Shown here: positions 1 to 64,000 of the stretch, one piece after another | Layout: every line of letters starts with the position of its first letter | Numbering within the stretch: position 1 is the stretch's first letter | NCBI GenBank assembly: GCA_964570105.1 | Contig: CAZMWM010000001.1 | Span: 7,803-71,802 of the forward strand | Direction: 5' to 3' | Length of the DNA: 64,000 bases | From: an uncultured Lachnospiraceae bacterium | GTDB taxonomy: Bacteria; Bacillota; Clostridia; Oscillospirales; CAG-272 | Position numbers and translations under genes: made by a program | The notes under the pieces: model-generated | The model's database searches: none | Told to the model about the DNA's origin: nothing | The model's input: only the letters and a program-made list of their open reading frames with translations

Positions 1-63
1 ATGTTAAAATAGTTGATGTAGTGATATTACCGATATCTTTGAAAGGACGTGACCGTACAGGTG

Positions 64-819
64 ATGAAGATACTCGTGCTTAACGGAAGCCCCCGAGGAA
101 ACAGGAGTGCTTCTCTCAAGGTCGCTCGCGCTTTCCTTTCCGGCTACGGAGAGGTGATACCATCGGAGATCGAGACCGTCGAGCTTGGAAAGCTCCGCAT
201 TTCCGATTGCCGTGGCTGTCTGTGCTGTTGGAAAAAGGAGAGCGGCAGGTGTGTGATATCGGACGATATGCAGTCTCTTCTCGAAAAAGTCCTCGCATCC
301 GACATAATAGTTGAGGTATTCCCTCTCTATTTTTTCACGATCCCGTCGCGTCTCAAGGCGTTTACGGACAGATGCATCGCGCTGACATCGGCATATCGCG
401 GCTCGCACGGAGACGGTGTGAACGAGCATTTCATACATTCAATGCGTTACCCGGAGCTTTATGAAAAAAAGCTCATACTCGTCTCGACCTGCGGATATGA
501 ATTTACCGACGATAATTACAACGCCGTAACGGACCAGTACGACCGCATATGCGGTAAAGGCAATTACCTGTCCCTTTTCTGCCCTCAAGGCGGTGTCCTG
601 TCCGAGCAGACGCTTCGAACACAGGTCGACAGATACCTTTTAAAATTCGCCTCGGCAGGCAAGGAGTACGCCGAAAACGGCTCTCTCTCAGCCGAAACGC
701 TCGAGCTTTTAAAAAAGCCCCTTCTCCGTCATCACGCATTTGAAGCGGCACTTAACCGTACGTGGGATACGGACGCGGGACCGTACGGAAACAGCTCGGA
801 CACGGAGGCAAGATCTTGA
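64..819 (+). CDS. Flavodoxin-fold NAD(P)H-dependent FMN reductase / iron-sulfur flavoprotein (Isf-like)
   Basis: The N-terminus MKILVLNGSPRG is typical of the NADPH-dependent FMN reductase / flavodoxin-like fold. The compact Cys cluster CRGCLCCW...GRC resembles the Isf 4Fe-4S motif. The ORF track starts at GTG 49; ATG 64 gives the conserved N-terminus. The stop TGA 817-819 overlaps the TTG start of the next gene. Confidence 0.65.
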   Translation: MKILVLNGSPRGNRSASLKVARAFLSGYGEVIPSEIETVELGKLRISDCRGCLCCWKKESGRCVISDDMQSLLEKVLASDIIVEVFPLYFFTIPSRLKAFTDRCIALTSAYRGSHGDGVNEHFIHSMRYPELYEKKLILVSTCGYEFTDDNYNAVTDQYDRICGKGNYLSLFCPQGGVLSEQTLRTQVDRYLLKFASAGKEYAENGSLSAETLELLKKPLLRHHAFEAALNRTWDTDAGPYGNSSDTEARS

Positions 820-1523
820 AAAAGCTTTTAAGTTCTCTTAAACGCAAGCTGATACGCGGTATCTTCTTCTGCTTGTATCCCATCCTCGCGCTCATTTACA
901 GACCTCGCGTCATATATACCTCACAGCAAGCGCGTGATGCGTTACGCTCACCCTGTATAATAGTTTGCAATCACACGAGCCACAAGGACGGTCTGCTCAT
1001 TTCAAGACTGCTTTTGAAGTACGGAGCTTTCACCTTCGTGGCAAAGGATTGGTACGAAAGACCTAAGCTGAGACCGCTGTTTTCATCACTTGATTTTCTG
1101 CCCATAGACCGTAACTCCATGGATACCGAGTGGTTGGATATGGGACTTGAAAAGCTCAGAGCCGGCTCTCCGATACTCATATTTCCGGAAGGCAGGACGA
1201 GCAAAACGGGCGTTATGAATGAATTTCATCCCGGATTTCTGTACATAGCCAAACGAGCCGAGGTACCTGTGATCCCCACCTGTCTCGTGTGTGATTATAA
1301 GCCATTCCATCGCCAAAAGCTCGTGATCGGCGCTCCGTATCAGCCCGATCTTACCGTAAAAGGTCGCCCGTCGGTGATCCTCTCCGGATATGCGGCTGAA
1401 TGCAGGCGGATAATAGAGGAGCTTGTGATCGCCAACGGCGGTCCGATAGTGCTCGAAGCCCCCGTCTCAGCGGATACGGCTACCAAAGCCGAAGAGGAAG
1501 CGCGTGATACCGAGAAGGTCTGA
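816..1523 (+). CDS. PlsC-family (lysophospholipid/1-acylglycerol-3-phosphate) acyltransferase
   Basis: Carries the HX4D catalytic motif (NHTSHKDG) and the FPEGRTS block of the PlsC/LPLAT family. I prefer the TTG start at 816, which has GGAGG at 804-808 and a TTGA start/stop overlap with the upstream gene. The track's ATG 762 start would overlap the upstream CDS by 58 nt. Confidence 0.75.
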   Translation: MKKLLSSLKRKLIRGIFFCLYPILALIYRPRVIYTSQQARDALRSPCIIVCNHTSHKDGLLISRLLLKYGAFTFVAKDWYERPKLRPLFSSLDFLPIDRNSMDTEWLDMGLEKLRAGSPILIFPEGRTSKTGVMNEFHPGFLYIAKRAEVPVIPTCLVCDYKPFHRQKLVIGAPYQPDLTVKGRPSVILSGYAAECRRIIEELVIANGGPIVLEAPVSADTATKAEEEARDTEKV

Positions 1524-1594
1524 ATACAGCATCTAACCCATACGGGTAGAAATATAAGCATCAAACCAATACTTACAAAGGAAGGTAATTTAAA

Positions 1595-1843
1595 ATGGAC
1601 GAGAAAGAACTCAGCATTGCCGCAAAGATCAAGGAGATGCTCTCCGAAAACCTCGGAATACCGGAGGACCAGCTTGATTACGATGTTCCGCTCTTCGCGG
1701 ACGGTATAGGACTTGACTCCATCGACTCTCTTGAGATCATCGCATGCATCGACGGTGAATACGGAGTTTCGATGACCGGTGTCGCAAAGGAAAACTTCTA
1801 TAACATCACCAGCCTCACCAAGTACGTCGTCGAGAATATGTAA
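1595..1843 (+). CDS. Acyl carrier protein
   Basis: An 82-aa acidic protein with the phosphopantetheine attachment motif GLDSIDSLEI (DSL serine). Confidence 0.85.
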   Translation: MDEKELSIAAKIKEMLSENLGIPEDQLDYDVPLFADGIGLDSIDSLEIIACIDGEYGVSMTGVAKENFYNITSLTKYVVENM

Positions 1844-1855
1844 AGCCGAAAAAGA

Positions 1856-1897
1856 GACCGCCGGATGCCGCGATAACGGCGAACGCGGTCCTTTTTG
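1856..1897 (+). terminator. Possible weak intrinsic terminator/attenuator between ACP and KS genes
   Basis: Two-tier hairpin: gaccgc 1856-1861 pairs with gcggtc 1885-1890, and inner gccg pairs with cggc. It is followed by cttttt. The stem is imperfect. Confidence 0.3.
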
Positions 1898-1970
1898 CTT
1901 CTGTATGCAGCTCGACACCTCGCACGAGCGGTCAGATGACCGCAATAAATAAGAAAGGCATTTTAAAGCA

Positions 1971-4370
1971 ATGAATAATACTACCAAGCGTTGCGTCGTT
2001 ACCGGACTCGGACTTATAACAGCCATCGGAAACGATGTCACCGAATGCTGGAGAAACGCTCTTGACGGCAAGAGCGGAATAGATAAAGTCAAAAGCGTTG
2101 ACAGCACAGACTGCTATGCAGATCTCGGAGCCGAGCTTGAATGCGACGAGCTTGACCGCTCAAAATATTCTTCGGATATGGACAGAGTGTCCAAGCTCTG
2201 CGTGAAGGCGGCAGGCGAAGCCGTAGCGGACGCAGGACTTAAGATCGGCGAGAACGCAGAGTCGGAAAGAGTCGGCGTTATCATGGGAAGCTGCGTCGGC
2301 GGTGTCGTCAGCATCGAAAATTACGTCAAGAACGGACAGTCGCCCGAGGATATAACCAAATTCACCATTTCCGCCATAGCAAATCACGTGGCGGCGGAAT
2401 TCGGAGCCGAGGGAATAGTTACAAACGTCGCGAATGCCTGTGCCGCGGGCACCATAAGCATCGCATACGCTTGCGAGCTGATACGCGCAGGAGTAGCCGA
2501 TGCCTTCATCGTCGGAGGTGCAGACGCTTTCGCCGCAGTTCCCTACAGCGGATTTATCGCTCTCCACGCGCTCGATCCTTCTCCCTGCTCTCCCTTCAAT
2601 CACAGCCACGGCATCACGCTCGGCGAAGGCTCGGGTGCACTGATAGTCGAATCGTACGAGCACGCAAAAAAGCGCGGCGCTCACGTTTACTGCGATGTTC
2701 TCGGCGCCGGTATCAGCAGTGACGCACACCACATAACCGCTCCCCGTCCGGACGGAGAAGGTCAGATGACCGCTATCCGTACGGCGCTCAAAAATTCCGG
2801 TCTCACCCCTGCCGATATCTCGTACATAAACGCACACGGCACCGGAACGCCCAAAAACGACGAAGCAGAATTCCTTTCGCTCCACACCATATTCGACGAT
2901 CAGAACGACGATCTCAGCGTAAGCTCGACCAAGGCGATGGTTGGTCACTGTCTCGGAGCCGCCGGAGCGATAGAAGCGGTATTCAGCGTAAAGGCACTTT
3001 CGGAAGGTCGCATTCCTCCCACGGTAGGTTATTCCGAAGAGGATATAGCGGCTCTTGCGGAAAAAGCCGGAAACATAGATTTTCGCCCGAACGTTATGAG
3101 AAAGAAGGACGGAATGCGCTCGGTGATGTCCAATTCCTTTGCCTTCGGCGGAAATAACGCAAGTATAATATTCAGCCTTGACGGCGATAAGGCAAAGTGC
3201 GAGACCTCCTCCGAAAAGGTATATATAACCGGACTTGGCGCGGTAACGCCCTTAGGAAACGGCGTTGAGACATATACCTCGGCACTCAAGAGCGCACCGT
3301 GTGCCGAAGGCTCGCTCTGCTCCTCCGTCGGCAGTGAGGATTACGCCGCGCACGGTCTTGCACTCTCCTTCTACCGCAAGCTCGACCGCTTCAGCCAGCT
3401 TCAGGCAGTCTCGGGGATGGAAGCCATAGAGGACGCAAATATCACCGTAAGCGCCGAAAACGACAACGACATCGGTATGATAATCGGCACTGCCAACGGA
3501 CCGATCTCGACCGTTTACAATTTCGAATGCGATATAGCCGAAAAAGGCAACCACGCCGGAAGCGCCTTCAAGTTTCCGAACACCGTGTACAACGCCGCGG
3601 GCGGATATCTTTCCATCTGCTCAAAAATAAAGGGCTATAACGTCACTCTTACCAACGGAGCGCAGTCGGGACTTGCAAGTCTCTGCTATGCCTACAACGT
3701 CATCCGTCAAGGCGCAGAAAAAATAATGCTCGCCACCGGAACAGACGAAAACAACGAGACCATATCCGCTCTGTACGGAAAGCTCGGTTGTACCGTCGAC
3801 ACCCCCACATCTCCCTATTCCGGCTCGCACGGCTTCGTCCTCGGAGACGGAAGCGTCACCGCAGTTCTCGAAACGGAAAGCTCCGCAGACGCCCGTAACG
3901 CCAAGGTGTACGCGGAATTTGCAGGATACGGAATGGCGCACTCATCCGTGCGTTTCGGTCACATCACAGGCTCGGATAAGGCTCTCTCGAGCGCTATCGA
4001 GCTTGCGCTTGCCGATGCCGCGATCGATGCAAACAGTATAGACTGCGTGGTCGGATTCGGAAACGGCATGGACGCATTCGACGCCATCGAGCGTAATGTT
4101 TATTCGGATATATTCGGAGAGTCCAAGATCCCCGTTCTTTCCGTGAAGGAAAAATGCGGAGAGGGACGGGCGGCGTCAGCGGCGTTGGGAGCGGCACACG
4201 CTTCACTCATACTGAGCGGCGATATAACGGGCACGCAAAAGTGCTATCTCCTTTCGAGAAGTACCGCACGAGCCTCGACCGTCGACGTGACCTCGTTTAA
4301 AAACATTCTCATCACTGCTTGCGCCACCGGCGGCTCGTATTGCGCCGTCGTACTGCGTAAGACAAACTAA
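1971..4370 (+). CDS. Fused beta-ketoacyl synthase (KS, FabF-like) plus chain-length-factor-like (KS-beta, Cys->Gln) didomain protein
   Basis: The N-terminal half (aa 1-405) has the full KS triad context: ANACAAG (Cys157, TGT 2439-2441), NAHGTGT and GHCLGAAG. The C-terminal half (aa ~415-799) aligns to the same fold, but the triad positions read TNGAQSG (Gln565, CAG 3663-3665), VGFGNGM and GEGRAASA. There is no stop codon between the two halves. Confidence 0.85.
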   Translation: MNNTTKRCVVTGLGLITAIGNDVTECWRNALDGKSGIDKVKSVDSTDCYADLGAELECDELDRSKYSSDMDRVSKLCVKAAGEAVADAGLKIGENAESERVGVIMGSCVGGVVSIENYVKNGQSPEDITKFTISAIANHVAAEFGAEGIVTNVANACAAGTISIAYACELIRAGVADAFIVGGADAFAAVPYSGFIALHALDPSPCSPFNHSHGITLGEGSGALIVESYEHAKKRGAHVYCDVLGAGISSDAHHITAPRPDGEGQMTAIRTALKNSGLTPADISYINAHGTGTPKNDEAEFLSLHTIFDDQNDDLSVSSTKAMVGHCLGAAGAIEAVFSVKALSEGRIPPTVGYSEEDIAALAEKAGNIDFRPNVMRKKDGMRSVMSNSFAFGGNNASIIFSLDGDKAKCETSSEKVYITGLGAVTPLGNGVETYTSALKSAPCAEGSLCSSVGSEDYAAHGLALSFYRKLDRFSQLQAVSGMEAIEDANITVSAENDNDIGMIIGTANGPISTVYNFECDIAEKGNHAGSAFKFPNTVYNAAGGYLSICSKIKGYNVTLTNGAQSGLASLCYAYNVIRQGAEKIMLATGTDENNETISALYGKLGCTVDTPTSPYSGSHGFVLGDGSVTAVLETESSADARNAKVYAEFAGYGMAHSSVRFGHITGSDKALSSAIELALADAAIDANSIDCVVGFGNGMDAFDAIERNVYSDIFGESKIPVLSVKEKCGEGRAASAALGAAHASLILSGDITGTQKCYLLSRSTARASTVDVTSFKNILITACATGGSYCAVVLRKTN

Positions 4371-4412
4371 GAAAGGAAGCTTTCATCCAAACGAAAGCAA
4401 CGGTCCAACGGT

Positions 4413-5147
4413 ATGGATAAGGTCGCGATAGTTACCGGCGCATCCAGAGGAATAGGCAAAGCTTGCGCACTTCGCTTAGGCAGAGCCGGTATGAACGTAG
4501 CAGTCAATTATAATTCCTCCGAGGCAGAGGCGAACGAGGTCGTACGCGATATCATAGCCGCAGGCGGTGACGCGATAGCACTCAAGGCAGACGTGTCCGA
4601 CATAACACAGGTAAAGGCGATGGTACGTGACGTTTTCAAAAAATGGGGACAAATAGATATCCTCGTGAACAACGCCGGAATAGTCAAGGACGAATACCTC
4701 CTTATGATGACTCCCGAGAACATAGACAGATGCTTGGGACTTAACGTACGCGGATATATGTTCGCCGCACAGCAAGCCGCGCTCAAAATGTTCCGCCGGA
4801 AGAGCGGACGGATAATAAACATCTCTTCGGTCTCGTCGATAGTTGCGATACCCGGACAGACCGTTTACAGCGCGACCAAGGGCGCTGTAAACTCGATGAC
4901 GGCGACCATGGCAAAGGAGCTTGCTCCTTACGGAATAACAGTAAACGCCGTAGCCCCCGGATTTATCGCCACCGATATGGTAGATAGCATACCGCAGGAA
5001 AAACGTGATGAATACGACGCACTCATCCCCTTAAAGCGCATGGGAAGATCCGAGGAGGTCGCCGAAATGGTTTACGCGATGACAGGAGACGCTTTTTCCT
5101 ACGTTACGGGACAGGTGATCGTTCTTGACGGAGGACTTTCATTATGA
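4413..5147 (+). CDS. fabG: 3-oxoacyl-ACP reductase (SDR)
   Basis: Has the TGASRGIG cofactor motif, NNAG and the YSATKGAV catalytic block. At 244 aa it has typical FabG length. Confidence 0.9.
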   Translation: MDKVAIVTGASRGIGKACALRLGRAGMNVAVNYNSSEAEANEVVRDIIAAGGDAIALKADVSDITQVKAMVRDVFKKWGQIDILVNNAGIVKDEYLLMMTPENIDRCLGLNVRGYMFAAQQAALKMFRRKSGRIINISSVSSIVAIPGQTVYSATKGAVNSMTATMAKELAPYGITVNAVAPGFIATDMVDSIPQEKRDEYDALIPLKRMGRSEEVAEMVYAMTGDAFSYVTGQVIVLDGGLSL

Positions 5148-5584
5148 TGAATATTATGGACGTGAGCGCCCATCTCAAGCAGAGACCGCCGTTTCAGATG
5201 ATAGAAAAGGTGACGGAGCTTGAGCCGGGAGCAAGAGCTGTCGGAATTAAGAACGTTTGCATAAACGAGCCTTATTTTGCGGGACATTTTCCCGGCTCTC
5301 CCATAATGCCGGGCGTACTTCAGATAGAGAGCGCCGCTCAGCTGTGCTCTCTTACACTGGACGCCGAGCCTGACGATGAATACGTATACGTTATCCTAAA
5401 GATAAACGATTTCAAGTTTTTGCGTCCGGTGCTTCCCGGAGATACGCTCACCGTGAGCGTAACGAAGGATTCGGATGCCGGCGGACTTTATAAGTTCTCC
5501 GTATCTCTTACCGTAGACGGTCAGCTCCGCTCCAAGGGCGCGTTGACCTTTGCAAGGATGCGCAGAGCCGACATCTATTCCTGA
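5144..5584 (+). CDS. fabZ: 3-hydroxyacyl-ACP dehydratase
   Basis: Carries the hot-dog fold signature EPYFAGHFPGSPIMPGVLQIESAAQ. An ATGA overlap links it to the fabG stop. Confidence 0.85.
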   Translation: MMNIMDVSAHLKQRPPFQMIEKVTELEPGARAVGIKNVCINEPYFAGHFPGSPIMPGVLQIESAAQLCSLTLDAEPDDEYVYVILKINDFKFLRPVLPGDTLTVSVTKDSDAGGLYKFSVSLTVDGQLRSKGALTFARMRRADIYS

Positions 5585-5608
5585 AACTTAAATAAAGGAC
5601 GAGGTATT

Positions 5609-6544
5609 ATGAAGATTGCTTTTCTGTTCGCCGGACAAGGCGCACAATACGTCGGAATGGGCAAGGAGCTTTACGAAAGCTCCGAAATCTGCAAAAAAAT
5701 ATTTGATATGGGAGAGGATATCCGTCCCGGCACGCTCACGACCTGCTTTTGCGGTCCCGCCGAGGAGCTTACCCGTACCGTAAACACTCAGCCTTGCTTG
5801 TTTCTTTGTGACCTCGCATGCGCCGAAGCGCTCCGCTCAAACGGAATATCTCCGGATGTATGCGCAGGCTTTTCGCTCGGGGAGCTTCCGGCGCTTGCAT
5901 TTTGCGGTATCCTCTCAGCGTCGGACGCCTTCAGGACGGTGGTTTTGAGAGGCGAGACTATGGACAGATGCGCAAGCGAGCATCCGGGTGGGATGGCGGC
6001 GGCTCTCAAGTTGCCCTTTGAAACAGTTGAAGAGATATGCTCACACTACGCAAATATCTATCCCGTGAATTATAACTGCCCCGGTCAGCTCTCCTGCGCC
6101 GGAGCACCGGAAGAGATGGATGCCTTTTGCAACGAGATAAAGAGCGCCGGAGGAAGAGCGGTAAAGCTCGCCGTCAGCGGAGCGTTCCACACGCCATATA
6201 TGAAAGCGGCGACCGAGGCACTTTCCGAGCTTTTGAAAACGCTTGAGGTCTCATCTCCGAGCATACCGCTCTACTCCGATATCGATGCCACGCTGTATTC
6301 GGGATCCGCGGACACTATAAGAGATACCGTGGCTCGGCAAGCGAGCAGGAGCGTAAGATGGGTGGATATACTCAAGGATATGCGTAAGGGTGGCGTGGAT
6401 ACGTTCATCGAGGTCGGCGCCGGAAAAACACTTTCGGGATTTGTCAACCGAACGTTTTCGGACGATATCGCGTCCGGTAACGTGCGCGTGTTCAACGTGA
6501 GCGACGCGGATACCCTGAACGCAACGTTGCAAGCCCTCAAATGA
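5609..6544 (+). CDS. fabD: Malonyl-CoA:ACP transacylase
   Basis: Has the FLFAGQGAQYVGMG N-terminus, the active-site GFSLGE and the later SGAFHT block. Confidence 0.9.
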   Translation: MKIAFLFAGQGAQYVGMGKELYESSEICKKIFDMGEDIRPGTLTTCFCGPAEELTRTVNTQPCLFLCDLACAEALRSNGISPDVCAGFSLGELPALAFCGILSASDAFRTVVLRGETMDRCASEHPGGMAAALKLPFETVEEICSHYANIYPVNYNCPGQLSCAGAPEEMDAFCNEIKSAGGRAVKLAVSGAFHTPYMKAATEALSELLKTLEVSSPSIPLYSDIDATLYSGSADTIRDTVARQASRSVRWVDILKDMRKGGVDTFIEVGAGKTLSGFVNRTFSDDIASGNVRVFNVSDADTLNATLQALK

Positions 6545-6592
6545 CGCGATACAACGTCGTTTTGTTACCGTATAAAGAGAGGTACAGTCAAG

Positions 6593-7450
6593 ATGTCAGT
6601 CTTTCGTAAAAAGAAATACAATTACAAGGCTCCGGAGATAACAAAGACCGCTCCGCAGTTAAGTATAGGCTCCGATGTGCTCGTTACCTGCTCCGCTTGC
6701 AAGCAGAACGTTTCGCTTGCGGATATGCTGAAAAACCATTATTTCTGCCCGAAATGCAACGCCTGCAACCGAGTTCCGGCAAGAACGAGGATACTTATGC
6801 TCTGTGATAAGGACACCTTCATAGAGCACGACGCGAGCCGAGTATCGCAGGATCCGCTATCCTTCCCCGATTACGAAAAAAAGCTTGAGGATGCGCGAAG
6901 CAAGACGGGAGAAAAGGAAGCCGTGATATGCGGCGAAGCAAAGCTCGGCGGCTACGACTGCTGTATATTTGCTATGGACTCAAGATTTATGATGGCTTCC
7001 ATGGGAAGCGCGGTCGGAGACAAGATAACTTCGCTGTTTGAATACGCCACGGAGAAAAAGCTCCCTGTGATAGGATTTGCGGCGTCAGGCGGCGCCAGAA
7101 TGCAAGAGGGGATGGTCTCCCTTATGCAGATGGCAAAGACTTCGGGAGCGATAAAATTGCACAGTGACGCAGGTCAATTCTTCTGCTCGGTGCTCACAGA
7201 TCCCACCACGGGAGGCGTCACGGCAAGCTTTGCTATGCTCGGAGATATCATCATAGCCGAGCCAAAGGCTTTGATAGGCTTTGCGGGACGTCGCGTCATC
7301 ACTCAGACGACCGGTGAGGAGCTGCCGGAAAACTTCCAGAGCGCGGAATTTCAGCTTGAGAACGGTTTCGTCGACGCTATCGTTGAGCGTTCGGCTTTGC
7401 GCGGCTACCTCGCTTCCCTCCTCGCCCTGCACGTCGACGCGTGCAGATAA
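6593..7450 (+). CDS. accD: Acetyl-CoA carboxylase carboxyltransferase beta subunit
   Basis: Has an N-terminal Zn ribbon (CSAC...x15...CPKC) and a carboxyltransferase core (GGARMQEG, MGDIIIAEP). Confidence 0.9.
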   Translation: MSVFRKKKYNYKAPEITKTAPQLSIGSDVLVTCSACKQNVSLADMLKNHYFCPKCNACNRVPARTRILMLCDKDTFIEHDASRVSQDPLSFPDYEKKLEDARSKTGEKEAVICGEAKLGGYDCCIFAMDSRFMMASMGSAVGDKITSLFEYATEKKLPVIGFAASGGARMQEGMVSLMQMAKTSGAIKLHSDAGQFFCSVLTDPTTGGVTASFAMLGDIIIAEPKALIGFAGRRVITQTTGEELPENFQSAEFQLENGFVDAIVERSALRGYLASLLALHVDACR

Positions 7451-7511
7451 GCCACCGTAATTACGCAAAGAAAGGAAGCTTTCGCATACACGAAAGTCAA
7501 AATCACGAATT

Positions 7512-8303
7512 ATGAACGCATACGAAAAGGTGCGCTGTACCAGAACAGCCGCCAGACCTATGGCAAGTGATTTCATCGGCAAGGTCTTTGAGGACTTTAC
7601 GGAGCTTCACGGAGACAGAAGATTTCACGATGACGGCGCGGTCATTGCAGGCATCGCGCGTCTCGACGGCAGACCGGTCACCGTTATCGGAATAGAAAAG
7701 GGACGCACGCTTGAAGAAAGGATGGCGCATAATTTCGGCTGTGCGCATCCCGAGGGATACCGAAAGGCTCTGCGCCTTATGAAGCAAGCAGAAAAGTTTC
7801 ACCGCCCCGTGATCTGCTTCGTTGATACCTCCGGCGCGTATTGCGGTGTCGGAGCCGAACAGCGCGGTCAGGGACTTGCCATCGCTGAAAATCTTTTTGA
7901 GCTTATGACGCTGAAAACGCCGGTCATATCCGTCGTCATAGGAGAGGGCGGAAGCGGCGGCGCACTCGCACTTGCAGTTGCAGATAACGTTTGGATGCTC
8001 GAAAACGCCTATTATTCGGTCATATCCCCCGAGGGTTGCGCAAGCATAATATATAAGGACGCCGCCAAAGCTCCCGAGGTCGCGGACGCGCTCGGGCTTA
8101 CGGCGCAGTCACTCTTGAAGCTCGGCATCATCGAAAGGATAATAGACGAGCCGACGAGCTTCGACGACGCAAAAGCCGCCGATGGCTTTTACGCATCCTT
8201 CAAAAAGGAGCTGTCCTCCGCGGTAAGCAGAGCCGCTTCAAAGCCGATGGACGCGTTGCTCGCCGCAAGATACGAAAAATACCGTAAGATAGGCAGAGAA
8301 TAA
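7512..8303 (+). CDS. accA: Acetyl-CoA carboxylase carboxyltransferase alpha subunit
   Basis: Carries typical AccA blocks: FTELHGDR, FVDTSGAY and VIGEGGSGGALA. Confidence 0.9.
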   Translation: MNAYEKVRCTRTAARPMASDFIGKVFEDFTELHGDRRFHDDGAVIAGIARLDGRPVTVIGIEKGRTLEERMAHNFGCAHPEGYRKALRLMKQAEKFHRPVICFVDTSGAYCGVGAEQRGQGLAIAENLFELMTLKTPVISVVIGEGGSGGALALAVADNVWMLENAYYSVISPEGCASIIYKDAAKAPEVADALGLTAQSLLKLGIIERIIDEPTSFDDAKAADGFYASFKKELSSAVSRAASKPMDALLAARYEKYRKIGRE

Positions 8304-8314
8304 AACCTTCTTAC

Positions 8315-8359
8315 AAAAACCGACCGCCTCGCGCTTTTGGCTCGAGGCGGTCGGTTTTT
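8315..8359. terminator. Bidirectional rho-independent terminator
   Basis: A perfect 17-bp inverted repeat, aaaaaccgaccgcctcg (8315-8331) with cgaggcggtcggttttt (8343-8359). It has an 11-nt loop and A/T tracts on both sides. It lies between convergent genes. Confidence 0.7.
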
Positions 8360-8381
8360 GTATTTTCGGTCTGTAAAGTCA

Positions 8382-8798
8382 TTATTCCCCAAGCGCGGAG
8401 ATAAGCTCACTGTAGCTTCTCTCCATCTCGGCGGAGAACTCAAGTATATCGTCTGTCCACTGATCGAACAGCTCGTCAAACTCGTGATCCCAGCTGTCGA
8501 TTATCTCGATACGCTCCTCGCTTTCCTCGGGAGGACAACCTCCGGGAAACATAGCGTTAGCGCTCTCAATTATGGCGGCTACCTCGTCAAGCCCCGCGGT
8601 GTAAAGATCCTCCACCGAGTCCTCGGCGTAATAATAATCACCGTCCTCATAAAGGCGCATAAGCCCCTTCCCGTTTACGGCATCCATCACCTTTCGAAGA
8701 TTGTAGACGACGCGTTCTTCGTCTGTAAGCGACGCATAATCATCCTCAGCCTTCATCGCGATCTGCGACCAGATCTTATTGGTATTCATTTTATACAT
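8382..8798 (-). CDS. Small acidic hypothetical protein (possibly DUF4375/DMP19-like)
   Basis: A 138-aa, strongly acidic protein with natural-looking composition. The overlapping plus-strand ORF 8337-8831 looks like a shadow ORF. The family assignment is from memory of a loose pattern only. Confidence 0.55.
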   Translation of the reverse strand: MYKMNTNKIWSQIAMKAEDDYASLTDEERVVYNLRKVMDAVNGKGLMRLYEDGDYYYAEDSVEDLYTAGLDEVAAIIESANAMFPGGCPPEESEERIEIIDSWDHEFDELFDQWTDDILEFSAEMERSYSELISALGE

Positions 8799-8831
8799 AC
8801 CCCCTTGACATATCGTATAAATTATTTTTGA

Positions 8832-10217
8832 TCAAGCAAGCTCCGGCGTCACATTATTGCTCGCGGAGCTTCTTTTAAGCCTTTTGTAGACCACCACAAG
8901 CGTAACAGTGTGAAGTATTATCGTGATAAACCACGATATCGGATATGAGACATAGAGCACGAATTGAGTTTTGTTCGATGCAAAAACGGTGAGTATCCAC
9001 GCCGAGCGAAATATACAGGCACCGAACACCGACGAGAGCATCGGCACGAACGAATTTCCCATTCCGCGAAGCTGACCTACCAAAACCTCCATTATGCCGC
9101 ACATAAAATATCCGGGAAGTATCATCTGCATCCTATACACGGCGGCATCGATTATAGCCGCATTTTCATCGTATATGCTCGCAAGCTGTCTGCCGAGCGC
9201 AAGCTCGCCAAAGCCGAATATAAGCCCGACCGCGGTCACTTGAATCAACGAATAGAGAAGTATACGGTTTAGACGGTGATACTTCTTTGCCCCGTAATTT
9301 TGCCCGGAGAACGCAAGCGTCGCGTGATGAAAGCTGTTCATAACGGTATACGTGAAGCCTTCAAGATTTGAGCCGACCGTGTTTCCGGCTATCACCTCAT
9401 TCGGAAATACGTTGACTGCGGACTGTATCAGAACATTAGAGATAGAAAACATACACCCTTGGATACCGGACGGAAGCCCTACTCTCATTATCTTCAGAGC
9501 CATCCCCTTCTCTATTCTGAGACGCTTGGGGTTGAAACGTATGCAGTCATCCGTTCTTATCAGGATACAAAGGATAGCTATCGCCGAAACATACTGAGAT
9601 ATGATCGTCGCAAGCGCAACGCCGGCAACATCCATCTCAAACACTATCACGAAAAACAGATTAAGAAGCACATTGATCACCCCGGCGCTCGAAAGAATGA
9701 TCAGCGGACGCTTGGTATCCCCCGTCGCTCGGACTATCGAAGAGCCGAAATTATATATCACGCTCGCAGGAACACCCAAAAAGCATATCTTCATATAGAG
9801 CGTGGCTTTTCCTATAACGTCATCGGGCGAGCCCATAAGACCGAGAAAATACCGTGCACCGAAAAATCCGATAGCCGCGAAAAATATGCCGCCCACCAAG
9901 CTTATCGCCATAGACGTATGTACCGCGTTGTCGACGTCCCGTTTGTTTTTCGCCCCGTAAGCCTGCGCCACCACGACCGAGGTACCTGCTGACAACCCCA
10001 ATATAAGATTGAGTATCAGGTTGGTAAGCGAGCCTGTAGAGCCGACGGCGGCGATGGATGTCGTCGAATCCGCACTAAAGCGCCCGACAACGACAGTATC
10101 CGCGGCATTATAAAGCAATTGAAGTATCCCCGTCAGCATCATCGGGAGCGAATAAAGAAATATTCGTGAAAACAGAGGACCTTCCGTAAGATCCTTACTT
10201 TTGACCGTAGCAGTCAT
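8832..10217 (-). CDS. MATE family efflux transporter
   Basis: 461 aa with about 12 TM segments. The N-terminus has the GPLFSRIFLYSLPMMLTGILQLLYNAADTVVVG pattern typical of MATE/NorM. Confidence 0.85.
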   Translation of the reverse strand: MTATVKSKDLTEGPLFSRIFLYSLPMMLTGILQLLYNAADTVVVGRFSADSTTSIAAVGSTGSLTNLILNLILGLSAGTSVVVAQAYGAKNKRDVDNAVHTSMAISLVGGIFFAAIGFFGARYFLGLMGSPDDVIGKATLYMKICFLGVPASVIYNFGSSIVRATGDTKRPLIILSSAGVINVLLNLFFVIVFEMDVAGVALATIISQYVSAIAILCILIRTDDCIRFNPKRLRIEKGMALKIMRVGLPSGIQGCMFSISNVLIQSAVNVFPNEVIAGNTVGSNLEGFTYTVMNSFHHATLAFSGQNYGAKKYHRLNRILLYSLIQVTAVGLIFGFGELALGRQLASIYDENAAIIDAAVYRMQMILPGYFMCGIMEVLVGQLRGMGNSFVPMLSSVFGACIFRSAWILTVFASNKTQFVLYVSYPISWFITIILHTVTLVVVYKRLKRSSASNNVTPELA

Positions 10218-10309
10218 AACACACCATCCAAAAGCCCGTAAGGCGCGAATTTTCCAGAAATATGATATTTAAGCATAAAACGCATTCAACATATATACCA
10301 CGCCTATTC

Positions 10310-10337
10310 ATTATACAGTATTTTATATTTTTGTCAA
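10310..10337 (-). promoter_or_regulatory. Sigma70-type promoter for the MATE gene
   Basis: The minus strand reads TTGACA, a 16-nt spacer, then TATAAT. The -10 lies at plus 10310-10315 and the -35 at 10332-10337. Confidence 0.5.
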
Positions 10338-10396
10338 TAGGTTTAAACTGATAATCGGCATTTTTTTGATTTTTTCTCCATTTTCCCGAAAAGCTA

Positions 10397-10425
10397 TTGA
10401 AAAAAGCAGAGCTTTATGATATACT
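10397..10425 (+). promoter_or_regulatory. Sigma70-type promoter for the esterase operon
   Basis: TTGAAA (10397-10402), a 17-nt spacer, then TATACT (10420-10425). Confidence 0.4.
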
Positions 10426-10506
10426 TTGGTATGGATAAGAGCGCGGATTAACGCTCACTGCTCGCTCCAAATAAACATATATTCTCGGAAAGGACATCAA
10501 CAAACC

Positions 10507-11322
10507 ATGAACGCTCAAAAGGTATTTTTGCGCAATTCCCCGTGCGAGATATCGCTCACTCCGGTGCTTTGCGATCCGCGAGTCGGAACGCGGGACGCCA
10601 TTCTCGTGATCCCCGGCGGAGGTTACAGCGTCATATGCGACGACCGCGAGGGCTTCCCCATAGCGATGGCATTTGCCGCAAGAGGTATGAATGCATTCGT
10701 GCTGAAATATTCCGTTGGAAAAGAAGCCGCGGAGCATCAGCCGCTCGTGGACGCCTCACTCGCCATGGCTTACATACGGAGCCACAGTGCCGAATATTCC
10801 ATCGATCCGGAAAGGATAGCCACGGTCGGATTTTCCGCGGGCGGTCATCTTTCAGGCTCGCTTGGCTGTCTTTGGCATCTGCCCGATATCGAAAAACGCT
10901 CAGGGATAGCTCACGGAGAAAACCGCCCGATCGCCACCGTTATGGGATACCCCGTAGTAAGCGCGATAGACCATCCCCATTCGGGATCGTTTTACAATAT
11001 TCTCGGCACGAGCGAGCCGAGCCGCGAGGAGCTTGAAAGATATTCGCTCGAAAAGCACGTGGACGCTCTCACAGCCCCTGCATTTCTGTTCCACACAGCC
11101 GCGGACACCTGCGTTCCCGTACAGAACTCGCTTGCATATTGCCGTGCGCTCGCTGATGAGAAGATACCGTTCGAGCTTCATATATACCCGACCGGAGAAC
11201 ACGGCATCGCGCTCGCTAACTGCGTAACGGACCGCGGAGGCGAGGATCGCCCCGAGGTTGCCCGTTGGGTGGACGACGCTATAAGATTTATCCGCTCCAT
11301 CCCCTCAAAACAGACCGTTTAA
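10507..11322 (+). CDS. Alpha/beta-hydrolase esterase (acetyl esterase/lipase-like)
   Basis: Has the GFSAGGH nucleophile elbow (GxSxG), an upstream VIPGGGY oxyanion region and a C-terminal His context (GEHGI). ATG 10507 is preferred over the track's start at 10426. Confidence 0.8.
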   Translation: MNAQKVFLRNSPCEISLTPVLCDPRVGTRDAILVIPGGGYSVICDDREGFPIAMAFAARGMNAFVLKYSVGKEAAEHQPLVDASLAMAYIRSHSAEYSIDPERIATVGFSAGGHLSGSLGCLWHLPDIEKRSGIAHGENRPIATVMGYPVVSAIDHPHSGSFYNILGTSEPSREELERYSLEKHVDALTAPAFLFHTAADTCVPVQNSLAYCRALADEKIPFELHIYPTGEHGIALANCVTDRGGEDRPEVARWVDDAIRFIRSIPSKQTV

Positions 11323-11345
11323 GCTCTCGAAAAGGAGGTACCGAT

Positions 11346-12374
11346 ATGTCGGAGACAGTCAACGAATACGAGTTTCACAAGCTTCCCTCTCAGCCCTTTG
11401 CCATACACGGACTGTATGCACCAGAGCTTGGATCTCCCTTCAAGCGTTTACCGGACGACGTAGCCCAAGCTACAAGCAACGGAGTTTTCGGACTTAGAAA
11501 AAACACAGCCGGCGGACGCGTAAGATTTGAGACGGACTCGGAATATATCTGCGTAAAGCTCAAGGGAGCGCCTACGTATTTTGACCATATGACGCTTCTC
11601 ACGAGCCACGGATGCGATCTCTACCGCGAAAACGAATACGGAGAACAGAGCTTTGTCGGTCGCTTCGCAATTCCACTTCAAAGCAAAGGGGATTATATCT
11701 CAAACAGGCTCTCCCTCGGCGGCGGCAAAAAGTATCTTGTTATCAATATGCCGCTGTACGGAAACGTCGACGAGCTGTCCGTGGGGCTTGCCCCGGGAGC
11801 GACCGTCGGGGCGCCCCTTCCGTACCGTCACACGGAGCCGATAGTTTTCTACGGCTCGTCGATAACACAGGGCGGTTGCGCTTCAAGACCGGGACTGTGC
11901 TATGAAAACCATATCAGCCGCGAGCTTAAGACGGATTATATCAACCTTGGATTTTCCGGGAACGCACGCGGAGAGGAAGCTATTGTAAATTATATGGCTT
12001 CGCTCGATATGTGTGCATTCGTTTCCGACTACGACCACAACGCGCCATCCCCCGGACATCTTGAGAGCACGCATTTCAAAATGTACGAAACCGTCCGCTC
12101 CGCGCACCCGAGCATTCCGTACGTAATGATAAGCCGCCCGGATATACTGCTTAGAGATCAAGACGCGGTAAAACGCCGAGCTATCGTTATGGAAAGCTAC
12201 TTAAAGGCGCTGAACTCGGGCGATAAAAATGTATATTTCATAGACGGATATTCATTGTTCGAAGGCGGAGACCGAGACTTCTGCACGGTCGACGGATGTC
12301 ACCCCACAGACGTCGGATTTTTGCGTATGGGCAAGGTCATCGGAGACGTCCTGCGCACCGCACTCAAATACTGA
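11346..12374 (+). CDS. SGNH/GDSL hydrolase with N-terminal accessory domain (carbohydrate esterase-like)
   Basis: Block I is FYGSSITQG and block V is DGCHPTD (DxxH). An RBS (aaggaggt) precedes ATG 11346. Confidence 0.8.
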   Translation: MSETVNEYEFHKLPSQPFAIHGLYAPELGSPFKRLPDDVAQATSNGVFGLRKNTAGGRVRFETDSEYICVKLKGAPTYFDHMTLLTSHGCDLYRENEYGEQSFVGRFAIPLQSKGDYISNRLSLGGGKKYLVINMPLYGNVDELSVGLAPGATVGAPLPYRHTEPIVFYGSSITQGGCASRPGLCYENHISRELKTDYINLGFSGNARGEEAIVNYMASLDMCAFVSDYDHNAPSPGHLESTHFKMYETVRSAHPSIPYVMISRPDILLRDQDAVKRRAIVMESYLKALNSGDKNVYFIDGYSLFEGGDRDFCTVDGCHPTDVGFLRMGKVIGDVLRTALKY

Positions 12375-12411
12375 AACGCGGTAATTTTCCGAAAAAACGA
12401 GGTAAAAACCG

Positions 12412-13092
12412 ATGAATAAGCATATCGAAGAAGTGGTAAGACAAAAAATAGAACGCACCGCCACAGCACTCAAGAAGCACGGCTTTGAGGTCTACAGAGC
12501 GGAGGACAGATGGGGTGCCGCGGATATAGTCGAAGGACTGCTTGAAAAGGGCTGTACGATCGGCGTCGGCGGCTCCGCAACGCTCGACGAATGCAGTATA
12601 CTTGAGCTTGTGCGCAGACCGGAATACCGTTTTATAGACCGCTATGAGCCGGGACTCACGCGAGAAGCCGTCAACCGCCGCAACATAGAAGCGTTGGGTG
12701 CGGACGTATATATCACCGGCTCGAACGCCGTTACCGAGGACGGATTTCTTTACAACGTGGACGGAAACGGAAACCGCGTAGCCGCCATCGCCTTCGGACC
12801 TGCGAGCGTTATAGTGATCGTGGGAAGCAATAAGATCGTGCGCGATCTCAACGAAGCGATATTGCGCGTAAAATCAACCGCTGCACCCGCAAACAGCAAA
12901 CGCCTTTCGTGCGAAACGTACTGTGCCTCGGAAGGCAGATGCGCTTCGCTCGCAGATCCGCTGAAGGCACCGATGCTCGGTCAAGGCTGTAGCTCCGATA
13001 CACGCATATGCTGTGACTATCTGATATCCGGTCCTCAGCGTAACCGCGGACGGATAAAGGTAGTTATCGTTGAGGAGCCGCTCGGCTTTTAA
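12412..13092 (+). CDS. LUD-domain (LutC/YkgG-like, DUF162) protein
   Basis: Carries the GVGGSATL and ITGSNAVTEDG patterns typical of lactate-utilisation LUD domains. The C-terminus is Cys-rich. Confidence 0.65.
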   Translation: MNKHIEEVVRQKIERTATALKKHGFEVYRAEDRWGAADIVEGLLEKGCTIGVGGSATLDECSILELVRRPEYRFIDRYEPGLTREAVNRRNIEALGADVYITGSNAVTEDGFLYNVDGNGNRVAAIAFGPASVIVIVGSNKIVRDLNEAILRVKSTAAPANSKRLSCETYCASEGRCASLADPLKAPMLGQGCSSDTRICCDYLISGPQRNRGRIKVVIVEEPLGF

Positions 13093-13149
13093 GCTATCCC
13101 TCTCGCGCCGTCAAAGCTGCGGCTCTGCTCTAAAATGCCGTTATAGCAA

Positions 13150-13195
13150 GCGTGACTGCTTCGGATATTACGTCCGAGGCAGTCACGCATTTTTC
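13150..13195 (+). terminator. Rho-independent terminator
   Basis: A 16-bp stem, gcgtgactgcttcgga with tccgaggcagtcacgc (one G-U pair), followed by a ttttt run. Confidence 0.65.
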
Positions 13196-13210
13196 GTTAC
13201 AGATAACGGC

Positions 13211-15394
13211 TCACTTGGTATATCCTTGGAGATACGACTTGTAATCGCCCCAGAAATAGTTGCCGACGTATTCGACGTAATATTCACCGTTTACGTATAT
13301 CTTCAGATCATCGTTACCCTCGCCCACGGCAAGTTCTGCGTCCATATCGTTGGGCACGCTTATATCACCCGGATGCTTTGACAGCGGAACATATACGCCC
13401 GTCAGCTTTTTCGCTCCCGAGAACGCACCCGCCTCGATACTGCCGATGTTTTCCCCAAGATAGATCGTCTCAACAGACGAGTCACTGAAAGCGCCCTTCG
13501 ACAGTATAACGACGGGATAGCTGTTTCCGTCATTTGGATCCACGACGTTATCCGGTATCCTAAGCACGGTCTGCGTCTTTCCGGCATCATTCAGTCCGAT
13601 GACGCTCCACATTATATCGCCGTTTTTATTCACCACCAGTTCAAGCTGTAGATACAAGTTTTCTTCCGCATCACCGGATGAGATGATAGGGGCAAAGCCG
13701 GACGGTCCCGGAAGCTCCTTTGCGGACACCGTGACCGACGTATCGCCACGCTCACGCTTGATATCGTCTATCAAATGCACCGTCCTGACGGTAACGCCGC
13801 TGTCATTGAGATGAAATTCCGAGTCAAAGAAGTACCCTTCATCCATAATATAGTCGTTTATATTGCTTATGACCTTGCAATCCAGATACTTGCAAAGATT
13901 TTTGTAAAAGCTGTAGATATTATCCTCCGTGCAGGATGCCGTCATCGCCATCTCGTTCATCGGAGCAAAGCTGAAGTACACCGTGGCACCTTGCTTCTCG
14001 CACCACGCCGTATAATCATTCACGTAGCTTATAAACTGCTCATATTCGCTCGTTATACTGTCATCCGGTCTCACTCTGAAATCAAGCGATATGGTCTTTG
14101 CGGTGGAGGATGTGATGTTGTACTTACGCTCGTACGTATTATCACCGTATTCGTTAAACCACCGTTTTTCGTACGCTCCGCTGTTCGTTGGACGTTCACC
14201 CGAACACAGGTATTTCAGCTTTTCCGCGGAAAATTGCCACAGCGCTCCTATCAGAGCCTCGTAATCGTCGCTATCAACATTATTTAGCATCCGCCAATTT
14301 CCATCCATCGCTTGAAGAGCTGTCTCGGCGTTGAAATACAGCGACAGCGTTTGCGAATTAAGCTCCGGAGCTAAGATCACGATATCGCCCTTGTTTATGT
14401 TGACCTTGGAAAGATCCATCATAAGCTTGGTACCGAGATTCGCGTAAAGTCCGAAATCCACGACCTTCATTCCAAGCTCTTCTTCTATCATTTCACTGTC
14501 AAGACCGAAAGGCACCGAGCTACCACCAACGACTACTATCTTCGGCGCATTGACCGTTTCAAGACGCTCGTATTTATCTGCCAAAACTCCGACGAACGTC
14601 TCGTCGTAAACGGCAGGAAGCGCGAAGGATATAACGCACACCACCGTTATAGGCAGGATAAATATTGCAAACAACGCGGCAAACACCCCATAAAACCACT
14701 TCGGAGAGCGGTGTGCGTTTTTCGCTCTTAGGAGTGCCTCGTCCTCCAAACGCTTTCTCTCCGCTTCTGCGGCTGCCTCATTTGCGAGCATTTCCTCAAG
14801 CATGCGACGTTTTTCCTCGTCGGCTCTCAGCGCCTCTTCCCTCTCCGCCGCGGCTATCTCAGCCGACCGATCTATACGCCGTCTGTCCTTCGTCGGATCC
14901 CATTCTTCTATCACACGGTATCCGGCAACGGTCTCAACGTCGACATCACTGCGTAACAGGTTTTCCGCGACGACCTTTTTTATCTCCGCACTCAGCGGAT
15001 CATTTTCATCTATTTTGAAAAATTCTTCGTTGAACACCTCGCACAGCTTGTCAAGCGCTTGAAAACAATCCCTCACCGCCAACGGAGCGGTCACGATGAG
15101 CAGTCTGTAAACGACGTAACGCGCGGGCGAAACGTACACAAACAGGCGATCCTTCGTACACGCGCGGTTCCAGCGCCGTATCACACCGAGCATCCAGAAT
15201 ATATAATACAGCCCGAGAGTAAGCACGCTGAGCACGGCTTCCTTTCCGCCGAAGCGCGTGTGCTCGCCGTCACCCCAACAAGCGACCTCGGTATCCCTCG
15301 CAATATCCCCGGCGGCAAAAACGCCGTACAAGCCGAGCGTTATAACGTTCAAAAGCACGTGTTTGAAAACGGATCTTCTTTCTTCAAGAAGCAT
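13211..15394 (-). CDS. Multidomain membrane protein: DUF4234-like 2-TM N-terminus, charged coiled coil, TM anchor, SGNH/DltD-like domain, BspA-type LRR
   Basis: The N-terminal LNVITLGLYGVF / LSVLTLGLYYIFW pair is DUF4234-like. Aa ~175-225 are E/R/K/A-rich. A TM helix spans aa ~232-260. The GGSS block lies at aa 290-293 and FDSEFH at aa 523-528. The C-terminal KGAFSDSSVETIYLGENIGSIEAGAFSGAKKL matches an LRR_5-like pattern. Confidence 0.75.
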   Translation of the reverse strand: MLLEERRSVFKHVLLNVITLGLYGVFAAGDIARDTEVACWGDGEHTRFGGKEAVLSVLTLGLYYIFWMLGVIRRWNRACTKDRLFVYVSPARYVVYRLLIVTAPLAVRDCFQALDKLCEVFNEEFFKIDENDPLSAEIKKVVAENLLRSDVDVETVAGYRVIEEWDPTKDRRRIDRSAEIAAAEREEALRADEEKRRMLEEMLANEAAAEAERKRLEDEALLRAKNAHRSPKWFYGVFAALFAIFILPITVVCVISFALPAVYDETFVGVLADKYERLETVNAPKIVVVGGSSVPFGLDSEMIEEELGMKVVDFGLYANLGTKLMMDLSKVNINKGDIVILAPELNSQTLSLYFNAETALQAMDGNWRMLNNVDSDDYEALIGALWQFSAEKLKYLCSGERPTNSGAYEKRWFNEYGDNTYERKYNITSSTAKTISLDFRVRPDDSITSEYEQFISYVNDYTAWCEKQGATVYFSFAPMNEMAMTASCTEDNIYSFYKNLCKYLDCKVISNINDYIMDEGYFFDSEFHLNDSGVTVRTVHLIDDIKRERGDTSVTVSAKELPGPSGFAPIISSGDAEENLYLQLELVVNKNGDIMWSVIGLNDAGKTQTVLRIPDNVVDPNDGNSYPVVILSKGAFSDSSVETIYLGENIGSIEAGAFSGAKKLTGVYVPLSKHPGDISVPNDMDAELAVGEGNDDLKIYVNGEYYVEYVGNYFWGDYKSYLQGYTK

Positions 15395-15429
15395 AGCTTA
15401 GATTCCTTTCTTCAAGCCGTAGCAAGATA

Positions 15430-16917
15430 TCAGAATTGGAAGTATATGAACGAGCTTGCGACGTCGGATGATAACAGTATCAACCAAGCGGCGGCAATAG
15501 ACCAGCAAACGCAAACACACGCCGAAGCTCTTGAAGGATCGAGGAGCGTTTCCGAGCCGTCCATATCCGGAACGGTGTTTATCTGCGTATCGAGTGCTCG
15601 TAAAAGTATAACGGAAAGCACCGTCGTGATAAGACCGATCGCATCCATTCCGATAGCGCCAAAAGCCGCACCGAACGAAAAGTTGCCCCAGCCGGTAAAT
15701 ACCGTGGTAAACAGCACCTTGAGATCGTACATACTGTTTGCGCGGAATATCATGAAAGCAAGGCTCACAAGCGCGAACGTCCCTATTCTTCTCAGCCAAG
15801 TCATCACCGCACCGTTTTCGTTTACCCCCATCCTCGCGAGCAGACGCGATCTCGGCTCTGACGTAAGCTTACCGACTATTTGATACACTCCGTGAACGAC
15901 GCCCCAAAGCACGTACGTCCACGCCGCACCGTGCCAAAATCCGGACACCAAAAACACTATCATTATGTTTCTGAAATGCTTTGCCCTCGAGCAACGCGAG
16001 CCACCGAGAGGTATGTATATGTAATCCGTAAACCAAGACGTGAGCGAGATGTGCCAACGTCTCCAAAAGTCCTTTATGCTCGTGGCGGAAAAGGGATCGT
16101 TGAAATTCTGCATCAGCCTTATTCCCATCACCCTCGAGCAACCTATCGCGATATCGGTATATCCCGAAAAATCGCAATATATCTGTATTGTGAACATCAC
16201 CGTGGCAAGTATGACCGTAAATCCGTTTACCAGCTCCGAGTTTACCGTATCGGCGTTATTGTAAACTATATCGACGTACTTCGACAGCTGATCTGCGACC
16301 GCTATCTTTTTGAAAAATCCGACCATCATAAACTTCAGACCGACTATCGTATCATTGACGTTGAACGGATTTTTCGTTTTCAGCTGCGGAAGCAGGTTTT
16401 CCGGGCGCTCTATAGGACCGGCGACCAGTTGCGGAAAAAATGAAACGTAGAGCGCGTAATATCCAAAATGACTCTCAGCCTTGATGCTTCCTCGGTAAAC
16501 GTCGATAACGTACGAAAGCGTCTGAAAGGTGTAAAAGGATATTCCCACGGGAAGGATAAGCTCAAGCGTCATATCCGGAGCCGAAATTCCGATCAAGTTC
16601 AACAAGTCCGAAACGCTTTCGGCAAGAAAATTGAAATACTTGAAGAAGAACAGGACAGCAAGGCTCGCGATCACCGCGACCAGCATAAAGAATTTCTGTT
16701 TTTTCCGCTCTCCTTCGTATTTTTCTATCATAAGAGCGCAGAGGTACGACACCGCGGTCGTAAATCCTATCAGATATATAAGATCCGCTTGCCAGCTCAT
16801 ATAAAACATCAAGCTGACCGCAAGCAACATCACCCACCGCGCCTTGAGCGGCAGTATCCTGTATAAGAGCAAGACTATCGGGAAATACAGCAGAAACGCA
16901 AAAGAATTGAATACCAT
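15430..16917 (-). CDS. MBOAT family O-acyltransferase (AlgI/DltB/PatA-like)
   Basis: A polytopic 495-aa protein with the hallmark FWRRWHISLTSWFTDYIYIPLGGS His motif. Confidence 0.9.
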   Translation of the reverse strand: MVFNSFAFLLYFPIVLLLYRILPLKARWVMLLAVSLMFYMSWQADLIYLIGFTTAVSYLCALMIEKYEGERKKQKFFMLVAVIASLAVLFFFKYFNFLAESVSDLLNLIGISAPDMTLELILPVGISFYTFQTLSYVIDVYRGSIKAESHFGYYALYVSFFPQLVAGPIERPENLLPQLKTKNPFNVNDTIVGLKFMMVGFFKKIAVADQLSKYVDIVYNNADTVNSELVNGFTVILATVMFTIQIYCDFSGYTDIAIGCSRVMGIRLMQNFNDPFSATSIKDFWRRWHISLTSWFTDYIYIPLGGSRCSRAKHFRNIMIVFLVSGFWHGAAWTYVLWGVVHGVYQIVGKLTSEPRSRLLARMGVNENGAVMTWLRRIGTFALVSLAFMIFRANSMYDLKVLFTTVFTGWGNFSFGAAFGAIGMDAIGLITTVLSVILLRALDTQINTVPDMDGSETLLDPSRASACVCVCWSIAAAWLILLSSDVASSFIYFQF

Positions 16918-16959
16918 AAAAGCCGAATACGCTCCCTTCGTTCCTTTATATCACTCACA

Positions 16960-17277
16960 TCACTTTTTATACTTTTTCCGGATACCCGTCGCGACCATGG
17001 CGGAGGTAGCTGACATCAACAGCGCAAGAAACAGCTCCTCAGGCTCTACCGCGCTCAGAAGAGCACAGCAGAACACGGCAAGGTGCAATACACCGTTTAC
17101 GATACACGTTATCCAAACGCCCTTTCTCACCTTTTCCGAGGACGTATCGAACGTGGCGTCGCGTCCGCCGCAAATCATAGGAAGTAGCACACCGACAAAA
17201 TGCAGTATCACGATGATGCCCGACGCAACGTACATCCCAACGCGAGAAAATATAAGCTCTATCACTGTCATCTTCAC
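16960..17277 (-). CDS. Small integral membrane protein (3-4 TM), function unknown
   Basis: A 105-aa hydrophobic ORF packed between the MBOAT gene and the lipoprotein gene on the same strand. Confidence 0.55.
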   Translation of the reverse strand: MKMTVIELIFSRVGMYVASGIIVILHFVGVLLPMICGGRDATFDTSSEKVRKGVWITCIVNGVLHLAVFCCALLSAVEPEELFLALLMSATSAMVATGIRKKYKK

Positions 17278-17297
17278 TCCGTTCCTTTGACCTGATC

Positions 17298-19379
17298 TTA
17301 TTCGGAGATGCTGTCAAGGTATTCACCGAGATCGCGAAGCAACGTCTCCGTCCTTATGCTTGCACCCTCAAGGGTGCAGTGCCATATGCTGTCATAAAAA
17401 TATTCGTGCGCATATACGTAATCTCCGACATTCGATATCACCGGATATTTCAGCTTTTCCGAAAAATATTTAGTGCAGTGATCGTACGCCGCCTGATTTC
17501 TGCTACCCTCAGCCACCGCCCCTATATCGAGCGTGGGAAAGCTTCCGAGCATGATACCGCCCTTTGAGACTATGATATCGTTCACTTCGTTGAGCCGAGC
17601 GGCGTTAACGTCGCTGAGATAGCTTCCCGGAGATAAGAAATTATAATTTCCACTCGCGGTAAATCCCCTGTTCGTGATCCTGTTCGTAACAAGATCTCCG
17701 TATTCGTTCATGCTTGAAACGGCACACTGATAATCGTATTCGACATTTCCGCGAATTCCCTGAGCTTCCTTGTACGCTCCCCAGAAATTCGTAAATTCCG
17801 TCATATCCACCTCGCGGAATATGTCATAGCACTGCTCGTTTGCCCTAAATAGCTTCCACTCGATCCTGTTGCTTCCGAGCGTCGTCCCTCCGTATTCCCC
17901 GGCGTGGATCACGATATCCCCTTCACCCACGTAATTGGCGATGACCTTAAGATAGAAATAGCTCGGTGTTCCGGCGTTCGTACCGTAATTCACTATCGTA
18001 TGGTCGGGATAAGCCTCCTGAAAACGTTCGCTCAGCATACCGTTAAGAGTCGAGGAGCCGGATACCACGACCAGCATCTTGCCGGGAGCGGTCTTTACCC
18101 GCTCGTACTTTATGCAGAATGCACCTTCGGCTTCCTTGCTGTAATACGGCAGACGCTGTGAGTTCAGCACTACCGTCGAAAGCTTTCCGCAACCGTTGAA
18201 CGAATCGTTCGAGACCTCGGTCACCCCGTCAAACAGCACGAGCTGCTTCAACCTCGAACAACCCTTGAACGCATCGTTCGCCACTGTCTTGACGGTATCG
18301 GGAAGCACCACCGTCTTTAGAGCCGTGCTTAAGAACGCATTACCGAGAACAGCGACGACGGGCTTACCGTTATAAGACTCGGGAATGACCGCCAAGGAGC
18401 CTTTACCACTGAAAAAGCTCAGAGCATAACCCTCTCCGTACGCTTGGAATTTCAGCTCACTGTTCGGGGAGACCTTAGCCCAGACAACCCAAAGCTCGAG
18501 ATATCCGGTATCCTGCGGCACGACGCAGACACCGCCCATATTCGAAAAACCGGGTATATCGTTCACGGTAGTGTAATCCTCAAAAACGACAGGCTCGGTG
18601 CTGTACCCCACAGCTATGTATCCTTCACGCGTAAACGTCCCATTGGAATGGAGCGTATTACGGCAGGTATATTGACTTTTGGCGGCAACGGAAACGGTGA
18701 GCCGATCTCCCCCACTCTCCGTCACCGTACCTCCGTTTGCATGGTAGGTGATGTAATGCTGATCCGCAATGTCGTAATTGGCGTACAGCTTCACGCTCTC
18801 GGTCATTTCGAACGAATATTCAAGCTCTTCACTTATCAAGGTACCGCCATCCATGAGGTACGAGCCGACAGACCAGCCGATAAAGCTGTATACCGGCGTC
18901 TCCTGCGCGGTAACGACAGCAGTATCGCCGACATTGTAGCATCCGCCGTACTCGGAGTTGTCACTCACCAGCATAGAGAGCGGAGCTTTGCATTCGAGCA
19001 AGAGCATCTTACTCGGGCATATCGTATAAAATTCGACCGTGGTCGGGTACTTTAAATTATAAAGCACGAGGGTGCCGCTGGATTCACTGTACCGAGCGTT
19101 CGCCGAATTTCCCAGGTAGACGTAGCCGTCCTTGATGTTGACCTTAAATTCAACACTCTTTCCGGGAGACACCTCAACGGAGGACGCACCCTGTATCTCG
19201 ATCCCGTCGCTCTCCTTGATGCTCACACGTATCTTCGGCAAGCTCTCTTCCCCGTGCGTCGTCTGCTCAAATAAGCACGACGACAAAAGACAGACCGCCG
19301 CCAAGGCGGCAAGCGACCATACAAGTGCGATACACACCCGACAGAGACGACGTTTCGATACATACACAGCTCTTCTCAT
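17298..19379 (-). CDS. Lipoprotein: Listeria/Bacteroides-repeat and BspA-type LRR domains plus SGNH/DltD-like domain (paralogue of the 13211-15394 catalytic domain)
   Basis: Has a signal peptide with lipobox LLSSC (Cys35). A B-repeat-like block reads YHANGGT...REGYIAVGYSTEP. The LRR_5 block is GNAFLSTALKTVVLPDTVKTVANDAFKGCSRLKQL. The SGSS block is at aa 440-443 and YDSIWH at aa 662-667. These catalytic blocks align with the 727-aa protein. Confidence 0.8.
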   Translation of the reverse strand: MRRAVYVSKRRLCRVCIALVWSLAALAAVCLLSSCLFEQTTHGEESLPKIRVSIKESDGIEIQGASSVEVSPGKSVEFKVNIKDGYVYLGNSANARYSESSGTLVLYNLKYPTTVEFYTICPSKMLLLECKAPLSMLVSDNSEYGGCYNVGDTAVVTAQETPVYSFIGWSVGSYLMDGGTLISEELEYSFEMTESVKLYANYDIADQHYITYHANGGTVTESGGDRLTVSVAAKSQYTCRNTLHSNGTFTREGYIAVGYSTEPVVFEDYTTVNDIPGFSNMGGVCVVPQDTGYLELWVVWAKVSPNSELKFQAYGEGYALSFFSGKGSLAVIPESYNGKPVVAVLGNAFLSTALKTVVLPDTVKTVANDAFKGCSRLKQLVLFDGVTEVSNDSFNGCGKLSTVVLNSQRLPYYSKEAEGAFCIKYERVKTAPGKMLVVVSGSSTLNGMLSERFQEAYPDHTIVNYGTNAGTPSYFYLKVIANYVGEGDIVIHAGEYGGTTLGSNRIEWKLFRANEQCYDIFREVDMTEFTNFWGAYKEAQGIRGNVEYDYQCAVSSMNEYGDLVTNRITNRGFTASGNYNFLSPGSYLSDVNAARLNEVNDIIVSKGGIMLGSFPTLDIGAVAEGSRNQAAYDHCTKYFSEKLKYPVISNVGDYVYAHEYFYDSIWHCTLEGASIRTETLLRDLGEYLDSISE

Positions 19380-19476
19380 ATGCGCAAGCTCCCTTTCAGA
19401 TGGCAGGACGATCTACATTATATCCAAATACCGCCATCATTGCCGAAGTTTAAGTTTATAAGTAATAGCTGTACTG

Positions 19477-19505
19477 ATTATACATTATTTATCGCTGTTT
19501 GTCAA
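19477..19505 (-). promoter_or_regulatory. Consensus sigma70 promoter for the MBOAT operon
   Basis: The minus strand reads TTGACA, a 17-nt spacer, then TATAAT. On the plus strand tgtcaa is at 19500-19505 and attata at 19477-19482. Confidence 0.55.
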
Positions 19506-19719
19506 TGATTTTGTGATAATTTTTCGTCTTTTTGCCCCACAACGTTTCCGAGGCACGATTTGTTTTGTTAAATTTAAACAAATCCCCCGCTTCAACGTCC
19601 GCGCCGAAGCTCAGACATCTCATCTGTCCGCGTCCGGATCCCGAGCTATTTACAGCAAATCTGTACATAACATCACAAAAAATTTCGCGTAATACGGTAC
19701 ACTTTTTTTCAAAAACCCC

Positions 19720-19748
19720 TTGACAAAACAAAAAAAGTGTGGTATGAT
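19720..19748 (+). promoter_or_regulatory. Sigma70 promoter for infC-rpmI-rplT
   Basis: TTGACA (19720-19725), a 17-nt spacer, then an extended -10 TGgTATGAT (19740-19748). Confidence 0.55.
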
Positions 19749-19749
19749 A

Positions 19750-19917
19750 ATGCAGTAAAAAGAAGCAGAACGCTCTGTTCTCACCTCACGACGCTAAAGT
19801 CCAAGGGTAAAGATCGACCGCACGTATGCGTTACGTGTGTGTTGCTTTGCGGTGAAGTTCTGTTTCTTTACCGCTTTTTTGTTTTCAAAACTCAATGAGA
19901 CTTGGAGGTGTTTCACT
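19750..19917 (+). promoter_or_regulatory. Putative L20-leader-type 5' UTR with attenuator hairpin
   Basis: A ~165-nt leader upstream of infC. It contains the hairpin gcggtgaag...ctttaccgc (19848-19873) followed by a T-run (19874-19885). The position and terminator logic match the Firmicute L20 leader, but I cannot verify the covariance model by eye. Confidence 0.45.
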
Positions 19918-20472
19918 ATTATTAAGAACTCTAATTCTAACGGAAAAGAGCATGAGATCAACGACGCTATCGGCTTTCCCGATAATAAAAATGTCCGTTT
20001 GATATCGGACGGTGGAGAGCAGTTTGGCATAATGACCTTTTCTAAGGCGCTCGCACTCGCATACGAGCGTGATCTTGACTTGGTGCTTATGAGCGCTCAG
20101 TCCGATCCGCCGGTATGCAAGCTTATGGATTACGGCAAATACCGTTTTGAGCGCGACAAGAAGGAAAAGGAAGCCAAAAAGAAGCAAAAGACCGTAGAGA
20201 TCAAGGAGATACAGCTCACTTGCCTTATCGATACGAACGATCTTAACACGAAGATAAATCATGCTCGCCGCTTTCTCGCAGACGGAAACAGAGTTCGTGT
20301 CATGGTGAAGTTCAGAGGACGCCAGATGGCGCGTCAGGAAGGCGGACACCAGCTCCTTGAGCGTTTCTGTGCCGCATGCGCAGATCTCGGCTCACCGGAA
20401 AAGGCTCCGGTTTTTGAAGGCAGGAATATGATCACGTTTATAGCTCCGGTCAAGCAGACCGCGGCAAAATGA
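19918..20472 (+). CDS. infC: Translation initiation factor IF-3
   Basis: The IF-3 sequence reads IIKNS...EINDAIGFPDNKNVRLISDGGEQFGIM...VCKLMDYGKYRFE. ATT codons lie at 19918 and 19921, 7-10 nt after GGAGGTG (19904-19910). A non-AUG (AUU) start is the known autoregulatory feature of infC. The track's upstream ATG 19837 extension is Cys/Phe-rich nonsense. Confidence 0.9.
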   Translation: MIKNSNSNGKEHEINDAIGFPDNKNVRLISDGGEQFGIMTFSKALALAYERDLDLVLMSAQSDPPVCKLMDYGKYRFERDKKEKEAKKKQKTVEIKEIQLTCLIDTNDLNTKINHARRFLADGNRVRVMVKFRGRQMARQEGGHQLLERFCAACADLGSPEKAPVFEGRNMITFIAPVKQTAAK

Positions 20473-20486
20473 AAGGAGATCCAGTA

Positions 20487-20681
20487 ATGGGAAAGATCAA
20501 AACGCACAGTGCATCATCCAAAAGATTCTCTGTAACCAAAGGCGGCAAGGTGAAGTTCAACCATATGAACCGCCGTCATAAGCTTGGACACAAGACGTCG
20601 AAACGCAAGAGAGATCTGCGTCAGAACGCTTACATGAGCGAAGCAATGGCATCCAACATCAAAGCGATGCTCCCTCGCTGA
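20487..20681 (+). CDS. rpmI: 50S ribosomal protein L35
   Basis: Sequence MGKIKTHSASSKRF...KRKR. An RBS (aaaggaga) precedes ATG 20487. Confidence 0.9.
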   Translation: MGKIKTHSASSKRFSVTKGGKVKFNHMNRRHKLGHKTSKRKRDLRQNAYMSEAMASNIKAMLPR

Positions 20682-20712
20682 GCTTTTACAAATACAGAGG
20701 AGGATTTTTTAA

Positions 20713-21066
20713 ATGGCAAGAGTTAAAGGCGCTGTTATGACGCGCAAGAGAAGAAATAAAGTTCTTAAGGCAGCAAAGGGTTATTGGGGCGCAAAGTCCA
20801 AGCATTTCAGAATGGCTAAGCAAGCCGTTATGAAGAGCGGAAACTACGCTTTCATCGGCAGAAAGAGCAAGAAGAGAGACTTCCGCCGTCTGTGGATCAC
20901 CAGAATTTCCGCACAGGCTAAGGTAAACGGTCTCAACTATTCCACGTTCGTATGCGGACTTAAAAAAGCCGGTATTGACCTCAATCGCAAGATGCTTTCC
21001 GAGATCGCCATTGCTGACAAGGCGGCGTTCGCTGAGCTTTGCGACAAAGCAAAGGCGGCTCTTTAA
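20713..21066 (+). CDS. rplT: 50S ribosomal protein L20
   Basis: Sequence [29 protein letters not shown]... Confidence 0.95.
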
Positions 21067-21080
21067 TTTCATATTCACAT

Positions 21081-21123
21081 CGGGGGAGAGTCGCTTGGCG
21101 GCATCCCCCGTTTGTTGGTTTTT
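21081..21123 (+). terminator. Rho-independent terminator after rplT
   Basis: Stem cggggga (21081-87) with tcccccg (21104-10), followed by tttgttggttttt. Confidence 0.6.
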
Positions 21124-21170
21124 ACGTCCGCCCGCCGCGTGACCGCGATAACGCTTGAAAGTGAGACGAT

Positions 21171-21971
21171 ATGAATAAAGAACGAATAACATCACGCTCA
21201 AATCCGTACATAAAGGAGCTTGTCTCGCTCTCGGAGCGTAAGAACCGACTTGCCGCCTCTAAATTCTTTTTCGAGGGCAGGAAGCTCTTCTGCGAGGCTC
21301 TCGAAAACAATGTGGAGCTTGAAGCGGTGCTTATGACCGAAAGTATTTTTAACGAATACGAAAAATTTGACTATCCATTCAGACATATTTGCGTAACAGA
21401 TGACGTATACGCCAAAATTTCCTCGGAAAAATCTCCCGAAGGAATATTCTGTGTCGCAAAAACACTTGACAAATTACATATTTTAAATATAATATATAGT
21501 AGCCATACCAAAGAGAGCATTTTGATACTTGACGGACTCAGGGATCCCGGAAACGTCGGCACGGTGCTTCGCACAGCGGCGGCGTTCGGTTGCGATACCG
21601 TGATCCTTTCGGCAGACTGCGCGGATATATATAATCCGAGGACGTTGCGCGCCGCGATGGGAGCGGTGTTCCGTCAAAGGACCGTAACGGTCAGCGATCT
21701 GCCAAAAACGTTAACGTCGCTTCGCGAAAGCGGTAAAAAGGTATACAGTGCCGCGCTCGGCGACGTTTCGCTGAAGCTCGGAGATATCACCGTATCCCCC
21801 GACACCTGTTTCGTCATAGGAAACGAGGGCAACGGAGTACGCGACGAGGTCATAGCGGCATCGGACGGTACAGTGCTCATCCCCATGCAAGCCGGCTGCG
21901 AGTCGCTCAACGCTTCCGCCGCCGCCACAGTGCTCCTATGGGAGCAATACAAAAGCCGAGGCTTTGAATGA
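21171..21971 (+). CDS. TrmH/SpoU-family RNA 2'-O-methyltransferase (RlmB-like)
   Basis: Has an N-terminal substrate-binding region (NPYIKEL) and SPOUT motifs: DGLRDPGNVGTVLRTA, VIGNEGNGV and ESLNASAAATVLLWE. Confidence 0.85.
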   Translation: MNKERITSRSNPYIKELVSLSERKNRLAASKFFFEGRKLFCEALENNVELEAVLMTESIFNEYEKFDYPFRHICVTDDVYAKISSEKSPEGIFCVAKTLDKLHILNIIYSSHTKESILILDGLRDPGNVGTVLRTAAAFGCDTVILSADCADIYNPRTLRAAMGAVFRQRTVTVSDLPKTLTSLRESGKKVYSAALGDVSLKLGDITVSPDTCFVIGNEGNGVRDEVIAASDGTVLIPMQAGCESLNASAAATVLLWEQYKSRGFE

Positions 21972-22121
21972 TATTCCGTTTTTTCGGACATTCAAAAGCG
22001 TTCAAACTGTCGCCGCATATGCGACGATACTGCCACCGGTCACACCTTCAACACCAAGCGTACGGGGGATAACGCTTTACACCGCGTACGTGCACTTAAG
22101 GTAAAGCTCAAAATCTTATTT

Positions 22122-23582
22122 TTGAAAGGACATCTCAAAATGTTCGACAAAAGGTACTGGATATGGCTCAGTCTCGCATTTGACGTCGCGGACGCCGTTT
22201 CGGACAAGCTGTTGTTCGATTTCGGCGGAGATCCCGAAGCGATATATCGCGCTTCGTATCTCGCTCTCAAAAGATCTATTCCAAACGAACATAACGTTCT
22301 GCGTAAATTGATCGAAAAGGACCTGCATACGGCAGATAGGATTCTTGATTTCTGCGAGGTGAATAATATCGGCATCCTCACTCAGGACAGCCGCCGTTAT
22401 CCCCCTTCCCTCCTATCCATACGCGGCAGACCTATCGTACTGTATTACAAAGGCTCACTTCCCGATTTTTCGGATAGGCTCGCCATCGCCGTGGTCGGAA
22501 CACGACGCGTTTCGGATTACGGAAGCAACGCCGCCTACTCCATATCTTACGATCTTGCAAAAAACGGAGCGATCGTCGTTAGCGGAATGGCATTGGGAAC
22601 AGACGGAGCCGCTCACCACGGCGCACTCGATGCGTTGGGCACGACGGTCGCCGTTCTCGGCTCGGGTATCGACGTCGTATATCCGAGATCCAACGCCGAG
22701 CTTTACGATGAGCTTACGCTTAACGGTACCGTGATCACCGAATTCCCGCCGCAATCTCGCCCGGAGGGCTGGCATTTTCCTCAGCGTAACCGCATCATAA
22801 GCGGTCTTTCATCGGGTATACTCGTAGTTGAAGCGGCGGAAAAGAGCGGCTCTCTCATCACCGCCGATCACGCAAAAAAGCAAGGACGGATGATCTATGC
22901 CGTTCCGGGAAAGGTCGGGGAGCTTGCAAGTCTCGGCACGAATAATCTTATCCGCGACGGGGCGAAGGTGGTCACCTGCGCCGACGACATCCTCAAGGAT
23001 TTTTCGGCGCTCTATCAGTGCCATGCCGACAAGTCGTCCGGAGCGAAGCATCCCCACCGGAAGCCCGGAGCTGAGCTTCGGGTATCCGAGCCGGTAGTTT
23101 CGGTAACGCTCGCACAGCAAAAGAAGCCACCGAACAGATCGAGCGGATATATGTCCGCGGAGGTGGATCCAAAGCTTGAAGCCGCCGGACAGGCGAAGCG
23201 GAAGCGTGAGGAGATTAAGCCATCCCCCGAATTGGAATATCCGCCAAAAACTCCCAACAAACACGGTTTCGGTATGGTGGGATTTTGGAATAATAACGAA
23301 AGCGAAAGCGCGACCGGCAACGGCGCACTGAGAGGTACGACCGCACTCACCTCCGATGACCGCAGTGCTTCGGCATCCGGCTCTGCTTCTCCGCGTGATT
23401 TCCCCGGTCTTTCCGAGAACGAACGCCGCATCATTGATTTTATAGTCTCGCACGAAAAAGCAAACGCGGACGAGCTGACGTTGCTCGATATCCCGGCGCA
23501 CGTCATCTCTTCAAGACTCACGCTCCTTGAGATAAAGGGGCTGATAGAATGCACCGATGACGGATATTATCACTTAATTTAA
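22122..23582 (+). CDS. dprA: DNA-processing protein DprA with long disordered insertion
   Basis: Rossmann-like core: AVVGTRR, VSGMALGTDGAAH and EFPP...HFPQRNRIISGLS. A C-terminal winged helix reads ERRIIDFI...LLEIKGLI. The start could instead be ATG 22140. Confidence 0.85.
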   Translation: MKGHLKMFDKRYWIWLSLAFDVADAVSDKLLFDFGGDPEAIYRASYLALKRSIPNEHNVLRKLIEKDLHTADRILDFCEVNNIGILTQDSRRYPPSLLSIRGRPIVLYYKGSLPDFSDRLAIAVVGTRRVSDYGSNAAYSISYDLAKNGAIVVSGMALGTDGAAHHGALDALGTTVAVLGSGIDVVYPRSNAELYDELTLNGTVITEFPPQSRPEGWHFPQRNRIISGLSSGILVVEAAEKSGSLITADHAKKQGRMIYAVPGKVGELASLGTNNLIRDGAKVVTCADDILKDFSALYQCHADKSSGAKHPHRKPGAELRVSEPVVSVTLAQQKKPPNRSSGYMSAEVDPKLEAAGQAKRKREEIKPSPELEYPPKTPNKHGFGMVGFWNNNESESATGNGALRGTTALTSDDRSASASGSASPRDFPGLSENERRIIDFIVSHEKANADELTLLDIPAHVISSRLTLLEIKGLIECTDDGYYHLI

Positions 23583-23622
23583 GCAGATCCAAGCATCTCC
23601 ACCAAGAAAGGAACTTTTATAT

Positions 23623-25893
23623 ATGGCAAATCTCGTGATACTTGAGTCGCCCTTCAAGGCGACGAGCATTAAAAATTATCTCGGCTCAGGCTATAAGGTG
23701 ATAGCCTGTCAGGGACATATACGCGATCTCCCCAAGAGCACGCTCGGCGTGGATGTCGAAGGCGGCTTCGTTCCGCATTATATCAATATACGCGGAAAGG
23801 GAGACCTCATAGCCTCGCTGAAAAAAGAGGCAAAGTCCGCAAGCAAGATATATCTCGCAACCGACCCTGACCGTGAGGGAGAGGCGATAGCTTGGCATCT
23901 CGCCACCGCATTGAAGCTCCCGATAGAGGAAACGAAGCGAGTAACCTTTAACGAGATAACGAAGAGCGCGGTAAAAGCCGCGATAAAATCACCGCGCAAC
24001 ATCGATATGCAGCTCGTCGATTCACAGCAGGCGCGCAGGATACTTGACAGGATAGTCGGATACAAGCTGAGTCCGTTCCTTTGGAAAACGGTCAAGAGCG
24101 GACTTTCCGCAGGTCGCGTCCAATCCGTTGCAACAAGGATAATCTGCGAACGCGAGGACGAGATAAGGCGTTTCGTGCCCGATGAATATTGGCTTCTTGA
24201 CGCTTCCTTTATCGGAGAAAGCTCCCAGACCGTCAAGGCAAGATTTTACGGACTCGCTTCAAAAGGCTCAAAGCTCGAACTTAAGACCTCAGAGCAGACC
24301 AAAAGCATCGTGAGCGCGCTGAAGAACGCGGAATTTACCGTCAGCTCCGTGAAGAGATCGGTAAGACAAAAGCTCCCGTCTCCTCCCTTCAACACCTCGT
24401 CCATGCAGCAGGAGGCATACAAAAAGCTGAATTTCCAATCCCAATACACCATGCGTATAGCTCAGGAGCTGTACGAGGGCGTCAACCTCGGAAGCGAGAA
24501 CGGCGGTATCACCGGTCTTATAACCTATATGCGTACCGACTCGCTCCGCATATCCTCCGAGGCTTCGACGGCGACCAAAGCGTTTATTACCGAAAAGTAC
24601 GGAGAAGGATACGCACCGGAACAGCCGAGAGTTTACAGGTCGCGCGATAACGCACAGGATGCGCACGAAGCCATCCGACCGACAGACGTTACGCTTGAGC
24701 CGGATACGGTCAAAAAATATCTCTCCTCCGGTCAGTATAAGCTCTACAAGCTGATCTGGAGCCGTTACGTGGCAAGCCAGATGTCAAATGCAGAGCTTGA
24801 TACCGTCACCGCCGACATCAAAGCCGGAGATCATATATTCCGTACCAGCGGTTATATCGTGAAATTCAACGGTTATATGGCGGTCTACGACGCAGGCGAG
24901 GACGGCTCCGACGAGTCCGAAAAAAACCGTATTCCGGCTATCTCGGAGGGCGAGAAGCTCACTCTTAAGGAATTGACTCCGGCTCAGAAATTCACCGAGC
25001 CGCCGGCAAGATATAACGAGGCTACCCTCATAAAATTCCTCGAGGAAAAGGGCATCGGACGTCCGTCCACATTCGTTCCGATAATCTCGACGATCATCTC
25101 GAGAGGTTATGTCAAGCGCGACAAGCATTCGCTTATCCCGACCTCTCTCGGTGAGATAACTACCAAGCTGATGCTGGAGAATTTCCCCGACGTCGTAGAC
25201 TATAAATTCACCGCACAGATGGAGGATCGCCTCGACAGCATATCCGAGGGCGAAAGCACGATGTACGAGGTGCTCAACAGCTTTTATGACGGATTTGCCA
25301 AAAATTTAGAGACCGCATTTGAAAAAGCCAAGGAGCTGTCCGTCAACGTACCGGCTGAACAGACCGATATAATATGCGATAAATGCGGTAGCACCATGAT
25401 AGTCAAGAACGGACGCTACGGAAAATTTGCCGCATGCCCCAATTATCCCGAATGCAAGAACACCAAGCCCCTCGACAGCTCCGGAAAGCCCAAGCAGGAA
25501 GCACCCGAGCCTGAGCCGACGGGACTAAAGTGCGAGCTTTGCGGCGGAGCACTCGTTCTCAGAAACGGACGCTATGGCTCTTTCTATGCCTGCGAGAACT
25601 TCCCGAAATGCAAATTCACCAAGCAGCTCACCAAGGATACAGGCGTGGCGTGCCCCAAGTGCGGAGCAAAGATCGTCACAAAGCACGGCAAGAACAACAC
25701 CTTCTTCTACAGTTGCGAGAAATACCCCGAATGTGATTTTTCGTCTTGGGATCAACCGATGAAGGAGCGTTGCCCCGAATGCGGAGGGCTGATGCTGAAA
25801 AAGAAGGGCAAAGCGACCGTTTACTGTATGAATAAGGAATGCGGTCACACGGAGACTGCTCCGACCGATACGGAGAATGTGCCCAATGAATGA
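23623..25893 (+). CDS. topA: DNA topoisomerase I
   Basis: Has a Toprim N-terminus ([23 protein letters not shown]), the active-site region YMRTDS and several C-terminal CxxC Zn ribbons. Confidence 0.95.
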
Positions 25894-27220
25894 TAACGGA
25901 CGCAACGTAATGGTGATAGGCGCCGGGCTTGCCGGATGTGAGGCGGCTTATCAGATCGCCAAGCGCGGAGTTGAGGTCACCCTTTACGAGATGAAGCCGT
26001 CGCGCAAAACTCCGGCACACCGCTCCGAGGGGTTTGCAGAGCTTGTATGCTCAAATTCCCTTCGCTCGTCACAGCTCACGAATGCCGCAGGACTGCTTAA
26101 AGAAGAGCTTCGCCGCTGTGACTCCTTGATAATGAGAGCCGCAGATGCTTGCTCCGTCCCGGCAGGTGCGGCGTTAGCGGTAGACCGTGACCTGTTTTCC
26201 GAATTTATCACCAAGGAAATAAAAAGCTCCCCTCTCATAACCGTTGTGGAACGCGAGGTCACCGCATTGCCCACCGAGGGCGTAAGGGTGGTGGCAAGCG
26301 GTCCACTCACCTCCGACGCTCTTGCAAAAAGCATATCGGAATATTTCGGTGATAACGGTCTGAGCTTTTTCGATGCGGCGGCGCCTATAGTCGACGCACA
26401 GAGCATCGATCTTTCGATAGCGTTTGCTCAGTCAAGATACGGCAAGGGCGACGCGGATTACCTCAACTGCCCAATGGATAAGGAGCAGTACCTCGCTTTT
26501 TACGATGCACTCCTTCACGCGGAAGTAGCCAAGCTTCACGATTTTGACACTGAGGCTCAACGCGAGTTTACGGTTTTCGAGGGATGTATGCCGGTCGAGG
26601 TGATGGCGTCAAGAGGTGTGGACACCCTGCGCTTCGGACCGATGAAGCCCGTCGGTCTTACCGATCCGCGTACCGGAAAAGAGCCGTACGCCTGCGTTCA
26701 GCTTCGCGCGGAAAATAAGGAAAAGACTATGTTCAATCTGGTCGGATTTCAAACGCATCTCACCGTAAGCGAGCAGAAACGCGTTTTCCGTATGATCCCG
26801 GGACTTGAAAACGCCGAGATATTGCGTTACGGCGTGATGCACAGAAACACCTACCTTAATTCTCCGGAGCTTCTAAGCGAAACGTATTCCGCCCGAAGGG
26901 ATCCCACGCTCTTCTTCGCCGGTCAGATGACCGGAGTGGAAGGATATATCGAGTCGGCAGGCTCCGGTCTCGTTGCCGGTATAAATGCGGCGCTCACCGT
27001 CTCAGGGGGGCGCGAAGCGGTCTTTCCGGACACCACGGAGCTGGGCGCAATGGCAAAGTATATATCGAGCGGCAACGGCGGAAAATTCCAGCCGATGAAC
27101 GCAAATTTCGGCATAATACGTCCGCTGGAAAAGAAGGTCAAGGGTGGAAAGAGCGCACGAAATCAGGCACTTTCCGAACGCGCACTCGCATCTCTCGAGG
27201 AATTTTGGGGGACGCTCTGA
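25877..27220 (+). CDS. trmFO: Methylenetetrahydrofolate-tRNA-(uracil54-C5)-methyltransferase
   Basis: Has the [17 protein letters not shown] motif and the [10 protein letters not shown] and [18 protein letters not shown] blocks. The start is ambiguous (25877, 25886 or 25910). Confidence 0.9.
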
Positions 27221-27275
27221 CGGACGCGCGGATATACAGTCACGCACGAAAAGAAAGGATGCTTTTGAAAGTAAA

Positions 27276-28274
27276 ATGAAGATCATTGTCGACGTAATGA
27301 GCGGAGATAACGCCCCACACGAAACGGTAAGAGGCGCCCTGCTTGCGGCTCAGCGATTGGAGCACGAGCTGATCCTCGTCGGAAATGAGGATATAATACG
27401 TCTGATAGCGGACGAAAACGAGCTTCCGCTCACGCCAAACGTTGAAACGGTCAACACGAGCGAGATCATAACCATGGAGGATAACCCCATGTGTGTCCGC
27501 TCAAAAAAGGATTCATCGCTCGTAAAGGCGCTCTCTTTGCTCGCCGACGGAACAGGCGACGCTATGGTCAGCGCCGGAAACACAGGCGCTCTCTACACGG
27601 GCGCTTCGCTACTCGTCTCGAGGATACGGGGATTCAGAAAAGCGGCTATCGCCACGGTGCTTCCCTTGCAAACTCCGCTACTGCTTCTCGATGCAGGTGC
27701 GAACATAGTCGTCACAGACGAAAATCTTGAGCAGTTTGCGCTTATGGGATCTGCGTACAGCGAGCACGTGATGGGGGTACGTTCTCCGCGAGTCGGTCTT
27801 TTGAACAACGGTACGGAAAGAACGAAAGGCTCCCCATTGCTTCAGGATACCTATTGCCGTCTTGAAGAAAACGAAAATCTGAATTTCGTCGGAAATATCG
27901 AGGCAAAGACCTTGCCGTTCGGCGTTTGTGACGTGCTCGTGACGGACGGATTTTCCGGAAATATGATCCTGAAATACACCGAAGGGCTGGGTAGCTTCTT
28001 TATGAAGAAGCTCAAAGCAACGTACAGAAAGAATCTCTTCACCAAGGCGTCCGGCATTATGATCAAAAACGAATTTCATCATCTGATGAGAGAATTTGAT
28101 GCTTCGGAATACGGCGGTGCTCCGCTTCTCGGAATATCGAGACCGGTGATAAAAGCTCATGGAAACTCCGATGCCCGCGCGATAACGAACGCCATACACC
28201 AAGCCTGCGTATACGCGGAAAGCGGAATGATAGAACATCTTTCCGCGCTCGGAGAGGTTTCGGAAAAGACCTGA
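27276..28274 (+). CDS. plsX: Phosphate acyltransferase PlsX
   Basis: Sequence MKIIVDVMSGDNAP..., with SAGNTGA and VKAHG. The track's upstream extension from 27144 overlaps trmFO and is not PlsX-like. Confidence 0.9.
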   Translation: MKIIVDVMSGDNAPHETVRGALLAAQRLEHELILVGNEDIIRLIADENELPLTPNVETVNTSEIITMEDNPMCVRSKKDSSLVKALSLLADGTGDAMVSAGNTGALYTGASLLVSRIRGFRKAAIATVLPLQTPLLLLDAGANIVVTDENLEQFALMGSAYSEHVMGVRSPRVGLLNNGTERTKGSPLLQDTYCRLEENENLNFVGNIEAKTLPFGVCDVLVTDGFSGNMILKYTEGLGSFFMKKLKATYRKNLFTKASGIMIKNEFHHLMREFDASEYGGAPLLGISRPVIKAHGNSDARAITNAIHQACVYAESGMIEHLSALGEVSEKT

Positions 28275-28335
28275 ATACAGCAAAAAACGTCCGCTACTTA
28301 TCCTATAAAAACAACGAAAGGTACATTCTTGCTTA

Positions 28336-29772
28336 ATGTCAGATAATTTTCACATAAATTCCATACAAAACAGGATAGGCTACGATTTTAAAGACACCGA
28401 GCTGTTGAGGCTCGCCCTTACCCACGTCTCTTCGGCAAACGACGCCGAAAATTCCAATCAGGGACTCAGCTTTCTCGGAAGAGCGGTACTTGAGCTTTTG
28501 GTGCGCGATCATCTGTATTCAAATTACAGCTATGCGTCCATAGAAACGCTCGAGAACACGGGCACGGAGGAGACCGCCGCTTTTTCCCTCGCCTGCAAAT
28601 GCGGCGAACAGCTCCGTTTGAGTGAGTTTGTTATCATCTCGAACGCGGCAACGGCGATCAAAAACAGTCCCGCGGTCGAAAAGGAGCTGTTCCTTGCGCT
28701 GTCGGCGGCTATATACAAGGACGGCGGAATGCCTGCTATACGCGCATTCATCATCCCGAAGCTCCGAGCTGTGATATCATCGGAAGCTCCGCATCTCGCA
28801 CACCGCGCTGTCCGCAGAGCTTCACCGAGCGCAAGCTCGGATGCCTCGCAAGACAAGCGCGACGCGTCCGCGAGCGTCTCGGCTTCGCGTACCGCCGCAA
28901 AAGCAACGGACGCCATCAAGAGCCTTATAACATCAAAGCTCCGCCGTCCGTGGCAGACCTCGGACGCAACAGATACCGCAAATGCTAAGCCAACTGACAA
29001 AAAAGCTTCAACGGCGGCGCGCAAGGACGCATCAAAAACGTCAACCGCCGAAACATCGCCCCGTAAGCGCACAGGCGCAAGGACTTCCGAAAAGGACACG
29101 TCCTCCGCTTTCGAGACGCCCTTCATCCGTGACGCACTGACACCTGTCAAGCTGAGTGAAAAACAGCAGAACGAGCTTGTTAAGAAAACCAAAAAAAGCA
29201 AACCGGAAGTAAAGACGGTAAACGCGTCGGCGCAGACCGAGACGGACGATGCCGCAAATTACAAATCGGCGCTTCAAGAATACGTACAGAAAAACGTACA
29301 TTCATCGACCGTGATGCTTGAATACAGGACAGAAAAAGCGGAAGGCGGCGCTGTATCCGTTGAGGTATACCTGTTTGACAGAAAGCTCTCAAGTGAGACA
29401 GGCGCATCCAAAAAGGATGCGTCACGCTTTGCCGCACGGTCTGCGTACCGCGCACTCACCGATGAAAAAAGCAAGGAAGCCGCGTGGTTTCGCGGTATAT
29501 GCTCGGATCCCACCCATCTGCCGCTACCACAAGGCTCGGAGCAGAACGATCACGTCTCACAGTTAAATCAGACCTTCCAGAAGCTCGGACACACCTCCAA
29601 CGCCCAACTGCTCTACGAACGCATCCCGGCATCAAACAAAAAGCTTTTCGCGGTCACTGTGAACGCCAACGGCAAGGAACTCGGCAGAGGCGAAGGAAAA
29701 ACGGTAAAAGAAGCGCGTCAAAACGCCGCAAAAGCAGCACTCGCTTCCCTTCCTAAGCTCACTTTAGTTTAA
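28336..29772 (+). CDS. RNase III-like pseudoenzyme with disordered linker and two dsRNA-binding domains
   Basis: Aa 8-145 align to the RNase III domain of the adjacent rnc, but the signature NERLEFLGD reads NQGLSFLGR and E..FEAL reads KELFLAL. Aa ~150-300 are a low-complexity S/A/T/K-rich stretch. Two dsRBM-like units span aa ~307-374 (YKSALQEY...GASKKDASRFAARSAYRAL) and aa ~404-472 (...GEGKTVKEARQNAAKAALASL). Confidence 0.8.
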   Translation: MSDNFHINSIQNRIGYDFKDTELLRLALTHVSSANDAENSNQGLSFLGRAVLELLVRDHLYSNYSYASIETLENTGTEETAAFSLACKCGEQLRLSEFVIISNAATAIKNSPAVEKELFLALSAAIYKDGGMPAIRAFIIPKLRAVISSEAPHLAHRAVRRASPSASSDASQDKRDASASVSASRTAAKATDAIKSLITSKLRRPWQTSDATDTANAKPTDKKASTAARKDASKTSTAETSPRKRTGARTSEKDTSSAFETPFIRDALTPVKLSEKQQNELVKKTKKSKPEVKTVNASAQTETDDAANYKSALQEYVQKNVHSSTVMLEYRTEKAEGGAVSVEVYLFDRKLSSETGASKKDASRFAARSAYRALTDEKSKEAAWFRGICSDPTHLPLPQGSEQNDHVSQLNQTFQKLGHTSNAQLLYERIPASNKKLFAVTVNANGKELGRGEGKTVKEARQNAAKAALASLPKLTLV

Positions 29773-29797
29773 ACATCAAGAAAGTCACGGTCACAAA

Positions 29798-30505
29798 ATG
29801 AACAATAACAATATAAAGGCACTTGAGGACGCCATCGGATACCGCTTCAAAGACCGTTCGGTATTAAGCCTTGCTCTCACCCATTCGTCGTACGCATACG
29901 AGCTTCGGCAAAAAAAGCTCCACTGCGACTCAAATGAACGGCTCGAATTTTTGGGCGACAGTGTCGTATCCATAATCTCCACAACTTATCTCTATACCGC
30001 CTTCCCCGAGCACACCGAGGGCGAGCTTTCAAGGCTCCGCGCCGGAGCTATCTGCACCGCTTCCCTATCCGCTTTTGCCAGACGCATATCGCTCGGTGAC
30101 TATCTGATGCTCGGATGCGGCGAGGATAAGGGCGGAGGACGGGAAAACCCCACCATCCTCGAAAACGCCTTCGAAGCCCTCGTCGGAGCTATATATATCG
30201 ACAGCGGTCGCGACATTGCCACAGCACAGCGGTTTCTTCTTCCGTTCATAAAGAGCGAGGTCGCCCTTGCGATCGAGAACGGAGCGACCGAGGATCACAA
30301 ATCACAGCTACAGCAGATAGTACAGCAGATGCCGGATCAAAAGCTTGAATATGTACTGACCTCAAAGAGCGGTCCGGATAACGCTCCGACATTCACGGTC
30401 GAGGCGAGACTAAACAGCAACGTTATAGGAAAAGGCTCGGGTACGTCCAAAAAACGCGCGGAGCAGGCAGCCGCTTGTGAAGCGTTGCGTTTTTTCGGCA
30501 AATGA
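29798..30505 (+). CDS. rnc: Ribonuclease III
   Basis: Has an intact NERLEFLGDS signature, ENAFEALVGAIY and a C-terminal dsRBD (GSGTSKKRAEQAAACEAL). Confidence 0.95.
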   Translation: MNNNNIKALEDAIGYRFKDRSVLSLALTHSSYAYELRQKKLHCDSNERLEFLGDSVVSIISTTYLYTAFPEHTEGELSRLRAGAICTASLSAFARRISLGDYLMLGCGEDKGGGRENPTILENAFEALVGAIYIDSGRDIATAQRFLLPFIKSEVALAIENGATEDHKSQLQQIVQQMPDQKLEYVLTSKSGPDNAPTFTVEARLNSNVIGKGSGTSKKRAEQAAACEALRFFGK

Positions 30506-30509
30506 GCCT

Positions 30510-31610
30510 ATGGGAGTAACGACCTTGAAAAGACACGTAAACGTCCCCATATTCATCCCGCATTACGGATGTCCGAACGCCTGTGTTTTCTGCAATCAGG
30601 TAAGGATAACCGGCAAGCCCTGCTTTGACGAACGCGATGTCATCTCCGAGATAGACGTGGCGCTTTTGACGGTCGATACCGAAAACACGGAAACGGAGCT
30701 TGCTTTTTTCGGCGGTAGCTTTACGGCTATACCGCGAGACGAGATGCTCTCACTGCTTGCCATATCGGATAGATATATCGCCGACGGAAGGATAACATCC
30801 GTACGTCTTTCCACGCGTCCGGATGCAATAGATACCGAGATACTCGACATTCTCGCCGCGCACGGTGTGAAAACTATCGAGCTTGGAATACAGAGCATGA
30901 GCGGCAATGTCCTCGACGCCTGCAAAAGAGGACATTCTCCGACCGACACGGAAAACGCTTGTAGGCTCATAAAACAGTACGGCTTTGAGCTTGTCGGTCA
31001 GATGATGGTCGGACTTCCCGGAGCAACGCCAAAGGACGAGCTTTTGACAGCCGAGACGGTATCTAAGCTCGGCGCGGACGGAGCGCGTATATATCCGACG
31101 GTGGTACTGCCGGGAACGGAGCTTTGTGAGCTGGAACAGTTGGGAGCGTACACCGCGCTGACGGTGGAAGAGGCGGCGGAAAGATGCGCAAACGTGCTTG
31201 AGATATTCAATGAGTACGGTGTGAACGTGATACGGATAGGTCTTTGCGCAAACGAGATACTTGCCTCCGAAGCCTCTCCCACCACTTATCACGCCGCTAT
31301 CGGGGAGCTTGCACGTGCCTTGGTATTCCGACGCAAGCTGGAAGCGTTATTTCTCAAAGCGCACTCGGAAGCACCGCTCGAGGGGAAGAGCGCCGAGATA
31401 TTCGTTCCGAAAGGAAAGCTCAGCCAAGCAATAGGACAGCACTGTTCAAACATCTCTTACCTTTGCTCGAAATTTTCTCTCAGAGAGCTTAAGCTCAGAG
31501 AAAGCGTAGATCTCAACGGCTTCGAGATATCGCTCGGAGCGATACGGCAACAGAACGTAACACCGCCACGAAAGGAGAACGATCACAACCATGCGTTTAC
31601 TGTCTCTTGA
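30510..31610 (+). CDS. Radical SAM protein (ELP3-like family found between rnc and smc in Clostridia)
   Basis: Carries CPNACVFC, a CxxxCxxC motif, near the N-terminus (IFIPHYGCPNACVFCNQ). ATG 30510 follows the rnc stop. Its 3' end overlaps the smc start by 20 nt. Confidence 0.8.
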   Translation: MGVTTLKRHVNVPIFIPHYGCPNACVFCNQVRITGKPCFDERDVISEIDVALLTVDTENTETELAFFGGSFTAIPRDEMLSLLAISDRYIADGRITSVRLSTRPDAIDTEILDILAAHGVKTIELGIQSMSGNVLDACKRGHSPTDTENACRLIKQYGFELVGQMMVGLPGATPKDELLTAETVSKLGADGARIYPTVVLPGTELCELEQLGAYTALTVEEAAERCANVLEIFNEYGVNVIRIGLCANEILASEASPTTYHAAIGELARALVFRRKLEALFLKAHSEAPLEGKSAEIFVPKGKLSQAIGQHCSNISYLCSKFSLRELKLRESVDLNGFEISLGAIRQQNVTPPRKENDHNHAFTVS

Positions 31611-34600
31611 ATTACACGGATTTAAATCCTTTCCGGATAAAACTCTGCTGAAATTCGCTCCCGGAGTTACCACCGTCGTTGGACCTAACGGAAGCGGAAA
31701 GAGCAATATCTCAGACGCCGTGCGTTGGGTGCTTGGCGAGATATCCTCGAAAAGTATGCGCGGAACTAAGATGGAGGACGTTATATTCAGCGGCTCGGAT
31801 ACGAGAAAGCCGATGAATTTCGCAGAGGTCTCCATAACGCTCGATAACCGCGAGGAGAACGGCTTTTCCCGTATGCCGATAGACTACGATGAAGTGACCA
31901 TAACCAGACGTCTGAGCCGAAACGGCGGCAGTGATTATTTTATAAACCGTCAGCCGGCAAGACTTAAGGACATCAATTCCCTGTTTATGAACACCGGTAT
32001 AGGAAGAGACGGATATTCTATCGTCAGCCAGGGCAAGGCGTCCGAGATAATCTCACAAAAGAGCGATGAGCGCCGTAACGTTTTCGAGGAAGCGGCAGGT
32101 ATCTCAAAATACCGCTACCAAAAAAACGAAGCGGAAAAAAAGCTTGAAGCCACGAGCTTGAATTGCGAAAGACTTGCGGATATCCTTTCCGAAAAGAAAA
32201 AAACGCTCGAGCGTCTTGAAAAGGATGCCGAGCGCGCAAAAAAATATCTCGACATATACGAAAAGAAAAAGGAAGCCGATATCTCTCTTGCGGTCTACGA
32301 CGTTCACCTGAACACAAAAAAGCTGTCCGATGCGGAGACAGAGTATAATACCGTCAAAGTCTCTCTTGATAATGCGGATAATAAGATATCGGATACCGAA
32401 GCGGAGCGCGATCGGCTGGATCTGCTTCGCTCCAAAGCAAAGGAGCAATTTTTCAGACTCAACAGCGAGATAGAAGAGCTTACCGATTCGCGATACAACC
32501 AAAACACCGGTGCACAGGTCATGCAGGGCGAAGTCAAAAATATGACCGCAAGGATCGAGGAATTAAACGGGGAGCTTGAAAAGCTGAATACGCGGCTCGC
32601 CGAATATATAAACGCGGAAAAAGAAGCCAACGATAAGCTGAGCAAGGCAAACGACGTCAAAAATGCCGCCGAGCAGAAAAGAAACGGCTTGAATGCCACG
32701 CTCAGTGAGCTTGATCAAAAACGGAACGGTCTTGAGCTCAAGATAGAAGCAATTCTCGATGATAAGGATGCGGCAAACGCGCAGATACGCAACGACAATG
32801 TGCGCATAGCCGAGCTTGACGGAACTGCCCGCTCGGACGAAAACAGAAGATCTCAGATCTCCGAGGAGCTTAAAAATGCCGAGGATACCATCACGCGTTG
32901 CAACGAAAGTATGCAAAGGCACAAGTCGAAGATGGACTCTTACGACGAGCAATCCGAGAAGATAAAGGCAACGGAAAGCGAGACTGCCAACGAGATATCG
33001 GCTCTCCGTCAAAAGATCGACGGTCTGAACGCAAGCGTCAGCTCGCTCGCAAGCGATCTGCGCGATATACGTACGCGTATCGATAGCCTGAAACGTATGG
33101 AAGAGCTTTTTGAAGGCTATCCGCACAGCGTTTCCGCTATAATGAACGCGGTAAAGACAGGTACGCTCTCGGGTATATGCGGACCTCTTTCACATATCTT
33201 TACCGTGAATACGCGCTACGCCGTACCGATAGAAACAGCTCTTGCTTCCACTCTCCAGAACATTGTTTGCGAAAACGAGGATGCGGCGAAAAGAGCGATC
33301 GAATGGCTTCGAAACAACAACGCCGGACGAACTACGTTCTACCCGTTGAATACCATGCAGGTCACCCCACTGAATATAGACGAGAAAACGCTTCTCTCAC
33401 ACAAGGGCTATCTCGGAATAGCCTCGGACCTCATCGAATACGAGCCGAAATATGACCGAGTGATCAAAAATCTTCTCGGAAGGACGCTGGTATTCGATAA
33501 TCTTAACAACGCCACCGCAATGGCTAAGGCTTGCGGATACCGAGTAAGGATAGTTACCCTTGACGGTCAACAGATCAACGCCGGAGGATCCTTCACCGGT
33601 GGCTCGAAGAAGCGCGACTCCGGACTGCTCAACAGAAGCGCCGAAATAGACAGACTTAACGCAGATATGCTAAAGACAGAGACGCTCAAGAACACGGCGC
33701 AGGAAGAGCAAAGCGAAGCCACTCGGATGCTTGCCAAGCTGATCACCACAGCCGAAGGATTTGCGACCAAGCTTAAGCTTCTCAACACGCTTTATCAAGC
33801 TGAGTCCAACCAATACGCGGCGTTCAAGGCACAGATGGATACGGTCTCGGAAACGAAAAACCGTTTGCTTGAAGAGCTTTCCGGCATAGCCGATTCCGGA
33901 GATCGGCGCGATGAGGAAAAAAAGCAACTGGATAACGACATTGCCGCAAGCGAAGATAAGCTCCGCATACTCGACGAAGAATATTCAAGGCTCGACGCCG
34001 AAAGAGGCGATGTCGAAAGCTCGATCTCGAGCAACTCAGCCCTGCTTCAAAACACTCAAATAGAAATAGCGGAATACTCCAAGGACGTGGAAAGCGCAGA
34101 ACGCGACCTTCAGCTTAAAAACACTTCGCGCCTTGAGTGCGAGAGCGAGATACAACAAAAAGAGGCATTCGTAACCAAGCTTCGGGAAGGGATCGCCGAC
34201 AAGGAAAAAAGCATTCTCGCATCCTCGAGCAAGGTCGAGGAGATGGACGCCGAGCTAAAGGAAAAGACAAGTGAACGTGAGCGCGCAAACTCGGAATCGA
34301 TAGAATACGACGGAAAGATATCCGCTTTGAATAACGACATCCAAGAGCTTATGCGCATGAGAGAGCACCTGTCAAACGACTTCACAAAGGCTGAGACGAA
34401 AAAAAGCTCGCTTGTAAGCGAACGCGACCGCATACTGAATTACGTGACCGAGGAATACAGCATCACCTTCTCCGAGGCTGAGGCCTTGGAATATCCGCCC
34501 GTGACCGAGGAGAACAGACACGAGATATCCCAACAGCTCAACGAGCTGAAATACAAGCTCCGCGGAATAGGCTCGGTCGATCCGTCTACCATAGAGGAAT

Positions 34601-35190
34601 TTAAGAAAGCCAAGGCTGATTACGACGAGATGAACTTGAATTTCGACGATATGCTGAAATCCAGAGAGTCGTACGCCAACGTCGTGGATCAGCTTGAGCA
34701 AAATATGCGTACGCGCTTCATCGAAGTTATCGGAGACATAAACGAAGCCTTCCAGCGCTCGTTCAGCGAGCTTTTCGGAGGCGGTCGCGCAGAGGTGGTG
34801 CTTACGGACATGGACGATGTGCTTCACTGCGGCATAGATATAAACGTTGCACCTCCGGGAAAGATAATAAAGAGCCTTTCCCTGCTTTCCGGCGGTGAGC
34901 AGGCGTTTATAAGCATCGCGCTCGTCTTTGCGCTCCTGCACGTAAATCCCTCCCCCTTCTGCATATTCGACGAGATAGAAGCCGCACTTGACGAGGTCAA
35001 CGTCGCGATGTTTGCGAATTACATAAAGAAATATTCAAACAAAACTCAGTTCATAACCATCACCCACAGGCGCGGCACGATGGAGGTCGGTGATACGCTT
35101 TACGGTGTCACTATGGCTGAGCGAGGCATCTCACGTGTGCTGACGCTCAACGTAAACGAGGTCGAGTCAAAGCTCGGCGTAAAGCTTTGA
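31591..35190 (+). CDS. smc: Chromosome partition protein Smc
   Basis: 1199 aa. Has an N-terminal Walker A (GPNGSGKSN), long coiled coils, a hinge, and a C-terminal LSGGEQ signature with Walker B (FCIFDEIEAALD). Confidence 0.95.
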   Translation: MRLLSLELHGFKSFPDKTLLKFAPGVTTVVGPNGSGKSNISDAVRWVLGEISSKSMRGTKMEDVIFSGSDTRKPMNFAEVSITLDNREENGFSRMPIDYDEVTITRRLSRNGGSDYFINRQPARLKDINSLFMNTGIGRDGYSIVSQGKASEIISQKSDERRNVFEEAAGISKYRYQKNEAEKKLEATSLNCERLADILSEKKKTLERLEKDAERAKKYLDIYEKKKEADISLAVYDVHLNTKKLSDAETEYNTVKVSLDNADNKISDTEAERDRLDLLRSKAKEQFFRLNSEIEELTDSRYNQNTGAQVMQGEVKNMTARIEELNGELEKLNTRLAEYINAEKEANDKLSKANDVKNAAEQKRNGLNATLSELDQKRNGLELKIEAILDDKDAANAQIRNDNVRIAELDGTARSDENRRSQISEELKNAEDTITRCNESMQRHKSKMDSYDEQSEKIKATESETANEISALRQKIDGLNASVSSLASDLRDIRTRIDSLKRMEELFEGYPHSVSAIMNAVKTGTLSGICGPLSHIFTVNTRYAVPIETALASTLQNIVCENEDAAKRAIEWLRNNNAGRTTFYPLNTMQVTPLNIDEKTLLSHKGYLGIASDLIEYEPKYDRVIKNLLGRTLVFDNLNNATAMAKACGYRVRIVTLDGQQINAGGSFTGGSKKRDSGLLNRSAEIDRLNADMLKTETLKNTAQEEQSEATRMLAKLITTAEGFATKLKLLNTLYQAESNQYAAFKAQMDTVSETKNRLLEELSGIADSGDRRDEEKKQLDNDIAASEDKLRILDEEYSRLDAERGDVESSISSNSALLQNTQIEIAEYSKDVESAERDLQLKNTSRLECESEIQQKEAFVTKLREGIADKEKSILASSSKVEEMDAELKEKTSERERANSESIEYDGKISALNNDIQELMRMREHLSNDFTKAETKKSSLVSERDRILNYVTEEYSITFSEAEALEYPPVTEENRHEISQQLNELKYKLRGIGSVDPSTIEEFKKAKADYDEMNLNFDDMLKSRESYANVVDQLEQNMRTRFIEVIGDINEAFQRSFSELFGGGRAEVVLTDMDDVLHCGIDINVAPPGKIIKSLSLLSGGEQAFISIALVFALLHVNPSPFCIFDEIEAALDEVNVAMFANYIKKYSNKTQFITITHRRGTMEVGDTLYGVTMAERGISRVLTLNVNEVESKLGVKL

Positions 35191-35221
35191 TACACCGAGC
35201 TTGTAAAAAGGAGAAGATCAA

Positions 35222-36127
35222 ATGGGATTTTTCGATAAATTAAAAAACGGTCTAAGTAAGACAAAAAATGCGATATTTTCGCAAATGGATTCGCTTTTTA
35301 AGACTTTTGTAGCAATAGATGAGGAAATGCTCGAAGAGCTTGAAGAGCTTTTGATAGCGGCTGACGTCGGAGCGGCAACGACCGATGAGATAATAGAACG
35401 CCTTAAAGACAGGATCGCTACAGAGGGACTTACCGAAGCTTCACAGGCAAAAAAAGCGCTTTTTGATATTCTTGTGGATACCATAGGCGAAGGCGAGCCG
35501 TTAGATCTCAGCACCAAGCCATCCATAATACTCGTGATAGGTGTGAACGGCGTGGGAAAGACCACGACGATAGCAAAGATATCAAACAACCTTATACGCC
35601 AAAAGAAAAAAGTGCTTCTTGCTGCAGGCGATACCTTCCGCGCAGGCGCGATAGAACAGCTCGGTATATGGGCTGACAGAGTCGGCGCCGACATAGTTAA
35701 GCACGACGAAGGCTCCGATCCCGCATCTGTCGTATTCGACGCCATCAGCGCCGCAAAGGCACGCGGCGCTGACGTAATCATCGTCGATACCGCAGGAAGG
35801 CTCCATAACAAGAAAAATCTTATGGATGAGCTTGCTAAGATCGACCGCGTGATAGGAAGAGAGCTTCCGGATGCTTCACGGGAGACGTTGCTCGTTCTTG
35901 ATGCGACCACCGGGCAAAACGCCGTCGCACAGGCAAAAGAATTTAAAAACACGGCTAATATAACGGGACTGGTGCTCACCAAGCTTGACGGAAGCGCTAA
36001 GGGCGGCGTGGTCTTTTCCATAAAGAAAGAGCTTGGCATTCCGATAAAATACATCGGTGTCGGCGAAAAAGCCGACGATATGGAACGCTTCGACGCCCAC
36101 GATTTCGTCAAAGCGCTGTTCGAGTAA
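35222..36127 (+). CDS. ftsY: Signal recognition particle receptor FtsY
   Basis: SRP GTPase motifs are present: GVNGVGKTTT, DTAGR and TKLDG. Confidence 0.95.
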   Translation: MGFFDKLKNGLSKTKNAIFSQMDSLFKTFVAIDEEMLEELEELLIAADVGAATTDEIIERLKDRIATEGLTEASQAKKALFDILVDTIGEGEPLDLSTKPSIILVIGVNGVGKTTTIAKISNNLIRQKKKVLLAAGDTFRAGAIEQLGIWADRVGADIVKHDEGSDPASVVFDAISAAKARGADVIIVDTAGRLHNKKNLMDELAKIDRVIGRELPDASRETLLVLDATTGQNAVAQAKEFKNTANITGLVLTKLDGSAKGGVVFSIKKELGIPIKYIGVGEKADDMERFDAHDFVKALFE

Positions 36128-36143
36128 GAGAGGCGGAACACCA

Positions 36144-36740
36144 ATGGAGATCATAGTCGCAAGCCACAATTCTCATAAGATACGCGAGATAGATAACGTG
36201 CTCTCCGCTCTTTTTTCGGGATTGAAGTTACTGACACCATCCGATGTCGGCGTGACCGATGAAGTCGAAGAAAACGGCTCAAGCTTTGAGGAAAACGCTA
36301 TGCTCAAAGCAAGATCCGTCTGGAAACACGGAAAATTAGCAATAGCGGACGACTCGGGACTGTGCGTCAACGCTTTGGACGGCGCACCGGGGATATATTC
36401 CGCGCGATACGCCGGAGAGCCGTCAAGCGATGAAAAAAACAACGCAAAGCTCCTCTCGGAGCTTTCGCATCATCCGGACAGATCCGCCTATTTCGTCTGC
36501 GTCATAGCGTGTATACTTCCAAGCGGCGATAGCTTTACGGTAAAAGGCAAAGCCCCCGGCTCTATCCTTACATCGCCCGCAGGCAACGGCGGATTTGGAT
36601 ACGATCCCCTCTTTCTTTCGGATGACGTCGGCAAAAGCTTCGCAGAGCTTACGCCCGAAGAGAAAAATTCCATCAGCCACCGCGGTCGCGCTCTTCGCGC
36701 ACTCAAGGCAAAGCTTGAGGAAGTGCTTTGCTCGGACTGA
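36144..36740 (+). CDS. rdgB: dITP/XTP pyrophosphatase (RdgB/HAM1 family)
   Basis: Sequence MEIIVASHNSHKIREI..., with DDSGLCVNALDGAPGIYSARY and GFGYDPLF. ATG 36144 is preferred over the track's 36057. Confidence 0.9.
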   Translation: MEIIVASHNSHKIREIDNVLSALFSGLKLLTPSDVGVTDEVEENGSSFEENAMLKARSVWKHGKLAIADDSGLCVNALDGAPGIYSARYAGEPSSDEKNNAKLLSELSHHPDRSAYFVCVIACILPSGDSFTVKGKAPGSILTSPAGNGGFGYDPLFLSDDVGKSFAELTPEEKNSISHRGRALRALKAKLEEVLCSD

Positions 36741-36747
36741 GCCGAGC

Positions 36748-36773
36748 TGAGATGAGATGAGATGAGATGAGAT
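36748..36773. repeat. Pentanucleotide microsatellite (TGAGA)x5
   Basis: tgagatgagatgagatgagatgaga was read directly. It lies in the 55-nt rdgB-nadD spacer. Confidence 0.9.
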
Positions 36774-36795
36774 AATGAAAGGAAGCGTTTGACAG

Positions 36796-37419
36796 ATGCT
36801 CGAGCTTGGAATTTACGGCGGGACGTTCGCCCCGGTACACAACGGTCATATAGCCGCCGCGCGAGCCTTTTACACCCAAGCGCGGCTCGACAGGCTGCTT
36901 ATCGTGCCCACCCTCATCCCTCCGCACAAACAACTGACCTTCAAGGACGATCCGACAGATCGCCTGAATATGCTGAAGCTCGCTTTCGAAAATGAGATCG
37001 GATACGGGGATACACTCGTAATATCCGATCACGAGCTAAACTCCCCTCCCCCAAGCTATACGGTAAACACGTTGGAGCATTTTTCCTCACCGGATACGCA
37101 TATCACGTTTCTTTGCGGCACGGATATGTTCCTGACGCTTGACAGCTGGCGTTCCCCCGATAGGATATTTGCCTTGGCGACCGTCGCGGTAATGTTACGG
37201 GAGAGCCACGCAGACGACGCTTTGCTTGCGACGGTACGTGAATGCACCGAGCGTTATACGCGCAAGTACGGCGCTGACATACTTATGATAAAGTCGCCGC
37301 CCGTGGAGATCAGTTCATCCGATATACGCTCGGGAGACGACAGTTTAAAAAGAAGATTTCTTCCGCCGTCCGTATACGAATACCTCACAAGGAGACACCT
37401 ATATGAAGATCAACGGTAA
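36796..37419 (+). CDS. nadD: Nicotinate-nucleotide adenylyltransferase
   Basis: Carries the GIYGGTFAPVHNGH motif and a C-terminal ISSSDIR motif. Confidence 0.9.
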   Translation: MLELGIYGGTFAPVHNGHIAAARAFYTQARLDRLLIVPTLIPPHKQLTFKDDPTDRLNMLKLAFENEIGYGDTLVISDHELNSPPPSYTVNTLEHFSSPDTHITFLCGTDMFLTLDSWRSPDRIFALATVAVMLRESHADDALLATVRECTERYTRKYGADILMIKSPPVEISSSDIRSGDDSLKRRFLPPSVYEYLTRRHLYEDQR

Positions 37420-38032
37420 CACGGATAACGAGCTTGAGCGTTTAGCTCAAAAGGTCAACGGGTATATATCCGAAAAACGCTACGCACACACGCTCTCCGT
37501 CGAAGCCGAAACGGCACGGCTGTGCTCTCTTTTTGACATTCCCACGGCTCTTGGCTTCAAGCTCAGGTGCGCTGCTCTTTTGCACGACATCACCAAGGAG
37601 CTGACTCCCGCGGAGCAGATCGCGATATGCGACGTGGCAGGCATACCGTACGGCGATAACGAGCTGAACAGTCCCAAGGTATTCCACGCAATGACAGCTC
37701 CGGCTGTAATAAAAAAAGAGCTTCCCGAATACGCGGACGGCGAGATACTCTCCGCTATTCGCTGGCATACCACAGGACGTCCCGATATGACCGTCGGAGA
37801 AAAGCTCATATACCTTGCGGATTATATCGAGCCAACCAGAGATTTTTCTGACTGTATCACGCTCAGACGCGAATTTTACAGCGTCGAGACGCCCACACTT
37901 GAGCACCTTGACCGTATCCTTCTCCGTTCCTTTGAGATGACGCTTTCCGACCTTGAAGCGAACGCAAAGCCCGTACACCCAATGACACTTCTCTCAGCGG
38001 AATTTCTGAAAAACGAACTGCGATCCAACTGA
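37403..38032 (+). CDS. yqeK: HD-domain bis(5'-nucleosyl)-tetraphosphatase YqeK
   Basis: HD-domain pattern: RYAHTLSV...LLHDITKE. The conserved position after nadD supports the call. Confidence 0.85.
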   Translation: MKINGNTDNELERLAQKVNGYISEKRYAHTLSVEAETARLCSLFDIPTALGFKLRCAALLHDITKELTPAEQIAICDVAGIPYGDNELNSPKVFHAMTAPAVIKKELPEYADGEILSAIRWHTTGRPDMTVGEKLIYLADYIEPTRDFSDCITLRREFYSVETPTLEHLDRILLRSFEMTLSDLEANAKPVHPMTLLSAEFLKNELRSN

Positions 38033-38066
38033 TCCCCCAAAGCTCCAAAAAGAAAGGAAAATACCT

Positions 38067-38438
38067 ATGGAAAATATAAATAACGCCCCGTACGACCTCG
38101 CAAAAGCGATAATTCGGATACTCGATGAAAAACAAGCTCGCAGGATAAAGCTCCTTTTCGTCGAGGAGCGCACGTCGCTCACCGATTATTTTATCATATG
38201 CGAGGGACGTTCCACGACGCACGTAAACTCCTTGGCTGATGAGCTGACCGAACGGCTGAAAGCCGACGGGATATCTCCGCTACACATCGACGGTCATTCC
38301 AACGGAAGCTGGATAGCGATAGACTTCGCCTCCGTCATAGTTCACATCTTTGACCGAGGCACCCGAGAGTTCTACTCTCTCGAAAACCTTTGGAAGGACG
38401 GCAAGGAGATAGATATATCCGAGCTTATAACGGAATGA
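38067..38438 (+). CDS. rsfS: Ribosome silencing factor RsfS
   Basis: 123 aa with the DYFIICEGRSTTHV and W.AIDFASVIVHIF patterns. Confidence 0.9.
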   Translation: MENINNAPYDLAKAIIRILDEKQARRIKLLFVEERTSLTDYFIICEGRSTTHVNSLADELTERLKADGISPLHIDGHSNGSWIAIDFASVIVHIFDRGTREFYSLENLWKDGKEIDISELITE

Positions 38439-38453
38439 TATCCTCCAAAAAAC

Positions 38454-38499
38454 AAAACGCGTGATACGAGCGTCTATCGATGCCCGTGTCACGCGTTTT
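38454..38499. terminator. Possible bidirectional terminator
   Basis: Stem aaaacgcgtga (38454-64) with tcacgcgtttt (38489-99), between convergent genes. The loop is long (~24 nt), so this call is weaker. Confidence 0.4.
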
Positions 38500-38507
38500 C
38501 TACTGCG

Positions 38508-39191
38508 TTATATCTTATAAGCCTTCTCTATCGGTACCGTACACATGATACCGTGAGCTTCCGTTCTGAGTCCGAATTCTTTATTGACTTCGTCCATGAT
38601 CTGACCGCTGACGGTATCGGGAGCCATTATCAGGATCATCTCCCTTTCGTCTCCGATATCTATATCAGCAAGCTCCTTGAGCTTTTCGGACTCGGCAAGA
38701 CGTCCGCGGATGACCGTTCCTCCGGTCGCGCCTGCTTTTTTCGCAGTCTGCATTACTGCATCCGTATAGCCTTGAGCCACGGTTATAACTATAAGATTGT
38801 GCTTATGTTCATTTTTCATCTTAGTATCAACTCCTTTTCCCAGATCGACAGGCAATCCGTGACTGACCATCTCAGCCACCAGCCGATTTACAGATGATAG
38901 GCGCAAGACCATCATAAGACCGCCGTATTCGTAAGAGGTGCCCAAGCTGTTTCCGCTCTCGGCTATCATCTCCTTGACGGTCGCCTCAGGCGCAAAACTG
39001 AAAATTATATCCTTATCGTTGCTTCCGAGACCGAAAACATCCATCATCTCGGTGGGGGCGGTACCGGAGCCGACGCTTTGAAAGCAAAATCTCACCTCTC
39101 GCTCCGAAAGCGTATCTATCAGCCTTTTCCCCTTGCCTCTTGCAACTATGGATATCATAAGCATTACCTGCTTTGGCAAAGCGTTATTCAT
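38508..39191 (-). CDS. Tandem P-II (GlnB-like) domain protein
   Basis: Two repeats of a PII-like beta-alpha-beta pattern: MLMISIVARGKGKRLID... and HNLIVITVAQGYTDAVMQTAKKAGATGGTVIRGR. An RBS (gaagggga) precedes ATG 39191. Confidence 0.7.
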   Translation of the reverse strand: MNNALPKQVMLMISIVARGKGKRLIDTLSEREVRFCFQSVGSGTAPTEMMDVFGLGSNDKDIIFSFAPEATVKEMIAESGNSLGTSYEYGGLMMVLRLSSVNRLVAEMVSHGLPVDLGKGVDTKMKNEHKHNLIVITVAQGYTDAVMQTAKKAGATGGTVIRGRLAESEKLKELADIDIGDEREMILIMAPDTVSGQIMDEVNKEFGLRTEAHGIMCTVPIEKAYKI

Positions 39192-39299
39192 ATCAAATCC
39201 CCTTCTGCCGCCCATCGCGGCACGGATATCTTATGTCTCTGCGAGCGTATCCCGACGTCGTATCTCGGAAACGCCCGAGCATACATACGCTGTCAAGCT

Positions 39300-40808
39300 T
39301 TACTCGAAATAAACTATGTCGTCCGGTATCTGCGAGAATTCATCATGCGCCTTCTTGAGCCTTCTGTGGCGTCTGATATTTCCGCTGAGACCTAATATCT
39401 GTATACTTATAAGCGGCGTCATCGCGACCATTGCCACGATACCGAAGGCGTCCGTCAGGACGTTGCCGCCAAGCATCTCGCAAGCGCCGACCGCAAACGG
39501 CAACATAAACGTGGTGGTCATAGGACCGCTTGCAACTCCACCCGAGTCAAACGCTATACCGGTGTATATCGGCGGTACGAAGAAGGATATCGTAAGCGCG
39601 ATAACGTATCCGACCAAAACGAAGGGCAGGAACGGTATTTCGAGCAATACTCTCAGCATCGAGATACCGACTGCGACACCGACGCCGAGCGAAAGCGCAA
39701 GACCTACGGAGCGCTGTGATACCGCGCCGTTAGTGACCTCCACGACCTGCTTTTTCAGCGAATGCACCGCAGGCTCCGCGGAGACCACGAAATACCCCAT
39801 TACCATACCTATCGGAACGAGAAGCCATTTATACGGCTTTTCGGCTATCTCACTGCCCAGCAGCCGCCCGGCAGGCATAAAGCCCACGTTCGCCGCGGTA
39901 AGGAAAAGAACGAGACCTATGTAAGTATAGACGAGACCGACGCTGATCTTAGCTATCTGATGGCGGTGAAAACGCTTTGAGATCAACTGAAAGATCAAAA
40001 ACACCGCAACTATGGGCAAAAACGCGACCAAGACCTCCTCTGCGTATTGCGGAAAACCGTCAATGAGCGCTTTGAACGCATCCTGTGTCGTGGATACCGT
40101 AGGAATTACCGACTCAGAGGTCTTAGCATCGGAGCTATTAAAAAAACCGAGTATAAGCACGGAAAGTATAGGACCGATACTGCACAGCGCGATAAGACCG
40201 AAGCTGTTCTCTCCGGAACGCTTATTTCCGCTCATGCTTGCCATACCTGCACCGAGCGCCATAATAAAGGGAACGGTGATAGGTCCTGTCGTAACTCCGC
40301 CGGAATCGAACGCGGTCGGTACAAATGCGTCATCCACGAAGAACGCAAGAATCATTATTACGGCGTAGAAAGCTATAAGGAGCTTGGAAAGAGATATTCC
40401 CTTCCTCGTTCTTATCAACGAAATGGCAAGAAACAAGCCGACACCGAGCGCAACGCAAATGATAAGAAGCGTCTTACCGATCCCGGGCACCTGCTCGGCA
40501 AGCACCTGAAGATCAGGCTCGGCGATGGTTATGAGCACACCGAGAACGAAGCAGATGAGTACAGCAAGCCAGCTTTTTTTGCTCTTGCTGATCTGGATAC
40601 CGATACCCTCACCGAGCTGTTCCATCGAAATGCTCGAGCCTATAGTGAAAAAGCTCATTCCGAGAATAAGCAGGATAGTACCGAAGAGAAACAGCACGAG
40701 TATTCCCGGCTCAAGCGGCGCAAACGACACGCTCAGAAATAAAACTATCAACGCTATCGGCAACACCGAGTTAAGCGCTTCCTTAAAAGCTCCTTTGATC
40801 TGATTCAC
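39300..40808 (-). CDS. DUF1538-family polytopic membrane protein
   Basis: 502 aa with an internally duplicated membrane architecture. The two halves carry FDSGGVTTGPITVPF and FDSGGVASGPMTTTF. This family is commonly paired with PII-like genes. Confidence 0.7.
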   Translation of the reverse strand: MNQIKGAFKEALNSVLPIALIVLFLSVSFAPLEPGILVLFLFGTILLILGMSFFTIGSSISMEQLGEGIGIQISKSKKSWLAVLICFVLGVLITIAEPDLQVLAEQVPGIGKTLLIICVALGVGLFLAISLIRTRKGISLSKLLIAFYAVIMILAFFVDDAFVPTAFDSGGVTTGPITVPFIMALGAGMASMSGNKRSGENSFGLIALCSIGPILSVLILGFFNSSDAKTSESVIPTVSTTQDAFKALIDGFPQYAEEVLVAFLPIVAVFLIFQLISKRFHRHQIAKISVGLVYTYIGLVLFLTAANVGFMPAGRLLGSEIAEKPYKWLLVPIGMVMGYFVVSAEPAVHSLKKQVVEVTNGAVSQRSVGLALSLGVGVAVGISMLRVLLEIPFLPFVLVGYVIALTISFFVPPIYTGIAFDSGGVASGPMTTTFMLPFAVGACEMLGGNVLTDAFGIVAMVAMTPLISIQILGLSGNIRRHRRLKKAHDEFSQIPDDIVYFE

Positions 40809-40854
40809 GCATATACCTCCGCATCAACTTACCGTGGCACCAAAGCCTATGATA

Positions 40855-40882
40855 ATTATACCGCATACAGCGAAAAAGTCAA
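40855..40882 (-). promoter_or_regulatory. Sigma70-type promoter for the DUF1538/PII pair
   Basis: The minus strand reads TTGACT, a 16-nt spacer, then TATAAT. Confidence 0.45.
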
Positions 40883-40949
40883 GAGACACGGGCTTCCTTT
40901 TACATTTTTTTTACTTTTCCGAAATCTTGGTAAGCACCGAGCCGGGCTT

Positions 40950-42281
40950 TTAATAATTATACCTCTTGCGGTAGTAAAGCATAAGAGCCGCGGATACTAT
41001 AACGCTCGCCATCTCACTGATCACGAGAGACATCCAAACTCCGTCAAGCTTCCACAGCATAGGAAGCAGGATGATGCACGCGACCGGAAACACGAGTGCG
41101 CGCACGAACGAGATGACCGCCGAGACCACGCCGTTGTTGAGCGCTGTAAAAAATGACGATGCGTACATATTGAACCACATCACAAGGAATGGTATGGCGC
41201 ATATTCTGAATGCACGTGCGGTCATAGCGCAAAGCTCGACGTCGTATCCCACGAATATCTCCGCTATCGTACCTGCCAGCAGCATAGCACCGACAGTCAG
41301 CACTATCGCTACTCCGCCGAGCATCGTAAGGCTCTTTTTGAGGACATTTTTCATTTCCTTGTGGTTTTTCGCGCCGTAATGATATCCCATTATCGGAGAG
41401 CTTCCGGTAGAATATCCGACGTATATACCTATGAATATGAACGCGCCGTACATAACGACGCCGTAAGCCGCCACTCCGTCCTCGCCGGCATATTCCATAA
41501 GCTTCATATTGTACAGTATTCCGGTTATGGATCCCGAAACACTGCTGAGCATCTCGGACGAGCCGTTGACGCAAGCCTTGATCATAGGCACAAGCTCAAA
41601 TCTTGTCGCGGCAAACCTGAGCACCGAGGTGTTCTTTTTGCTCAAAAACCAAACGAGCGGGATAACTCCGGCAACGCATTGGCTTATTCCCGTGGCAAGC
41701 GCGGCACCTATAACGCCCATTTTGAGTATCGCCATAAAAAACCAGTCGAGGACCATATTCGTGACACCGGCGGCTATGACCACGCCGAGCGCAAGCTTCG
41801 GTCTTTCCGCGACTATGAGATAATTCTGAAAGGTATATTGCGCTTGAAGAGCCGTATTGAACAGGAGACATACCGTACCGTATGCGACGATATCTCCGAT
41901 CATGGCATCGGTCGCTCCAAAAAGATACGCCACCGGGCGAAGGAGCAGTATACCTATAGCCGTAAACAGCACACCGCTCACGACCATAAGATACATCATC
42001 ATAGTAAAAAAGCGTCTTGCCTTTAGTATATCGCCCTCGCCTATGGTCTTAGCAGTGAGCGCACTTCCTCCGACGCCGAGCATAGCTCCGACGCCGCCTA
42101 TCACCTGCAAATAAGGAATAATGAGATTGACCGAAGCAAAAGCCGTTTTTCCAACGAAATTTGAAACGAAAAAGCCGTCTACCATACCGTAGATCGACGT
42201 AAAGATCATTATTACCACGGACGGTAAGGTAAACCGTATGAGCTTTCCGTAGGTAAAATGATCTGACAACTGAATATTCAT
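40950..42281 (-). CDS. MATE family efflux transporter
   Basis: 443 aa, 12-TM type, with the N-terminal LIRFTLPSVVIMIFTSIYGMVDGFFVSNFVG pattern. Confidence 0.85.
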   Translation of the reverse strand: MNIQLSDHFTYGKLIRFTLPSVVIMIFTSIYGMVDGFFVSNFVGKTAFASVNLIIPYLQVIGGVGAMLGVGGSALTAKTIGEGDILKARRFFTMMMYLMVVSGVLFTAIGILLLRPVAYLFGATDAMIGDIVAYGTVCLLFNTALQAQYTFQNYLIVAERPKLALGVVIAAGVTNMVLDWFFMAILKMGVIGAALATGISQCVAGVIPLVWFLSKKNTSVLRFAATRFELVPMIKACVNGSSEMLSSVSGSITGILYNMKLMEYAGEDGVAAYGVVMYGAFIFIGIYVGYSTGSSPIMGYHYGAKNHKEMKNVLKKSLTMLGGVAIVLTVGAMLLAGTIAEIFVGYDVELCAMTARAFRICAIPFLVMWFNMYASSFFTALNNGVVSAVISFVRALVFPVACIILLPMLWKLDGVWMSLVISEMASVIVSAALMLYYRKRYNY

Positions 42282-42370
42282 AAGTAATATACGTTCCTTT
42301 CACGAGAGCGCAATAAAAACAGCGTAACGTCGTTACTTGGCGCAACGCTGTTTTTTCGGTCTCGGCTTTC

Positions 42371-43555
42371 TTAAAACTTTCTCCAGACCATCTTATTGAC
42401 CACGCCGGTATAGGACTGTATTATCTTAACTACCTTCGAAGAAACGTTCACATCCGTATAATCCGGGACAGGGATACCGTGATCTCCGTTTTCATTCATC
42501 GCCACAGCGGTATCTACCGCTTGAAGCAGAGACGTACCGTCGATACCGGCAAGCACGAAGCACGCCTTATCAAGAGCCTCCGGACGCTCCGTCGAGGTAC
42601 GGATGCAGACAGCCGGAAAAGGTCTGCCGATGGACGTAAAGAAGCTGCTCTCTTCCGGCAGAGTACCGGAGTCCGACACCACGGCAAAAGCATTCATCTG
42701 AAGGCAGTTGTAGTCGTGAAATCCGAGCGGCTCGTGGCGTATGACGCGTCGGTCAAGCTCAAATCCGCTTGCTTCAAGTCTCTTTCTGCTTCTCGGATGG
42801 CAGGAATACAGTATCGGCATATCGTATTTTTCAGCCATGGCATTTATAGCGCCGAAAAGCGAAAGAAAATTCTTTTCGGTATCGATATTCTCTTCCCTGT
42901 GGGCAGAAAGAAGTATATATCCGCCCTTTTTGAGACCGAGCCTTGAATGTATGTCGCTCTTTTCTATCTCGGGGAGATTTTCGCTGAGCACCTCCGCCAT
43001 AGGCGAGCCGGTGACGTAGGTACGCTCCTTCGGCAGACCGCACTCGTGCAGATAGCGTCTCGCATGCTCGGAATAAGCAAGATTTACATCGGATATTATG
43101 TCCACTATGCGCCTGTTCGTCTCTTCGGGCAGACATTCGTCCTTACATCTGTTTCCGGCTTCCATATGGAATATCGGTATATGCAGACGCTTGGCTGAGA
43201 TAGCCGAAAGACAGCTGTTGGTATCTCCGAGTATGAGCAGAGCATCCGGGCGGAGCTGAGCCATCAGCTTATAGGAGCAATTTATTATGTTTCCTACAGT
43301 CGCGCCGAGATCGTCGCCGACTGCGTTCATATAGACCTCAGGATCGGCAAGCTTCAGGTCCTTGAAGAAAACTCCGTTCAGATTGTAATCGTAATTCTGT
43401 CCCGTATGCGCCAGCACGCAGTCAAAATACCTGCGACACTTATTTATGACCGCCGCGAGACGTATTATCTCAGGTCTGGTGCCGACGATTATCAGTAATT
43501 TCAAGCGACCGTCGCCCTTAAATGCGACGTCGGAATAATCGAGTTTGATATCCAT
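42371..43555 (-). CDS. fnlC: UDP-N-acetylglucosamine 2-epimerase, non-hydrolysing (FnlC/Cap5G type)
   Basis: Has the IVGTRPEIIRLA N-terminal motif, GDTNS and HREEN blocks. It is contiguous with FnlA-like and FnlB-like genes. Confidence 0.8.
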   Translation of the reverse strand: MDIKLDYSDVAFKGDGRLKLLIIVGTRPEIIRLAAVINKCRRYFDCVLAHTGQNYDYNLNGVFFKDLKLADPEVYMNAVGDDLGATVGNIINCSYKLMAQLRPDALLILGDTNSCLSAISAKRLHIPIFHMEAGNRCKDECLPEETNRRIVDIISDVNLAYSEHARRYLHECGLPKERTYVTGSPMAEVLSENLPEIEKSDIHSRLGLKKGGYILLSAHREENIDTEKNFLSLFGAINAMAEKYDMPILYSCHPRSRKRLEASGFELDRRVIRHEPLGFHDYNCLQMNAFAVVSDSGTLPEESSFFTSIGRPFPAVCIRTSTERPEALDKACFVLAGIDGTSLLQAVDTAVAMNENGDHGIPVPDYTDVNVSSKVVKIIQSYTGVVNKMVWRKF

Positions 43556-43605
43556 ATCATTTCCGTCCTTGTTTATCAGCTTAAAATATGCACAGCCCGA
43601 CGTGC

Positions 43606-44802
43606 TTATACAGGCTCGCCGAACGTATCGGGCTTTGAACTGTCAAAGCATTCGTTCGCCCACATAAAGGTGATCATATCGTCGGTATCCGAAAGATTGA
43701 TGATGTCGTGCGTATATCCGGGAAGCATATGTATCGCCTCGAGCTTTTCGCCCGACACCTCAAACTCAAGCACCTCGTCCGATCCTATCCTGCGTTCTCT
43801 GATCAACCCGTGACCGGATACCACTATGAAAAATTCCCATTTGGTATTGTGCCAATGCTGTCCTTTGGTAATTCCCGGTCTTGAGATGTTCACCGAGAAC
43901 TGACCGCATTTTTCGGTGCGCAAAAGCTCGGTAAACGAGCCTCTTGCGTCCACGTTCATTTTTAGCGGAAAAGCCACCTTTTCCTTCGGAAGATACGAAA
44001 GATAAGTGCTGTACAGCTTTTTTGCAAAGCCGCCACTACAAAGCTCGGGCATCACGAGCGTTAGGGGCTGAGCGCTGAAGCTCTCCAAAAGCTCCACTAT
44101 CTCCCCCAGCGTCACCCTGTGAGTTATCGGAGCCATACAATAGCGTCCGTTCTCATCCGGAACAGCGTCCACGCCTTCAAAGTGACACCTATGCTCTTTT
44201 CCCTCAAGCGCAAGCAACATCTCGTCAACAAGATCGTCGATATAGAGCAGCTCGAGCTGTGCCGCGGAATCGTTTACCGTGATGGGAAGCCCCCGTGCGA
44301 TATTGTTGCAGAAGGTCGCGATCACGCTGTTATAATTCGGGCGGCACCATTTTCCGAACAGATTGGGAAAACGGTACACGAGCACTCGCGCTCCGGTCTC
44401 CTCCGCGTACGAGAAGAAAAGCTCCTCGCCGGCTTTTTTGCTCCTGCCGTAATCTCCATCGTACCGCCCGATAAGCGTAGCCTGTATGGACGAGGCAAGC
44501 ATAACGGGGCAACGGTTATCATACCTTTTCAGCGTATCGAGCAGGTCGGAGGCAAATCCGTAATTGCCCTTCATAAATTCATCCGTGCTTTGCGGACGGT
44601 TGACGCCTGCAAGATTGAACACGATATCCGCGTTATTACATCCTTCCTCAAGCACGTCTCGCGGCGTATCCACATCATACAGATACAACTCCCCGAGCTT
44701 AAGAGACGGATGCGTACGGTCCTTGCCGTCCCTGATATTTTTTAAAGCCTCAGAGAGATTTTTCCCAACGAAGCCGTACGCTCCGGTGATCAGTACGTTC
44801 AT
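43606..44802 (-). CDS. fnlB: SDR reductase with C-terminal cupin (FnlB/Cap5F type)
   Basis: Has an MNVLITGAYGFVGKNL Rossmann N-terminus and a C-terminal cupin region (GQHWHNTKWEFFIVVSG). An RBS (aaagaaagg) precedes ATG 44802; the track's longer start at 44859 is unlikely. Confidence 0.8.
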   Translation of the reverse strand: MNVLITGAYGFVGKNLSEALKNIRDGKDRTHPSLKLGELYLYDVDTPRDVLEEGCNNADIVFNLAGVNRPQSTDEFMKGNYGFASDLLDTLKRYDNRCPVMLASSIQATLIGRYDGDYGRSKKAGEELFFSYAEETGARVLVYRFPNLFGKWCRPNYNSVIATFCNNIARGLPITVNDSAAQLELLYIDDLVDEMLLALEGKEHRCHFEGVDAVPDENGRYCMAPITHRVTLGEIVELLESFSAQPLTLVMPELCSGGFAKKLYSTYLSYLPKEKVAFPLKMNVDARGSFTELLRTEKCGQFSVNISRPGITKGQHWHNTKWEFFIVVSGHGLIRERRIGSDEVLEFEVSGEKLEAIHMLPGYTHDIINLSDTDDMITFMWANECFDSSKPDTFGEPV

Positions 44803-44862
44803 AAATGCGACCTTTCTTTCCGCACAGATGCCGCCGACCTTTCCGCCGACGGTGTGCAAGGA

Positions 44863-45903
44863 TCATCTGCCCATTTTCGCCATTTCTTCTTTTATGTAAG
44901 CAAGAGAAGCTATCTTCTCCTTGGTCTCTTCAAGTCCGAGCCTTCTGGTGTTATTGGAATTGAACTCGGTAAGGGTGTTTCTTTCGACATCCCCTTCCTT
45001 GAAATACTTATCGTAATTGAGTCCTCTCTTATCGCAGGGAACGCGATAGAAATTACCGAGATCGACCGCGCGTGCACATTCTTCGTTCGTAAGAAGCGTT
45101 TCGTACATCTTTTCGCCGTGACGGATACCTATGACCTTTATAGCCGACTTGTCGCCGCCGAAAAGCTCACATACCGCCTCAGCCTGCGTTTGGATAGTGC
45201 ATGCAGGCGCCTTCTGGACGAGGATATCACCGGACGTACCGTGTTCAAACGCGAAGAGCACGAGATCCACCGCCTCCTCAAGCGACATTATGAAGCGCGT
45301 CATGCTTCCGTCGGTTATCGTGATCGGGTTTCCGTTCTTTATCTGATCTATCCAAAGCGGTATGACCGAGCCGCGACTGCACATAACGTTACCGTAACGG
45401 GTACAGCATATCTTAGTGGTCGAGGTGGTGCGCGACTTGGCAACGATGACCTTCTCCATCATAGCCTTGCTCGTACCCATCGCATTGATCGGATACGCCG
45501 CCTTATCGGTGGAAAGGCAGATGACGGTCTCCACCCCCTCCTCTATCGCCGCGGTAAGAACATTTTCGGTACCGAGCACATTGGTCTTTACAGCCTCAAT
45601 AGGGAAAAATTCACAGCTCGGGACCTGCTTCAGCGCCGCCGCGTGAAAGATATAATCGACGCCGTGCATCGCGTTTCGCACAGATGCTATATCGCGGACG
45701 TCACCGATATAAAAGCGTATCTTCTCCGCGACCTCCGGCATCTTGGCCTGAAACTCGTGGCGCATATCGTCCTGCTTTTTTTCATCACGCGAAAAGACGC
45801 GTATCTCTCCGATATCGGTACGGAGAAAGCGGTTGAGAACGGCGTTTCCGAAGCTTCCCGTTCCACCGGTTATCAATAAGGTCTTGTTAGTAAAAAGCGA
45901 CAT
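44863..45903 (-). CDS. fnlA: UDP-GlcNAc 4,6-dehydratase/5-epimerase (FnlA/Cap5E type)
   Basis: Has the KTLLITGGTGSFGNAV motif and polysaccharide-biosynthesis CapD-like blocks (TDKAAYPINAMGTSKAM, TRYGNV). Confidence 0.85.
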   Translation of the reverse strand: MSLFTNKTLLITGGTGSFGNAVLNRFLRTDIGEIRVFSRDEKKQDDMRHEFQAKMPEVAEKIRFYIGDVRDIASVRNAMHGVDYIFHAAALKQVPSCEFFPIEAVKTNVLGTENVLTAAIEEGVETVICLSTDKAAYPINAMGTSKAMMEKVIVAKSRTTSTTKICCTRYGNVMCSRGSVIPLWIDQIKNGNPITITDGSMTRFIMSLEEAVDLVLFAFEHGTSGDILVQKAPACTIQTQAEAVCELFGGDKSAIKVIGIRHGEKMYETLLTNEECARAVDLGNFYRVPCDKRGLNYDKYFKEGDVERNTLTEFNSNNTRRLGLEETKEKIASLAYIKEEMAKMGR

Positions 45904-45972
45904 TTTAATTCATCCCTTCCGGTCGATACAGACCGTTTTATTTTATTTTAGCCCGTTCATTCGCACGGGACG

Positions 45973-47253
45973 TCATTTCTTCAAAAATGCCTTCACCTGG
46001 GCTATATCCTCCTTCTGAATAAACAAAAGCTTAGGATAGCTTATATTGCTTACGCGATGGAAGTATACCAAAAAGCAGATGCCGCACACCACATAGGCGG
46101 TCACGGAGACGATACCCGCTCCCCATATACCGTACAGGGGTATAGTGAAAAGATTTCCAACTATGTTTATGAGCGCGGCGCCACCCAAAAACAGCAGATT
46201 GATCCAACGCCTTCCCTGAGATATATTGTAGGAATATATCATCTTGTAGAATATCATTCCGAACACGCCGACCAGCATCAAAAGCATAACGTAATACGAC
46301 TGAGCAAACTCGGGACCGTAAAGCAGGGCGACCGCCGGCTTTCCGATAAGTATCAGACCTATTATCGCCACAAGGCAGAAGAACAGATTTATACGCAGTA
46401 CCTTGGCGACCTCGTCCTCACGTTTTCCCTTTATCAGCCGTGATAGCAGGATATCCTTGATAGCATCGGGTATCATCCATATCTTGTTTGCAAGCGCAAC
46501 ACCGGTAGAATATATACCTATATCGGCATAGCTGACATTATCGAAACGCTTCAGCATCTGTATATCTATCTTGTAATTCACCGTCATACACAGATACACG
46601 AGCATCGGCACGAATCCAAAGCGCACGAAGGACGGTATACGCCTCACCTGAGGGCGTATCCTCAGCGGATTAAACCTGAGATTTATAAAGGAAAGTATCA
46701 GATTTGCGATAACGGTACTGACGAAATACGCAAGCACCGTAAACTCGGACGGCTCGACAAATATCCAAAGAAATACGAGCAATACTATCTCTGATGCACT
46801 TATAACAAGTGACGAGATGTTCCGCCGACGCGGACTTTCCACCAGAACTATGTAGTTCAGCTGTTTTACGTAGACCTCTATCGGCATAAGCAGGATAGCC
46901 AACCGCAGATACTTTGCCAAGTCGAGCTGCCAAAGGACCACAGCCACCGCGACCGCCAGCACCTCGTATATCGCAAACATAGTGCTTATATTGTTTACGT
47001 ATTCACCGAATATATCCGGCTCTTTTTTACGGAAGAACGGATACGCCTGATACACACCAAGCCCGAGAAATACCGCGTACAGCGTAACGTCATTCTGAAC
47101 GACCGCCATTATTCCCTTAAGCTCGGCGCCAAAAAACCTCGCCGTCATCGAGCCGACGACTATACCGAGAACGACACCCATCGCCTTGGCGAAAACGGAA
47201 AAAATATAATCGTTATTGTAGAAGCTTTTTACTAAATTAGTGATCTTTTTCAT
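45973..47253 (-). CDS. wzx: Wzx-type oligosaccharide flippase
   Basis: A 426-aa polytopic membrane protein with MOP/PST-like topology, inside the glycan locus. Confidence 0.7.
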   Translation of the reverse strand: MKKITNLVKSFYNNDYIFSVFAKAMGVVLGIVVGSMTARFFGAELKGIMAVVQNDVTLYAVFLGLGVYQAYPFFRKKEPDIFGEYVNNISTMFAIYEVLAVAVAVVLWQLDLAKYLRLAILLMPIEVYVKQLNYIVLVESPRRRNISSLVISASEIVLLVFLWIFVEPSEFTVLAYFVSTVIANLILSFINLRFNPLRIRPQVRRIPSFVRFGFVPMLVYLCMTVNYKIDIQMLKRFDNVSYADIGIYSTGVALANKIWMIPDAIKDILLSRLIKGKREDEVAKVLRINLFFCLVAIIGLILIGKPAVALLYGPEFAQSYYVMLLMLVGVFGMIFYKMIYSYNISQGRRWINLLFLGGAALINIVGNLFTIPLYGIWGAGIVSVTAYVVCGICFLVYFHRVSNISYPKLLFIQKEDIAQVKAFLKK

Positions 47254-47941
47254 CAGAATTACCGAACAGTCCCAATCCTTCCGCTATAGCAAGCGCATTA
47301 TCCTCAGCACGCACCGCAGTGTCTATCTCCAGCTGTGTACCGCCGAAGCGGTCACGAAACGCGGCTCTCACGGTATCGAAATTTTCACGCTGTACGCGCA
47401 ATACCTCGAGCCTTTCTTCCTCATCACAGACGTCGAGCCTACCCCCCGATGCGTTCCTGCCGATTATCCTCTTTTCGGCTGTATCAACGTCATTCGAGCA
47501 ATCAACGGAAACGAAATCTATATCCTTGCTCTTCAAATAGTCGAATATCCGTCCAAGGTCATCGGTTTCGGTGATCCTGTCTCCGTGATTAACGGATATA
47601 AGGCTCTGAAGTATTCCCTGATCTATGAGCAAAACATCCTTTTCCGTCGCCGTTTCGGCAAAGCGCCTGTACATACGGTAATACATCACGAGCACGGAGA
47701 TACAACGCCTTTTTTCCTTTCCTGCACGCTGTGAGGAACGGTCGGCGTATCTTCTTCCGATACGGTACAGCTTTGTGCTTCCGTCACCCACATACGATGC
47801 GTACCTTGCCAGCCGTGATCTTGGGGGATATATGCGGTACATAACCTTGTATCCGCGCCCTTCAAGTATCTCACCCAGCTTTTTACAGACCGTGGTCTTA
47901 CCGGTGCCGGGCAGACCGTTAAATTCTACGATCATTTGCAA
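47237..47941 (-). CDS. P-loop kinase-like protein (AAA_33/zeta-toxin/dNK-like), function unknown
   Basis: Walker A GLPGTGKTT lies at aa 9-17, and the DQG motif follows a hydrophobic strand (LLIDQG). It overlaps both neighbouring genes. Confidence 0.65.
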   Translation of the reverse strand: MQMIVEFNGLPGTGKTTVCKKLGEILEGRGYKVMYRIYPPRSRLARYASYVGDGSTKLYRIGRRYADRSSQRAGKEKRRCISVLVMYYRMYRRFAETATEKDVLLIDQGILQSLISVNHGDRITETDDLGRIFDYLKSKDIDFVSVDCSNDVDTAEKRIIGRNASGGRLDVCDEEERLEVLRVQRENFDTVRAAFRDRFGGTQLEIDTAVRAEDNALAIAEGLGLFGNSDEKDH

Positions 47942-49434
47942 AGTTCACTCCAAATATAACGCTTTATCTCAAGCAACTCCTCATCATACGGCTGAGTTGC
48001 GTCTATCTCACGTGTATCGGAATGCTCAAATACGAGCTTACCGGTGATCTCTGATTTAGGTCTGACCTCTTCAATGGTATGATCCGGCTTTCTCCTGATC
48101 GACTCCTCCGGCGGAAGCACGAGCTTGAACATAAGATCGGGCTGATAGCGCTGTGCCTTCTTAAGAGCACGCTCTTCACGTCTTGCCAGCATACGGACAA
48201 CAAAACCTCCGCCCGTCTCGAGATATCTGACCGCTATTTTCGGACCGTCGTATATCCCCGAAAACTGCGTTTGAGGGAAACGGTCGTAAAGAGCTATTCC
48301 GCCCTTGCGCACATATTTGGCGGCTTTTTTAAGCTCCTTGTAGGAACGCACGGCTATCTGCTTGAGATAAATACTCTGAAGCAGCCTGTTAAAGCTCCTG
48401 AGTATACGCCTCTTAAGACTGAGCTTTTTCTTTCCGCCATCCTTTTTCGCACCGTCCGCTTCGCTCTGCGCCGAAGCCTTTGGCGCGGTCTTTTTGGAGG
48501 AAGCAAACGCCAACAGCTTTTTCACCGGACTGCTGTAATGCTCTCCGCTACCGAGATAGAAGCGGCGAGCCTCTATCTTCCAATTGAGCCATTTTTTAAT
48601 ATCTGAGCTGACCGTGCTCTTGCCGCTTCCGTCGGCACCGATAAAGCATATGCTCCTTCCGCGCTCGGGAAGCGTCTTTTTCGTGATGTATATTTTGCCA
48701 AACTTCTTTTTAAACACCGAATTTCTGACGTTTCTCAAATAGTAATAACGGTATCTGCACTTCACGCGAAGGCGTGAATACTTGCGGTATTTTTTCAACC
48801 AACGGGATGCGATACGGTATACGCGTATCCATTCGTCCGCCGTCAGCTCCTGCTTATCTATCAGCTCCGCAAGCTCTCTTCCGCGCTCCCGCATCAGTCC
48901 CTCGCAGTTTTCGAGCACACGGGCGCGGTCGATCCTTGCCTTAAGATACTCTATCTCTCTTTCGTAATCGCTTCCGGGGGTGATATTCTTCTTATCGCTC
49001 GCTTTGAGCGCGATGCGGCAATACAGAACTATTATCTCAAGCTCCGGCGCGACAACATACACTCCGGTATCGGCGTCGAGCACGCGCGACGATATCATAA
49101 GGTCATCTATCGGAAAAACGTATTCCTTATTAAATCTCGTTCCGGTAATGATCTGATAGTGCAGATGGACGTGAATAAGTGCGCCTGTATCGAAGTCAAA
49201 TCCGAGCCATTCGTCCACCATCGGATATCTTGCGCCCTTTTGAGGCGTAAATTTGATATAGGAATTGGAGCTGAGACCGCTCTCCGCCTTTTCCCTGTCC
49301 GCAGGAAGCACGAATATATCAAGGTCGGTCTTGCCGTTCAGTCCCACACCGAGGTGCTCGTTGCTCTTCCAATGGCAGTAACGCACACCGTTTTCATTCC
49401 AAAGCTTAAATAGTTTCTTGCAGATCTCCAACAT
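47932..49434 (-). CDS. Two-domain protein: N-terminal nucleotidyltransferase-like (NTP_transf_5-like) domain plus C-terminal thymidylate-kinase-like P-loop domain
   Basis: The N-terminus has GKTDLDIFV and HVHLHYQ patterns reminiscent of pol-beta-fold NTases. Walker A GADGSGKST lies at aa 266-274 (nt 48613-48639). A K-rich low-complexity insert follows. Confidence 0.6.
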   Translation of the reverse strand: MLEICKKLFKLWNENGVRYCHWKSNEHLGVGLNGKTDLDIFVLPADREKAESGLSSNSYIKFTPQKGARYPMVDEWLGFDFDTGALIHVHLHYQIITGTRFNKEYVFPIDDLMISSRVLDADTGVYVVAPELEIIVLYCRIALKASDKKNITPGSDYEREIEYLKARIDRARVLENCEGLMRERGRELAELIDKQELTADEWIRVYRIASRWLKKYRKYSRLRVKCRYRYYYLRNVRNSVFKKKFGKIYITKKTLPERGRSICFIGADGSGKSTVSSDIKKWLNWKIEARRFYLGSGEHYSSPVKKLLAFASSKKTAPKASAQSEADGAKKDGGKKKLSLKRRILRSFNRLLQSIYLKQIAVRSYKELKKAAKYVRKGGIALYDRFPQTQFSGIYDGPKIAVRYLETGGGFVVRMLARREERALKKAQRYQPDLMFKLVLPPEESIRRKPDHTIEEVRPKSEITGKLVFEHSDTREIDATQPYDEELLEIKRYIWSELCK

Positions 49435-50677
49435 CGCAACTGCTCTCCTTTGAGTCTATTTTCAAAAGCTGTTCTTTACCGTCAAGCGTTAAAAATCGGT
49501 TACAGAACGCCAACAAAAGCTGATTGAGCACGAAATAATAACTGACGGCGCCGTAATCATACAAAAATAGTGCAACACAGGTAGCCAAAAGCACCCACTT
49601 AAGATCGTTTTTCGTCTTATGCTTCAAAAGACGCACGACGATCCACAGCATATACCCGTAATATACGACGAAGCCGAATATACCCATATTGTACAGCAGT
49701 TCAACGTAATTGTTGTGGGAATAGTACCCAAATCCGGCGAGCACCTTAAAAGAGTCAAGCCCGTACCCGGTAAGCGGCCGTTCGAGCCATTTTTCGATAC
49801 CGTACTGTATCATATTGAGTCTCGTCTGTGCCGACGTATCCATCGATACCTCAGATGACAGCAGAGTTTTGAAGCGATATCCGATATTGTTATACAGGAA
49901 ATCGACCTCGTTGAACGCCCAGATAATAGCAAGCATCGCAATGATACCGAGCACGGTATATCGCAAAAAATGACGTCTGTTATTGCTGTCTGTCCTTAAA
50001 AGCAGAAGCATCCACAGCACCACGAGCGCAATGACCGGGTATTTTCTTCCTCCCGAGATGACCAGAGCGAACATCTGCATCAGGAAGAAGATCAAGCTTG
50101 CGGCTCTCAGACTTCCGCGCCTATACGCGATAAAATACGCGGAAAAGCACGCACCGAACATATATATAAGAGCAAATACGTTGGAGTTACCGGTAAGCTC
50201 CGTTCCAAATCTTTCGGCGTTATCGAGATCCACCTTCCCCATAAGGAGCAGACCGAGCATAAGCAGAAACGTCGCCGCCGAAAACACGAACAGTGCGATC
50301 TCCATCTGCTTTGCGTTCTCAAGCACCGAGACTGCGCAGTAGCATATCACAAGGCTTACGATCAGCTTGTAGATCGAGCTGAGCGACGATGCCGGAGCAT
50401 AATAACAGGTGAAAAGAGACAAAACGGAAAAGATCAGATACATGATCACGTATCCGTCGACATACAGCTTTCCGCCGATGACTATCTTGACCGCGGAAAA
50501 GGCGATAAACGCGTACATTATCAATGAGTGTACCTGCGCAAGCGACGGATCCAGATAGTTCAAGCTGATACCGGCAAGGTACGCACAAAGCAGAATGAAC
50601 GGCAATTTATTTATTATCTTTACTAAATTTATCGTATCTGTCATTTTGGGATATAGCTCCAACCAAATAATATCCAC
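49406..50677 (-). CDS. wzy: Wzy-type polymerase / O-antigen ligase-family membrane protein
   Basis: A 423-aa polytopic protein of about 10-12 TM segments with a large loop. Its locus context supports the call. Confidence 0.65.
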   Translation of the reverse strand: MDIIWLELYPKMTDTINLVKIINKLPFILLCAYLAGISLNYLDPSLAQVHSLIMYAFIAFSAVKIVIGGKLYVDGYVIMYLIFSVLSLFTCYYAPASSLSSIYKLIVSLVICYCAVSVLENAKQMEIALFVFSAATFLLMLGLLLMGKVDLDNAERFGTELTGNSNVFALIYMFGACFSAYFIAYRRGSLRAASLIFFLMQMFALVISGGRKYPVIALVVLWMLLLLRTDSNNRRHFLRYTVLGIIAMLAIIWAFNEVDFLYNNIGYRFKTLLSSEVSMDTSAQTRLNMIQYGIEKWLERPLTGYGLDSFKVLAGFGYYSHNNYVELLYNMGIFGFVVYYGYMLWIVVRLLKHKTKNDLKWVLLATCVALFLYDYGAVSYYFVLNQLLLAFCNRFLTLDGKEQLLKIDSKESSCDVGDLQETI

Positions 50678-50702
50678 CCGAGATCATCGGAAGCGTTGAG
50701 GT

Positions 50703-51596
50703 CTAAAAGACCGAAAGACCAAATTCTCGGTAAGCGTCGAGCACCGTTTTGAGCTTTACGCGCTTAAGCGAATACTCCTTCATAAATCCTTTGCGCTTGG
50801 CTTTGAATTCCTTCACGAGCGCCTTATCCTTGATACCGCATTTCGATATCCGCATCCTGTACGCCGCGTACAGCACCGCGGTACATATCCTCGGATACAA
50901 AAGACGCTTTATGGCATATATATTGCTTATTCCCTGCATATCGACACGCGCCTTGTTCGCTTCGTTCCATTTATTGATCTTCGGCTTGTGATCGATATAT
51001 ATATCGGGCATATAAGCTATGCAGTAGCCTTTGTCGAACGCTCCCATAGCCACGGCTATCTCTTCGTTCGCGTACATTATGTTCATAAACATCGGCGACT
51101 GAAAGCAGGAACGTCTTGCAAACGACGTTCCGCCGTGAAAGGTGTAGACGCACCCAAGCCCTCCGACAGTCCTGTTTTTCGCTGTCGGAATATCACGTGC
51201 ACCGAACACCTCGTCCACCACGTTGGTCGTGAGCACGGCGACTGTCGGATTTGCGTCCATAAAATCTATGCTCTTCACAAAAAAGGTCTCGCGACATTCC
51301 TGAGGGATCTCGGCGTCATCATCATAAAAGTATATATATTCACCCTCGGCAAGATCAAAACAGATATTTCTGCCGCCGCCGACACCGCGATTTTGCTCTT
51401 CCTTGCGATAGATAAGATCGTATCCGAGCTTCCCCTTCAGCTCCTGCACGACCGCCGCAGTGTCATCCGTCGAAGCATTGTCGACTATGACGAACTGAGT
51501 ATCCTTCGGGAGCCTCGCGGCTGCACAGGTCTCTATCGCTCTTCTTAGTTGCTCGGCGCGGTTCATAGTTATCAGCGCCACCGTGAGTTTATAAGC
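50703..51596 (-). CDS. Family 2 glycosyltransferase
   Basis: Has the LTVALITMNRAEQL start, the VDNASTDDT block and a DDD (DxD) block. ATG 51596 is preferred over the track's 51668. Confidence 0.8.
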   Translation of the reverse strand, partial: AYKLTVALITMNRAEQLRRAIETCAAARLPKDTQFVIVDNASTDDTAAVVQELKGKLGYDLIYRKEEQNRGVGGGRNICFDLAEGEYIYFYDDDAEIPQECRETFFVKSIDFMDANPTVAVLTTNVVDEVFGARDIPTAKNRTVGGLGCVYTFHGGTSFARRSCFQSPMFMNIMYANEEIAVAMGAFDKGYCIAYMPDIYIDHKPKINKWNEANKARVDMQGISNIYAIKRLLYPRICTAVLYAAYRMRISKCGIKDKALVKEFKAKRKGFMKEYSLKRVKLKTVLDAYREFGLSVF

Positions 51597-51758
51597 CATA
51601 CGCTCTCCATTCCGCCGTCTGTGCGGCTGTAGTACGGGGTAAACGAATATGCGGAGCAAGTCCGCCATCTGCCACCGGAGCTTCTTCGCTGCTCCTTACG
51701 CGCTCTTTCGCATTCGATGCCAACGGCAAATGCCGAAGCATATGCCGGCGCGGCGGCG

Positions 51759-52820
51759 TCAAAGCACGCTTTCGTAGGCATCCACGTATCTGTCGATGAC
51801 CACGCTGTCGAGATACACCTCTTTTACCTTGCGGATATTCGCGCAAGACTGCGCCCTTCTGACCTCGGGTAAGCTCATAGCACGAAGCGCTTCCACAGCC
51901 GAGGCGGTATCCTTTACCGCAACCACCGCGCCGCCGTCCTTGCCTATCATATCGCCGTTGGCAGCCCAATCGGTGACTATACACGGAAGTCCTGCCGCCA
52001 TAGCCTCAGCGAGCGCGTTCGAAAAGCCTTCACCGCGGTAATAGGTCATAAACAGAAATACGTCCGCCTGAGCAAGCTCTTCCCTCACGGCGTTACGGTC
52101 CTTGGGACCTGTAAAGGTGACGTTTCCGATGCCGTTACTGCTCGCGAACTGCTCGACCTCGGAGGAGCTTACACCGACCATTCTGAACTCGATCTCGGGG
52201 AATTGCCGCGCGATCTCGAGCATATCGTACGCTCCCTTGGTTTCGATAACACCGCCAACGTAAAGCACGCGCTTTACGGTAGGAGATATGTAATGCTCTT
52301 CCATAAGCTCGCCGGCGGATACGAAATTCGGAATGAGCGTCATCGGAGTCTTGGTGATACGCTCAAGATACGCATCGGTCTGAGAGTTCAGAGTTATGAT
52401 AAGATCGCTCTTGTTGCATAGCTTTTTGAGCATAAACCGCCCAAGCCTTCCCTTGGTCGCATTCGGCACCGTGCAACGGTAATGGATTATAAATCGCTTA
52501 CCGTGCCTTTTCGTAATACGCGCACAAACGTACTCACGCATCATCGACGAGGTTATAGACGGGATGCAGGAATGCACCACCTTTACCTCCGGATCCTTTA
52601 AGGCGACCTTAAGGTCATGCCATATCCTAAAGCAACGCTTGATCTCGGTAAAGAGATTTCTTTTGCTCTTGTCGCCGAACACCTGACGTGCGCCCGTGAC
52701 CTTTTCATCGACAAGCGAGATGCTCCAGCCGTTCTTGAGCTGTGCATCCAGCATCCTCACCGTCCAGCCCGCGATCCCTCCGGCAGGGGGAGGCGTCGGC
52801 GCCAACAAAACCACCTTCAT
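51759..52820 (-). CDS. GT-B (family 4) glycosyltransferase
   Basis: Has a C-terminal EGFSNALAEAMAAGLPCIVTD (EX7E-type) motif. Confidence 0.8.
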   Translation of the reverse strand: MKVVLLAPTPPPAGGIAGWTVRMLDAQLKNGWSISLVDEKVTGARQVFGDKSKRNLFTEIKRCFRIWHDLKVALKDPEVKVVHSCIPSITSSMMREYVCARITKRHGKRFIIHYRCTVPNATKGRLGRFMLKKLCNKSDLIITLNSQTDAYLERITKTPMTLIPNFVSAGELMEEHYISPTVKRVLYVGGVIETKGAYDMLEIARQFPEIEFRMVGVSSSEVEQFASSNGIGNVTFTGPKDRNAVREELAQADVFLFMTYYRGEGFSNALAEAMAAGLPCIVTDWAANGDMIGKDGGAVVAVKDTASAVEALRAMSLPEVRRAQSCANIRKVKEVYLDSVVIDRYVDAYESVL

Positions 52821-52908
52821 ATAAGCTCTCCATTCTGCCGCGTGACGTATGAACGGTCACATTTTCGTACCCGTATCGACACCGCTTTACGCACAGGTGC
52901 GTCGGCAG

Positions 52909-54000
52909 TTATTTTTTATCCGCTATTTCGGTAATATAATCTTCCCACATATCGATGATGCGCTCCGGAGCAAATCGCTCGGTGACCTTTTTGGCTTCGT
53001 TGCCGCATTTTTCGGCAAGCTCGGCGTTATCGGCAAATTCGCTCATCGCCACAGCAAGCTTTTCCGCATCTCCGATAGGTGCCAAAAGACCGTTTTCGTG
53101 ATCCGATATGAGTAGCCTTGCGCCTCCCGGCGTATGATCCGTGGAAACGCATGGCAGACCGACCGCCATAGCCTCAAGAAGCGAATTTGAGATGCCTTCA
53201 AAATCCGAGGTTATTATAAACATACCGTCGTGGGCTATATCCTGCATCGGTCGGGTGGTCATACCCATAAACCTTATCTTATCGGATACTCCGCTCTTAT
53301 CGGCAAAGCCGTGTATGAGCGCATCGTCCGGTCCCGTACCGTAGAGCCTGAGCACATATTCGGGGTGAGTAGCACTAAAACGCGAGAATGCATCTATCAT
53401 AACATCGTAACGCTTTTGAACGTTATCAAACCTGCCGACAGATACGACCGTTTTGGTGCGCTCTCCGCTTTCCACCGCCGGAAGCTCTCCGCTGATAAAT
53501 ATAGGATTGGGGATGACACGTCCGCGCTCACGTAAGCGCTTGCCGTAGAAATCCTTGGCGCCCTCCGTCTGAAACACTCCGCCACTGCATTTGTTGACGG
53601 TCTTTAAAAGCAAGGATGATATCTTGCTCTGTTCCTTTATAAACCTCGGATCTCCTCTTTCGGACATTATGGAGGGGATCCCGGTCATCCTGCCGACTAT
53701 GCTGACGATAACATTCGGAAAAAGATTAAATCCGACGAGCACATCCGCAGAAGTTTCCTTCGCAAGACGCTTGATCGCCTTGATCTGTTCGATACGTTTA
53801 AAACGCTTCTTGCCGGTAGTATTCACGTACAGATAATGCACATTTTCCGAAAAAGAACGCTCAAATCCGTCAATACGCCTGAGATTTGCCACGGTAACAC
53901 AGTGACCTCTCGCGGCAAGCGATTCGGAAACGAAGTTCAGCATCTTCGCCGCCCCACCGTAACCCATGCTCGGAGTAACGAAAAGAATATTTTTCTTCAT
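52909..54000 (-). CDS. GT-B (family 4) glycosyltransferase
   Basis: Has an N-terminal MGYGGAAKM block and a C-terminal EGISNSLLEAMAVGLPCVSTD block. Confidence 0.8.
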   Translation of the reverse strand: MKKNILFVTPSMGYGGAAKMLNFVSESLAARGHCVTVANLRRIDGFERSFSENVHYLYVNTTGKKRFKRIEQIKAIKRLAKETSADVLVGFNLFPNVIVSIVGRMTGIPSIMSERGDPRFIKEQSKISSLLLKTVNKCSGGVFQTEGAKDFYGKRLRERGRVIPNPIFISGELPAVESGERTKTVVSVGRFDNVQKRYDVMIDAFSRFSATHPEYVLRLYGTGPDDALIHGFADKSGVSDKIRFMGMTTRPMQDIAHDGMFIITSDFEGISNSLLEAMAVGLPCVSTDHTPGGARLLISDHENGLLAPIGDAEKLAVAMSEFADNAELAEKCGNEAKKVTERFAPERIIDMWEDYITEIADKK

Positions 54001-54072
54001 TTTATTTTCGTGGACACTGCCTCCGCCTCATACGAAAGCATTCCTTTCTGAAATTTCTGCTCCGTCAAGCTC

Positions 54073-54948
54073 TCAAATGTACTTCTTATATGAATTATCG
54101 ACGTCTATAACCTCTGTGGAATGCAGAGAAACACGCTTTTCCACCGGAGGAAGCGTCATATAATCTCCTCCGTACATATGTCCGAGAACACCTTCCCATC
54201 CGGCAGGTCCCGTGACCTTAACTCCCTCAAATTCAAGCTCACAGGTTCCGTTAAAGTATTTTGCAGGGCATGCTCTTCTTGAATTATTCGCAAGCAGGTC
54301 TCCGCTCTTGCACGAAGCAAACAGCGCATCATTGGCGCGCACCGCTTTATTCACGGTCGGGTAAACGAGCTTGGATATCCAACGTATACGCTTGAGCTTA
54401 GCCGATGTATCGGGATCGTCGAACGCATAGCTGATCCTAAGCAGACTGAGAGCCTTCTTGATCCTAAATCCGAGCGAGGATGCACGCTTTGATGAATACG
54501 GATCAAGCGCGAAAATATCTATGAACACCCCATGATTCATATTGCGTCCCTTTACCGCAGTCTCTATAAACGTGGTATCGGAATTTCTGATCTTCGCATA
54601 GACCTTCGGGTACTCCGGATCCGTCTCATAGGTCTGGAGAAACATATTATCCGGAAGATACTTTTGAGCGTTATGTATAAACTTCTCATAATCCTCGCGC
54701 TTCATTGCAACGTCTATATCATCATCCCACGGAATAAAGCCCTTATGCCTTACGGCGCCCAGGAGCGTTCCTCCGTAAATGTAATATTCCACTCCGAGCT
54801 TTTCCGCCACCGAGACAAACACTTTGAGTATCTCGATCGCCTTTTTCTGCACAGCCTCGGTATGCTCGTCGACCGTGTATTCGATATCCTTGGTATCCAC
54901 GATTTGTTCCCCCACCACGATTTGTATATTATTATGTTCAAACTTCAA
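54073..54948 (-). CDS. licD: LicD-family phosphotransferase (transfers phosphocholine, ribitol-P or similar from a CDP donor)
   Basis: Carries YIYGGTLLGAVRHKGFIPWDDDIDV, the LicD signature including DxD. Confidence 0.8.
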   Translation of the reverse strand: MKFEHNNIQIVVGEQIVDTKDIEYTVDEHTEAVQKKAIEILKVFVSVAEKLGVEYYIYGGTLLGAVRHKGFIPWDDDIDVAMKREDYEKFIHNAQKYLPDNMFLQTYETDPEYPKVYAKIRNSDTTFIETAVKGRNMNHGVFIDIFALDPYSSKRASSLGFRIKKALSLLRISYAFDDPDTSAKLKRIRWISKLVYPTVNKAVRANDALFASCKSGDLLANNSRRACPAKYFNGTCELEFEGVKVTGPAGWEGVLGHMYGGDYMTLPPVEKRVSLHSTEVIDVDNSYKKYI

Positions 54949-56176
54949 CTCGCCGTTTACGGCAGATCGCTTCTTTTTTTGTACACCTGCCGACAGTCTG
55001 CTTACGCATCGAAAGCTCGGCTATCAGGGCATCGATGAAAACATCCTTCCTGAAATGCTTTCGGTAGTATTCAGCCGAATTTTTACCGAACGCTTCTTTA
55101 TCTGCGGCAAGAAAAGCCCGTATATTCTCCGCAAGCGCATGATGATCTTCGGCAGGACCGCAAAGACCGCATCCGGCATCCGCTATGATCTCCGGCGTCT
55201 CGCCGTTTATCGCACCTATGAGCGGTTTTCCTGCCGCCATATAGGTCTGCACCTTTCCCGGAAGCGTCATGGATATTAGCGGATCGTCCGAGAGCGTCAC
55301 GAGCATAGCGTCCGCTTCACGGTAAAAGCGCGGCATCTCCTCAAGCGGCTTCCTTCCGTGAAATACAACGTTACCGACACCAAGCTCTGCGGCAAGCTTT
55401 TTGCAACCCTCGAGCGCGGAGCCGTCTCCGACTATATTAAAATTAAGTTTTTGGATATCCGCAAGCTCGTGTGCAGCGCGTATTATCGTCTCAACGCTCT
55501 GTGCGGCGCCCACATTTCCCGCGAAAGTCAGATCGACAGTGTCCTTCTTCACCGGTGCTTCCGGCTTAAACAGATCCTCCGCGTATTGCGGCAGGTAGGA
55601 AAGCCTGCTTGCCGGTATTTTAAATCTATCCTCGAAATATGTAACGAAATTTTTCGAAGTAACGATTATCTTATCCGCACGGGTGTACAGCTCACCGGAT
55701 ATCTTATCAAAGACCTTATATATCAAGCTTTCTCGCTTGATACCTCCGGCAACAAGACTCTCCGGCCACAGATCAAGACAGTAGTACACGAGCGGCGCGG
55801 TGTGCTTTTTCTTGTATGTAACTCCGGCGCAAGCCATCATAACGGGAGAGAGCTGATTTACGAGCACCGCATCGTATTCCTTTTTGAGCGTTGCGGCGTA
55901 TCGCGACGAGGAAAACGCAAAGCTGTAATAATTCAAAAATCTGAATATCACACCGCTTCTTCGACCTATTGTAAACGAGCGATGGATATTCACTCCGTTA
56001 ATATCCTCGTTGCGTTTTTTTCCAAGCCGATAACCGTCGTATATCTTGCCCATCGGATAATTCGGCACTCCGGCGATAACGTCCACCTCGTGCCCTTGAC
56101 GCACAAGCTCTTCGCATATATCCGATATCCTCACCGGCTCCGGAGCATAATATTGACAAACGACAAGAATTTTCAC
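54938..56176 (-). CDS. WbuB-like GT4 glycosyltransferase (candidate L-FucNAc transferase)
   Basis: Has the MKILVVCQYYAPEPVRISDICEEL N-terminus typical of WbuB/Cap5-type GTs. It starts at GTG 56176 with an RBS (ggaaggaaa). It is the first gene of the minus-strand operon. Confidence 0.75.
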   Translation of the reverse strand: MKILVVCQYYAPEPVRISDICEELVRQGHEVDVIAGVPNYPMGKIYDGYRLGKKRNEDINGVNIHRSFTIGRRSGVIFRFLNYYSFAFSSSRYAATLKKEYDAVLVNQLSPVMMACAGVTYKKKHTAPLVYYCLDLWPESLVAGGIKRESLIYKVFDKISGELYTRADKIIVTSKNFVTYFEDRFKIPASRLSYLPQYAEDLFKPEAPVKKDTVDLTFAGNVGAAQSVETIIRAAHELADIQKLNFNIVGDGSALEGCKKLAAELGVGNVVFHGRKPLEEMPRFYREADAMLVTLSDDPLISMTLPGKVQTYMAAGKPLIGAINGETPEIIADAGCGLCGPAEDHHALAENIRAFLAADKEAFGKNSAEYYRKHFRKDVFIDALIAELSMRKQTVGRCTKKEAICRKRRVEV

Positions 56177-56339
56177 TTTTTATCAGTTTCCTTCCAGAAA
56201 TGGGGCTTGTACGGCATAATGATTACGGCACAGTAACATTGAACACCCGCGTATGATCGCGTATGATCTTGACAAATACCGAAAAACGATATCCTCACAG
56301 CGCGGCAGTCTCAAGCATCGTATACAGTAATTTATAATA

Positions 56340-56368
56340 AGTATAGCATATAAGCAGTAAAATGTCAA
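56340..56368 (-). promoter_or_regulatory. Sigma70 promoter of the minus-strand polysaccharide operon
   Basis: The minus strand reads TTGACA, a 17-nt spacer, then TGcTATACT. This leaves a ~155-nt 5' UTR. Confidence 0.5.
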
Positions 56369-56618
56369 GGTCATTTTTGCAAAAATATTTACAAAATAAT
56401 CTTTTATTTGGCGATTTTTTCACAAGACCTCGTTGACATATTGCACCAGCAATGTATTATAACGTAAGTTCATCCGACTTCATAGTGTGTAATTGTTAAT
56501 TTTTTCAAAACTATTAAAAAAATCGAGCATTTCACCGTATTTCTCGGCATATCCGCCGCATACGAGCTGAGATCTCGAACAAATACACGGACATTTCGAA
56601 CAAATATCAATTTGCATA

Positions 56619-56647
56619 TTGACATTTGCAAAAAAATGTGATATAAT
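56619..56647 (+). promoter_or_regulatory. Consensus sigma70 promoter of the plus-strand sugar-activation operon
   Basis: TTGACA (56619-24), a 17-nt spacer, then TGaTATAAT (56639-47). The ATG follows at 56691 with an RBS (gaaaggacg). Confidence 0.6.
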
Positions 56648-56690
56648 GTACCCGAAAAAGGAAATCGATCAACAGAAAGGACGATCTGCC

Positions 56691-58112
56691 ATGGAATATA
56701 TCGATGTACACGCGACCGCAAAGCTCTGGAATCTGCCGGAACGCAGAGTCACCGCTCTTTGCCGTAGCGGACGCATACCGGGCGCTAAAAAAGACGGCAA
56801 GCTTTGGCTCATACCCGACGACGCCGAAAAGCCTCTCGACGGGCGCACGAAAGAAAGCGCTTCCGCCACGCTTGCAAGCTCCTCTCCTGCGATATTTACC
56901 ACTACCACCAATTATGCGGAAACCGGAGCGGCCTTGAACGCGCGAAACAAATTTGAAGCCACTTACCGCAAGAGTGCCGAATACTCAGCTTTCACCCCTT
57001 ACCGCATATGTCCGCTCGGCGCTCACAGCGACCATCAGCTCGGCAAGATAACCGGATTTGCCATAAACAAGGGCATACATATCGCTTACGGTCCCAAGCA
57101 GAATGGGGTGATCGAGATAGCATCGCTCCAATTCCCCAAGCGTGCGCAATGGCACGTCTCCTCCACACCGAAGGAAAAGCAGAACGATTGGGCTGACCAT
57201 CTGAGAGGCGCCACCATAGCACTGAACAGCCGTTACCCACTAAGTGTCGGTCTCTGTGCGATAATCGACGGAGAGCTTCCCATAGGCGGTCTTTCCTCGT
57301 CCGCCGCCGTAATAATCACCTTCCTTTCGGCACTCTGCCACCTGAACGGCATTAACCTTTCCGAGCAGGAGCTTATAACCATCTCGAAGGAAGCCGAAAA
57401 TAAGTACGTCGGCGTTTCGTGCGGAAAGCTCGATCAATCCTGCGAGGTCTACTGCCGCAAGGATCACCTGCTTTATATGGATATGCGCGATGACAGCTAC
57501 GAGCTTATCCCCACCGCCCCATCGATGAAGCCGTACAAGATCGCCATCTTTTTTTCCGGACTTGAGCGCAGTCTCGCCGGTAGCAAATTCAATATGAGAG
57601 TGGACGAATGCCGTTCCGCCGCGTACGCACTGAAGGCATTCAGCGGAATGGAATACGGCAAATTCGAAGAGACCAACCTCCGCGACGTTCCGTACGAAAC
57701 ATATCTCGAGCACCGCGACAGACTTCCGGAAAATTGGAGAAAGCGTGCGGAGCATTGGTACACGGAGTTCAGACGCGTTGAAGCCGGCGCGGAAGCTTGG
57801 AGACGCGGCGATATAGAGGCATTCGGGCGCCTTTCCTCCGAAAGCGGTCATTCCTCGATATACAATTACGAGACCGGCTCTCCCGAGCTTAAAAAGCTTT
57901 ACGAGATAATGATGCACACTGACGGAATATACGGCGGACGCTTCTCCGGCGCAGGCTTCAAGGGGTGCTGTATGGCTCTGATAGCGCCTGAATTCGAAGA
58001 GAGCATCCTCGAAAACGTCAAGCGCGAATACCTTAACGCCTTCCCCGAGCTTCGCGATAAGTATTCAGCCCACGTATGCCACACGGCAGACGGCGTTCGC
58101 TTAAACAAATAA
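56691..58112 (+). CDS. GHMP-family sugar-1-kinase (galacturonate-kinase-like) with N-terminal excisionase-type HTH
   Basis: Aa 1-45 (IDVHATAKLWNLPERRVTALCRSGRIPGAKKDGKLWLIP) form an HTH_17-like domain. The core has YRICPLGAHSDHQLG, which I recall from the plant GalAK family, and the GHMP motif PIGGLSSSAAV. Confidence 0.75.
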   Translation: MEYIDVHATAKLWNLPERRVTALCRSGRIPGAKKDGKLWLIPDDAEKPLDGRTKESASATLASSSPAIFTTTTNYAETGAALNARNKFEATYRKSAEYSAFTPYRICPLGAHSDHQLGKITGFAINKGIHIAYGPKQNGVIEIASLQFPKRAQWHVSSTPKEKQNDWADHLRGATIALNSRYPLSVGLCAIIDGELPIGGLSSSAAVIITFLSALCHLNGINLSEQELITISKEAENKYVGVSCGKLDQSCEVYCRKDHLLYMDMRDDSYELIPTAPSMKPYKIAIFFSGLERSLAGSKFNMRVDECRSAAYALKAFSGMEYGKFEETNLRDVPYETYLEHRDRLPENWRKRAEHWYTEFRRVEAGAEAWRRGDIEAFGRLSSESGHSSIYNYETGSPELKKLYEIMMHTDGIYGGRFSGAGFKGCCMALIAPEFEESILENVKREYLNAFPELRDKYSAHVCHTADGVRLNK

Positions 58113-58183
58113 AACGGATATCCGTCTCGGAAAGTCAAAAAACATATCAGTCGCTTCGGCGGCGGAACGGAGTTGAACATTTT

Positions 58184-58924
58184 ATGAAATGTCTGATACT
58201 TGCGGCAGGATACGCCACGAGACTTTACCCACTCACCGAAAATTTCCCCAAGCCTCTTCTTGAAGTCAAGGGCAAGACCATACTCGATCACTTGATAGAC
58301 GATATCGATACGCTCGGAGCGATAGACGAGTACGTGGTCATCTCAAATCACAAATTTTACGCTTGCTTTGAAAAATGGGCAAGCGAGAGCCAAAAAAAGA
58401 TCACGGTCGTGGATGATGGCACAACGTCGAACGAAACGCGACTCGGCGCGGTAAAAGACGTAGAATTTGCTATCGAAGCGCTCGGCATCAATGACAGCAT
58501 GCTGGTGATCGCCGGGGATAATCTTCTGGATTTCAGTCTTACGTCCTTCATAAATTACGCACTCTCAAAAAAGACCTCCTGCATCATGCGTTATTACGAG
58601 CCGTCGGATAAAAAGCTACTGAAATCCGGCGTGGTGACGGTGGACGAAAACGACCGAGTCCTCAAAATGACCGAGAAATCTCCGACACCCGAAACACATT
58701 GGTGCTCTCCCCCGTTCTATTACTATACAGCCGAGGATGCAAAGCGCGTCCGCATCGGGATCGAGAGCGGATGCGAAACGGACGCACCGGGCAGTTATAT
58801 CGCATGGCTGTGCACGCAGACAGACGTGCACGCGATGGAGATGCCCGGAAAACGGTACGATATCGGAGATCTCGAAAGCTATGAAAAAGTAAAAAAGGAA
58901 TACGGAGGAATAACTGTATGCTGA
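58184..58924 (+). CDS. Sugar-1-phosphate nucleotidyltransferase
   Basis: MKCLILAAGYATRLYPLTENFPKPLL matches the G-x-G-T-R-L type signature. ATG 58184 is preferred over the track's 58076. Confidence 0.8.
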   Translation: MKCLILAAGYATRLYPLTENFPKPLLEVKGKTILDHLIDDIDTLGAIDEYVVISNHKFYACFEKWASESQKKITVVDDGTTSNETRLGAVKDVEFAIEALGINDSMLVIAGDNLLDFSLTSFINYALSKKTSCIMRYYEPSDKKLLKSGVVTVDENDRVLKMTEKSPTPETHWCSPPFYYYTAEDAKRVRIGIESGCETDAPGSYIAWLCTQTDVHAMEMPGKRYDIGDLESYEKVKKEYGGITVC

Positions 58925-59991
58925 CACCAAACGTACAACTGGACGGAAGCACGGTGCTCGTTACGGGAGCCGCCGGCTTCATCGGCGCAAATCTCGTGAC
59001 GGAGCTGTTGAAAACGGCTAAGGGTATAAAGATCGTAGGGCTTGACAACCTGAACGATTATTACGACGTATCCATCAAAGAATACCGTCTCGAGCGCATC
59101 CGGGAGCTTGCGGCTCTTCACCCCGAAAGCAGCTGGAGCTTTGTTAAGGGAAACATCGCAGACAAGGAGCTTATCGAGCGTCTCTTTACGGAGCATTCCT
59201 TCGACGTCGCGGTAAATCTTGCGGCTCAGGCGGGAGTGCGGTATTCCATCACAAATCCGGACGTGTATATCGAGAGCAACATCATCGGATTTTATAATAT
59301 CCTCGAAGCTTGCCGCAACCACCCCGTGAAGCACCTCGTTTACGCTTCAAGTTCTTCCGTGTACGGCTCAAATAAAAAAGTTCCGTATTCCACGGACGAT
59401 AAGGTGGATAATCCGGTGTCGCTCTACGCCGCCACCAAAAAAAGCAACGAGCTTCTCGCTCACGCGTATTCAAAGCTTTACAACATCCCCTCGACCGGAC
59501 TGCGCTTCTTCACCGTCTACGGACCTGCCGGACGTCCGGATATGGCATATTTTAACTTTACGAACAAGCTCCTGAAGGGTGAGACCATCCGTATATTCAA
59601 TTACGGTAACTGCAAGCGCGATTTCACCTACGTTGACGATATAGTGGAAGGCGTGAAGCGCGTTATGCGGTGCGCTCCCGAAAAGGCTCAGGGAGAGGAC
59701 GGACTTCCGCTTCCGCCGTACAGGGTGTATAACATAGGTAACAGCTCCCCCGAAAACCTGCTCGATTTTGTCGACATACTCCAAGAAGAGCTGATCCACG
59801 CAGGCGTGCTTCCGTCGGATTACGATTTCGACTCTCATAAAGAGCTTGTCCCGATGCAGCCCGGCGACGTTCCCGTAACGTACGCGGACACATCGGCGCT
59901 CGAGCGCGATCTCGGCTTCAGACCGTCCACTCCGCTTCGTGACGGACTGCGGAGATTTGCCGAATGGTATCGCGTTTTTTACGCAAAATAA
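58918..59991 (+). CDS. NAD-dependent epimerase (UDP-glucuronate 4-epimerase-like)
   Basis: Has VLVTGAAGFIGANL, the YAATKKSNE catalytic YxxxK, and overall resemblance to Cap1J/LpsL-type enzymes. Confidence 0.75.
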   Translation: MLTPNVQLDGSTVLVTGAAGFIGANLVTELLKTAKGIKIVGLDNLNDYYDVSIKEYRLERIRELAALHPESSWSFVKGNIADKELIERLFTEHSFDVAVNLAAQAGVRYSITNPDVYIESNIIGFYNILEACRNHPVKHLVYASSSSVYGSNKKVPYSTDDKVDNPVSLYAATKKSNELLAHAYSKLYNIPSTGLRFFTVYGPAGRPDMAYFNFTNKLLKGETIRIFNYGNCKRDFTYVDDIVEGVKRVMRCAPEKAQGEDGLPLPPYRVYNIGNSSPENLLDFVDILQEELIHAGVLPSDYDFDSHKELVPMQPGDVPVTYADTSALERDLGFRPSTPLRDGLRRFAEWYRVFYAK

Positions 59992-60235
59992 TAACGACTA
60001 AAGACCGTCGCAACCGCATAGACCTGTTGCCATAGGGAAAACACCACAGGAACGGATATGCCTTTTTGTGACCGCCGCCTCGGAGACCGACGGAATAAGC
60101 AGATCGCGGAGACGCCGAGAAGCTTTGCCCGAAGGCTCGTGAGAGCAACTAAATAAAGGAGACCGGATTGCTCGCGCACAGTCGCGGACGCATCCGAAAA
60201 ACGTCTCTTTTCAACACAGAAAGGAAAAAACACAA

Positions 60236-61432
60236 ATGGATAACAAGGTCAAAATAGCGGTAGCCGGAACAGGTTACGTCGGACTTTCTATGGCGGTGCT
60301 ACTTGCACAGCACAACGAGGTGACGGCTGTCGATATCGTTCCCGAAAAGGTGGAAATGATAAACGCGAGACGTTCCCCCATCTCGGATAAAGAGATAGAG
60401 GAATACCTCGCCTCGCACGAGCTTGCCCTTAAGGCAACGACCGACGCACGCACGGCGTACGCAAACGCAGAGCTGGTCTTGATCTCGACGCCTACAAATT
60501 ACGATCCGAGCAAAAATTTCTTCGACACGTCCTCCGTCGAAAGCGTGATAAAACAGGTCATAGAAGTAAATCCGGACGCTGTAATGATAGTAAAATCCAC
60601 AGTCCCCGTAGGATACACCGAAAGGATACGCTCGGAGCTTTCCTGCGACAATATCCTTTTCAGCCCCGAATTTCTCAGAGAAGGGCGCGCGCTGTACGAT
60701 AATCTCTACCCGAGCCGTATAATAGTCGGAACACCGATAAGAAACGCACGCCTTAAAAAAGCCGCGGAAAAATTTGCCTCGCTCCTAAAGGACGGCGCAC
60801 TCAAGGAGGATATCGAGGTAAGATTTATGAATCCCACCGAGGCGGAAGCGGTCAAGCTGTTCTCAAATACCTATCTCGCGCTCAGAGTTGCATTCTTCAA
60901 CGAGCTTGATACTTACGCCGCGGTAAGAGGTCTTGACACGCGTTCCATAATCGAGGGCGTCGGGCTTGATCCGCGTATCGGCTCGCACTACAACAACCCC
61001 TCCTTCGGCTACGGCGGCTACTGTCTGCCCAAGGACACCAAACAGCTTCTTGCCAACTACAACGACGTACCTCAGAATATAATATCCGCGATAGTCGCGG
61101 CAAATTCCACAAGAAAAGACTTTATAGCAGATCAGATAATCGCCCTTTCTCCCAAGACCGTCGGCATATATCGGCTCACGATGAAGAGCGGATCTGATAA
61201 TTTCCGCCAATCCTCCGTCCAAGGCGTTATGAAAAGGATAAAAGCCAAGGGCATCGAGGTCGTGGTATACGAGCCGACTATGAAGGACGACAGATTTTTC
61301 GGAAGCCGAGTTGTACGCGACATAGAGCAATTCAAGAATGAGTGCGACGTCATAATAGCCAACAGGTACAGCGACGAGATCGCCGACGCGCTCGATAAGG
61401 TATATACGAGAGACCTTTATTTCAGAGACTGA
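60236..61432 (+). CDS. ugd: UDP-glucose 6-dehydrogenase
   Basis: Has the [12 protein letters not shown] Rossmann motif, SPEFLREG and the catalytic [10 protein letters not shown]. Confidence 0.9.
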
Positions 61433-61464
61433 GACTCAAAGACGCGGTAATTTCCCGATAACAC

Positions 61465-61514
61465 ACACACGCAGACAACCTTTCGTTTGAAAGATGATCT
61501 GCGTGTGTTTTTTT
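61465..61514 (+). terminator. Rho-independent terminator after ugd
   Basis: Stem acacacgcaga (61465-75) with tctgcgtgtgt (61498-508), followed by a T-run. It abuts the stop codon of the convergent gene. Confidence 0.6.
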
Positions 61515-62427
61515 ACGGCATTATAAAATTCAGTGCCTTGTGAAGTACCTCGATATTCACGTTGCTCTCGTTTATCAGCTCGCCGTCAAGCGAATAGCAA
61601 AATCCGGTGGCGGCGGAAAGCTCGAGCTTCTTGGCTCTGCGGTAAACGATGATATCCCGAAAAAGCTCGCTGTCTATATGCTCGCCGCGCTCGTAATAGC
61701 CCATAAGCTTCAAAAATCTGACTCTCGATACCGGCTTCACCAGACAGACCTCGAGCAATCCGTCATCATATTCGGAATACGGCGCACATTTATATCTACC
61801 TCCGACGTATTTCCCGTTCGCTATCGTGCAAAGCAAAAAATCACCGTAATTCAGTACCTCACCGTCCGCGATCAACGTACATTCCGAACGCATCGCTGTA
61901 AGGAATGCGCACGCAACTCCGGTCGTATAAGAATGCTTTCCGCCAATAAGCTTTTTATCTCTTACGCTGTTCATGACCTTTGCCACACAGCTGTCAAAGC
62001 CGAAATGCACGGCGTTTGCAGCATAATACGTACCTGCCTTGATCACATCGATCCGCTCAACGCTCCCTTCGAGCAGACGTCCCACATCGGAATATCGTTC
62101 CGCGCCTCCCACCGCCTTGACGAAATCGTTTCCGCTTCCGGCAGGATAAACGCATAAAGCGTAATTATCGCGCCCCGAGCGCATAACTCCGTTCACGGCT
62201 TCGTTGAGCGAGCCGTCGCCGCCGCATATATAAAATCTGTACATCTCATCCGACGAGCCGCTCTCCAGCCTGCTCCGTATAAATTCCGAAGCATCGCCCT
62301 TCCGTTTCGTAAAATACACCTCGATATCGTACGATCTTCTGAACCTCTCGATCTGCTCCGTGACGAGCAAGGCTTGCTTGCCCTTTCCGGCAATGGGGTT
62401 TACGACGAATATGTGTTTTGTGACCAT
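61513..62427 (-). CDS. Diacylglycerol-kinase-family lipid kinase (YegS/DagK/BmrU type)
   Basis: Carries the FVVNPIAGKGK and CGGDGSLNE motifs. Confidence 0.85.
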   Translation of the reverse strand: MVTKHIFVVNPIAGKGKQALLVTEQIERFRRSYDIEVYFTKRKGDASEFIRSRLESGSSDEMYRFYICGGDGSLNEAVNGVMRSGRDNYALCVYPAGSGNDFVKAVGGAERYSDVGRLLEGSVERIDVIKAGTYYAANAVHFGFDSCVAKVMNSVRDKKLIGGKHSYTTGVACAFLTAMRSECTLIADGEVLNYGDFLLCTIANGKYVGGRYKCAPYSEYDDGLLEVCLVKPVSRVRFLKLMGYYERGEHIDSELFRDIIVYRRAKKLELSAATGFCYSLDGELINESNVNIEVLHKALNFIMP

Positions 62428-62529
62428 ATGAGCTGTTCCGTTCCCTTCATAAATATGATTGCGCGGATACGGCGGGGCACACCGCGAAAGCCCGTTTGAA
62501 GCGCACTTAAGAAATGTTACAATATTAGG

Positions 62530-62558
62530 TTGAAATCCGTTGCCGCATCTGCTACAAT
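62530..62558 (+). promoter_or_regulatory. Sigma70-type promoter for the terminal ORF
   Basis: TTGAAA (62530-35), a 17-nt spacer, then TACAAT (62553-58). Confidence 0.4.
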
Positions 62559-62664
62559 TATAACATATCTTTCAAAGCTTTGCAATACCTTCGGCGCATT
62601 TTGCAAAATATTGTCGATAGCTTTTCGCTCTCGATCCCAAAACGAAGAAAGGATACGCTTGAAA

Positions 62665-64000
62665 ATGGAGACTGCACGCTCTTTGATCTCGGATCCGGTG
62701 TTCAAAAATCTTGAATTTTATACCTCTCTCGTGCGTGAGAACGGAGAGGACTCGGAGTACCTCGGAGTTAAACTGCTCGACGAGCCGGAAAAGTTCGTCA
62801 AAGGCGCTCTGATAAACTGCGCTGTCAAGCTGTTCTTGCATTATAACGCAAAAGCAGACAACCGCGACGCCAAGGCGTGGGAGCGCGTCGTTTATTTCAT
62901 TCGAATGCTCAAGGACGACCATTTAAAGACTTGGGGAAAGCTGAACGCTCTGCGCGGAACATACGCTTTGTATGAGACCGGTTTTCTCGCAACGCTCCCC
63001 GAGGACTGCATACAGATACTTCGCGAAAAGACCAGATACGACGACTTTTACGATACGAAAAGAAAGATGTTGCTCGGAAACTACCCAAGCAATTATTATC
63101 AAGTTGCCTTGGGTTGCGCCGGGATCCGCGAAGCCATCGGCTGGGACGAGCCGGGCGAGTGCGACATCATCCTTGAGAAGCTGTTTTCCGTTATGAGCGA
63201 TTTTTCCGACAGCGGTTGGATGGACGAGCGTCCGCCTTACGGAAGATTTGACAGATACTCTATGATGGTAGCCGCAGAACTCACGGACACGCTCGATTTT
63301 TTAAAAAAGCCGGTCCCCGAATTTGCATTAAAGGCTCTCAGAAGCTCCGCGGAGCTTGCGCTTGCGTGTGCCAATCCTCACGGCGACGGTGTACTGTACG
63401 GCAGAAGTCTGTCCGTACACGGAGACTGCGCGTATCTCGAGATACTCGCGACCGCACTGCGTCACGGTCTGGTCTCGGATGAGGATATCCGTACCGCAGT
63501 GCTTTATTGCGGAGCCATTTTGAGACATACCTTCTCTTATTGGTACGATACCGCTCGCCGCTCGTACGACCTTTGGTTTGACGGAAGGACTACAAATTCA
63601 TACCGCCAAGTGCACCGACTCCTTGAGGTCAATCTCGATATGTCGTTGCATATGCTCAATACGCTCGACGTGCTTGAAGCGGCTGACTGTGCGGACGAGC
63701 CGCTCGAGGATCCGCTTCCGCGCAATCCGCATTCATTTTCGAGACCGCAAAAGACGGTATTCAAAAGCGTCCCAAACGACGAGCGGGTACTGTACAGCTT
63801 CGTAAGAAAAGGAACGCTCCACCAGCTTCCGCTGATAGGCGGAGGCGAATACGCGCTCAACGCCGCGTATCTCCCCTTCCCGACGTCTCCTTCTCTGCTC
63901 GAAGCTCCCCCGGAAACGCGTATACCGTTTCTTGTTCCGCACTTTGTCACGGAGCGCGGAGATAAGCTGTTGCCGTCCGGTTTTTATACCGAAATAACGG
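62665..64000 (+). CDS. Hypothetical protein, 5' partial view (runs off the window end)
   Basis: This ORF is not in the track because it has no stop in the window. ATG 62665 follows an RBS (gaaaggat), and I translated more than 445 uninterrupted codons by hand (METARSLISDPVFKNLEFYTSL...). I recognised no motif. The helical, W/Y-rich composition hints at an alpha/alpha-toroid glycan-active enzyme. Confidence 0.55.
   Translation, partial: METARSLISDPVFKNLEFYTSLVRENGEDSEYLGVKLLDEPEKFVKGALINCAVKLFLHYNAKADNRDAKAWERVVYFIRMLKDDHLKTWGKLNALRGTYALYETGFLATLPEDCIQILREKTRYDDFYDTKRKMLLGNYPSNYYQVALGCAGIREAIGWDEPGECDIILEKLFSVMSDFSDSGWMDERPPYGRFDRYSMMVAAELTDTLDFLKKPVPEFALKALRSSAELALACANPHGDGVLYGRSLSVHGDCAYLEILATALRHGLVSDEDIRTAVLYCGAILRHTFSYWYDTARRSYDLWFDGRTTNSYRQVHRLLEVNLDMSLHMLNTLDVLEAADCADEPLEDPLPRNPHSFSRPQKTVFKSVPNDERVLYSFVRKGTLHQLPLIGGGEYALNAAYLPFPTSPSLLEAPPETRIPFLVPHFVTERGDKLLPSGFYTEIT

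Follow-up and report, generated by a model that had tools for sequence, protein, structure and literature searches.

Gene structure of the fused ketosynthase

KS-alpha and KS-beta are usually the products of separate, translationally coupled genes. In the window analysed here, a stretch of 64,000 nucleotides from an uncultured Lachnospiraceae bacterium, an active ketosynthase (KS) and a chain-length factor (CLF)-like partner are encoded as one chain. The questions raised by this locus are whether the fusion (KS-CLF) is genuine and, if so, which pathway it serves.

The gene is an uninterrupted ORF of 799 codons and its product contains two KS folds, with Pfam domains PF00109 and PF02801 each matching two stretches. 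The N-terminal half has a complete Cys-His-His site, while the C-terminal half is a KS fold without any of the three catalytic residues. In the HMMER alignment with E. coli FabF, the sequence 'TNGAQSG' lies on 'ATACTSG', placing Gln565 over Cys163 exactly as in the engineered C163Q mutant (2GFV); 'VGFGNGM' lies on 'NAHGTST', replacing His303 by Phe696; and 'GEGRAASA' lies on 'GHLLGAAG', replacing His340 by Glu731. The Phe of 'GFGG' is likewise gone from this half. The codons TGT for Cys157 and CAG for Gln565 are those given in the original prediction, which had proposed a single KS-CLF chain with these three replacements; His289 and His326 are encoded by CAC, Phe696 by TTC and Glu731 by GAG. 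It had also named loss of the KS fold or a shifted Cys in the second half as grounds for rejecting that proposal; the C-terminal half by itself matched TIGR03150 (fabF) at 1e-41, and its Gln lies on Cys163 of FabF. The linker was correctly described as free of stop codons, but at 13-16 residues it is slightly shorter than the ~20 residues proposed. The N-terminal half alone scored 374 bits against TIGR03150, below the curated cut-off of 493.75 for housekeeping FabF, and the full protein passes this cut-off only because the scores of its two domains add.

Table 1. Positions of KS-CLF, its domains and the neighbouring genes in the window
Feature	Position (nt)	Strand	Remarks
FLAV, flavodoxin-like FMN reductase	64..819	+	PF02525, PF03358; 75/87 loci
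PlsC-family (LPLAT) acyltransferase	813..1523	+	PF01553, 1.8e-22; 55/87 loci, many loci incomplete
Dedicated ACP, 82 aa, GLDSIDS motif	1595..1843	+	PF00550; 82/87 loci
KS-CLF fusion gene	1971..4370	+	799 aa, two KS folds, uninterrupted ORF
Active KS domain, aa 1-402	1971..3176	+	Cys157 2439-2441, His289 2835-2837, His326 2946-2948
Inter-domain linker, aa 403-416	3177..3218	+	Sequence variable, length kept at 13-16 aa
CLF-like domain, aa 417-799	3219..4367	+	Gln565 3663-3665, Phe696 4056-4058, Glu731 4161-4163, Arg733 4167-4169
CLF helix-loop-helix motif, aa 526-549, ...GSAFKFPNTVYNAAGGYLSI	3546..3617	+	18/52 invariant CLF-half residues
FabG-like ketoreductase (KR)	4413..5147	+	adh_short_C2, 5e-65; 83/87 loci
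FabZ-like dehydratase (DH)	5144..5584	+	81/87 loci
FabD-like malonyl-CoA:ACP transacylase	5609..6544	+	60/87 loci
AccD (6593-7450) and AccA (7512-8303), carboxyltransferase subunits	6593..8303	+	PF01039, PF03255; 55-56/87 loci

Conservation of the fusion

Adjacent ordinary KS and CLF genes could have been merged in this window by an assembly or frameshift error, a reading for which no support was found and to which we assign a negligible probability. The best 120 homologues listed (781-831 aa, 58-99% identity) are all fused, giving 121/121 fused sequences in the alignment, which includes the query, as are 86/86 KS-CLF ORFs in related loci; the fusion is therefore not an assembly artefact. The same arrangement with a linker of 13-16 residues (14 residues in 71 of the 86 ORFs) recurs in independent assemblies from NCBI, ENA, JGI and Logan, and in the isolates Eubacterium sp. 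MSJ-21, Eubacterium sp. AF22-9, Lachnospiraceae bacterium G41 and Clostridium fungisolvens. The search for orthologous fusions across Clostridia, which had been suggested as a check, thus bears the prediction out.

The family is present in at least 553 species genomes, mainly of Lachnospiraceae, and hundreds of Clostridia share both the fusion and its operon. Some of its sequence clusters have hundreds to more than 1,000 metagenome copies. Cys157, His289 and His326 of the KS half, and Gln565 of the CLF half, are invariant among the 121 aligned sequences and the 86 ORFs of the loci; in the alignment Arg733 is also invariant and Glu731 is retained in 118/121. Among the best 150 representatives of clusters at 50% identity, at least 57 are two-KS proteins (730-861 aa), whose amino-acid compositions extend from low-GC-like to high-GC-like. 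Cys occurs at the nucleophile position of the CLF half in 0/59 fused representatives, and in related fused proteins Glu, Ala, Ser or His takes the place of Gln. At 44-50% identity, the fused relatives have Glu, Ala or Ser at this position; the Glu variant P0203 lies in a FabD/ACC-type operon, the sole such case among the Glu, Ala and Ser variants looked up, and the Ser and Ala variants P0206 and P0209 are sited in RiPP-like clusters.

Two possible origins of the gene were considered and rejected. Recent internal duplication does not fit the two halves, which share only 26% identity (71 bits, less than the C-terminal half shares with E. coli FabF). A stand-alone KS with 52% identity to the N-terminal half (P0240) was examined as a split ancestor with a separate CLF gene following it; the next ORF downstream of it is unrelated.

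Predicted structure and covalent precedents

The AF2 model of KS-CLF had a pLDDT of 89.3 and a pTM of 0.93, with a pLDDT of about 79-89 in the linker. In the model the two halves associate in the manner of a KS dimer, that is, as the intramolecular KS/CLF pseudo-dimer for which a structure prediction had been proposed as a check, and both domains superimpose on 6RIW. This entry was the top structural match and the only two-domain match in the PDB (TMq 0.81, E 4e-53, 17% identity). It is the KS-CLF didomain of PfaC, from the PUFA synthase of Moritella marina, and covalent KS-CLF fusions are therefore already known. Full-text searches found no paper on this family in Firmicutes or Lachnospiraceae, nor on a fused type II KS-CLF. 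The earlier remark that no covalent KS-CLF has been characterised in Firmicutes thus agrees with the literature found, whereas such fusions have been solved elsewhere.

The domain order of PfaC is identical to that of KS-CLF. However, PfaC runs on into C-terminal FabA-like DH domains and has the multidomain partners PfaA, PfaB and PfaD, whereas KS-CLF ends after the CLF domain and its neighbours are discrete type II genes for ACP, KR, DH and FabD. A further difference from PfaC is that both halves of KS-CLF resemble FabF more than they do a KS of the PKS type.

Relationship to the anammox KS/CLF pair

Based upon our own match of residue numbers, PDB entries 9S5H and 9S5I appear to represent amxFabFhet, the amxFabF2/amxFabFmut heterodimer of anammox bacteria: with an offset of 5, the numbering of 9S5H_B fits Cys165, His298 and Ser296 of Brocadia amxFabF2. 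The best PDB match of the N-terminal half was 9S5H_B (1.8e-86, 294 bits), followed by B. subtilis FabF (2.7e-83). A family profile of the CLF half placed 9S5H_C first (220 bits, 3.2e-64), ahead of every FabF, with 9S5H_B at 189 bits; as a single sequence the same half scored 114 bits with E. coli FabF, 109 with 9S5H_C and 61 with the actinorhodin CLF (1TQY_B). The anammox pair amxFabF2/amxFabFmut is thus the nearest sequence match of both halves. The helix-loop-helix of the CLF half, its best conserved part, aligns with 'FPNTVLNA' of amxFabFmut.

The anammox proteins are a FabF-derived KS/CLF pair of the ladderane 'Cluster I', described in a May 2026 preprint as the first chain-length factor in a fatty-acid pathway (bioRxiv 10.64898/2026.05.19.726425). 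The heterodimer makes acetyl-ACP and acetoacetyl-ACP out of malonyl-ACP; since it decarboxylates malonyl-ACP, synthesis starts without FabH (bioRxiv 10.64898/2026.05.19.726425). Its CLF has Val or Thr at the Cys position and a tunnel judged non-catalytic, the heterodimer still decarboxylating, and Phe135 and Val139 of the amxFabFmut helix-loop-helix line the KS tunnel (bioRxiv 10.64898/2026.05.19.726425).

Both systems combine an active FabF-derived KS with a partner lacking the triad, share the FPNTV.NA motif and the replacement of the second His by Glu, and belong to lipid-type clusters with their own ACP and FabZ. They differ in that the anammox pair is encoded by two genes and KS-CLF by one, in the residue at the Cys position (Gln in KS-CLF), and in phylum (Planctomycetota versus Clostridia). 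The anammox cluster contains radical SAM enzymes and makes ladderanes, whereas the KS-CLF operon encodes FabD, AccDA, a PlsC-like acyltransferase and the flavodoxin-like reductase. KS-CLF is a covalently fused and, with at least 553 species genomes, much more widespread relative of the anammox pair.

Comparison with other two-ketosynthase systems

The KS pairs of type II PKSs (actinorhodin 1TQY, Iga11/Iga12 6KXD, ApeO/ApeC 6QSP) also combine an active KS with a partner that lacks the Cys and determines chain length, and in aromatic KS-beta the Cys position is likewise occupied by Gln. These systems have a dedicated ACP, and the reducing ones KR and DH as well. Their two subunits are separate genes, unlike the single chain found here, and none of the 87 loci contains a cyclase, an aromatase or a KS-alpha gene of its own. 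The Gln had been regarded as a hallmark of type II PKS KS-beta and of KSQ loading domains; the C-terminal half nevertheless lies outside the aromatic KS-beta clade and, as the bit scores above indicate, is closer to FabF.

RedX/PigJ of the prodigiosin MBC pathway likewise has two KS folds in one polypeptide, of which one is inactive. There the inactive domain comes first, so that the order is reversed, and the pathway is another one. Of the PigJ model, the N-terminal half of KS-CLF matched no more than the C-terminal third, and the score of 82-85 bits is below the cut-off of 900. Neighbours of the cyl type, as in the GBS granadaene operon, were found in none of the loci. For GBS CylH and CylI, papers write 'CylH/I' and do not state how the two are arranged.

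Operon content

The conserved operon consists of genes for a PlsC-like acyltransferase, ACP, KS-CLF, KR, DH and the flavodoxin-like reductase, and ACP, KS-CLF, KR and DH are syntenic in 81-86 of the 87 loci. In this window the acyltransferase ORF opens at position 762; the start at 813 was inferred from a 236-aa homologue in locus L005. FabD, ACC subunits, a thioesterase and PlsX or AcpS are frequent additions: AccB and AccC are present in six loci, PlsX comes after the cluster in 13 species, and AcpS before it in two relatives. Six reduced-genome species have a single tight operon with the order ACP-KSCLF-KR-DH-FLAV-ACP2-AccBCDA-FabD-biotin ligase-thioesterase. The version found in Oscillospiraceae keeps the PlsC-like acyltransferase, lacks FabD and ACC and has its own Sfp-like PPTase. 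Relatives at 31-46% identity lie within RiPP-like secondary-metabolite clusters.

BLAST with approximate query sequences revealed no homologue of FabH, FabK or FabI in any locus, including about 10 kb of flanks, and FabI, FabK, FabL and FabV were found in none of the loci. The flavodoxin-like protein has a conserved four-Cys motif and a predicted AzoR-like fold; it also matched the flavone reductase 7D38. Against the housekeeping models, ACP scored only 33 bits (TIGR00517, cut-off 70), KR 256 bits (TIGR01830, cut-off 297.75) and the FabD-like protein 239 bits (TIGR00128, cut-off 260.9), while DH, at 122.5 bits, exceeded the cut-off of 113 for FabZ (NF000582).

Proposed function

On balance we favour, with some confidence, the interpretation that KS-CLF is a hard-wired KS/CLF heterodimer which primes itself and carries out all condensations in a FAS-like type II lipid pathway that has no FabH. 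By homology to amxFabFhet, the KS half would prime synthesis by decarboxylating malonyl-ACP to acetyl-ACP, would then form acetoacetyl-ACP, and would also carry out elongation. The CLF half would not condense; its invariant FPNTVYNA helix-loop-helix would cap and shape the acyl tunnel of the KS and would therefore set chain length. On the same homology, covalent fusion would enforce 1:1 pairing and block the formation of homodimers. Each round would be processed by KR and DH, with FLAV as the only candidate for enoyl reduction; since the cluster has no recognised enoyl reductase, the product could be unsaturated. The adjacent PlsC-like acyltransferase would probably take over the acyl-ACP product for lipid synthesis, a part that PlsX or a thioesterase would play in other species. 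The priming and tunnel-shaping roles are carried over by analogy from amxFabFhet, whose halves are only distantly related. A purely passive CLF leaves the near-invariance of Gln565, Glu731 and Arg733 unexplained, and two further observations count against a FAS reading: ACP and the majority of the enzymes fall short of the cut-offs of the housekeeping equivalogs, and relatives at 31-46% identity lie in RiPP-like clusters.

A different product would be made if the operon were a highly reducing type II PKS of the ishigamide or aryl-polyene kind, in which KS-CLF, KR and DH, without enoyl reduction, would build a conjugated polyenoyl chain to be attached to a lipid anchor by the PlsC-like acyltransferase. 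Aryl-polyene clusters typically carry LPLAT acyltransferases, which was counted in favour of this reading. The lack of FabI, K, L or V, the PKS-like ACP with its low score against AcpP, and the matches of DH to ApeI-like proteins and of KR to flexirubin FlxB (230 bits) also fit it, as do the relatives in RiPP-like clusters that have ACP, KR and DH only. The ishigamide KS, moreover, is the nearest structure reported for amxFabF2 (bioRxiv 10.64898/2026.05.19.726425). Against this stands the flavoprotein reductase, which occurs in 75/87 loci, lies directly 3' of DH in the tightest operons and resembles an ene-reductase of gut Clostridia. Depending on the species, the cluster is also accompanied by PlsX, AcpS, a FatA-type thioesterase, a full ACC or a biotin ligase, and DH passes the FabZ cut-off. 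A polyene pathway is considered rather unlikely.

The decarboxylating step, as the original prediction had implied, might instead reside in the CLF half, acting as a Gln-dependent malonyl-ACP decarboxylase like KSQ or KS-beta and handing an acetyl primer to the KS half for extension. The C163Q mutation turns FabF into a decarboxylase. Gln565 occupies exactly that position and is invariant in the close homologues and loci, the operon has no FabH, and the invariant Arg733 together with Lys/Arg726 could bind a carboxylate. The decarboxylation chemistry of KSQ and C163Q, however, depends on both His; KSQ loading domains and FabF C163Q share the Cys-to-Gln change and keep both, whereas the CLF half combines Gln with Phe696 and Glu731 and has lost the Phe of 'GFGG'. 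As both His are lost and Gln gives way to Glu, Ala or Ser in fused relatives at 44-50% identity, this reading is weak and we regard it as improbable. Furthermore, amxFabFhet decarboxylates with Val or Thr in its CLF (bioRxiv 10.64898/2026.05.19.726425).

A bolder extension of the self-priming lipid pathway is that the operon is the main or only FAS of a large block of Clostridia from gut and rumen, and of Bacilli relatives with reduced genomes. It would be a type II FAS of unconventional design, with KS-CLF replacing FabH and FabF, and with FLAV (flavodoxin fold, possibly Fe-S) as a new class of enoyl-ACP reductase. This is put forward tentatively and is, in our estimate, unlikely. The Oscillospiraceae version, without FabD and ACC and with its own PPTase, points to an auxiliary role and not to the main FAS. 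If the operon does supply acyl chains for membranes, a large number of abundant gut commensals would both begin and finish fatty-acid synthesis without FabH or a known enoyl reductase, which would bear on the annotation of gut genomes and on whether narrow-spectrum inhibitors of FabH, FabI or FabK spare or hit the microbiota. As a natural single-chain protein, KS-CLF offers a handy scaffold of fixed stoichiometry in which chain-length control may be studied or engineered.

The fused KS-CLF gene and its catalytic positions

The KS-CLF open reading frame runs without interruption for 799 residues. Pfam identified the KS N- and C-terminal domains twice each, and the fabF model matched the C-terminal half alone (1e-41). 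Based on HMMER alignment, Gln565 falls on Cys163 of E. coli FabF (the Gln site of the engineered C163Q mutant), Phe696 on His303 and Glu731 on His340; Cys157, His289 and His326 are retained in the N-terminal half. The codons named in the original prediction read as claimed, and its single uninterrupted chain of a ketosynthase and a triad-less KS-fold partner is borne out by the reading frame, the Pfam domains, the fabF score and the FabF alignment. Since the halves are only 26% identical, the pair is old and its origin by recent tandem duplication was excluded.

The best 120 homologues listed were of 781-831 aa, with 58-99% identity. In an alignment of 121 sequences, the query among them, the KS triad, Gln565 and Arg733 were invariant, with Glu731 present in 118 and Phe696 in 111. 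A scan of species-representative genomes revealed at least 553 loci with KS-CLF, predominantly in Lachnospiraceae MAGs from gut and rumen; isolates included Eubacterium sp. MSJ-21, Eubacterium sp. AF22-9 and Lachnospiraceae bacterium G41. All 86 KS-CLF reading frames in the fetched loci were fused, through a linker of 13-16 residues. An assembly artefact is ruled out by the fused homologues, the loci from isolates and the fetched reading frames.

The AlphaFold2 model (77 sequences), a check that the original prediction had proposed, gave a pLDDT of 89.3 and a pTM of 0.93, indicating confident relative placement of the two halves. The sole PDB chain matching both domains by Foldseek was the PfaC KS-CLF didomain 6RIW (TMq 0.81, 17% identity); the remaining PDB matches were single FabFs, each spanning half of the model. 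Covalent KS-CLF is therefore an architecture already known from PfaC of a PUFA synthase; the present protein arrives at it from a FabF-like background. The stand-alone, FabF-derived, single-chain form is new, and the family, widespread in gut Clostridia and generically annotated, is apparently uncharacterised as far as could be found.

Relationship to the anammox KS/CLF pair

The top solved homologue of the N-terminal half was 9S5H chain B (1.8e-86), marginally ahead of B. subtilis FabF. A profile built from the CLF halves gave its best score to 9S5H chain C (3.2e-64, 220 bits); no FabF exceeded 198 bits, and chain B reached 189 bits. The CLF-specific motif FPNTVYNA aligns to FPNTVLNA of chain C, and Glu at the second His position is common to both (GEG vs GEC). 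With an offset of 5, chain B numbering fits Cys165, His298, Ser296 and Ala297 given for Brocadia fulgida amxFabF2 (bioRxiv 10.64898/2026.05.19.726425). On this match we infer that 9S5H is the amxFabF2/amxFabFmut pair of that preprint, whose main text prints no PDB code.

Neither amxFabF2 nor the triad-less amxFabFmut is active by itself; paired in a KS/CLF-like heterodimer, they convert malonyl-ACP to acetyl- and acetoacetyl-ACP, with Phe135 and Val139 of a CLF helix-loop-helix lining the KS tunnel. The preprint describes this as the first chain-length factor in a fatty-acid pathway (bioRxiv 10.64898/2026.05.19.726425). The equivalent 24-residue motif of the present family (aa 526-549) holds 18 of the 52 invariant CLF residues.

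Operon context and the flavodoxin-like protein

Features of the window and of loci fetched from related genomes (L handles, own coordinates), with occurrence in 87 loci, many ending at contig ends
Feature	Window position	Strand	Fetched loci	Occurrence
KS-CLF	1971-4370	+		86/87
KR				83/87
ACP				82/87
DH				81/87
FLAV (flavodoxin-like FMN protein)	49/64-819	+	L027:13581-14309; L086:13596-14336; L095:10001-10717	75/87
FabD				60/87
AccD/AccA				55-56/87
PlsC-family acyltransferase				55/87
Hairpin	1849-1900	+
Compact 13-gene operon			L086:9648-20490
Two TldD/PmbA-family genes			L001:15428-18114; L002:9641-12327
plsX-rnc-smc-ftsY block	27-36 kb
478-aa protein	within 27144-30505	+
Polysaccharide-synthesis region	42371-61432	mostly -

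The genes counted across the 87 loci form a syntenic core. A TetR-family regulator is often upstream of the cluster, and an acyl-ACP thioesterase or PlsX lies downstream in particular lineages. PlsX follows in 13 species (TIGR00182, 254 bits, over cut-off), the genes beyond it varying, and AcpS precedes ACP in two relatives (47-50% identity), one with Glu replacing Gln. Six reduced-genome species (L027, L032, L051, L055, L060 and L086) carry one tight operon, ACP-KSCLF-KR-DH-FLAV-ACP2-AccB-AccC-AccD-AccA-FabD-biotin ligase-thioesterase, with two different ACPs, an acyl-ACP thioesterase and neither FabH nor a known enoyl reductase. The Oscillospiraceae version is limited to a PlsC-like gene, ACP, KS-CLF, KR, DH, an Sfp-like PPTase and FLAV. 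No FabH, FabK or FabI homologues were found in any of the 87 loci using approximate query sequences. The TldD/PmbA-family genes are inserted into the operon between FabD and AccD in an abundant gut lineage, whose cluster has 982 member sequences. In the gap from ACP to KS-CLF, a GC-rich hairpin with an A-tract and a U-tract on its flanks (RNA MFE -26.5 kcal/mol, z = -2.1) could be a partial terminator raising the ACP transcript relative to downstream genes.

FLAV accompanies KS-CLF, KR and DH across Lachnospiraceae, Oscillospiraceae and reduced-genome Bacilli-like MAGs. Its confident model has an AzoR-type flavoprotein fold, also matching the flavone ene-reductase 7D38, and an invariant four-Cys motif (C-x2-C-x2-C-x7-C) is possibly an Fe-S site. 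With FabI, K, L and V lacking, FLAV is the operon's only candidate for enoyl reduction; no flavodoxin-fold enzyme is among the enoyl-ACP reductases in a 2022 review.

The wider two-KS family

A full HMMER scan covering 1.84 billion cluster representatives had at least 57 two-KS proteins (730-861 aa, 31-52% identity) among its best 150 matches, their amino-acid compositions spanning low-GC-like to high-GC-like; P0006 and P0037, cluster representatives, were two more (63-67%). Domain 1 keeps Cys-His-His in all these representatives, and none of them has Cys at the equivalent position of domain 2. Gln at that position is limited to clades closer to the query, others having Glu, Ala, Ser, His, Val and more.

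Fused relatives (31-46% identity) in L087 (Clostridium fungisolvens), L088 (Paenibacillus piscarius), L089, L090 and L092 are embedded in RiPP-like clusters that encode radical SAM enzymes and small peptides. The Cys position of these relatives is taken by Ala, Ser, Ile, Leu or Gln. Their clusters include ACP, ABC transporters, usually KR and DH, a BtrH_N-like or M50-like protein and 2-4 ORFs of 47-63 aa, and look like acylated-peptide (lipopeptide) clusters. Both named species presumably own an ordinary FAS besides.

Mechanism and product

Architecture, conservation and context are shown directly; the mechanistic steps are drawn from the anammox homologue. The fused protein is best read as a hard-wired KS/CLF heterodimer, the only condensing enzyme in a FAS-like pathway that lacks FabH. 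By analogy with the anammox pair, the KS half would prime by decarboxylating malonyl-ACP and then elongate, and the CLF half would shape the KS tunnel. The original prediction, sound in its observation and partly supported in its interpretation, had also linked Gln565 to decarboxylation by the CLF half. This reading is weaker: the His pair required for Gln-type decarboxylation is gone, Gln is substituted by other residues in related operons, and the anammox CLF is non-catalytic and has Val or Thr at this position (bioRxiv 10.64898/2026.05.19.726425). A passive CLF role, however, does not account for invariant Gln565 and Arg733 and near-invariant Glu731.

The product of the heterodimer's operon may be a fatty acid or membrane lipid, as suggested by linkage to PlsX, AcpS, thioesterase, full ACC and biotin ligase, by a DH over the FabZ cut-off and by the reductase immediately following DH. 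A polyene-type product may also be considered, to which the absence of a known enoyl reductase, the PKS-like ACP (33 bits vs AcpP) and the relatives in RiPP-like clusters point. The finding would gain in interest were the operon the main FAS of these organisms, with a new reductase class.

Other features of the window

The plsX-rnc-smc-ftsY block is canonical, and acpP is absent from it. A second, atypical RNase III paralogue of 478 aa is encoded between plsX and rnc; it combines an RNase III-like domain and dsRNA-binding motifs with a long linker rich in Ser, Ala, Thr and Lys. The large polysaccharide-synthesis region, unrelated to KS-CLF, encodes glycosyltransferases, a Wzy-like polymerase, LicD, UDP-GlcNAc 2-epimerase and sugar-nucleotide dehydratases and dehydrogenases.

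Follow-up and report, generated by a model that had tools for sequence, protein, structure and literature searches.

A conserved clostridial MBOAT cassette with LRR-fused SGNH-like paralogues, a candidate envelope O-acylation machine

Several bacterial systems pair an MBOAT with an extracytoplasmic SGNH-type partner: PatA/PatB for the O-acetylation of peptidoglycan in Neisseria gonorrhoeae and Campylobacter jejuni, DltB/DltX/DltD (with DltA/DltC) for the D-alanylation of lipoteichoic acid, AlgI/AlgJ/AlgF/AlgX for the O-acetylation of alginate and WssFGHI for that of cellulose. PatA1/PatB1, which O-acetylates the Bacillus secondary cell wall polysaccharide, and CcsH/CcsI, which acts on clostridial cellulose, are Gram-positive pairs of this kind that acetylate wall or matrix polysaccharides. 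PatA auto-acetylates the tyrosine of its own C-terminal FxYxxF motif from acetyl-CoA, and the resulting acetyl-FIYANF serves as the donor to PatB (PMC12148441). This acyl-shuttle hexapeptide of PatA and DltX has been defined, together with its function, and the MBOATs of carrier-less pathways bear it on two extra TM helices (PMC12148441).

Here we describe a four-gene cassette in which this known chemistry appears to be combined with a previously undescribed family of LRR-fused enzymes, and which, judging from sequences and structure models, most likely moves an acyl group (probably acetyl) across the membrane onto a cell-surface molecule. Like PatA/PatB, it lacks a carrier protein, implying that acyl-CoA is the donor, and its MBOAT is accompanied by a membrane-anchored extracytoplasmic SGNH-fold partner with a serine nucleophile (PMC12148441), putative in the cassette. 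Unlike PatA/PatB, it has two paralogous partners (one to six elsewhere) fused to LRR or B-repeat domains and a conserved three-TM microprotein, contains no Ape1-type esterase gene, and is hosted by Clostridia (Firmicutes). The order small membrane protein, MBOAT, TM-anchored SGNH-like transferase recalls dltX-dltB-(dltC)-dltD, whereas the absence of DltA and DltC, the second, lipoprotein paralogue and the LRR fusions set it apart from Dlt; neither LRR fusions nor paralogue expansion occur in PatA1/PatB1 or CcsH/CcsI.

Operon layout and conservation of the cassette

Four closely packed ORFs (p1 to p4) occupy positions 13211-19379 on the minus strand of the window, the 64-kb stretch of DNA analysed here, with gaps of 20, 42 and 35 nt in the p1-to-p4 direction (Table 1). 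An earlier sequence-only reading had proposed a single minus-strand operon behind a consensus promoter, and both the four ORFs and the promoter were found at the positions it gave. The exact TTGACA-17-TATAAT pattern occurs twice in the window, compared to 0.02 occurrences expected by chance, and an AAGGGAG ribosome-binding site precedes the p1 ATG. At the other end, the hairpin between the convergent p4 and LUD-domain genes is likely a bidirectional terminator, followed by a T-run on the plus strand and by just a weak one on the minus strand.

Table 1. Features of the locus, with positions in the window
Feature	Residues (aa)	Positions	Strand	Remarks
Promoter, sigma-70 consensus		19477..19505	-	TTGACA-17-TATAAT, 12/12 match, ~98 nt 5' of p1 ATG
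p1 (D1-type), predicted lipoprotein	693 in all	17298..19379	-	
p1 signal and lipobox	1-35	19275-19379	-	
p1 B-repeat-like region	~36-300	18480-19274	-	weak Flg_new_2
p1 BspA-type LRR	~301-405	18165-18479	-	LRR_5 and LRR structures
p1 SGNH-like catalytic domain	406-693	17301-18164	-	Ser442, Gly466, Asp488, Glu495, His667
p2, three hydrophobic segments	105 in all	16960..17277	-	hydropathy
p3, MBOAT of PatA/AlgI kind	495 in all	15430..16917	-	PF03062
p3 FIYFQF codons	490-495	15433..15450	-	C-terminal hexapeptide, FxYxxF acyl-shuttle motif, Tyr492
p4 (D4-type), membrane protein	727 in all	13211..15394	-	
p4 DUF4234	7-68	15191-15376	-	
p4 charged predicted coil	~140-230		-	
p4 TM anchor	231-264	14603-14704	-	
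p4 SGNH-like catalytic domain	265-560	13715-14602	-	Ser292, Gly315, Asp337, Glu344, Asp524, His528
p4 LRR-type C-terminal domain	561-727	13214-13714	-	
Hairpin between p4 and LUD-domain genes		13150..13188	.	G+C-rich, 17-bp

The gene neighbourhood, which the same reading had singled out for comparison, proved strongly conserved. Of 80 loci of uncultured gut and rumen Clostridia, belonging to different species and represented by uncultured MAGs, ~70 keep the order zero to five p1-type genes, small protein, MBOAT, p4-type gene. The variable copy number, which marks the p1-type gene as an accessory module, had gone unnoticed in the sequence-only reading. In these loci the p4-type gene is the single-copy partner directly 3' of the MBOAT; because they were recovered with p4-type (D4) proteins as bait, the constant presence of D4 is partly true by construction. 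An adjacent p1-type gene is absent from ~6 of the 61 loci with upstream room, and the gene order is also kept around a short, LRR-less D4; short LRR-less forms hold the same cassette position. No neighbour is conserved beyond the cassette at the related loci and none there points to an acceptor; nor is there a conserved polysaccharide-synthesis neighbour, unlike the Alg and Wss genes, which lie inside exopolysaccharide synthesis operons. The claim that the cassette lacks a DltA/DltC-like gene also held, both in the flanks within the window and among genes conserved near the cassette at related loci.

The product of p2 had been described as a multi-TM protein, in agreement with its hydropathy; an acidic EPEE stretch stands immediately ahead of the third hydrophobic segment, and Pfam/NCBIfam-type HMM searches matched p2 to no known family. 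Among 54 cassettes with a D1-type gene upstream, 51 have an ORF of 72-131 aa with ~3 TM segments directly 5' of the MBOAT; so do all 15 additional cassettes that were checked, some of which lack such a D1-type gene. These sequences are weakly conserved, position 81 being E/D in 85% of them. The presence of such a gene in nearly every cassette examined had escaped the sequence-only reading. By analogy with the TM helix of DltX, p2 is probably a microprotein that stabilises the membrane complex. Alginate and cellulose acetylation systems likewise include a small fourth protein whose role is unclear (PMC9487903; PMC12148441). For AlgF, the function is reported as unknown (PMC9487903); p2 gave no match to a known family.

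The MBOAT and its C-terminal tail

The assignment of p3 as an AlgI/DltB/PatA-type MBOAT is borne out by its match to PF03062 (E=4.7e-34, 118.6 bits) and to the DltB structures 6bug and 8jem (E~5e-29, 105 bits). Its DltB equivalog score of 172.9 lies under the cutoff of 375, and by these sequence scores p3 is an MBOAT of the PatA/AlgI kind and not a DltB equivalog. The motif FWRRWHISL, highlighted previously, does hold a conserved histidine (His289), but the counterpart of the catalytic His336 of DltB in the alignment to 6bug is His329, within GFWHGAAW.

Beyond the DltB-homologous core, p3 carries two extra C-terminal hydrophobic helices (aa ~416-444 and 463-491) and ends in FIYFQF, a PatA-like arrangement (FIYANF in NgPatA). 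Of 70 orthologous MBOATs, 69 end in exactly this hexapeptide and one ends in FIYVQF; DltX of L. plantarum ends in FIYNEF. The cassette thus differs from Dlt in having the shuttle motif on the MBOAT instead of on the microprotein: p2, with its three TM segments, lacks an FxYxxF motif. The hexapeptide had been overlooked in the sequence-only reading.

A divergent SGNH-like domain common to p1 and p4

p1 and p4 share a paralogous domain of ~290 aa (25% identity over 306 aa by BLASTP, E=8e-15), and the blocks previously quoted as paralogous fall inside this alignment. The reported swap in domain order is also present, the LRR standing ahead of the catalytic domain in p1 and behind it in p4. In p1 the LRR_5 match (aa 347-408) reaches 41.7 bits against a cutoff of 27.7. 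The p4 match (aa 632-668, 16.6 bits) is below threshold alone, and the assignment is made at the family level: LRR_5 matches 50 of 61 members, the family profile matches the LRR structure 4gt6 (E=1e-21), and LRR proteins head the Foldseek matches of the p4 model. p1 has a lipobox (LLSSC, Cys35) behind a hydrophobic N-terminus; since most D1-type proteins have a lipobox and a hydrophobic anchor precedes the catalytic domain in 79 of 80 D4-type proteins, the SGNH-like domains are predicted to be extracytoplasmic.

As to the proposed SGNH/DltD fold, structure prediction supported an SGNH-like fold for both domains. HMM searches assigned the domain neither to DltD nor to any other Pfam SGNH family, and its sequence matched no entry of Pfam, NCBIfam or PDB. 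The structure models (pLDDT 93.5 for p4 and 94 for p1) confidently depict a divergent SGNH-like fold. The p4 model matches DltD (7dxm_B, probability 0.98; 6o93, probability 0.94) as well as SGNH esterases, and p4 is TM-anchored like DltD; the p1 model matches the SGNH esterase 1deo (E=1.4e-5), 2o14, Axe2 and OatA-C, and DltD weakly (probability 0.41). All these matches are distant (TM 0.3-0.55), and the fold is no nearer to DltD than to generic SGNH esterases. Unlike DltD, the domain has no PF04914 match and is ~70 aa shorter. Partners of the other systems are equally distinct: there is no DUF459/PatB HMM match and PatB is not in the best 50 fold matches; the AlgX family (PF16822), to which AlgJ and AlgX belong, gives no HMM or best-50 fold match; and PatB1, a DHHW-family protein, has neither a DHHW HMM match here nor a place among the top fold matches. 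These predicted outer-face enzymes with LRR fusions are a previously undescribed family. The only SGNH-clan family giving a sequence signal is the uncharacterised DUF1574 (PF07611), for which neither a function nor a structure is known (PMC9487903). It matches the block I region in 9 of 70 D1-type proteins (best E=0.006; window p1 E=0.12); all of these matches fall far short of the gathering score (12-18 bits against 29.1) and span only ~50 residues.

The anticipated Ser/Asp/His triad was found in part: serine (in Gly-Ser of block I) and histidine are invariant across 149 family members, and the acid is uncertain. A block II glycine is invariant or almost so, and several further positions around Ser and His are near-invariant. 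The aspartate before the histidine stands four rather than three residues ahead (D-x3-H), and in D1-type proteins its place is often taken by Asn. The window p4 has Asp at a position where 80 of 81 D4-type proteins have Asn. In block III, an invariant Glu stands where the canonical motif has Asn. The Ser, Gly, Glu and His of the family follow the same linear order as Ser74, Gly104, Gln133 and His376 in DltD of L. plantarum.

A proposed acyl shuttle and its alternatives

The fold, the invariant Ser and His, the FIYFQF tail, the close gene spacing behind one consensus promoter, the synteny and the absence of a carrier all favour the earlier proposal of an O-acylation machine, and we consider it probable, from sequences, models and analogy, that the operon encodes one for the envelope, of the MBOAT/SGNH acyl-shuttle type. 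In the scheme that we infer for its chemistry, donor and acceptor, p3 would take an acyl group from cytoplasmic acyl-CoA, most likely acetyl-CoA, since the operon encodes neither a carrier protein nor a ligase. Through His329, p3 would move it onto Tyr492 of its own FIYFQF tail, held at the outer face by the two extra helices, a step suggested by the identity in kind of the motif with those of PatA and DltX. The acyl-Tyr tail would then swing into the SGNH-like active site and acylate Ser292 of p4 or Ser442 of p1, with His528 or His667 as general base, and the enzyme would hand the acyl group to a hydroxyl of an extracytoplasmic acceptor. p1 and p4 may act in parallel as two differently targeted transferases.

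A relay in series, in which the tail acylates p4 alone and p4 passes the group to p1 (or several p1 paralogues), which would make the final transfer to the polymer, is unlikely. The same route has been proposed from AlgI through AlgJ to AlgX, two SGNH-like proteins, one of them membrane-anchored, that serve one MBOAT (PMC9487903). The cassette resembles the Alg and Wss systems in this composition, including an extra binding module on one partner (PMC9487903; PMC12148441): the modules of p1 recall the carbohydrate-binding module of AlgX, and the p4-type gene adjoins the MBOAT in single copy while p1-type genes vary from none to five. However, cassettes that have no adjacent p1-type gene require p4 to be capable of completing the reaction by itself, p4 usually has its own LRR domain, and enzyme-to-enzyme transfer has been demonstrated for no such system in the literature surveyed.

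It is improbable that p4 is the acyltransferase and p1 an esterase that removes or edits acyl groups. There is precedent in Ape1, an esterase of the PatA/PatB operon, and in DltE, which interacts with DltD; the majority of characterised SGNH proteins are esterases, and acetylesterases (1deo, Axe2) are the top folds for p1. Yet fold matches do not separate transferases from esterases, p1 and p4 share the invariant residues peculiar to the family, among them the unusual block III Glu, which suggests the same chemistry, and a housekeeping eraser would not readily account for as many as five p1-type copies that diverge in their N-terminal modules. That p1 and p4 are surface adhesins with a non-catalytic binding or scaffold domain, independent of the MBOAT, is highly improbable given the invariant Ser and His with their near-invariant surroundings in 149 domains, the LRR-less short forms in the same cassette position and the strict association with an MBOAT that ends in the shuttle motif, even though BspA-type LRRs and Listeria-Bacteroides repeats are characteristic adhesin features and no HMM assigns the domain to any enzyme family.

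Under the preferred reading of an O-acylation machine with two transferases, p1 would be, from its sequence, a lipid-anchored accessory paralogue of p4, and the B-repeat and LRR modules of p1, like the LRR of p4, probably serve to place the enzyme or to select its acceptor. D1-type relatives, present in up to five copies per cassette, differ from each other in their N-terminal modules.

The MBOAT with a putative acyl-shuttle tail and the small membrane protein

The cassette consists of four minus-strand genes encoding a lipoprotein (p1), a small three-TM protein (p2), an MBOAT protein (p3) and a membrane protein (p4), all of which were recovered within 13211-19379, where the sequence-only reading had placed them, with intergenic gaps of 20, 42 and 35 nt in the order p1 to p4 (Table). 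The MBOAT identity previously given to p3 was borne out by its match to PF03062 (118.6 bits against a cutoff of 27, E=4.7e-34) and to DltB structures (E~5e-29): His329 of p3 (GFWHGAAW) aligns with the catalytic His336 (GFWHGITW) of DltB 6bug, and His289 (RRWHIS) with RWHMS of the same protein. The earlier reading overlooked the putative acyl-shuttle tail of p3, the FxYxxF hexapeptide FIYFQF at its extreme C-terminus (aa 490-495, including Tyr492). This hexapeptide ends 69 of the 70 orthologous MBOATs, the remaining one ending in FIYVQF. The similarity of p3 to DltB stops at aa 392, and hydropathy places hydrophobic segments at aa ~416-444 and 463-491, directly ahead of FIYFQF, which are predicted to form two extra C-terminal TM helices absent from DltB. 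PatA auto-acetylates the tyrosine of its own C-terminal FxYxxF motif with acetyl-CoA as donor, an acetylated FIYANF peptide acts as donor to PatB, and MBOATs of carrier-less pathways bear the motif on two additional TM helices that are missing in DltB, the same motif being found in DltX (PMC12148441), where the L. plantarum version reads FIYNEF. Judged by its sequence, p3 matches this published description of motif-fused MBOATs point by point, and does so for every feature of the class that can be computed.

DltB proper is ruled out as the identity of p3, which scores below the cutoff of the DltB equivalog TIGR04091 (172.9 bits against 375) and is accompanied by neither DltA nor DltC. The absence of a DltA/DltC-like carrier had already been proposed; indeed, no AMP-ligase or carrier gene was found in the window flanks, nor was one conserved near the cassette in the flanks of 80 loci from other genomes. 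Together with the sub-cutoff DltB score, this points to acyl-CoA, probably acetyl-CoA, as the most likely donor. At two of these loci, the other strand encodes a second, divergent MBOAT a few kb upstream of the cassette (locus-internal positions 275-1681, -, in L059 and 494-2068, -, in L069); one of the two ends in NAFLYFRF, a variant of FxYxxF, and the other has no such ending.

The small protein p2 contains about three hydrophobic segments, and an ORF of 72-131 aa with ~3 TM segments lies between the last relative of p1 (hereafter D1-type) and the MBOAT gene in 51 of 54 loci. The same small ORF directly precedes the MBOAT gene in all 15 further cassettes, some of which have no D1-type gene upstream. 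The sequence of this protein is weakly conserved, its main feature being a pair of acidic residues before the third TM segment. We rejected p2 as a DltX-equivalent acyl carrier, since it lacks the C-terminal FxYxxF that DltX carries, a difference from the Dlt pathway, and since its basic C-terminus probably lies in the cytoplasm.

Genes of the cassette and conserved residues of the catalytic domains of p4 and p1 (window coordinates for genes, amino acid positions for residues)
Feature	Coordinates	Strand	Length	p4	p1	Conservation
p1	17298-19379	-	693 aa			
p2	16960-17277	-	105 aa			
p3	15430-16917	-	495 aa			
p4	13211-15394	-	727 aa			
Gly-Ser, block I				S292	S442	(near-)invariant in 149-domain alignment
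Asn-x-Gly, block II				G315	G466	(near-)invariant in 149-domain alignment
Asp				D337	D488	(near-)invariant in 149-domain alignment
Pro-Glu				E344	E495	(near-)invariant in 149-domain alignment
Tyr-Gly-Asp				416-418	560-562	(near-)invariant in 149-domain alignment
His, block V				H528	H667	(near-)invariant in 149-domain alignment

Divergent SGNH-like proteins as putative partner enzymes

The paralogy reported earlier for p1 and p4 held (25% identity over ~300 aa, E=8e-15, including the three sequence blocks paired in the sequence-only reading), and the shared region is a putative catalytic domain of ~290 aa that also defines the D1-type proteins and the relatives of p4 (D4-type). Pfam, NCBIfam and PDB sequence searches with this domain returned no recognised family, either for the window proteins or for 61 D4-type and 70 D1-type proteins run singly, and a family profile searched against the PDB gave no match to the catalytic domain and no DltD chain. 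The DltD family PF04914 did not match p1 or p4, was absent among the families listed for the 70 D1-type proteins and appeared in one of the 61 D4-type proteins at a sub-threshold E=0.22. DUF1574, an uncharacterised family of the SGNH clan, was found in 9 of the 70 D1-type proteins (best E=0.006; E=0.12 for p1), in every case below threshold. AlgX/AlgJ (PF16822), DHHW/PatB1 and DUF459/PatB gave no HMM match among p1, p4, the 61 D4-type and the 70 D1-type proteins.

AlphaFold2 models built from the family alignments were of high confidence for both p4 (aa 225-727, pLDDT 93.5, pTM 0.86) and p1 (aa 400-693, pLDDT 94.0, pTM 0.93), and were compared with the PDB using Foldseek. The p4 model matched DltD (7dxm_B, E=1.7e-3, probability 0.98, TM 0.28/0.34; 6o93, probability 0.94) and the SGNH esterases 3c1u, 1deo, 2o14 and 2hsj (probability 0.98-1.0). 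The p1 model matched best the rhamnogalacturonan acetylesterase 1deo (E=1.4e-5, probability 1.0), followed by YxiM (2o14), Axe2, the C-terminal domain of OatA (6vjp) and PAF-AH, and matched DltD 6o93 at E=0.068 and probability 0.41. AlgX/AlgJ, DHHW/PatB1 and DUF459/PatB structures were absent from the top 50 matches of both models. Of the SGNH/DltD fold proposed by the sequence-only reading, the SGNH-like three-layer alpha/beta/alpha part was recovered in both models, and generic SGNH esterases scored equal to or above DltD. With TM-scores of just 0.3-0.55, the fold is SGNH-like but divergent, and resembles DltD no more than it does SGNH enzymes at large.

Across 149 catalytic domains aligned together (81 D4-type and 68 D1-type), the Gly-Ser of block I and the glycine of block II are each present in 148 domains and the histidine in all 149; the equivalent positions in the short form of D4 are about Ser68, Gly91, Glu120 and His304. 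The conserved residues run in the same order as Ser74, Gly104, Gln133 and His376 in DltD of L. plantarum (PMC13653941). The asparagine of SGNH block III, which contributes to the oxyanion hole, is replaced by an invariant glutamate (xPE). The Ser/Asp/His triad proposed earlier is supported in part: serine and histidine are conserved throughout, but the canonical aspartate of the block V DxxH motif does not appear to be present, the aspartate lying four, not three, residues before the histidine (DSEFH, DSIWH). This residue is invariant in D4-type proteins and is Asp or Asn in D1-type proteins (Asn in many).

Several variants were seen around these residues. A roe-deer caecum MAG (GCA_017452525.1) carries, after its D4-type gene, two more genes for D1-type lipoproteins of 681 and 683 aa (L002, 9520-13653), and another locus, L030, has five D1-type ORFs, some fragmentary, ahead of the MBOAT gene; in these paralogues, Asn replaces Asp before the putative catalytic histidine (YFYNSxYH). 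In p4, codon 313 (14456-14458) specifies Asp in block II (VVDFG), where 80 of 81 D4-type proteins, including the closest relative (80% identity), have Asn (VVNFG); Asp313 may reflect either a change specific to this strain, in a near-invariant residue of the active-site region, or an error of assembly. The HAGE of p1, in place of HAPE, is common to all its close relatives.

On the strength of the profile searches, the putative partner enzymes are best kept out of DltD, AlgX, DHHW and DUF459. They seem to make up one more uncharacterised SGNH-like family, of which DUF1574 is the nearest weak sequence neighbour.

Outside the catalytic region, p1 has an LRR_5 domain (PF13306, aa 347-408, 41.7 bits against a cutoff of 27.7) with PDB matches to LRR structures (4gt6, E=1e-21; also 4fs7), and its N-terminus (MRRAVYVSKRR...AAVCLLSSC) shows a positively charged start, a hydrophobic core and a lipobox, LLSSC, with Cys35, in agreement with its designation as a lipoprotein. 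A pattern search recovered a lipobox-like cysteine in 52 of 66 D1-type proteins, and one is visible by eye in most of the others. The LRR_5 match of p4 (aa 632-668, 16.6 bits) is sub-threshold alone. The p4 LRR is convincing at the family level: 50 of 61 D4-type relatives match LRR_5, the family profile matches LRR structure 4gt6 (E=1e-21) and LRR proteins, including 4oju, head the Foldseek list of the p4 model. The LRR precedes the catalytic region in p1 and follows it in p4, the swapped order described before. A TM segment (aa 231-264) immediately precedes the catalytic domain of p4, as it does in 79 of 80 D4-type proteins, most of which start with this anchor; one N-terminal TM anchor ahead of an extracytoplasmic catalytic domain is a DltD-like feature, in place of which p1 has its lipobox. 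The N-terminal extension of p4 (aa 1-230, 14705-15394), restricted to its closest relatives (L004, L005, L012 and L023), comprises a DUF4234 with two TM segments (aa 7-68) and a Glu/Arg/Lys/Ala-rich stretch of ~90 aa that is probably a cytoplasmic coil. Fusion variants (L006, L008; P0226-P0230; L013, L019-L023, L027, L029) include D1-type proteins of ~1,220-1,240 aa with two catalytic domains (among them L006 3366-7034 and L008 3084-6794), proteins of ~1,000 aa with two matched stretches, and D4-type proteins of 730-960 aa in which a long insertion separates the catalytic domain from the C-terminal LRR.

Recurrence of the cassette and a proposed acyl-transfer route

A word-indexed search retrieved 846 relatives of the D4-type domain, typically ~500 aa long with a TM anchor at the start. 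Exhaustive profile searching with both domains from the window brought 4,574 clusters (50% identity) at E<=1e-3, of which 2,749 reached E<=1e-10. When one genome per species was scanned, 187 stretches encoding a relative were found. Eighty non-redundant loci, all from MAGs and found with D4-type proteins as bait, were kept; 79 are labelled gut, rumen or digester Clostridia (Oscillospiraceae, "Ruminococcus sp.", Eubacteriales, Lachnospiraceae and Eubacterium sp. CAG:841) and one Gastranaerophilales. In 70 of the 80, the MBOAT gene immediately precedes the D4-type gene, at least one D1-type gene is present in 54 of the 61 loci with room upstream (copy number 0-5), and a short D4 of 368 aa without LRR has the identical arrangement, so that the gene neighbourhood is conserved. 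Among D4-baited loci, where the constant presence of D4 is partly by construction, these counts define a recurrent core of small protein, MBOAT and D4, with D1-type genes as a variable accessory. All-against-all clustering of flanking ORFs in the 80 loci revealed no conserved acceptor-synthesis or carrier neighbour beyond the cassette, the next-commonest cluster being a generic ABC-ATPase-like protein (14 loci). Source names of the retrieved homologues are nothing more specific than "hypothetical" or "leucine-rich repeat protein". The partner family is large and without annotation, and its members come from uncultured gut Clostridia alone.

As known here from genes and models, the cassette would work like PatA/PatB, DltB/DltX/DltD and AlgI/AlgJ/AlgX. 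By analogy with these systems, we favour a route from acyl-CoA through the p3 tail and the serine of p4 or p1 to an extracytoplasmic acceptor, and consider it reasonably probable. Acyl-CoA would give its acyl group to His329 of p3 and then to Tyr492 on a flexible outer-face tail, which would acylate the serine of p4 and, directly or indirectly, that of p1; the p4 or p1 enzyme would hand the group to a hydroxyl on the acceptor, the LRR and B-repeat modules may position the enzyme or choose the target, and p2 may stabilise the membrane complex, much as DltX does through its TM helix. Less probable is a relay in the manner of AlgJ and AlgX, with p4 passing the group on to p1; it would fit the single-copy D4 adjoining the MBOAT, but cassettes without D1 exist. 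A transferase/esterase pair, like PatB/Ape1 or DltD/DltE, is less probable still: it is suggested by the acetylesterase-like fold matches of p1, against which stand the family-specific active-site residues that p1 and p4 share and the multiplicity of D1. That p1 and p4 are non-catalytic adhesins is unlikely given their invariant serine and histidine and the existence of LRR-less forms. Beyond the favoured acyl-CoA-to-acceptor route, we hold it improbable that the LRR and B-repeat modules direct the enzymes to specific protein or exogenous targets, such that the cassette acylates surface proteins or host or dietary glycans (e.g. mucin) and not the cell's own wall polymers, with the 0-5 p1-type paralogues as diversifying targeting heads on one MBOAT acyl source and the three-TM microprotein as a new obligatory subunit of the class.

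The chemistry itself would be that expected from known systems. The new elements are the SGNH-like partner family, its fusion to BspA-type LRR/B-repeat modules in both domain orders, the several paralogous partners per MBOAT and the conserved three-TM microprotein. A full-text literature search found no report of DltD-, DltB- or AlgI-like proteins together with BspA, and a broader one on MBOAT, SGNH and LRR returned only reviews of known PatAB, Wss, Ccs and SGNH systems. In the systems studied so far, acylation of envelope polymers by MBOAT/SGNH proteins governs resistance to lysozyme and antimicrobial peptides, autolysis, S-layer anchoring and immune recognition, and with the cassette this chemistry would reach a large and wholly uncultured set of gut and rumen Clostridia. 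The putative partner enzymes, for which there is no Pfam model and no structure, are a candidate additional SGNH-like family, and the cassette offers a natural setting in which to ask if a single acyl-Tyr shuttle can supply more than one transferase. LRR domains are usually read as adhesins in these genomes; here they are fused to putative enzymes, and many gut-Clostridia "leucine-rich repeat protein" genes may encode envelope-modifying enzymes.

Transcription signals and neighbouring genes

The consensus promoter described ahead of p1 matches TTGACA-17-TATAAT at 12 of 12 positions (19505..19477), and perfect matches to this pattern occur twice in the 64-kb window against 0.02 times expected from shuffles. 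An Rfam scan of 12900-20100 detected no leader or riboswitch in the cassette 5' UTR, its one match being the L20 leader of the divergent infC operon (RF00558, 19757-19888, +; 39.5 bits against a gathering score of 58.7; E=3.3e-5). This leader precedes infC (19837-20472), rpmI (20469-20681) and rplT (20713-21066), and a promoter-like sequence ahead of it (19720-19748, +; 11 of 12 positions, extended -10) diverges from the cassette promoter. At the other end, a strong hairpin (13150-13188) separates p4 from a convergent LUD-domain gene. No additional copy of the catalytic domain or the MBOAT was found elsewhere in the window. On the other strand, two esterase genes convergent with the cassette lie just past its downstream end (10426-11322, +; 11265-12374, +), one a BD-FAE/alpha-beta hydrolase and the other a GxDLY plus Lipase_GDSL_3 (SGNH) protein, which is probably cytoplasmic, as its Pfam match leaves no space for either a signal peptide or a TM anchor; because neither is syntenic with the cassette in other genomes, their closeness is probably coincidental. 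The sole other perfect TTGACA-17-TATAAT in the window (56619-56647, +) overlaps the TTG start assigned to a 497-aa ORF (56619-58112), the true start of which is therefore probably further downstream.

Follow-up and report, generated by a model that had tools for sequence, protein, structure and literature searches.

A Conserved, Catalytically Degenerate RNase III Paralogue with Two dsRNA-Binding Domains Is Encoded Immediately Upstream of rnc in Gut Clostridia

The open reading frame at positions 28336..29772 (+ strand) of the 64,000-nucleotide stretch of DNA analysed here (the window) encodes a conserved paralogue of RNase III with two dsRNA-binding domains (dsRBDs), and the data support a functional link between this protein, called pseudo-Rnc, and the RNase III (Rnc) encoded by the adjacent rnc gene. 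Members of this rare family combine an RNase III fold with the loss of metal ligands, evolve under purifying selection and are strictly syntenic with an intact rnc gene. We tentatively favour the view that pseudo-Rnc is a non-catalytic, dsRNA-binding partner of Rnc, and that both proteins may form a heterodimer with a single active site.

To our knowledge, the regulation of RNase III by a dead paralogue has so far been described only in eukaryotes and organelles, and no precedent for a bacterial pseudo-RNase III was found in the literature searched. In bacteria, RNase III is regarded as a symmetric homodimer, with full-length Rnc and Mini-III as the sole natural variants known (reviewed in PMC8708148), and in 2022 heterodimers of a catalytic and a non-catalytic RNase III subunit still seemed unique to the kinetoplastid RECCs (PMC9508840). 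If the proposed heterodimer exists, dsRNA processing under the control of a pseudoenzyme would be seen in a bacterium for the first time, and prokaryotes would have their own equivalent of the trypanosome KREN/KREPB pairs as well as of the Dicer-TRBP/Loqs arrangement. The use of one live and one dead subunit for single-strand cleavage would then have arisen more than once, and inferences on rRNA and sRNA processing that are based on rnc might not transfer to these gut Clostridia.

Gene and Domain Organization

The pseudo-Rnc gene starts with an ATG codon and encodes a non-catalytic RNase III paralogue of 478 amino acids. Its N-terminal domain (aa 1-158; 28336..28809, + strand) shows a catalytically degenerate RNase III fold, which is modelled confidently by AF2 (pLDDT ~85-94). 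Pfam assigns aa 20-142 to PF14622 (Ribonucleas_3_3; E 1.5e-16, 61 bits, cutoff 35) and also finds PF00636 in the protein (E 6.6e-8). The nuclease domains of the bacterial RNase III structures 3o2r, 3n3w and 2a11 match the N-domain in Foldseek with TM values of 0.71-0.78 (for 3o2r, TM 0.78 and rmsd 3.0 Å), and the alignment of the pseudo-Rnc and Rnc family profiles by hhalign reaches a probability of 99.9% (E 1.2e-32). PF00035 (dsrm) is matched in two further stretches of the protein (E 9.9e-23). RNase III and dsrm domains are the only ones that Pfam recognizes in pseudo-Rnc, in which it finds no zinc finger, RAM or PUF domain. The initial annotation had described this reading frame as an N-terminal RNase III homologue followed by a Ser/Ala/Thr/Lys-rich linker of about 150 residues and two dsRBM units, directly upstream of the real rnc; its coordinates proved exact and the domain layout has been borne out.

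The canonical rnc gene (29798..30505, + strand) encodes the presumed partner, a protein of 235 amino acids that scores 230.7 bits against the equivalog model TIGR02191 (cutoff 166). Pseudo-Rnc reaches 122.2 bits, below the cutoff of 166.25, and is set apart from Mini-III by the presence of two dsRBDs and by its degenerate active site. It shares with bacterial class 1 Rnc (TIGR02191, PF14622/PF00636 plus PF00035) the fold of the nuclease domain, the L-x-FLG scaffold of the signature helix, the AIYxDxG helix and the type of C-terminal dsRBD. However, bacterial Rnc has a short hinge and one dsRBD where pseudo-Rnc has a disordered linker of 146 residues and two dsRBDs. Moreover, bacterial Rnc keeps residues Ec-E41, D45 and E117, which are absent from pseudo-Rnc, a protein found in addition to a genuine Rnc.

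Loss of the Metal Ligands

The catalytic positions were checked by BLASTP against the neighbouring Rnc, by HMMER alignment to the RNase III structures of T. maritima and C. jejuni, and by hhalign. The signature motif, canonically NERLEFLGD, is degenerate in pseudo-Rnc (N41-QGLSFLG-R49; 28456..28482, + strand): Ec-E38 is replaced by Q42, E41 by S45 and D45 by R49. The codons of S45 (agc, 28468-70) and R49 (aga, 28480-82) are those already given in the initial annotation. In the second catalytic segment (V114-EKELFLAL-122; 28675..28701, + strand), as aligned by HMMER and hhalign, L120 stands at the essential Ec-E117/Aa-E110 position, while E117 of pseudo-Rnc occupies the Ec-D114/Aa-D107 position and keeps its acidic character. 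Thus, the earlier statement that every acidic catalytic position is lost holds for Ec-E41, D45 and E117 but goes too far for D114, an error explained by the presence of Asn at this position in the neighbouring Rnc itself (LENAFEAL). The same variant is found in many other listed Rnc sequences. Nor are the catalytic Glu and Asp residues merely offset, an objection that had been anticipated, since the BLASTP, HMMER and hhalign alignments of pseudo-Rnc reveal no displaced acidic residue that could rescue the lost ligands.

The pattern is a property of the whole family. In the alignment of 32 members used for the catalytic positions (sets of 28 and 16 members served for residue conservation), the Ec-E41 position is acidic in none, being occupied by S, I, V, C, A, G or T, and the Ec-E117 position is L, F, Y, H, C or I in all 32. 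K, R, S, V, Q, T or E, never D, is found at the Ec-D45 position, with K or R in most members. The Ec-D114 position is E or D in 29 of the 32 sequences and the Ec-E38 position is Glu in about half of them. A possible co-evolution between the Asn of the partner Rnc at the Ec-D114 position and the acidic residue of pseudo-Rnc was considered and dropped, because Asn, Gly or Ala occur in many unrelated Rncs and the partner Rncs of L003 and L004 have Asp.

Both Mg ions of RNase III share E117 as an essential ligand (PMC3867540). Since the carboxylates of the two-metal site have given way to S45, R49 and L120, pseudo-Rnc is expected to be unable to cut dsRNA by the RNase III mechanism. The Mucor protein R3B2, whose catalytic residues are also degenerate, still cuts ssRNA (PMC8136814), and for this reason the term "dead" refers here to the two-metal dsRNA mechanism only.

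The scaffold of the signature helix has been maintained. The alignment of 28 members shows L44 and G48 without exception, and F46 and L47 in at least 90% of the sequences. Among these residues is the glycine described as "universally conserved" in RNase III domains (PMC9508840). In canonical RNase III, the subunit interface includes the signature helix, with the equivalents of L44, F46, L47 and G48.

Linker and dsRNA-Binding Domains

The region between the N-domain and the dsRBDs (aa 159-304, 146 residues; 28810..29247, + strand) is a basic, disordered linker (AF2 pLDDT <50; pI 10.1) rich in Ala, Ser, Thr and Lys (A23, S22, T20, K19, R11, D11), with a mean pairwise identity of 0.24. Motif A (aa 193-204, AIKSLITSKLRR; 28912..28947, + strand; family consensus ALKSLFSSKKRK) forms a conserved island in the 32-sequence alignment, and AF2 predicts a short helix at aa 195-198. 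Motif B (aa 263-275, FIRDALTPVKLSE; 29122..29160, + strand; family consensus FIRDALxPVxL[SP][DE]..RNxKPKK) is present in the window protein, in P0002 and P0004, partly in P0003, and in all the distant aligned members (P0053-P0070 and L002-L005); in the family alignment it is missing from the P0005-P0015/P0052 subgroup. Its residue P270 is at least 90% conserved, and the AF2 model contains a helix at aa 275-280.

The first dsRBD (aa 305-378; 29248..29469, + strand) was recognized by PF00035, by its AF2 fold and by hhalign to the dsRBD of Rnc. The second one (aa 405-474; 29548..29757, + strand) contains the best PF00035 stretch (aa 407-472) and is 33% identical to the dsRBD of the neighbouring Rnc (BLASTP, E 3e-6). 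Both are modelled as alpha-beta-beta-beta-alpha units with a pLDDT of about 85-92, at ~aa 308-375 (nt 29257-29460) and ~aa 405-471 (nt 29548-29748), respectively, where the initial annotation had located them. They are connected through a conserved helix in the AF2 model (aa 380-390; 29473..29505, + strand) in which two residues, W384 and F385, show no variation among 16 aligned members; when 28 members are aligned, conservation of F385 stays at 90% or more.

Helix 1 of dsRBD1 (NYKSxLQEYVQK) has N308, K310, L313, Q314, E315 and Q318 invariant or nearly so, and K360 of the same domain is at least 90% conserved. In dsRBD2 the helix-1 region (general pattern xKSxLQExxQK, RNA-contact region 1) is partly kept, N411 and Q415 being invariant and S408 and K416 at least 90% conserved. 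The start of helix 2, canonically KKxA (RNA-contact region 3), is retained in both domains as KK/KxxK, and the GPxH loop between beta1 and beta2 (RNA-contact region 2) is missing from both in the family alignments. Few parts of the protein are as well conserved as the RNA-contact helices of the dsRBDs, which suggests that pseudo-Rnc binds dsRNA.

Linkage to rnc

In the window, 25 nt separate the pseudo-Rnc gene from rnc. A survey of this adjacency, proposed in the initial annotation, showed that in 12 out of 12 loci, including that of P0070, the pseudo-Rnc gene directly precedes an intact rnc in the same orientation. Across these loci the distance between both genes ranges from -4 to +132 nt, and the reading frames overlap in some genomes. 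The NERLEFLGD and FEAL motifs are intact in the Rnc of the window and in all 11 partner genes examined.

On the + strand, a consensus scan places none of its terminator-like sites in the interval that separates the pseudo-Rnc gene from rnc. From 25.5 to 36.5 kb, the scan returned 8 promoter-like sites, against 7.7 in shuffled sequence, and 23 terminator-like sites, against 16.1 (sd 3.9). Counts so near to those of shuffled sequence neither support a separate rnc promoter nor prove co-transcription. The Rfam scan, run over the whole window, gave no matches, neither to an rnc leader nor to any other known RNA element.

Possible Functions of Pseudo-Rnc

The initial annotation had raised two mechanisms, a heterodimer with Rnc that acts as a nicking or asymmetric enzyme and the sequestration of dsRNA, and the data are compatible with either. 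The heterodimer that we favour would work as follows. Pseudo-Rnc and Rnc would be produced from one transcript, and the dead RNase III domain of the former would pair with the RNase III domain of the latter. The resulting dimer would be asymmetric, having a single active site and three dsRBDs. In place of the staggered double cut that RNase III normally makes, it would introduce a nick into one strand or process only certain duplexes. Substrates would be captured or selected by the two dsRBDs on their tether, in a manner comparable to that of the TRBP/Loqs-type cofactors of Dicer. A broader proposal is put forward with greater reserve: Rnc might serve above all as an asymmetric nickase, or as an enzyme with a restricted range of substrates, within a natural heterodimer of a catalytic and a non-catalytic subunit that is guided by a tethered pair of dsRBDs and that would have evolved independently in this clade of gut Clostridia.

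Conservation of the interface-helix residues L44, F46, L47 and G48 in pseudo-Rnc, which points to a potential for dimerisation, and the constant adjacency to an intact rnc argue for the heterodimer. However, the N-domain evolves much faster than that of Rnc (mean pairwise identity of 0.40 vs 0.61) and is degenerate in P0070, so that a tightly co-adapted interface with the slow-evolving Rnc is not suggested. Two other considerations speak against this pairing. If expression of the pseudo-Rnc gene equalled or exceeded that of rnc, most of the Rnc would be titrated into the nickase, with drastic consequences for rRNA processing. In addition, a simple heterodimer clamp needs no tether of 146 residues.

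Cofactors of Dicer and Drosha (TRBP/TARBP2, Loqs-PB, R2D2 and DGCR8) carry two dsRBDs on flexible linkers, as pseudo-Rnc does, and capture or select substrates for an RNase III enzyme, which is the role proposed here; Foldseek also pairs the pseudo-Rnc model with R2D2, TARBP2 and Loqs-PB (ranks 28, 29 and 35). These cofactors dock to the helicase region of Dicer through a third, protein-binding dsRBD, whereas the presumed docking module of pseudo-Rnc is its dead RNase III domain.

Natural and engineered pairs of this kind have been described elsewhere. Engineered heterodimers of E. coli RNase III in which one subunit is inactive introduce nicks into dsRNA (Meng & Nicholson 2008; Conrad et al. 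2002; both as cited in PMC3867540). The wild type/E117A heterodimer unites one live and one dead subunit, as proposed for Rnc and pseudo-Rnc, but it is a laboratory construct whose subunits differ by point mutations, and it has no extra dsRBD or tether. In trypanosomes, the KREN1-3/KREPB6-8 pairs (PMC9508840, PMC6800513) also place a dead RNase III-domain paralogue beside an active one, and the logic proposed for them, that one active site means one strand cut, is the logic proposed here. The trypanosome proteins, however, are eukaryotic and mitochondrial, belong to a complex of ~20 proteins and carry accessory zinc finger, RAM and PUF domains instead of dsRBDs. Moreover, their pairing is backed by cross-linking and genetics, whereas that of pseudo-Rnc with Rnc is one that we infer. 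The likeness of pseudo-Rnc to KREPB, a dead domain accompanied by a catalytic paralogue, is thus an analogy and does not indicate family membership.

Pseudo-Rnc and Rnc would provide a simple two-gene system, expressible in E. coli, for asking how RNase III specificity is altered by a dead domain and by dsRBDs in tandem. There is practical interest as well, since the system may offer a natural nickase for dsRNA or a protein that binds dsRNA without cleaving it.

It is somewhat unlikely that pseudo-Rnc acts instead as a non-cleaving homodimer. Such a dimer, with four dsRBDs and a ligand-poor and mostly more basic valley, would bind dsRNA and leave it uncut. It could be a protector, competitor or sponge that shields duplexes, such as pre-rRNA stems and antisense pairs, from Rnc, or an RNA chaperone, and co-expression with rnc would determine how much binder there is per cutter. 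The shared fold, the loss of ligands and the conservation of the dsRBDs fit this model, and K or R at the D45 position of most members puts a positive charge at the Mg site. The E117K/A mutants of E. coli RNase III, which bind dsRNA without cleavage, also count in its favour. Catalytically inactive RNase III mutants have been used in binding studies, as cited in PMC8708148. R3B2, the only characterised protein of this architecture, forms homodimers (PMC8136814), which also weighs against the heterodimer, and the fast evolution of the N-domain would be easier if only self-matching were needed. However, a homodimer alone leaves the adjacency to rnc (12/12 loci, down to 26% identity) unexplained, although plain operon inheritance could account for it.

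A structural or assembly factor outside nuclease biology, which would use its dsRBDs and basic tail to bind a specific structured RNA, such as pre-rRNA or the ribosome, independently of Rnc, has a low probability. Among the Foldseek matches of the model is chain c of the mitoribosome large subunit (ranks 30-34), which we take to be the RNase III-like protein mL44, and the conserved short motifs of the basic linker could be docking peptides. A further precedent is maize chloroplast RNC1, a group II intron splicing factor with dead RNase III domains (PMC8708148). RNC1 and mL44 are non-catalytic RNase III-like proteins with RNA-binding or structural roles, as pseudo-Rnc would be, but both are organellar; RNC1 has two RNase III domains per chain and mL44 is an integral ribosomal protein. 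Against this model, the sequence names no target RNA or partner, and a factor of this kind does not require the conserved tight coupling to rnc.

It is quite improbable that pseudo-Rnc has remained a nuclease that works by another chemistry or on another substrate. The acidic residue at the Ec-D114 position in most of the family and the Glu retained by many members at Ec-E38 would suit such an enzyme, for which R3B2 of Mucor lusitanicus provides the precedent: this protein has one RNase III domain, two dsRBDs and atypical catalytic positions, as here, and cuts ssRNA despite the substitutions (PMC8136814). Its family in the Mucorales unites an RNase III domain of atypical catalytic residues with one or two dsRBDs, and pseudo-Rnc fits this architecture. 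However, R3B2 is a fungal homodimer that is not encoded beside a canonical partner, and no R3B2-specific sequence or structure match, including the R3B2 RNase III structure itself, appeared among the 27 PDB matches or the best 50 Foldseek rows. The positions that are never acidic in the family (E41 and E117) include the ligand of both metals (PMC3867540), and the varied residues that replace them are unlike a new conserved active site.

Family Distribution and Selection

At 50% identity, the pseudo-Rnc family amounts to ~30 clusters in a set of 1.84 billion representative proteins. It was found in 5 of 185,579 GTDB species in a scan restricted to two peptide patterns, and all the named sources of its members are MAGs of animal-gut Clostridia. 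The JGI metagenome scan with the 28-member profile yielded no new family member and no further case of synteny, the best 80 loci being all of ordinary rnc length. A further profile search for homologues added only P0070, its candidates being mostly ordinary RNase III. P0070 is the most divergent member, and its N-domain is too degenerate for a Pfam call. In a comparison aimed at a recent tandem duplication within the clade, the clade's own Rncs ranked low when scored with an HMM of the pseudo-Rnc N-domain (65th-104th of 118), in a set biased by its selection for pseudo-Rnc-like peptide patterns.

The dN/dS values are 0.11 for the N-domain, 0.10 for dsRBD1, 0.13 for dsRBD2 and 0.40 for the linker; they are approximate, since dS is near saturation (1.1-1.6). 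The gene is therefore not decaying, and purifying selection acts on all three folded domains. Although pseudo-Rnc evolves faster than all the neighbouring genes, the idea that it is a decaying tandem duplicate of rnc without a function of its own can hardly be credited, being contradicted by these selection data (dN/dS ~0.1 in the folded domains), by reading frames that stay intact throughout the ~30 clusters, down to 26% identity, by the invariant RNA-contact residues of the dsRBDs, and by the gain of a second dsRBD and of conserved linker motifs.

With respect to bacterial RNase III in general, the initial annotation had stated that it has one dsRBD. This is true of typical Rnc but not of every member of the protein collection: P0086 combines intact catalytic motifs with three dsRBDs, and in P0083 and P0121, which also have intact motifs, a linker of ~135-145 residues precedes the dsRBD.

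The pseudo-Rnc gene and its neighbours

The ORF at 28336-29772 (+ strand, ATG start) codes for a protein of 478 amino acids, here called pseudo-Rnc, and is located inside a row of same-strand genes. These are trmFO (25877-27220, +), plsX (+, probable start at 27276, end at 28274), the pseudo-Rnc ORF itself, rnc (29798-30505, +), a radical-SAM gene (30477-31610, +) and smc (31591-35190, +). The pseudo-Rnc ORF and rnc are the only RNase III-family ORFs within the window. The latter is a genuine rnc, whose product (Rnc) reaches 231 bits with the NCBIfam RNase III equivalog model (cutoff 166). A consensus scan of the + strand detected no terminator-like site between pseudo-Rnc and rnc, site counts in the region being about those in shuffled sequence. 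No RNA family (tRNA, riboswitch or leader) was found in the window (1-64000) with Rfam at gathering thresholds.

The mechanical ORF of plsX (27144-28274) has a GTG start at 27144 and overlaps the trmFO end by 77 nt. The true start is probably the ATG at 27276, where homologous PlsX proteins begin with MKIIVDV. On the minus strand, a 223-aa ORF (28530-29201) crosses the low-complexity linker of pseudo-Rnc in antisense; rather than being a gene, it most likely results from the skewed Ala/Ser/Thr/Lys codon composition.

Domain architecture and active site

The initial annotation had described pseudo-Rnc as a catalytically dead RNase III paralogue with two dsRNA-binding domains (dsRBDs), and this anatomy, together with its coordinates, proved right on the basis of Pfam domains, an AlphaFold2 model, Foldseek matches and linker composition. 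The HMM search proposed there assigned aa 20-142 to an RNase III-like domain (PF14622, E 1.5e-16; PF00636, E 6.6e-8) and found two dsRBD stretches (PF00035, E 9.9e-23). In the AlphaFold2 model, for which 16 family members were the input, the N-domain (aa 1-158) is confident (pLDDT about 85-94), aa 160-304 are disordered (pLDDT <50), and two alpha-beta-beta-beta-alpha domains (aa 308-375 and 405-471) are separated by an additional helix (aa 380-390). Foldseek comparison of this model with the PDB matched bacterial RNase III structures, the N-domain aligning on the nuclease domains of C. jejuni and M. tuberculosis with TM 0.71-0.78, while the dsRBD part also matched R2D2, TARBP2 and Loqs-PB. The linker (A23, S22, T20, K19, R11) has a pI of 10.1.

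Catalytic positions were placed by three independent, agreeing alignments: BLASTP against the adjoining Rnc (27% identity over 158 aa, E 1e-12), alignment by HMMER to RNase III of known structure from T. maritima and C. jejuni, and hhalign of a 28-member family profile against a 20-member Rnc profile (probability 99.9%, E 1.2e-32). The signature NERLEFLGD is changed to N41-Q-G-L-S45-F-L-G-R49, and the canonical D-x-F-E-A-L of the second segment to E117-L-F-L120-A-L. In E. coli (Ec) numbering, the changes are E38 to Q, E41 to S, D45 to R, D114 to E (acidity kept) and E117 to L. Ec-E117 (Aa-E110) is a ligand of both Mg ions, described as "highly conserved, functionally essential" (PMC3867540). 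No acidic residue shifted by 1-2 positions and able to rescue the site was found in the three alignments; therefore, the catalytic loss stands against the objection raised in the initial annotation itself, namely that the Glu/Asp residues might be present but offset. Its statement that every acidic catalytic position is lost holds for Ec-E41, Ec-D45 and Ec-E117 (as well as Ec-E38, now Gln) but not for Ec-D114, which is still acidic; that comparison had been made with the adjoining Rnc, which carries Asn at this position (LENAFEAL).

In the adjoining Rnc (TILENAFEAL, around aa 120-128) this Asn occupies the Ec-D114/Aa-D107 metal-ligand position. The true Rncs of the clade read LE[ND]AFEAL, with Asn, or Asp in two genomes, after Glu. 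Asn, Gly or Ala are also present there in many unrelated Rncs from the loci compared, so this "catalytic" Asp is far less conserved than Ec-E41, Ec-D45 and Ec-E117.

Conservation and selection in the pseudo-Rnc family

A search of 5.8 billion proteins gave 16 full-length or near-full-length relatives (36-64% identity), and about 30 clusters at 50% identity, some 22 of them full length, were recovered when 1.84 billion cluster representatives were searched with a profile. Full-length members score from 687 to 180 bits in the latter, and ordinary RNase III at most 140. The only member named in NCBI is annotated as "hypothetical protein".

In the 32-sequence alignment, the Ec-E41 position (S/I/V/C/A/G/T) and the Ec-E117 position (L/F/Y/H/C/I) are acidic in none. 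The Ec-D45 position is mostly Lys or Arg, with Glu in 9 of the 32 and Asp in none, the Ec-D114 position is Glu or Asp in 29, and about half of the members keep Glu at Ec-E38. The signature helix retains its hydrophobic scaffold (L44 and G48 invariant, F46 and L47 in at least 90%), and AIY[KR]DGG[ML]P is conserved too. dsRBD1 shows almost no variation in its RNA-contact helix, NYKSxLQEYVQK. Both dsRBDs retain the basic residues with which helix 2 begins, and neither has the GPxH loop in the family alignments. The disordered linker evolves fast except for two short conserved islands, at aa 193-204 of the window protein (28912-28947; ALKSLFSSKKRK) and at aa 263-275 (29122-29160; FIRDALxPVxL[SP][DE]..RNxKPKK). 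The window protein and all more distant aligned members have the second island, which was lost in the subgroup of homologues P0005-P0015. Both islands look like docking peptides.

The gene is under purifying selection and evolves faster than its neighbours. Comparison of the window gene with its 64%-identical relative at locus L083 gave dN/dS values of 0.11 (N-domain), 0.10 (dsRBD1), 0.13 (dsRBD2) and 0.40 (linker), against 0.05-0.07 for trmFO and plsX; these are approximate because dS (1.1-1.6) is near saturation. Mean pairwise identity among 11 genomes is 0.40 for the N-domain and 0.48-0.49 for the dsRBDs of pseudo-Rnc, and 0.61 and 0.68 for Rnc.

Distribution and linkage to rnc

A pattern-based scan of GTDB (one genome per species, 185,579 species) found full-length matches in at least five species, a lower bound since two peptide patterns only were used. 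All five are MAGs, labelled either "Clostridia bacterium" (from sheep colon) or "Eubacteriales bacterium". The remaining 75 loci retained were ordinary rnc, as were all of the best 80 loci in a JGI metagenome scan.

The survey of rnc adjacency suggested by the initial annotation (the window, L001-L005, L081, L082, L165, L167, L168 and L169) showed that, wherever downstream DNA is visible, pseudo-Rnc is directly followed by a same-strand rnc with intact NERLEFLGD and FEAL. This holds even for L169, whose P0070 (26% identity) diverges most within the family. The co-occurrence with an intact Rnc is obligate. The two genes overlap by 4 nt (ATGA) or are separated by 2, 13-17, 23-25, 40 or up to 132 nt, and both products are probably co-translated. 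Beyond this pair, the gene order (dprA)-topA-trmFO-(plsX)-pseudo-rnc-radical SAM-smc-(ftsY) is conserved as well; the arrangement in other Clostridia of the scan is plsX-rnc-smc or rnc-radical SAM, and the additional gene is missing.

plsX separates trmFO from pseudo-Rnc in most loci, such as the window, L001, L003 and L004. It is missing in L002 and L005, where pseudo-Rnc directly follows trmFO, indicating that the link to rnc is more stable than that to plsX.

Possible roles and comparison with known systems

pseudo-Rnc combines an RNase III fold devoid of the two-metal site, two dsRBDs with conserved RNA-contact residues and a long basic tether. RNase III domains work in pairs, and conservation of the signature-helix scaffold suggests that the pseudo-Rnc domain still does so. 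By analogy, its apparent role is that of a pseudoenzyme partner for RNase III. The initial annotation had proposed heterodimerisation with Rnc or dsRNA sequestration; this reading is supported in part, the identity of the paralogue and its association with rnc being solid and the two mechanisms being candidates compatible with the data. Operon linkage and precedents lead us to favour, tentatively, pairing with Rnc. Such a heterodimer would keep one active site and three dsRBDs and could nick or selectively cut duplexes, the tethered dsRBDs providing a built-in substrate-capture arm, as in TRBP/Loqs. Besides the strict, tight operon linkage, this possibility is supported by the KREN/KREPB pairs of trypanosomes (PMC9508840) and by the dsRNA nicking of E. 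coli RNase III heterodimers in which one subunit is dead (Meng & Nicholson 2008; Conrad 2002; as reported in PMC3867540). It is weakened by the quick divergence of the N-domain, extreme in P0070, where it is nearly unrecognisable, and by R3B2, the sole studied protein of like architecture, which is a homodimer (PMC8136814).

The main rival, rather unlikely in our estimation, is a dsRNA binder that would pair with itself, bind without cleaving, and compete with Rnc or shield its substrates, a role that the Lys/Arg at the Ec-D45 position of most members would suit. A structural RNA-binding factor similar to RNC1/mL44 is improbable, and an altered nuclease of the R3B2 type still more so. A duplicate without function is contradicted by the selection data and hardly credible.

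pseudo-Rnc falls outside the Rnc equivalog family, in which catalytic residues are accompanied by one dsRBD, because the three features compared differ: its site is degenerate, its score with the equivalog model (122 bits) is under the cutoff of 166 and it has two dsRBDs. It also falls outside the KREPB family, since it lacks the zinc finger, RAM or PUF domains of those proteins. A 2021 review of bacterial forms included RNase III and Mini-III only (PMC8708148), and in 2022 catalytic/non-catalytic RNase III heterodimers were described as so far seeming unique to kinetoplastid RECCs (PMC9508840). No bacterial precedent for a pseudo-RNase III was found in the literature searched, in which subscription journals were thinly covered, so that this absence is no proof. 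Although the domains are familiar, a dead RNase III domain with a disordered tether and tandem dsRBDs, fixed before rnc, is new for bacteria in that literature. The finding concerns a small uncultured clade and rests on sequence and predicted structure; it should surprise RNA-processing specialists and is directly testable with two clonable genes.

Other unusual RNase III proteins

The profile search also recovered proteins with intact active sites. P0083 (351 aa) and P0121 (370 aa), with catalytic motifs SNEKLEFLGD / ADLFEAV, have some 135-145 aa of Lys-rich linker before a single dsRBD. They could represent a step in the evolution of the tethered layout of pseudo-Rnc, or a parallel to it. 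P0086 (409 aa) has one nuclease domain and three dsRBDs. P0075 (480 aa) consists of two complete RNase III units fused head-to-tail, in effect a covalent dimer, and P0093 (544 aa), as judged by eye from its sequence alone, appears to be the same kind of fusion.
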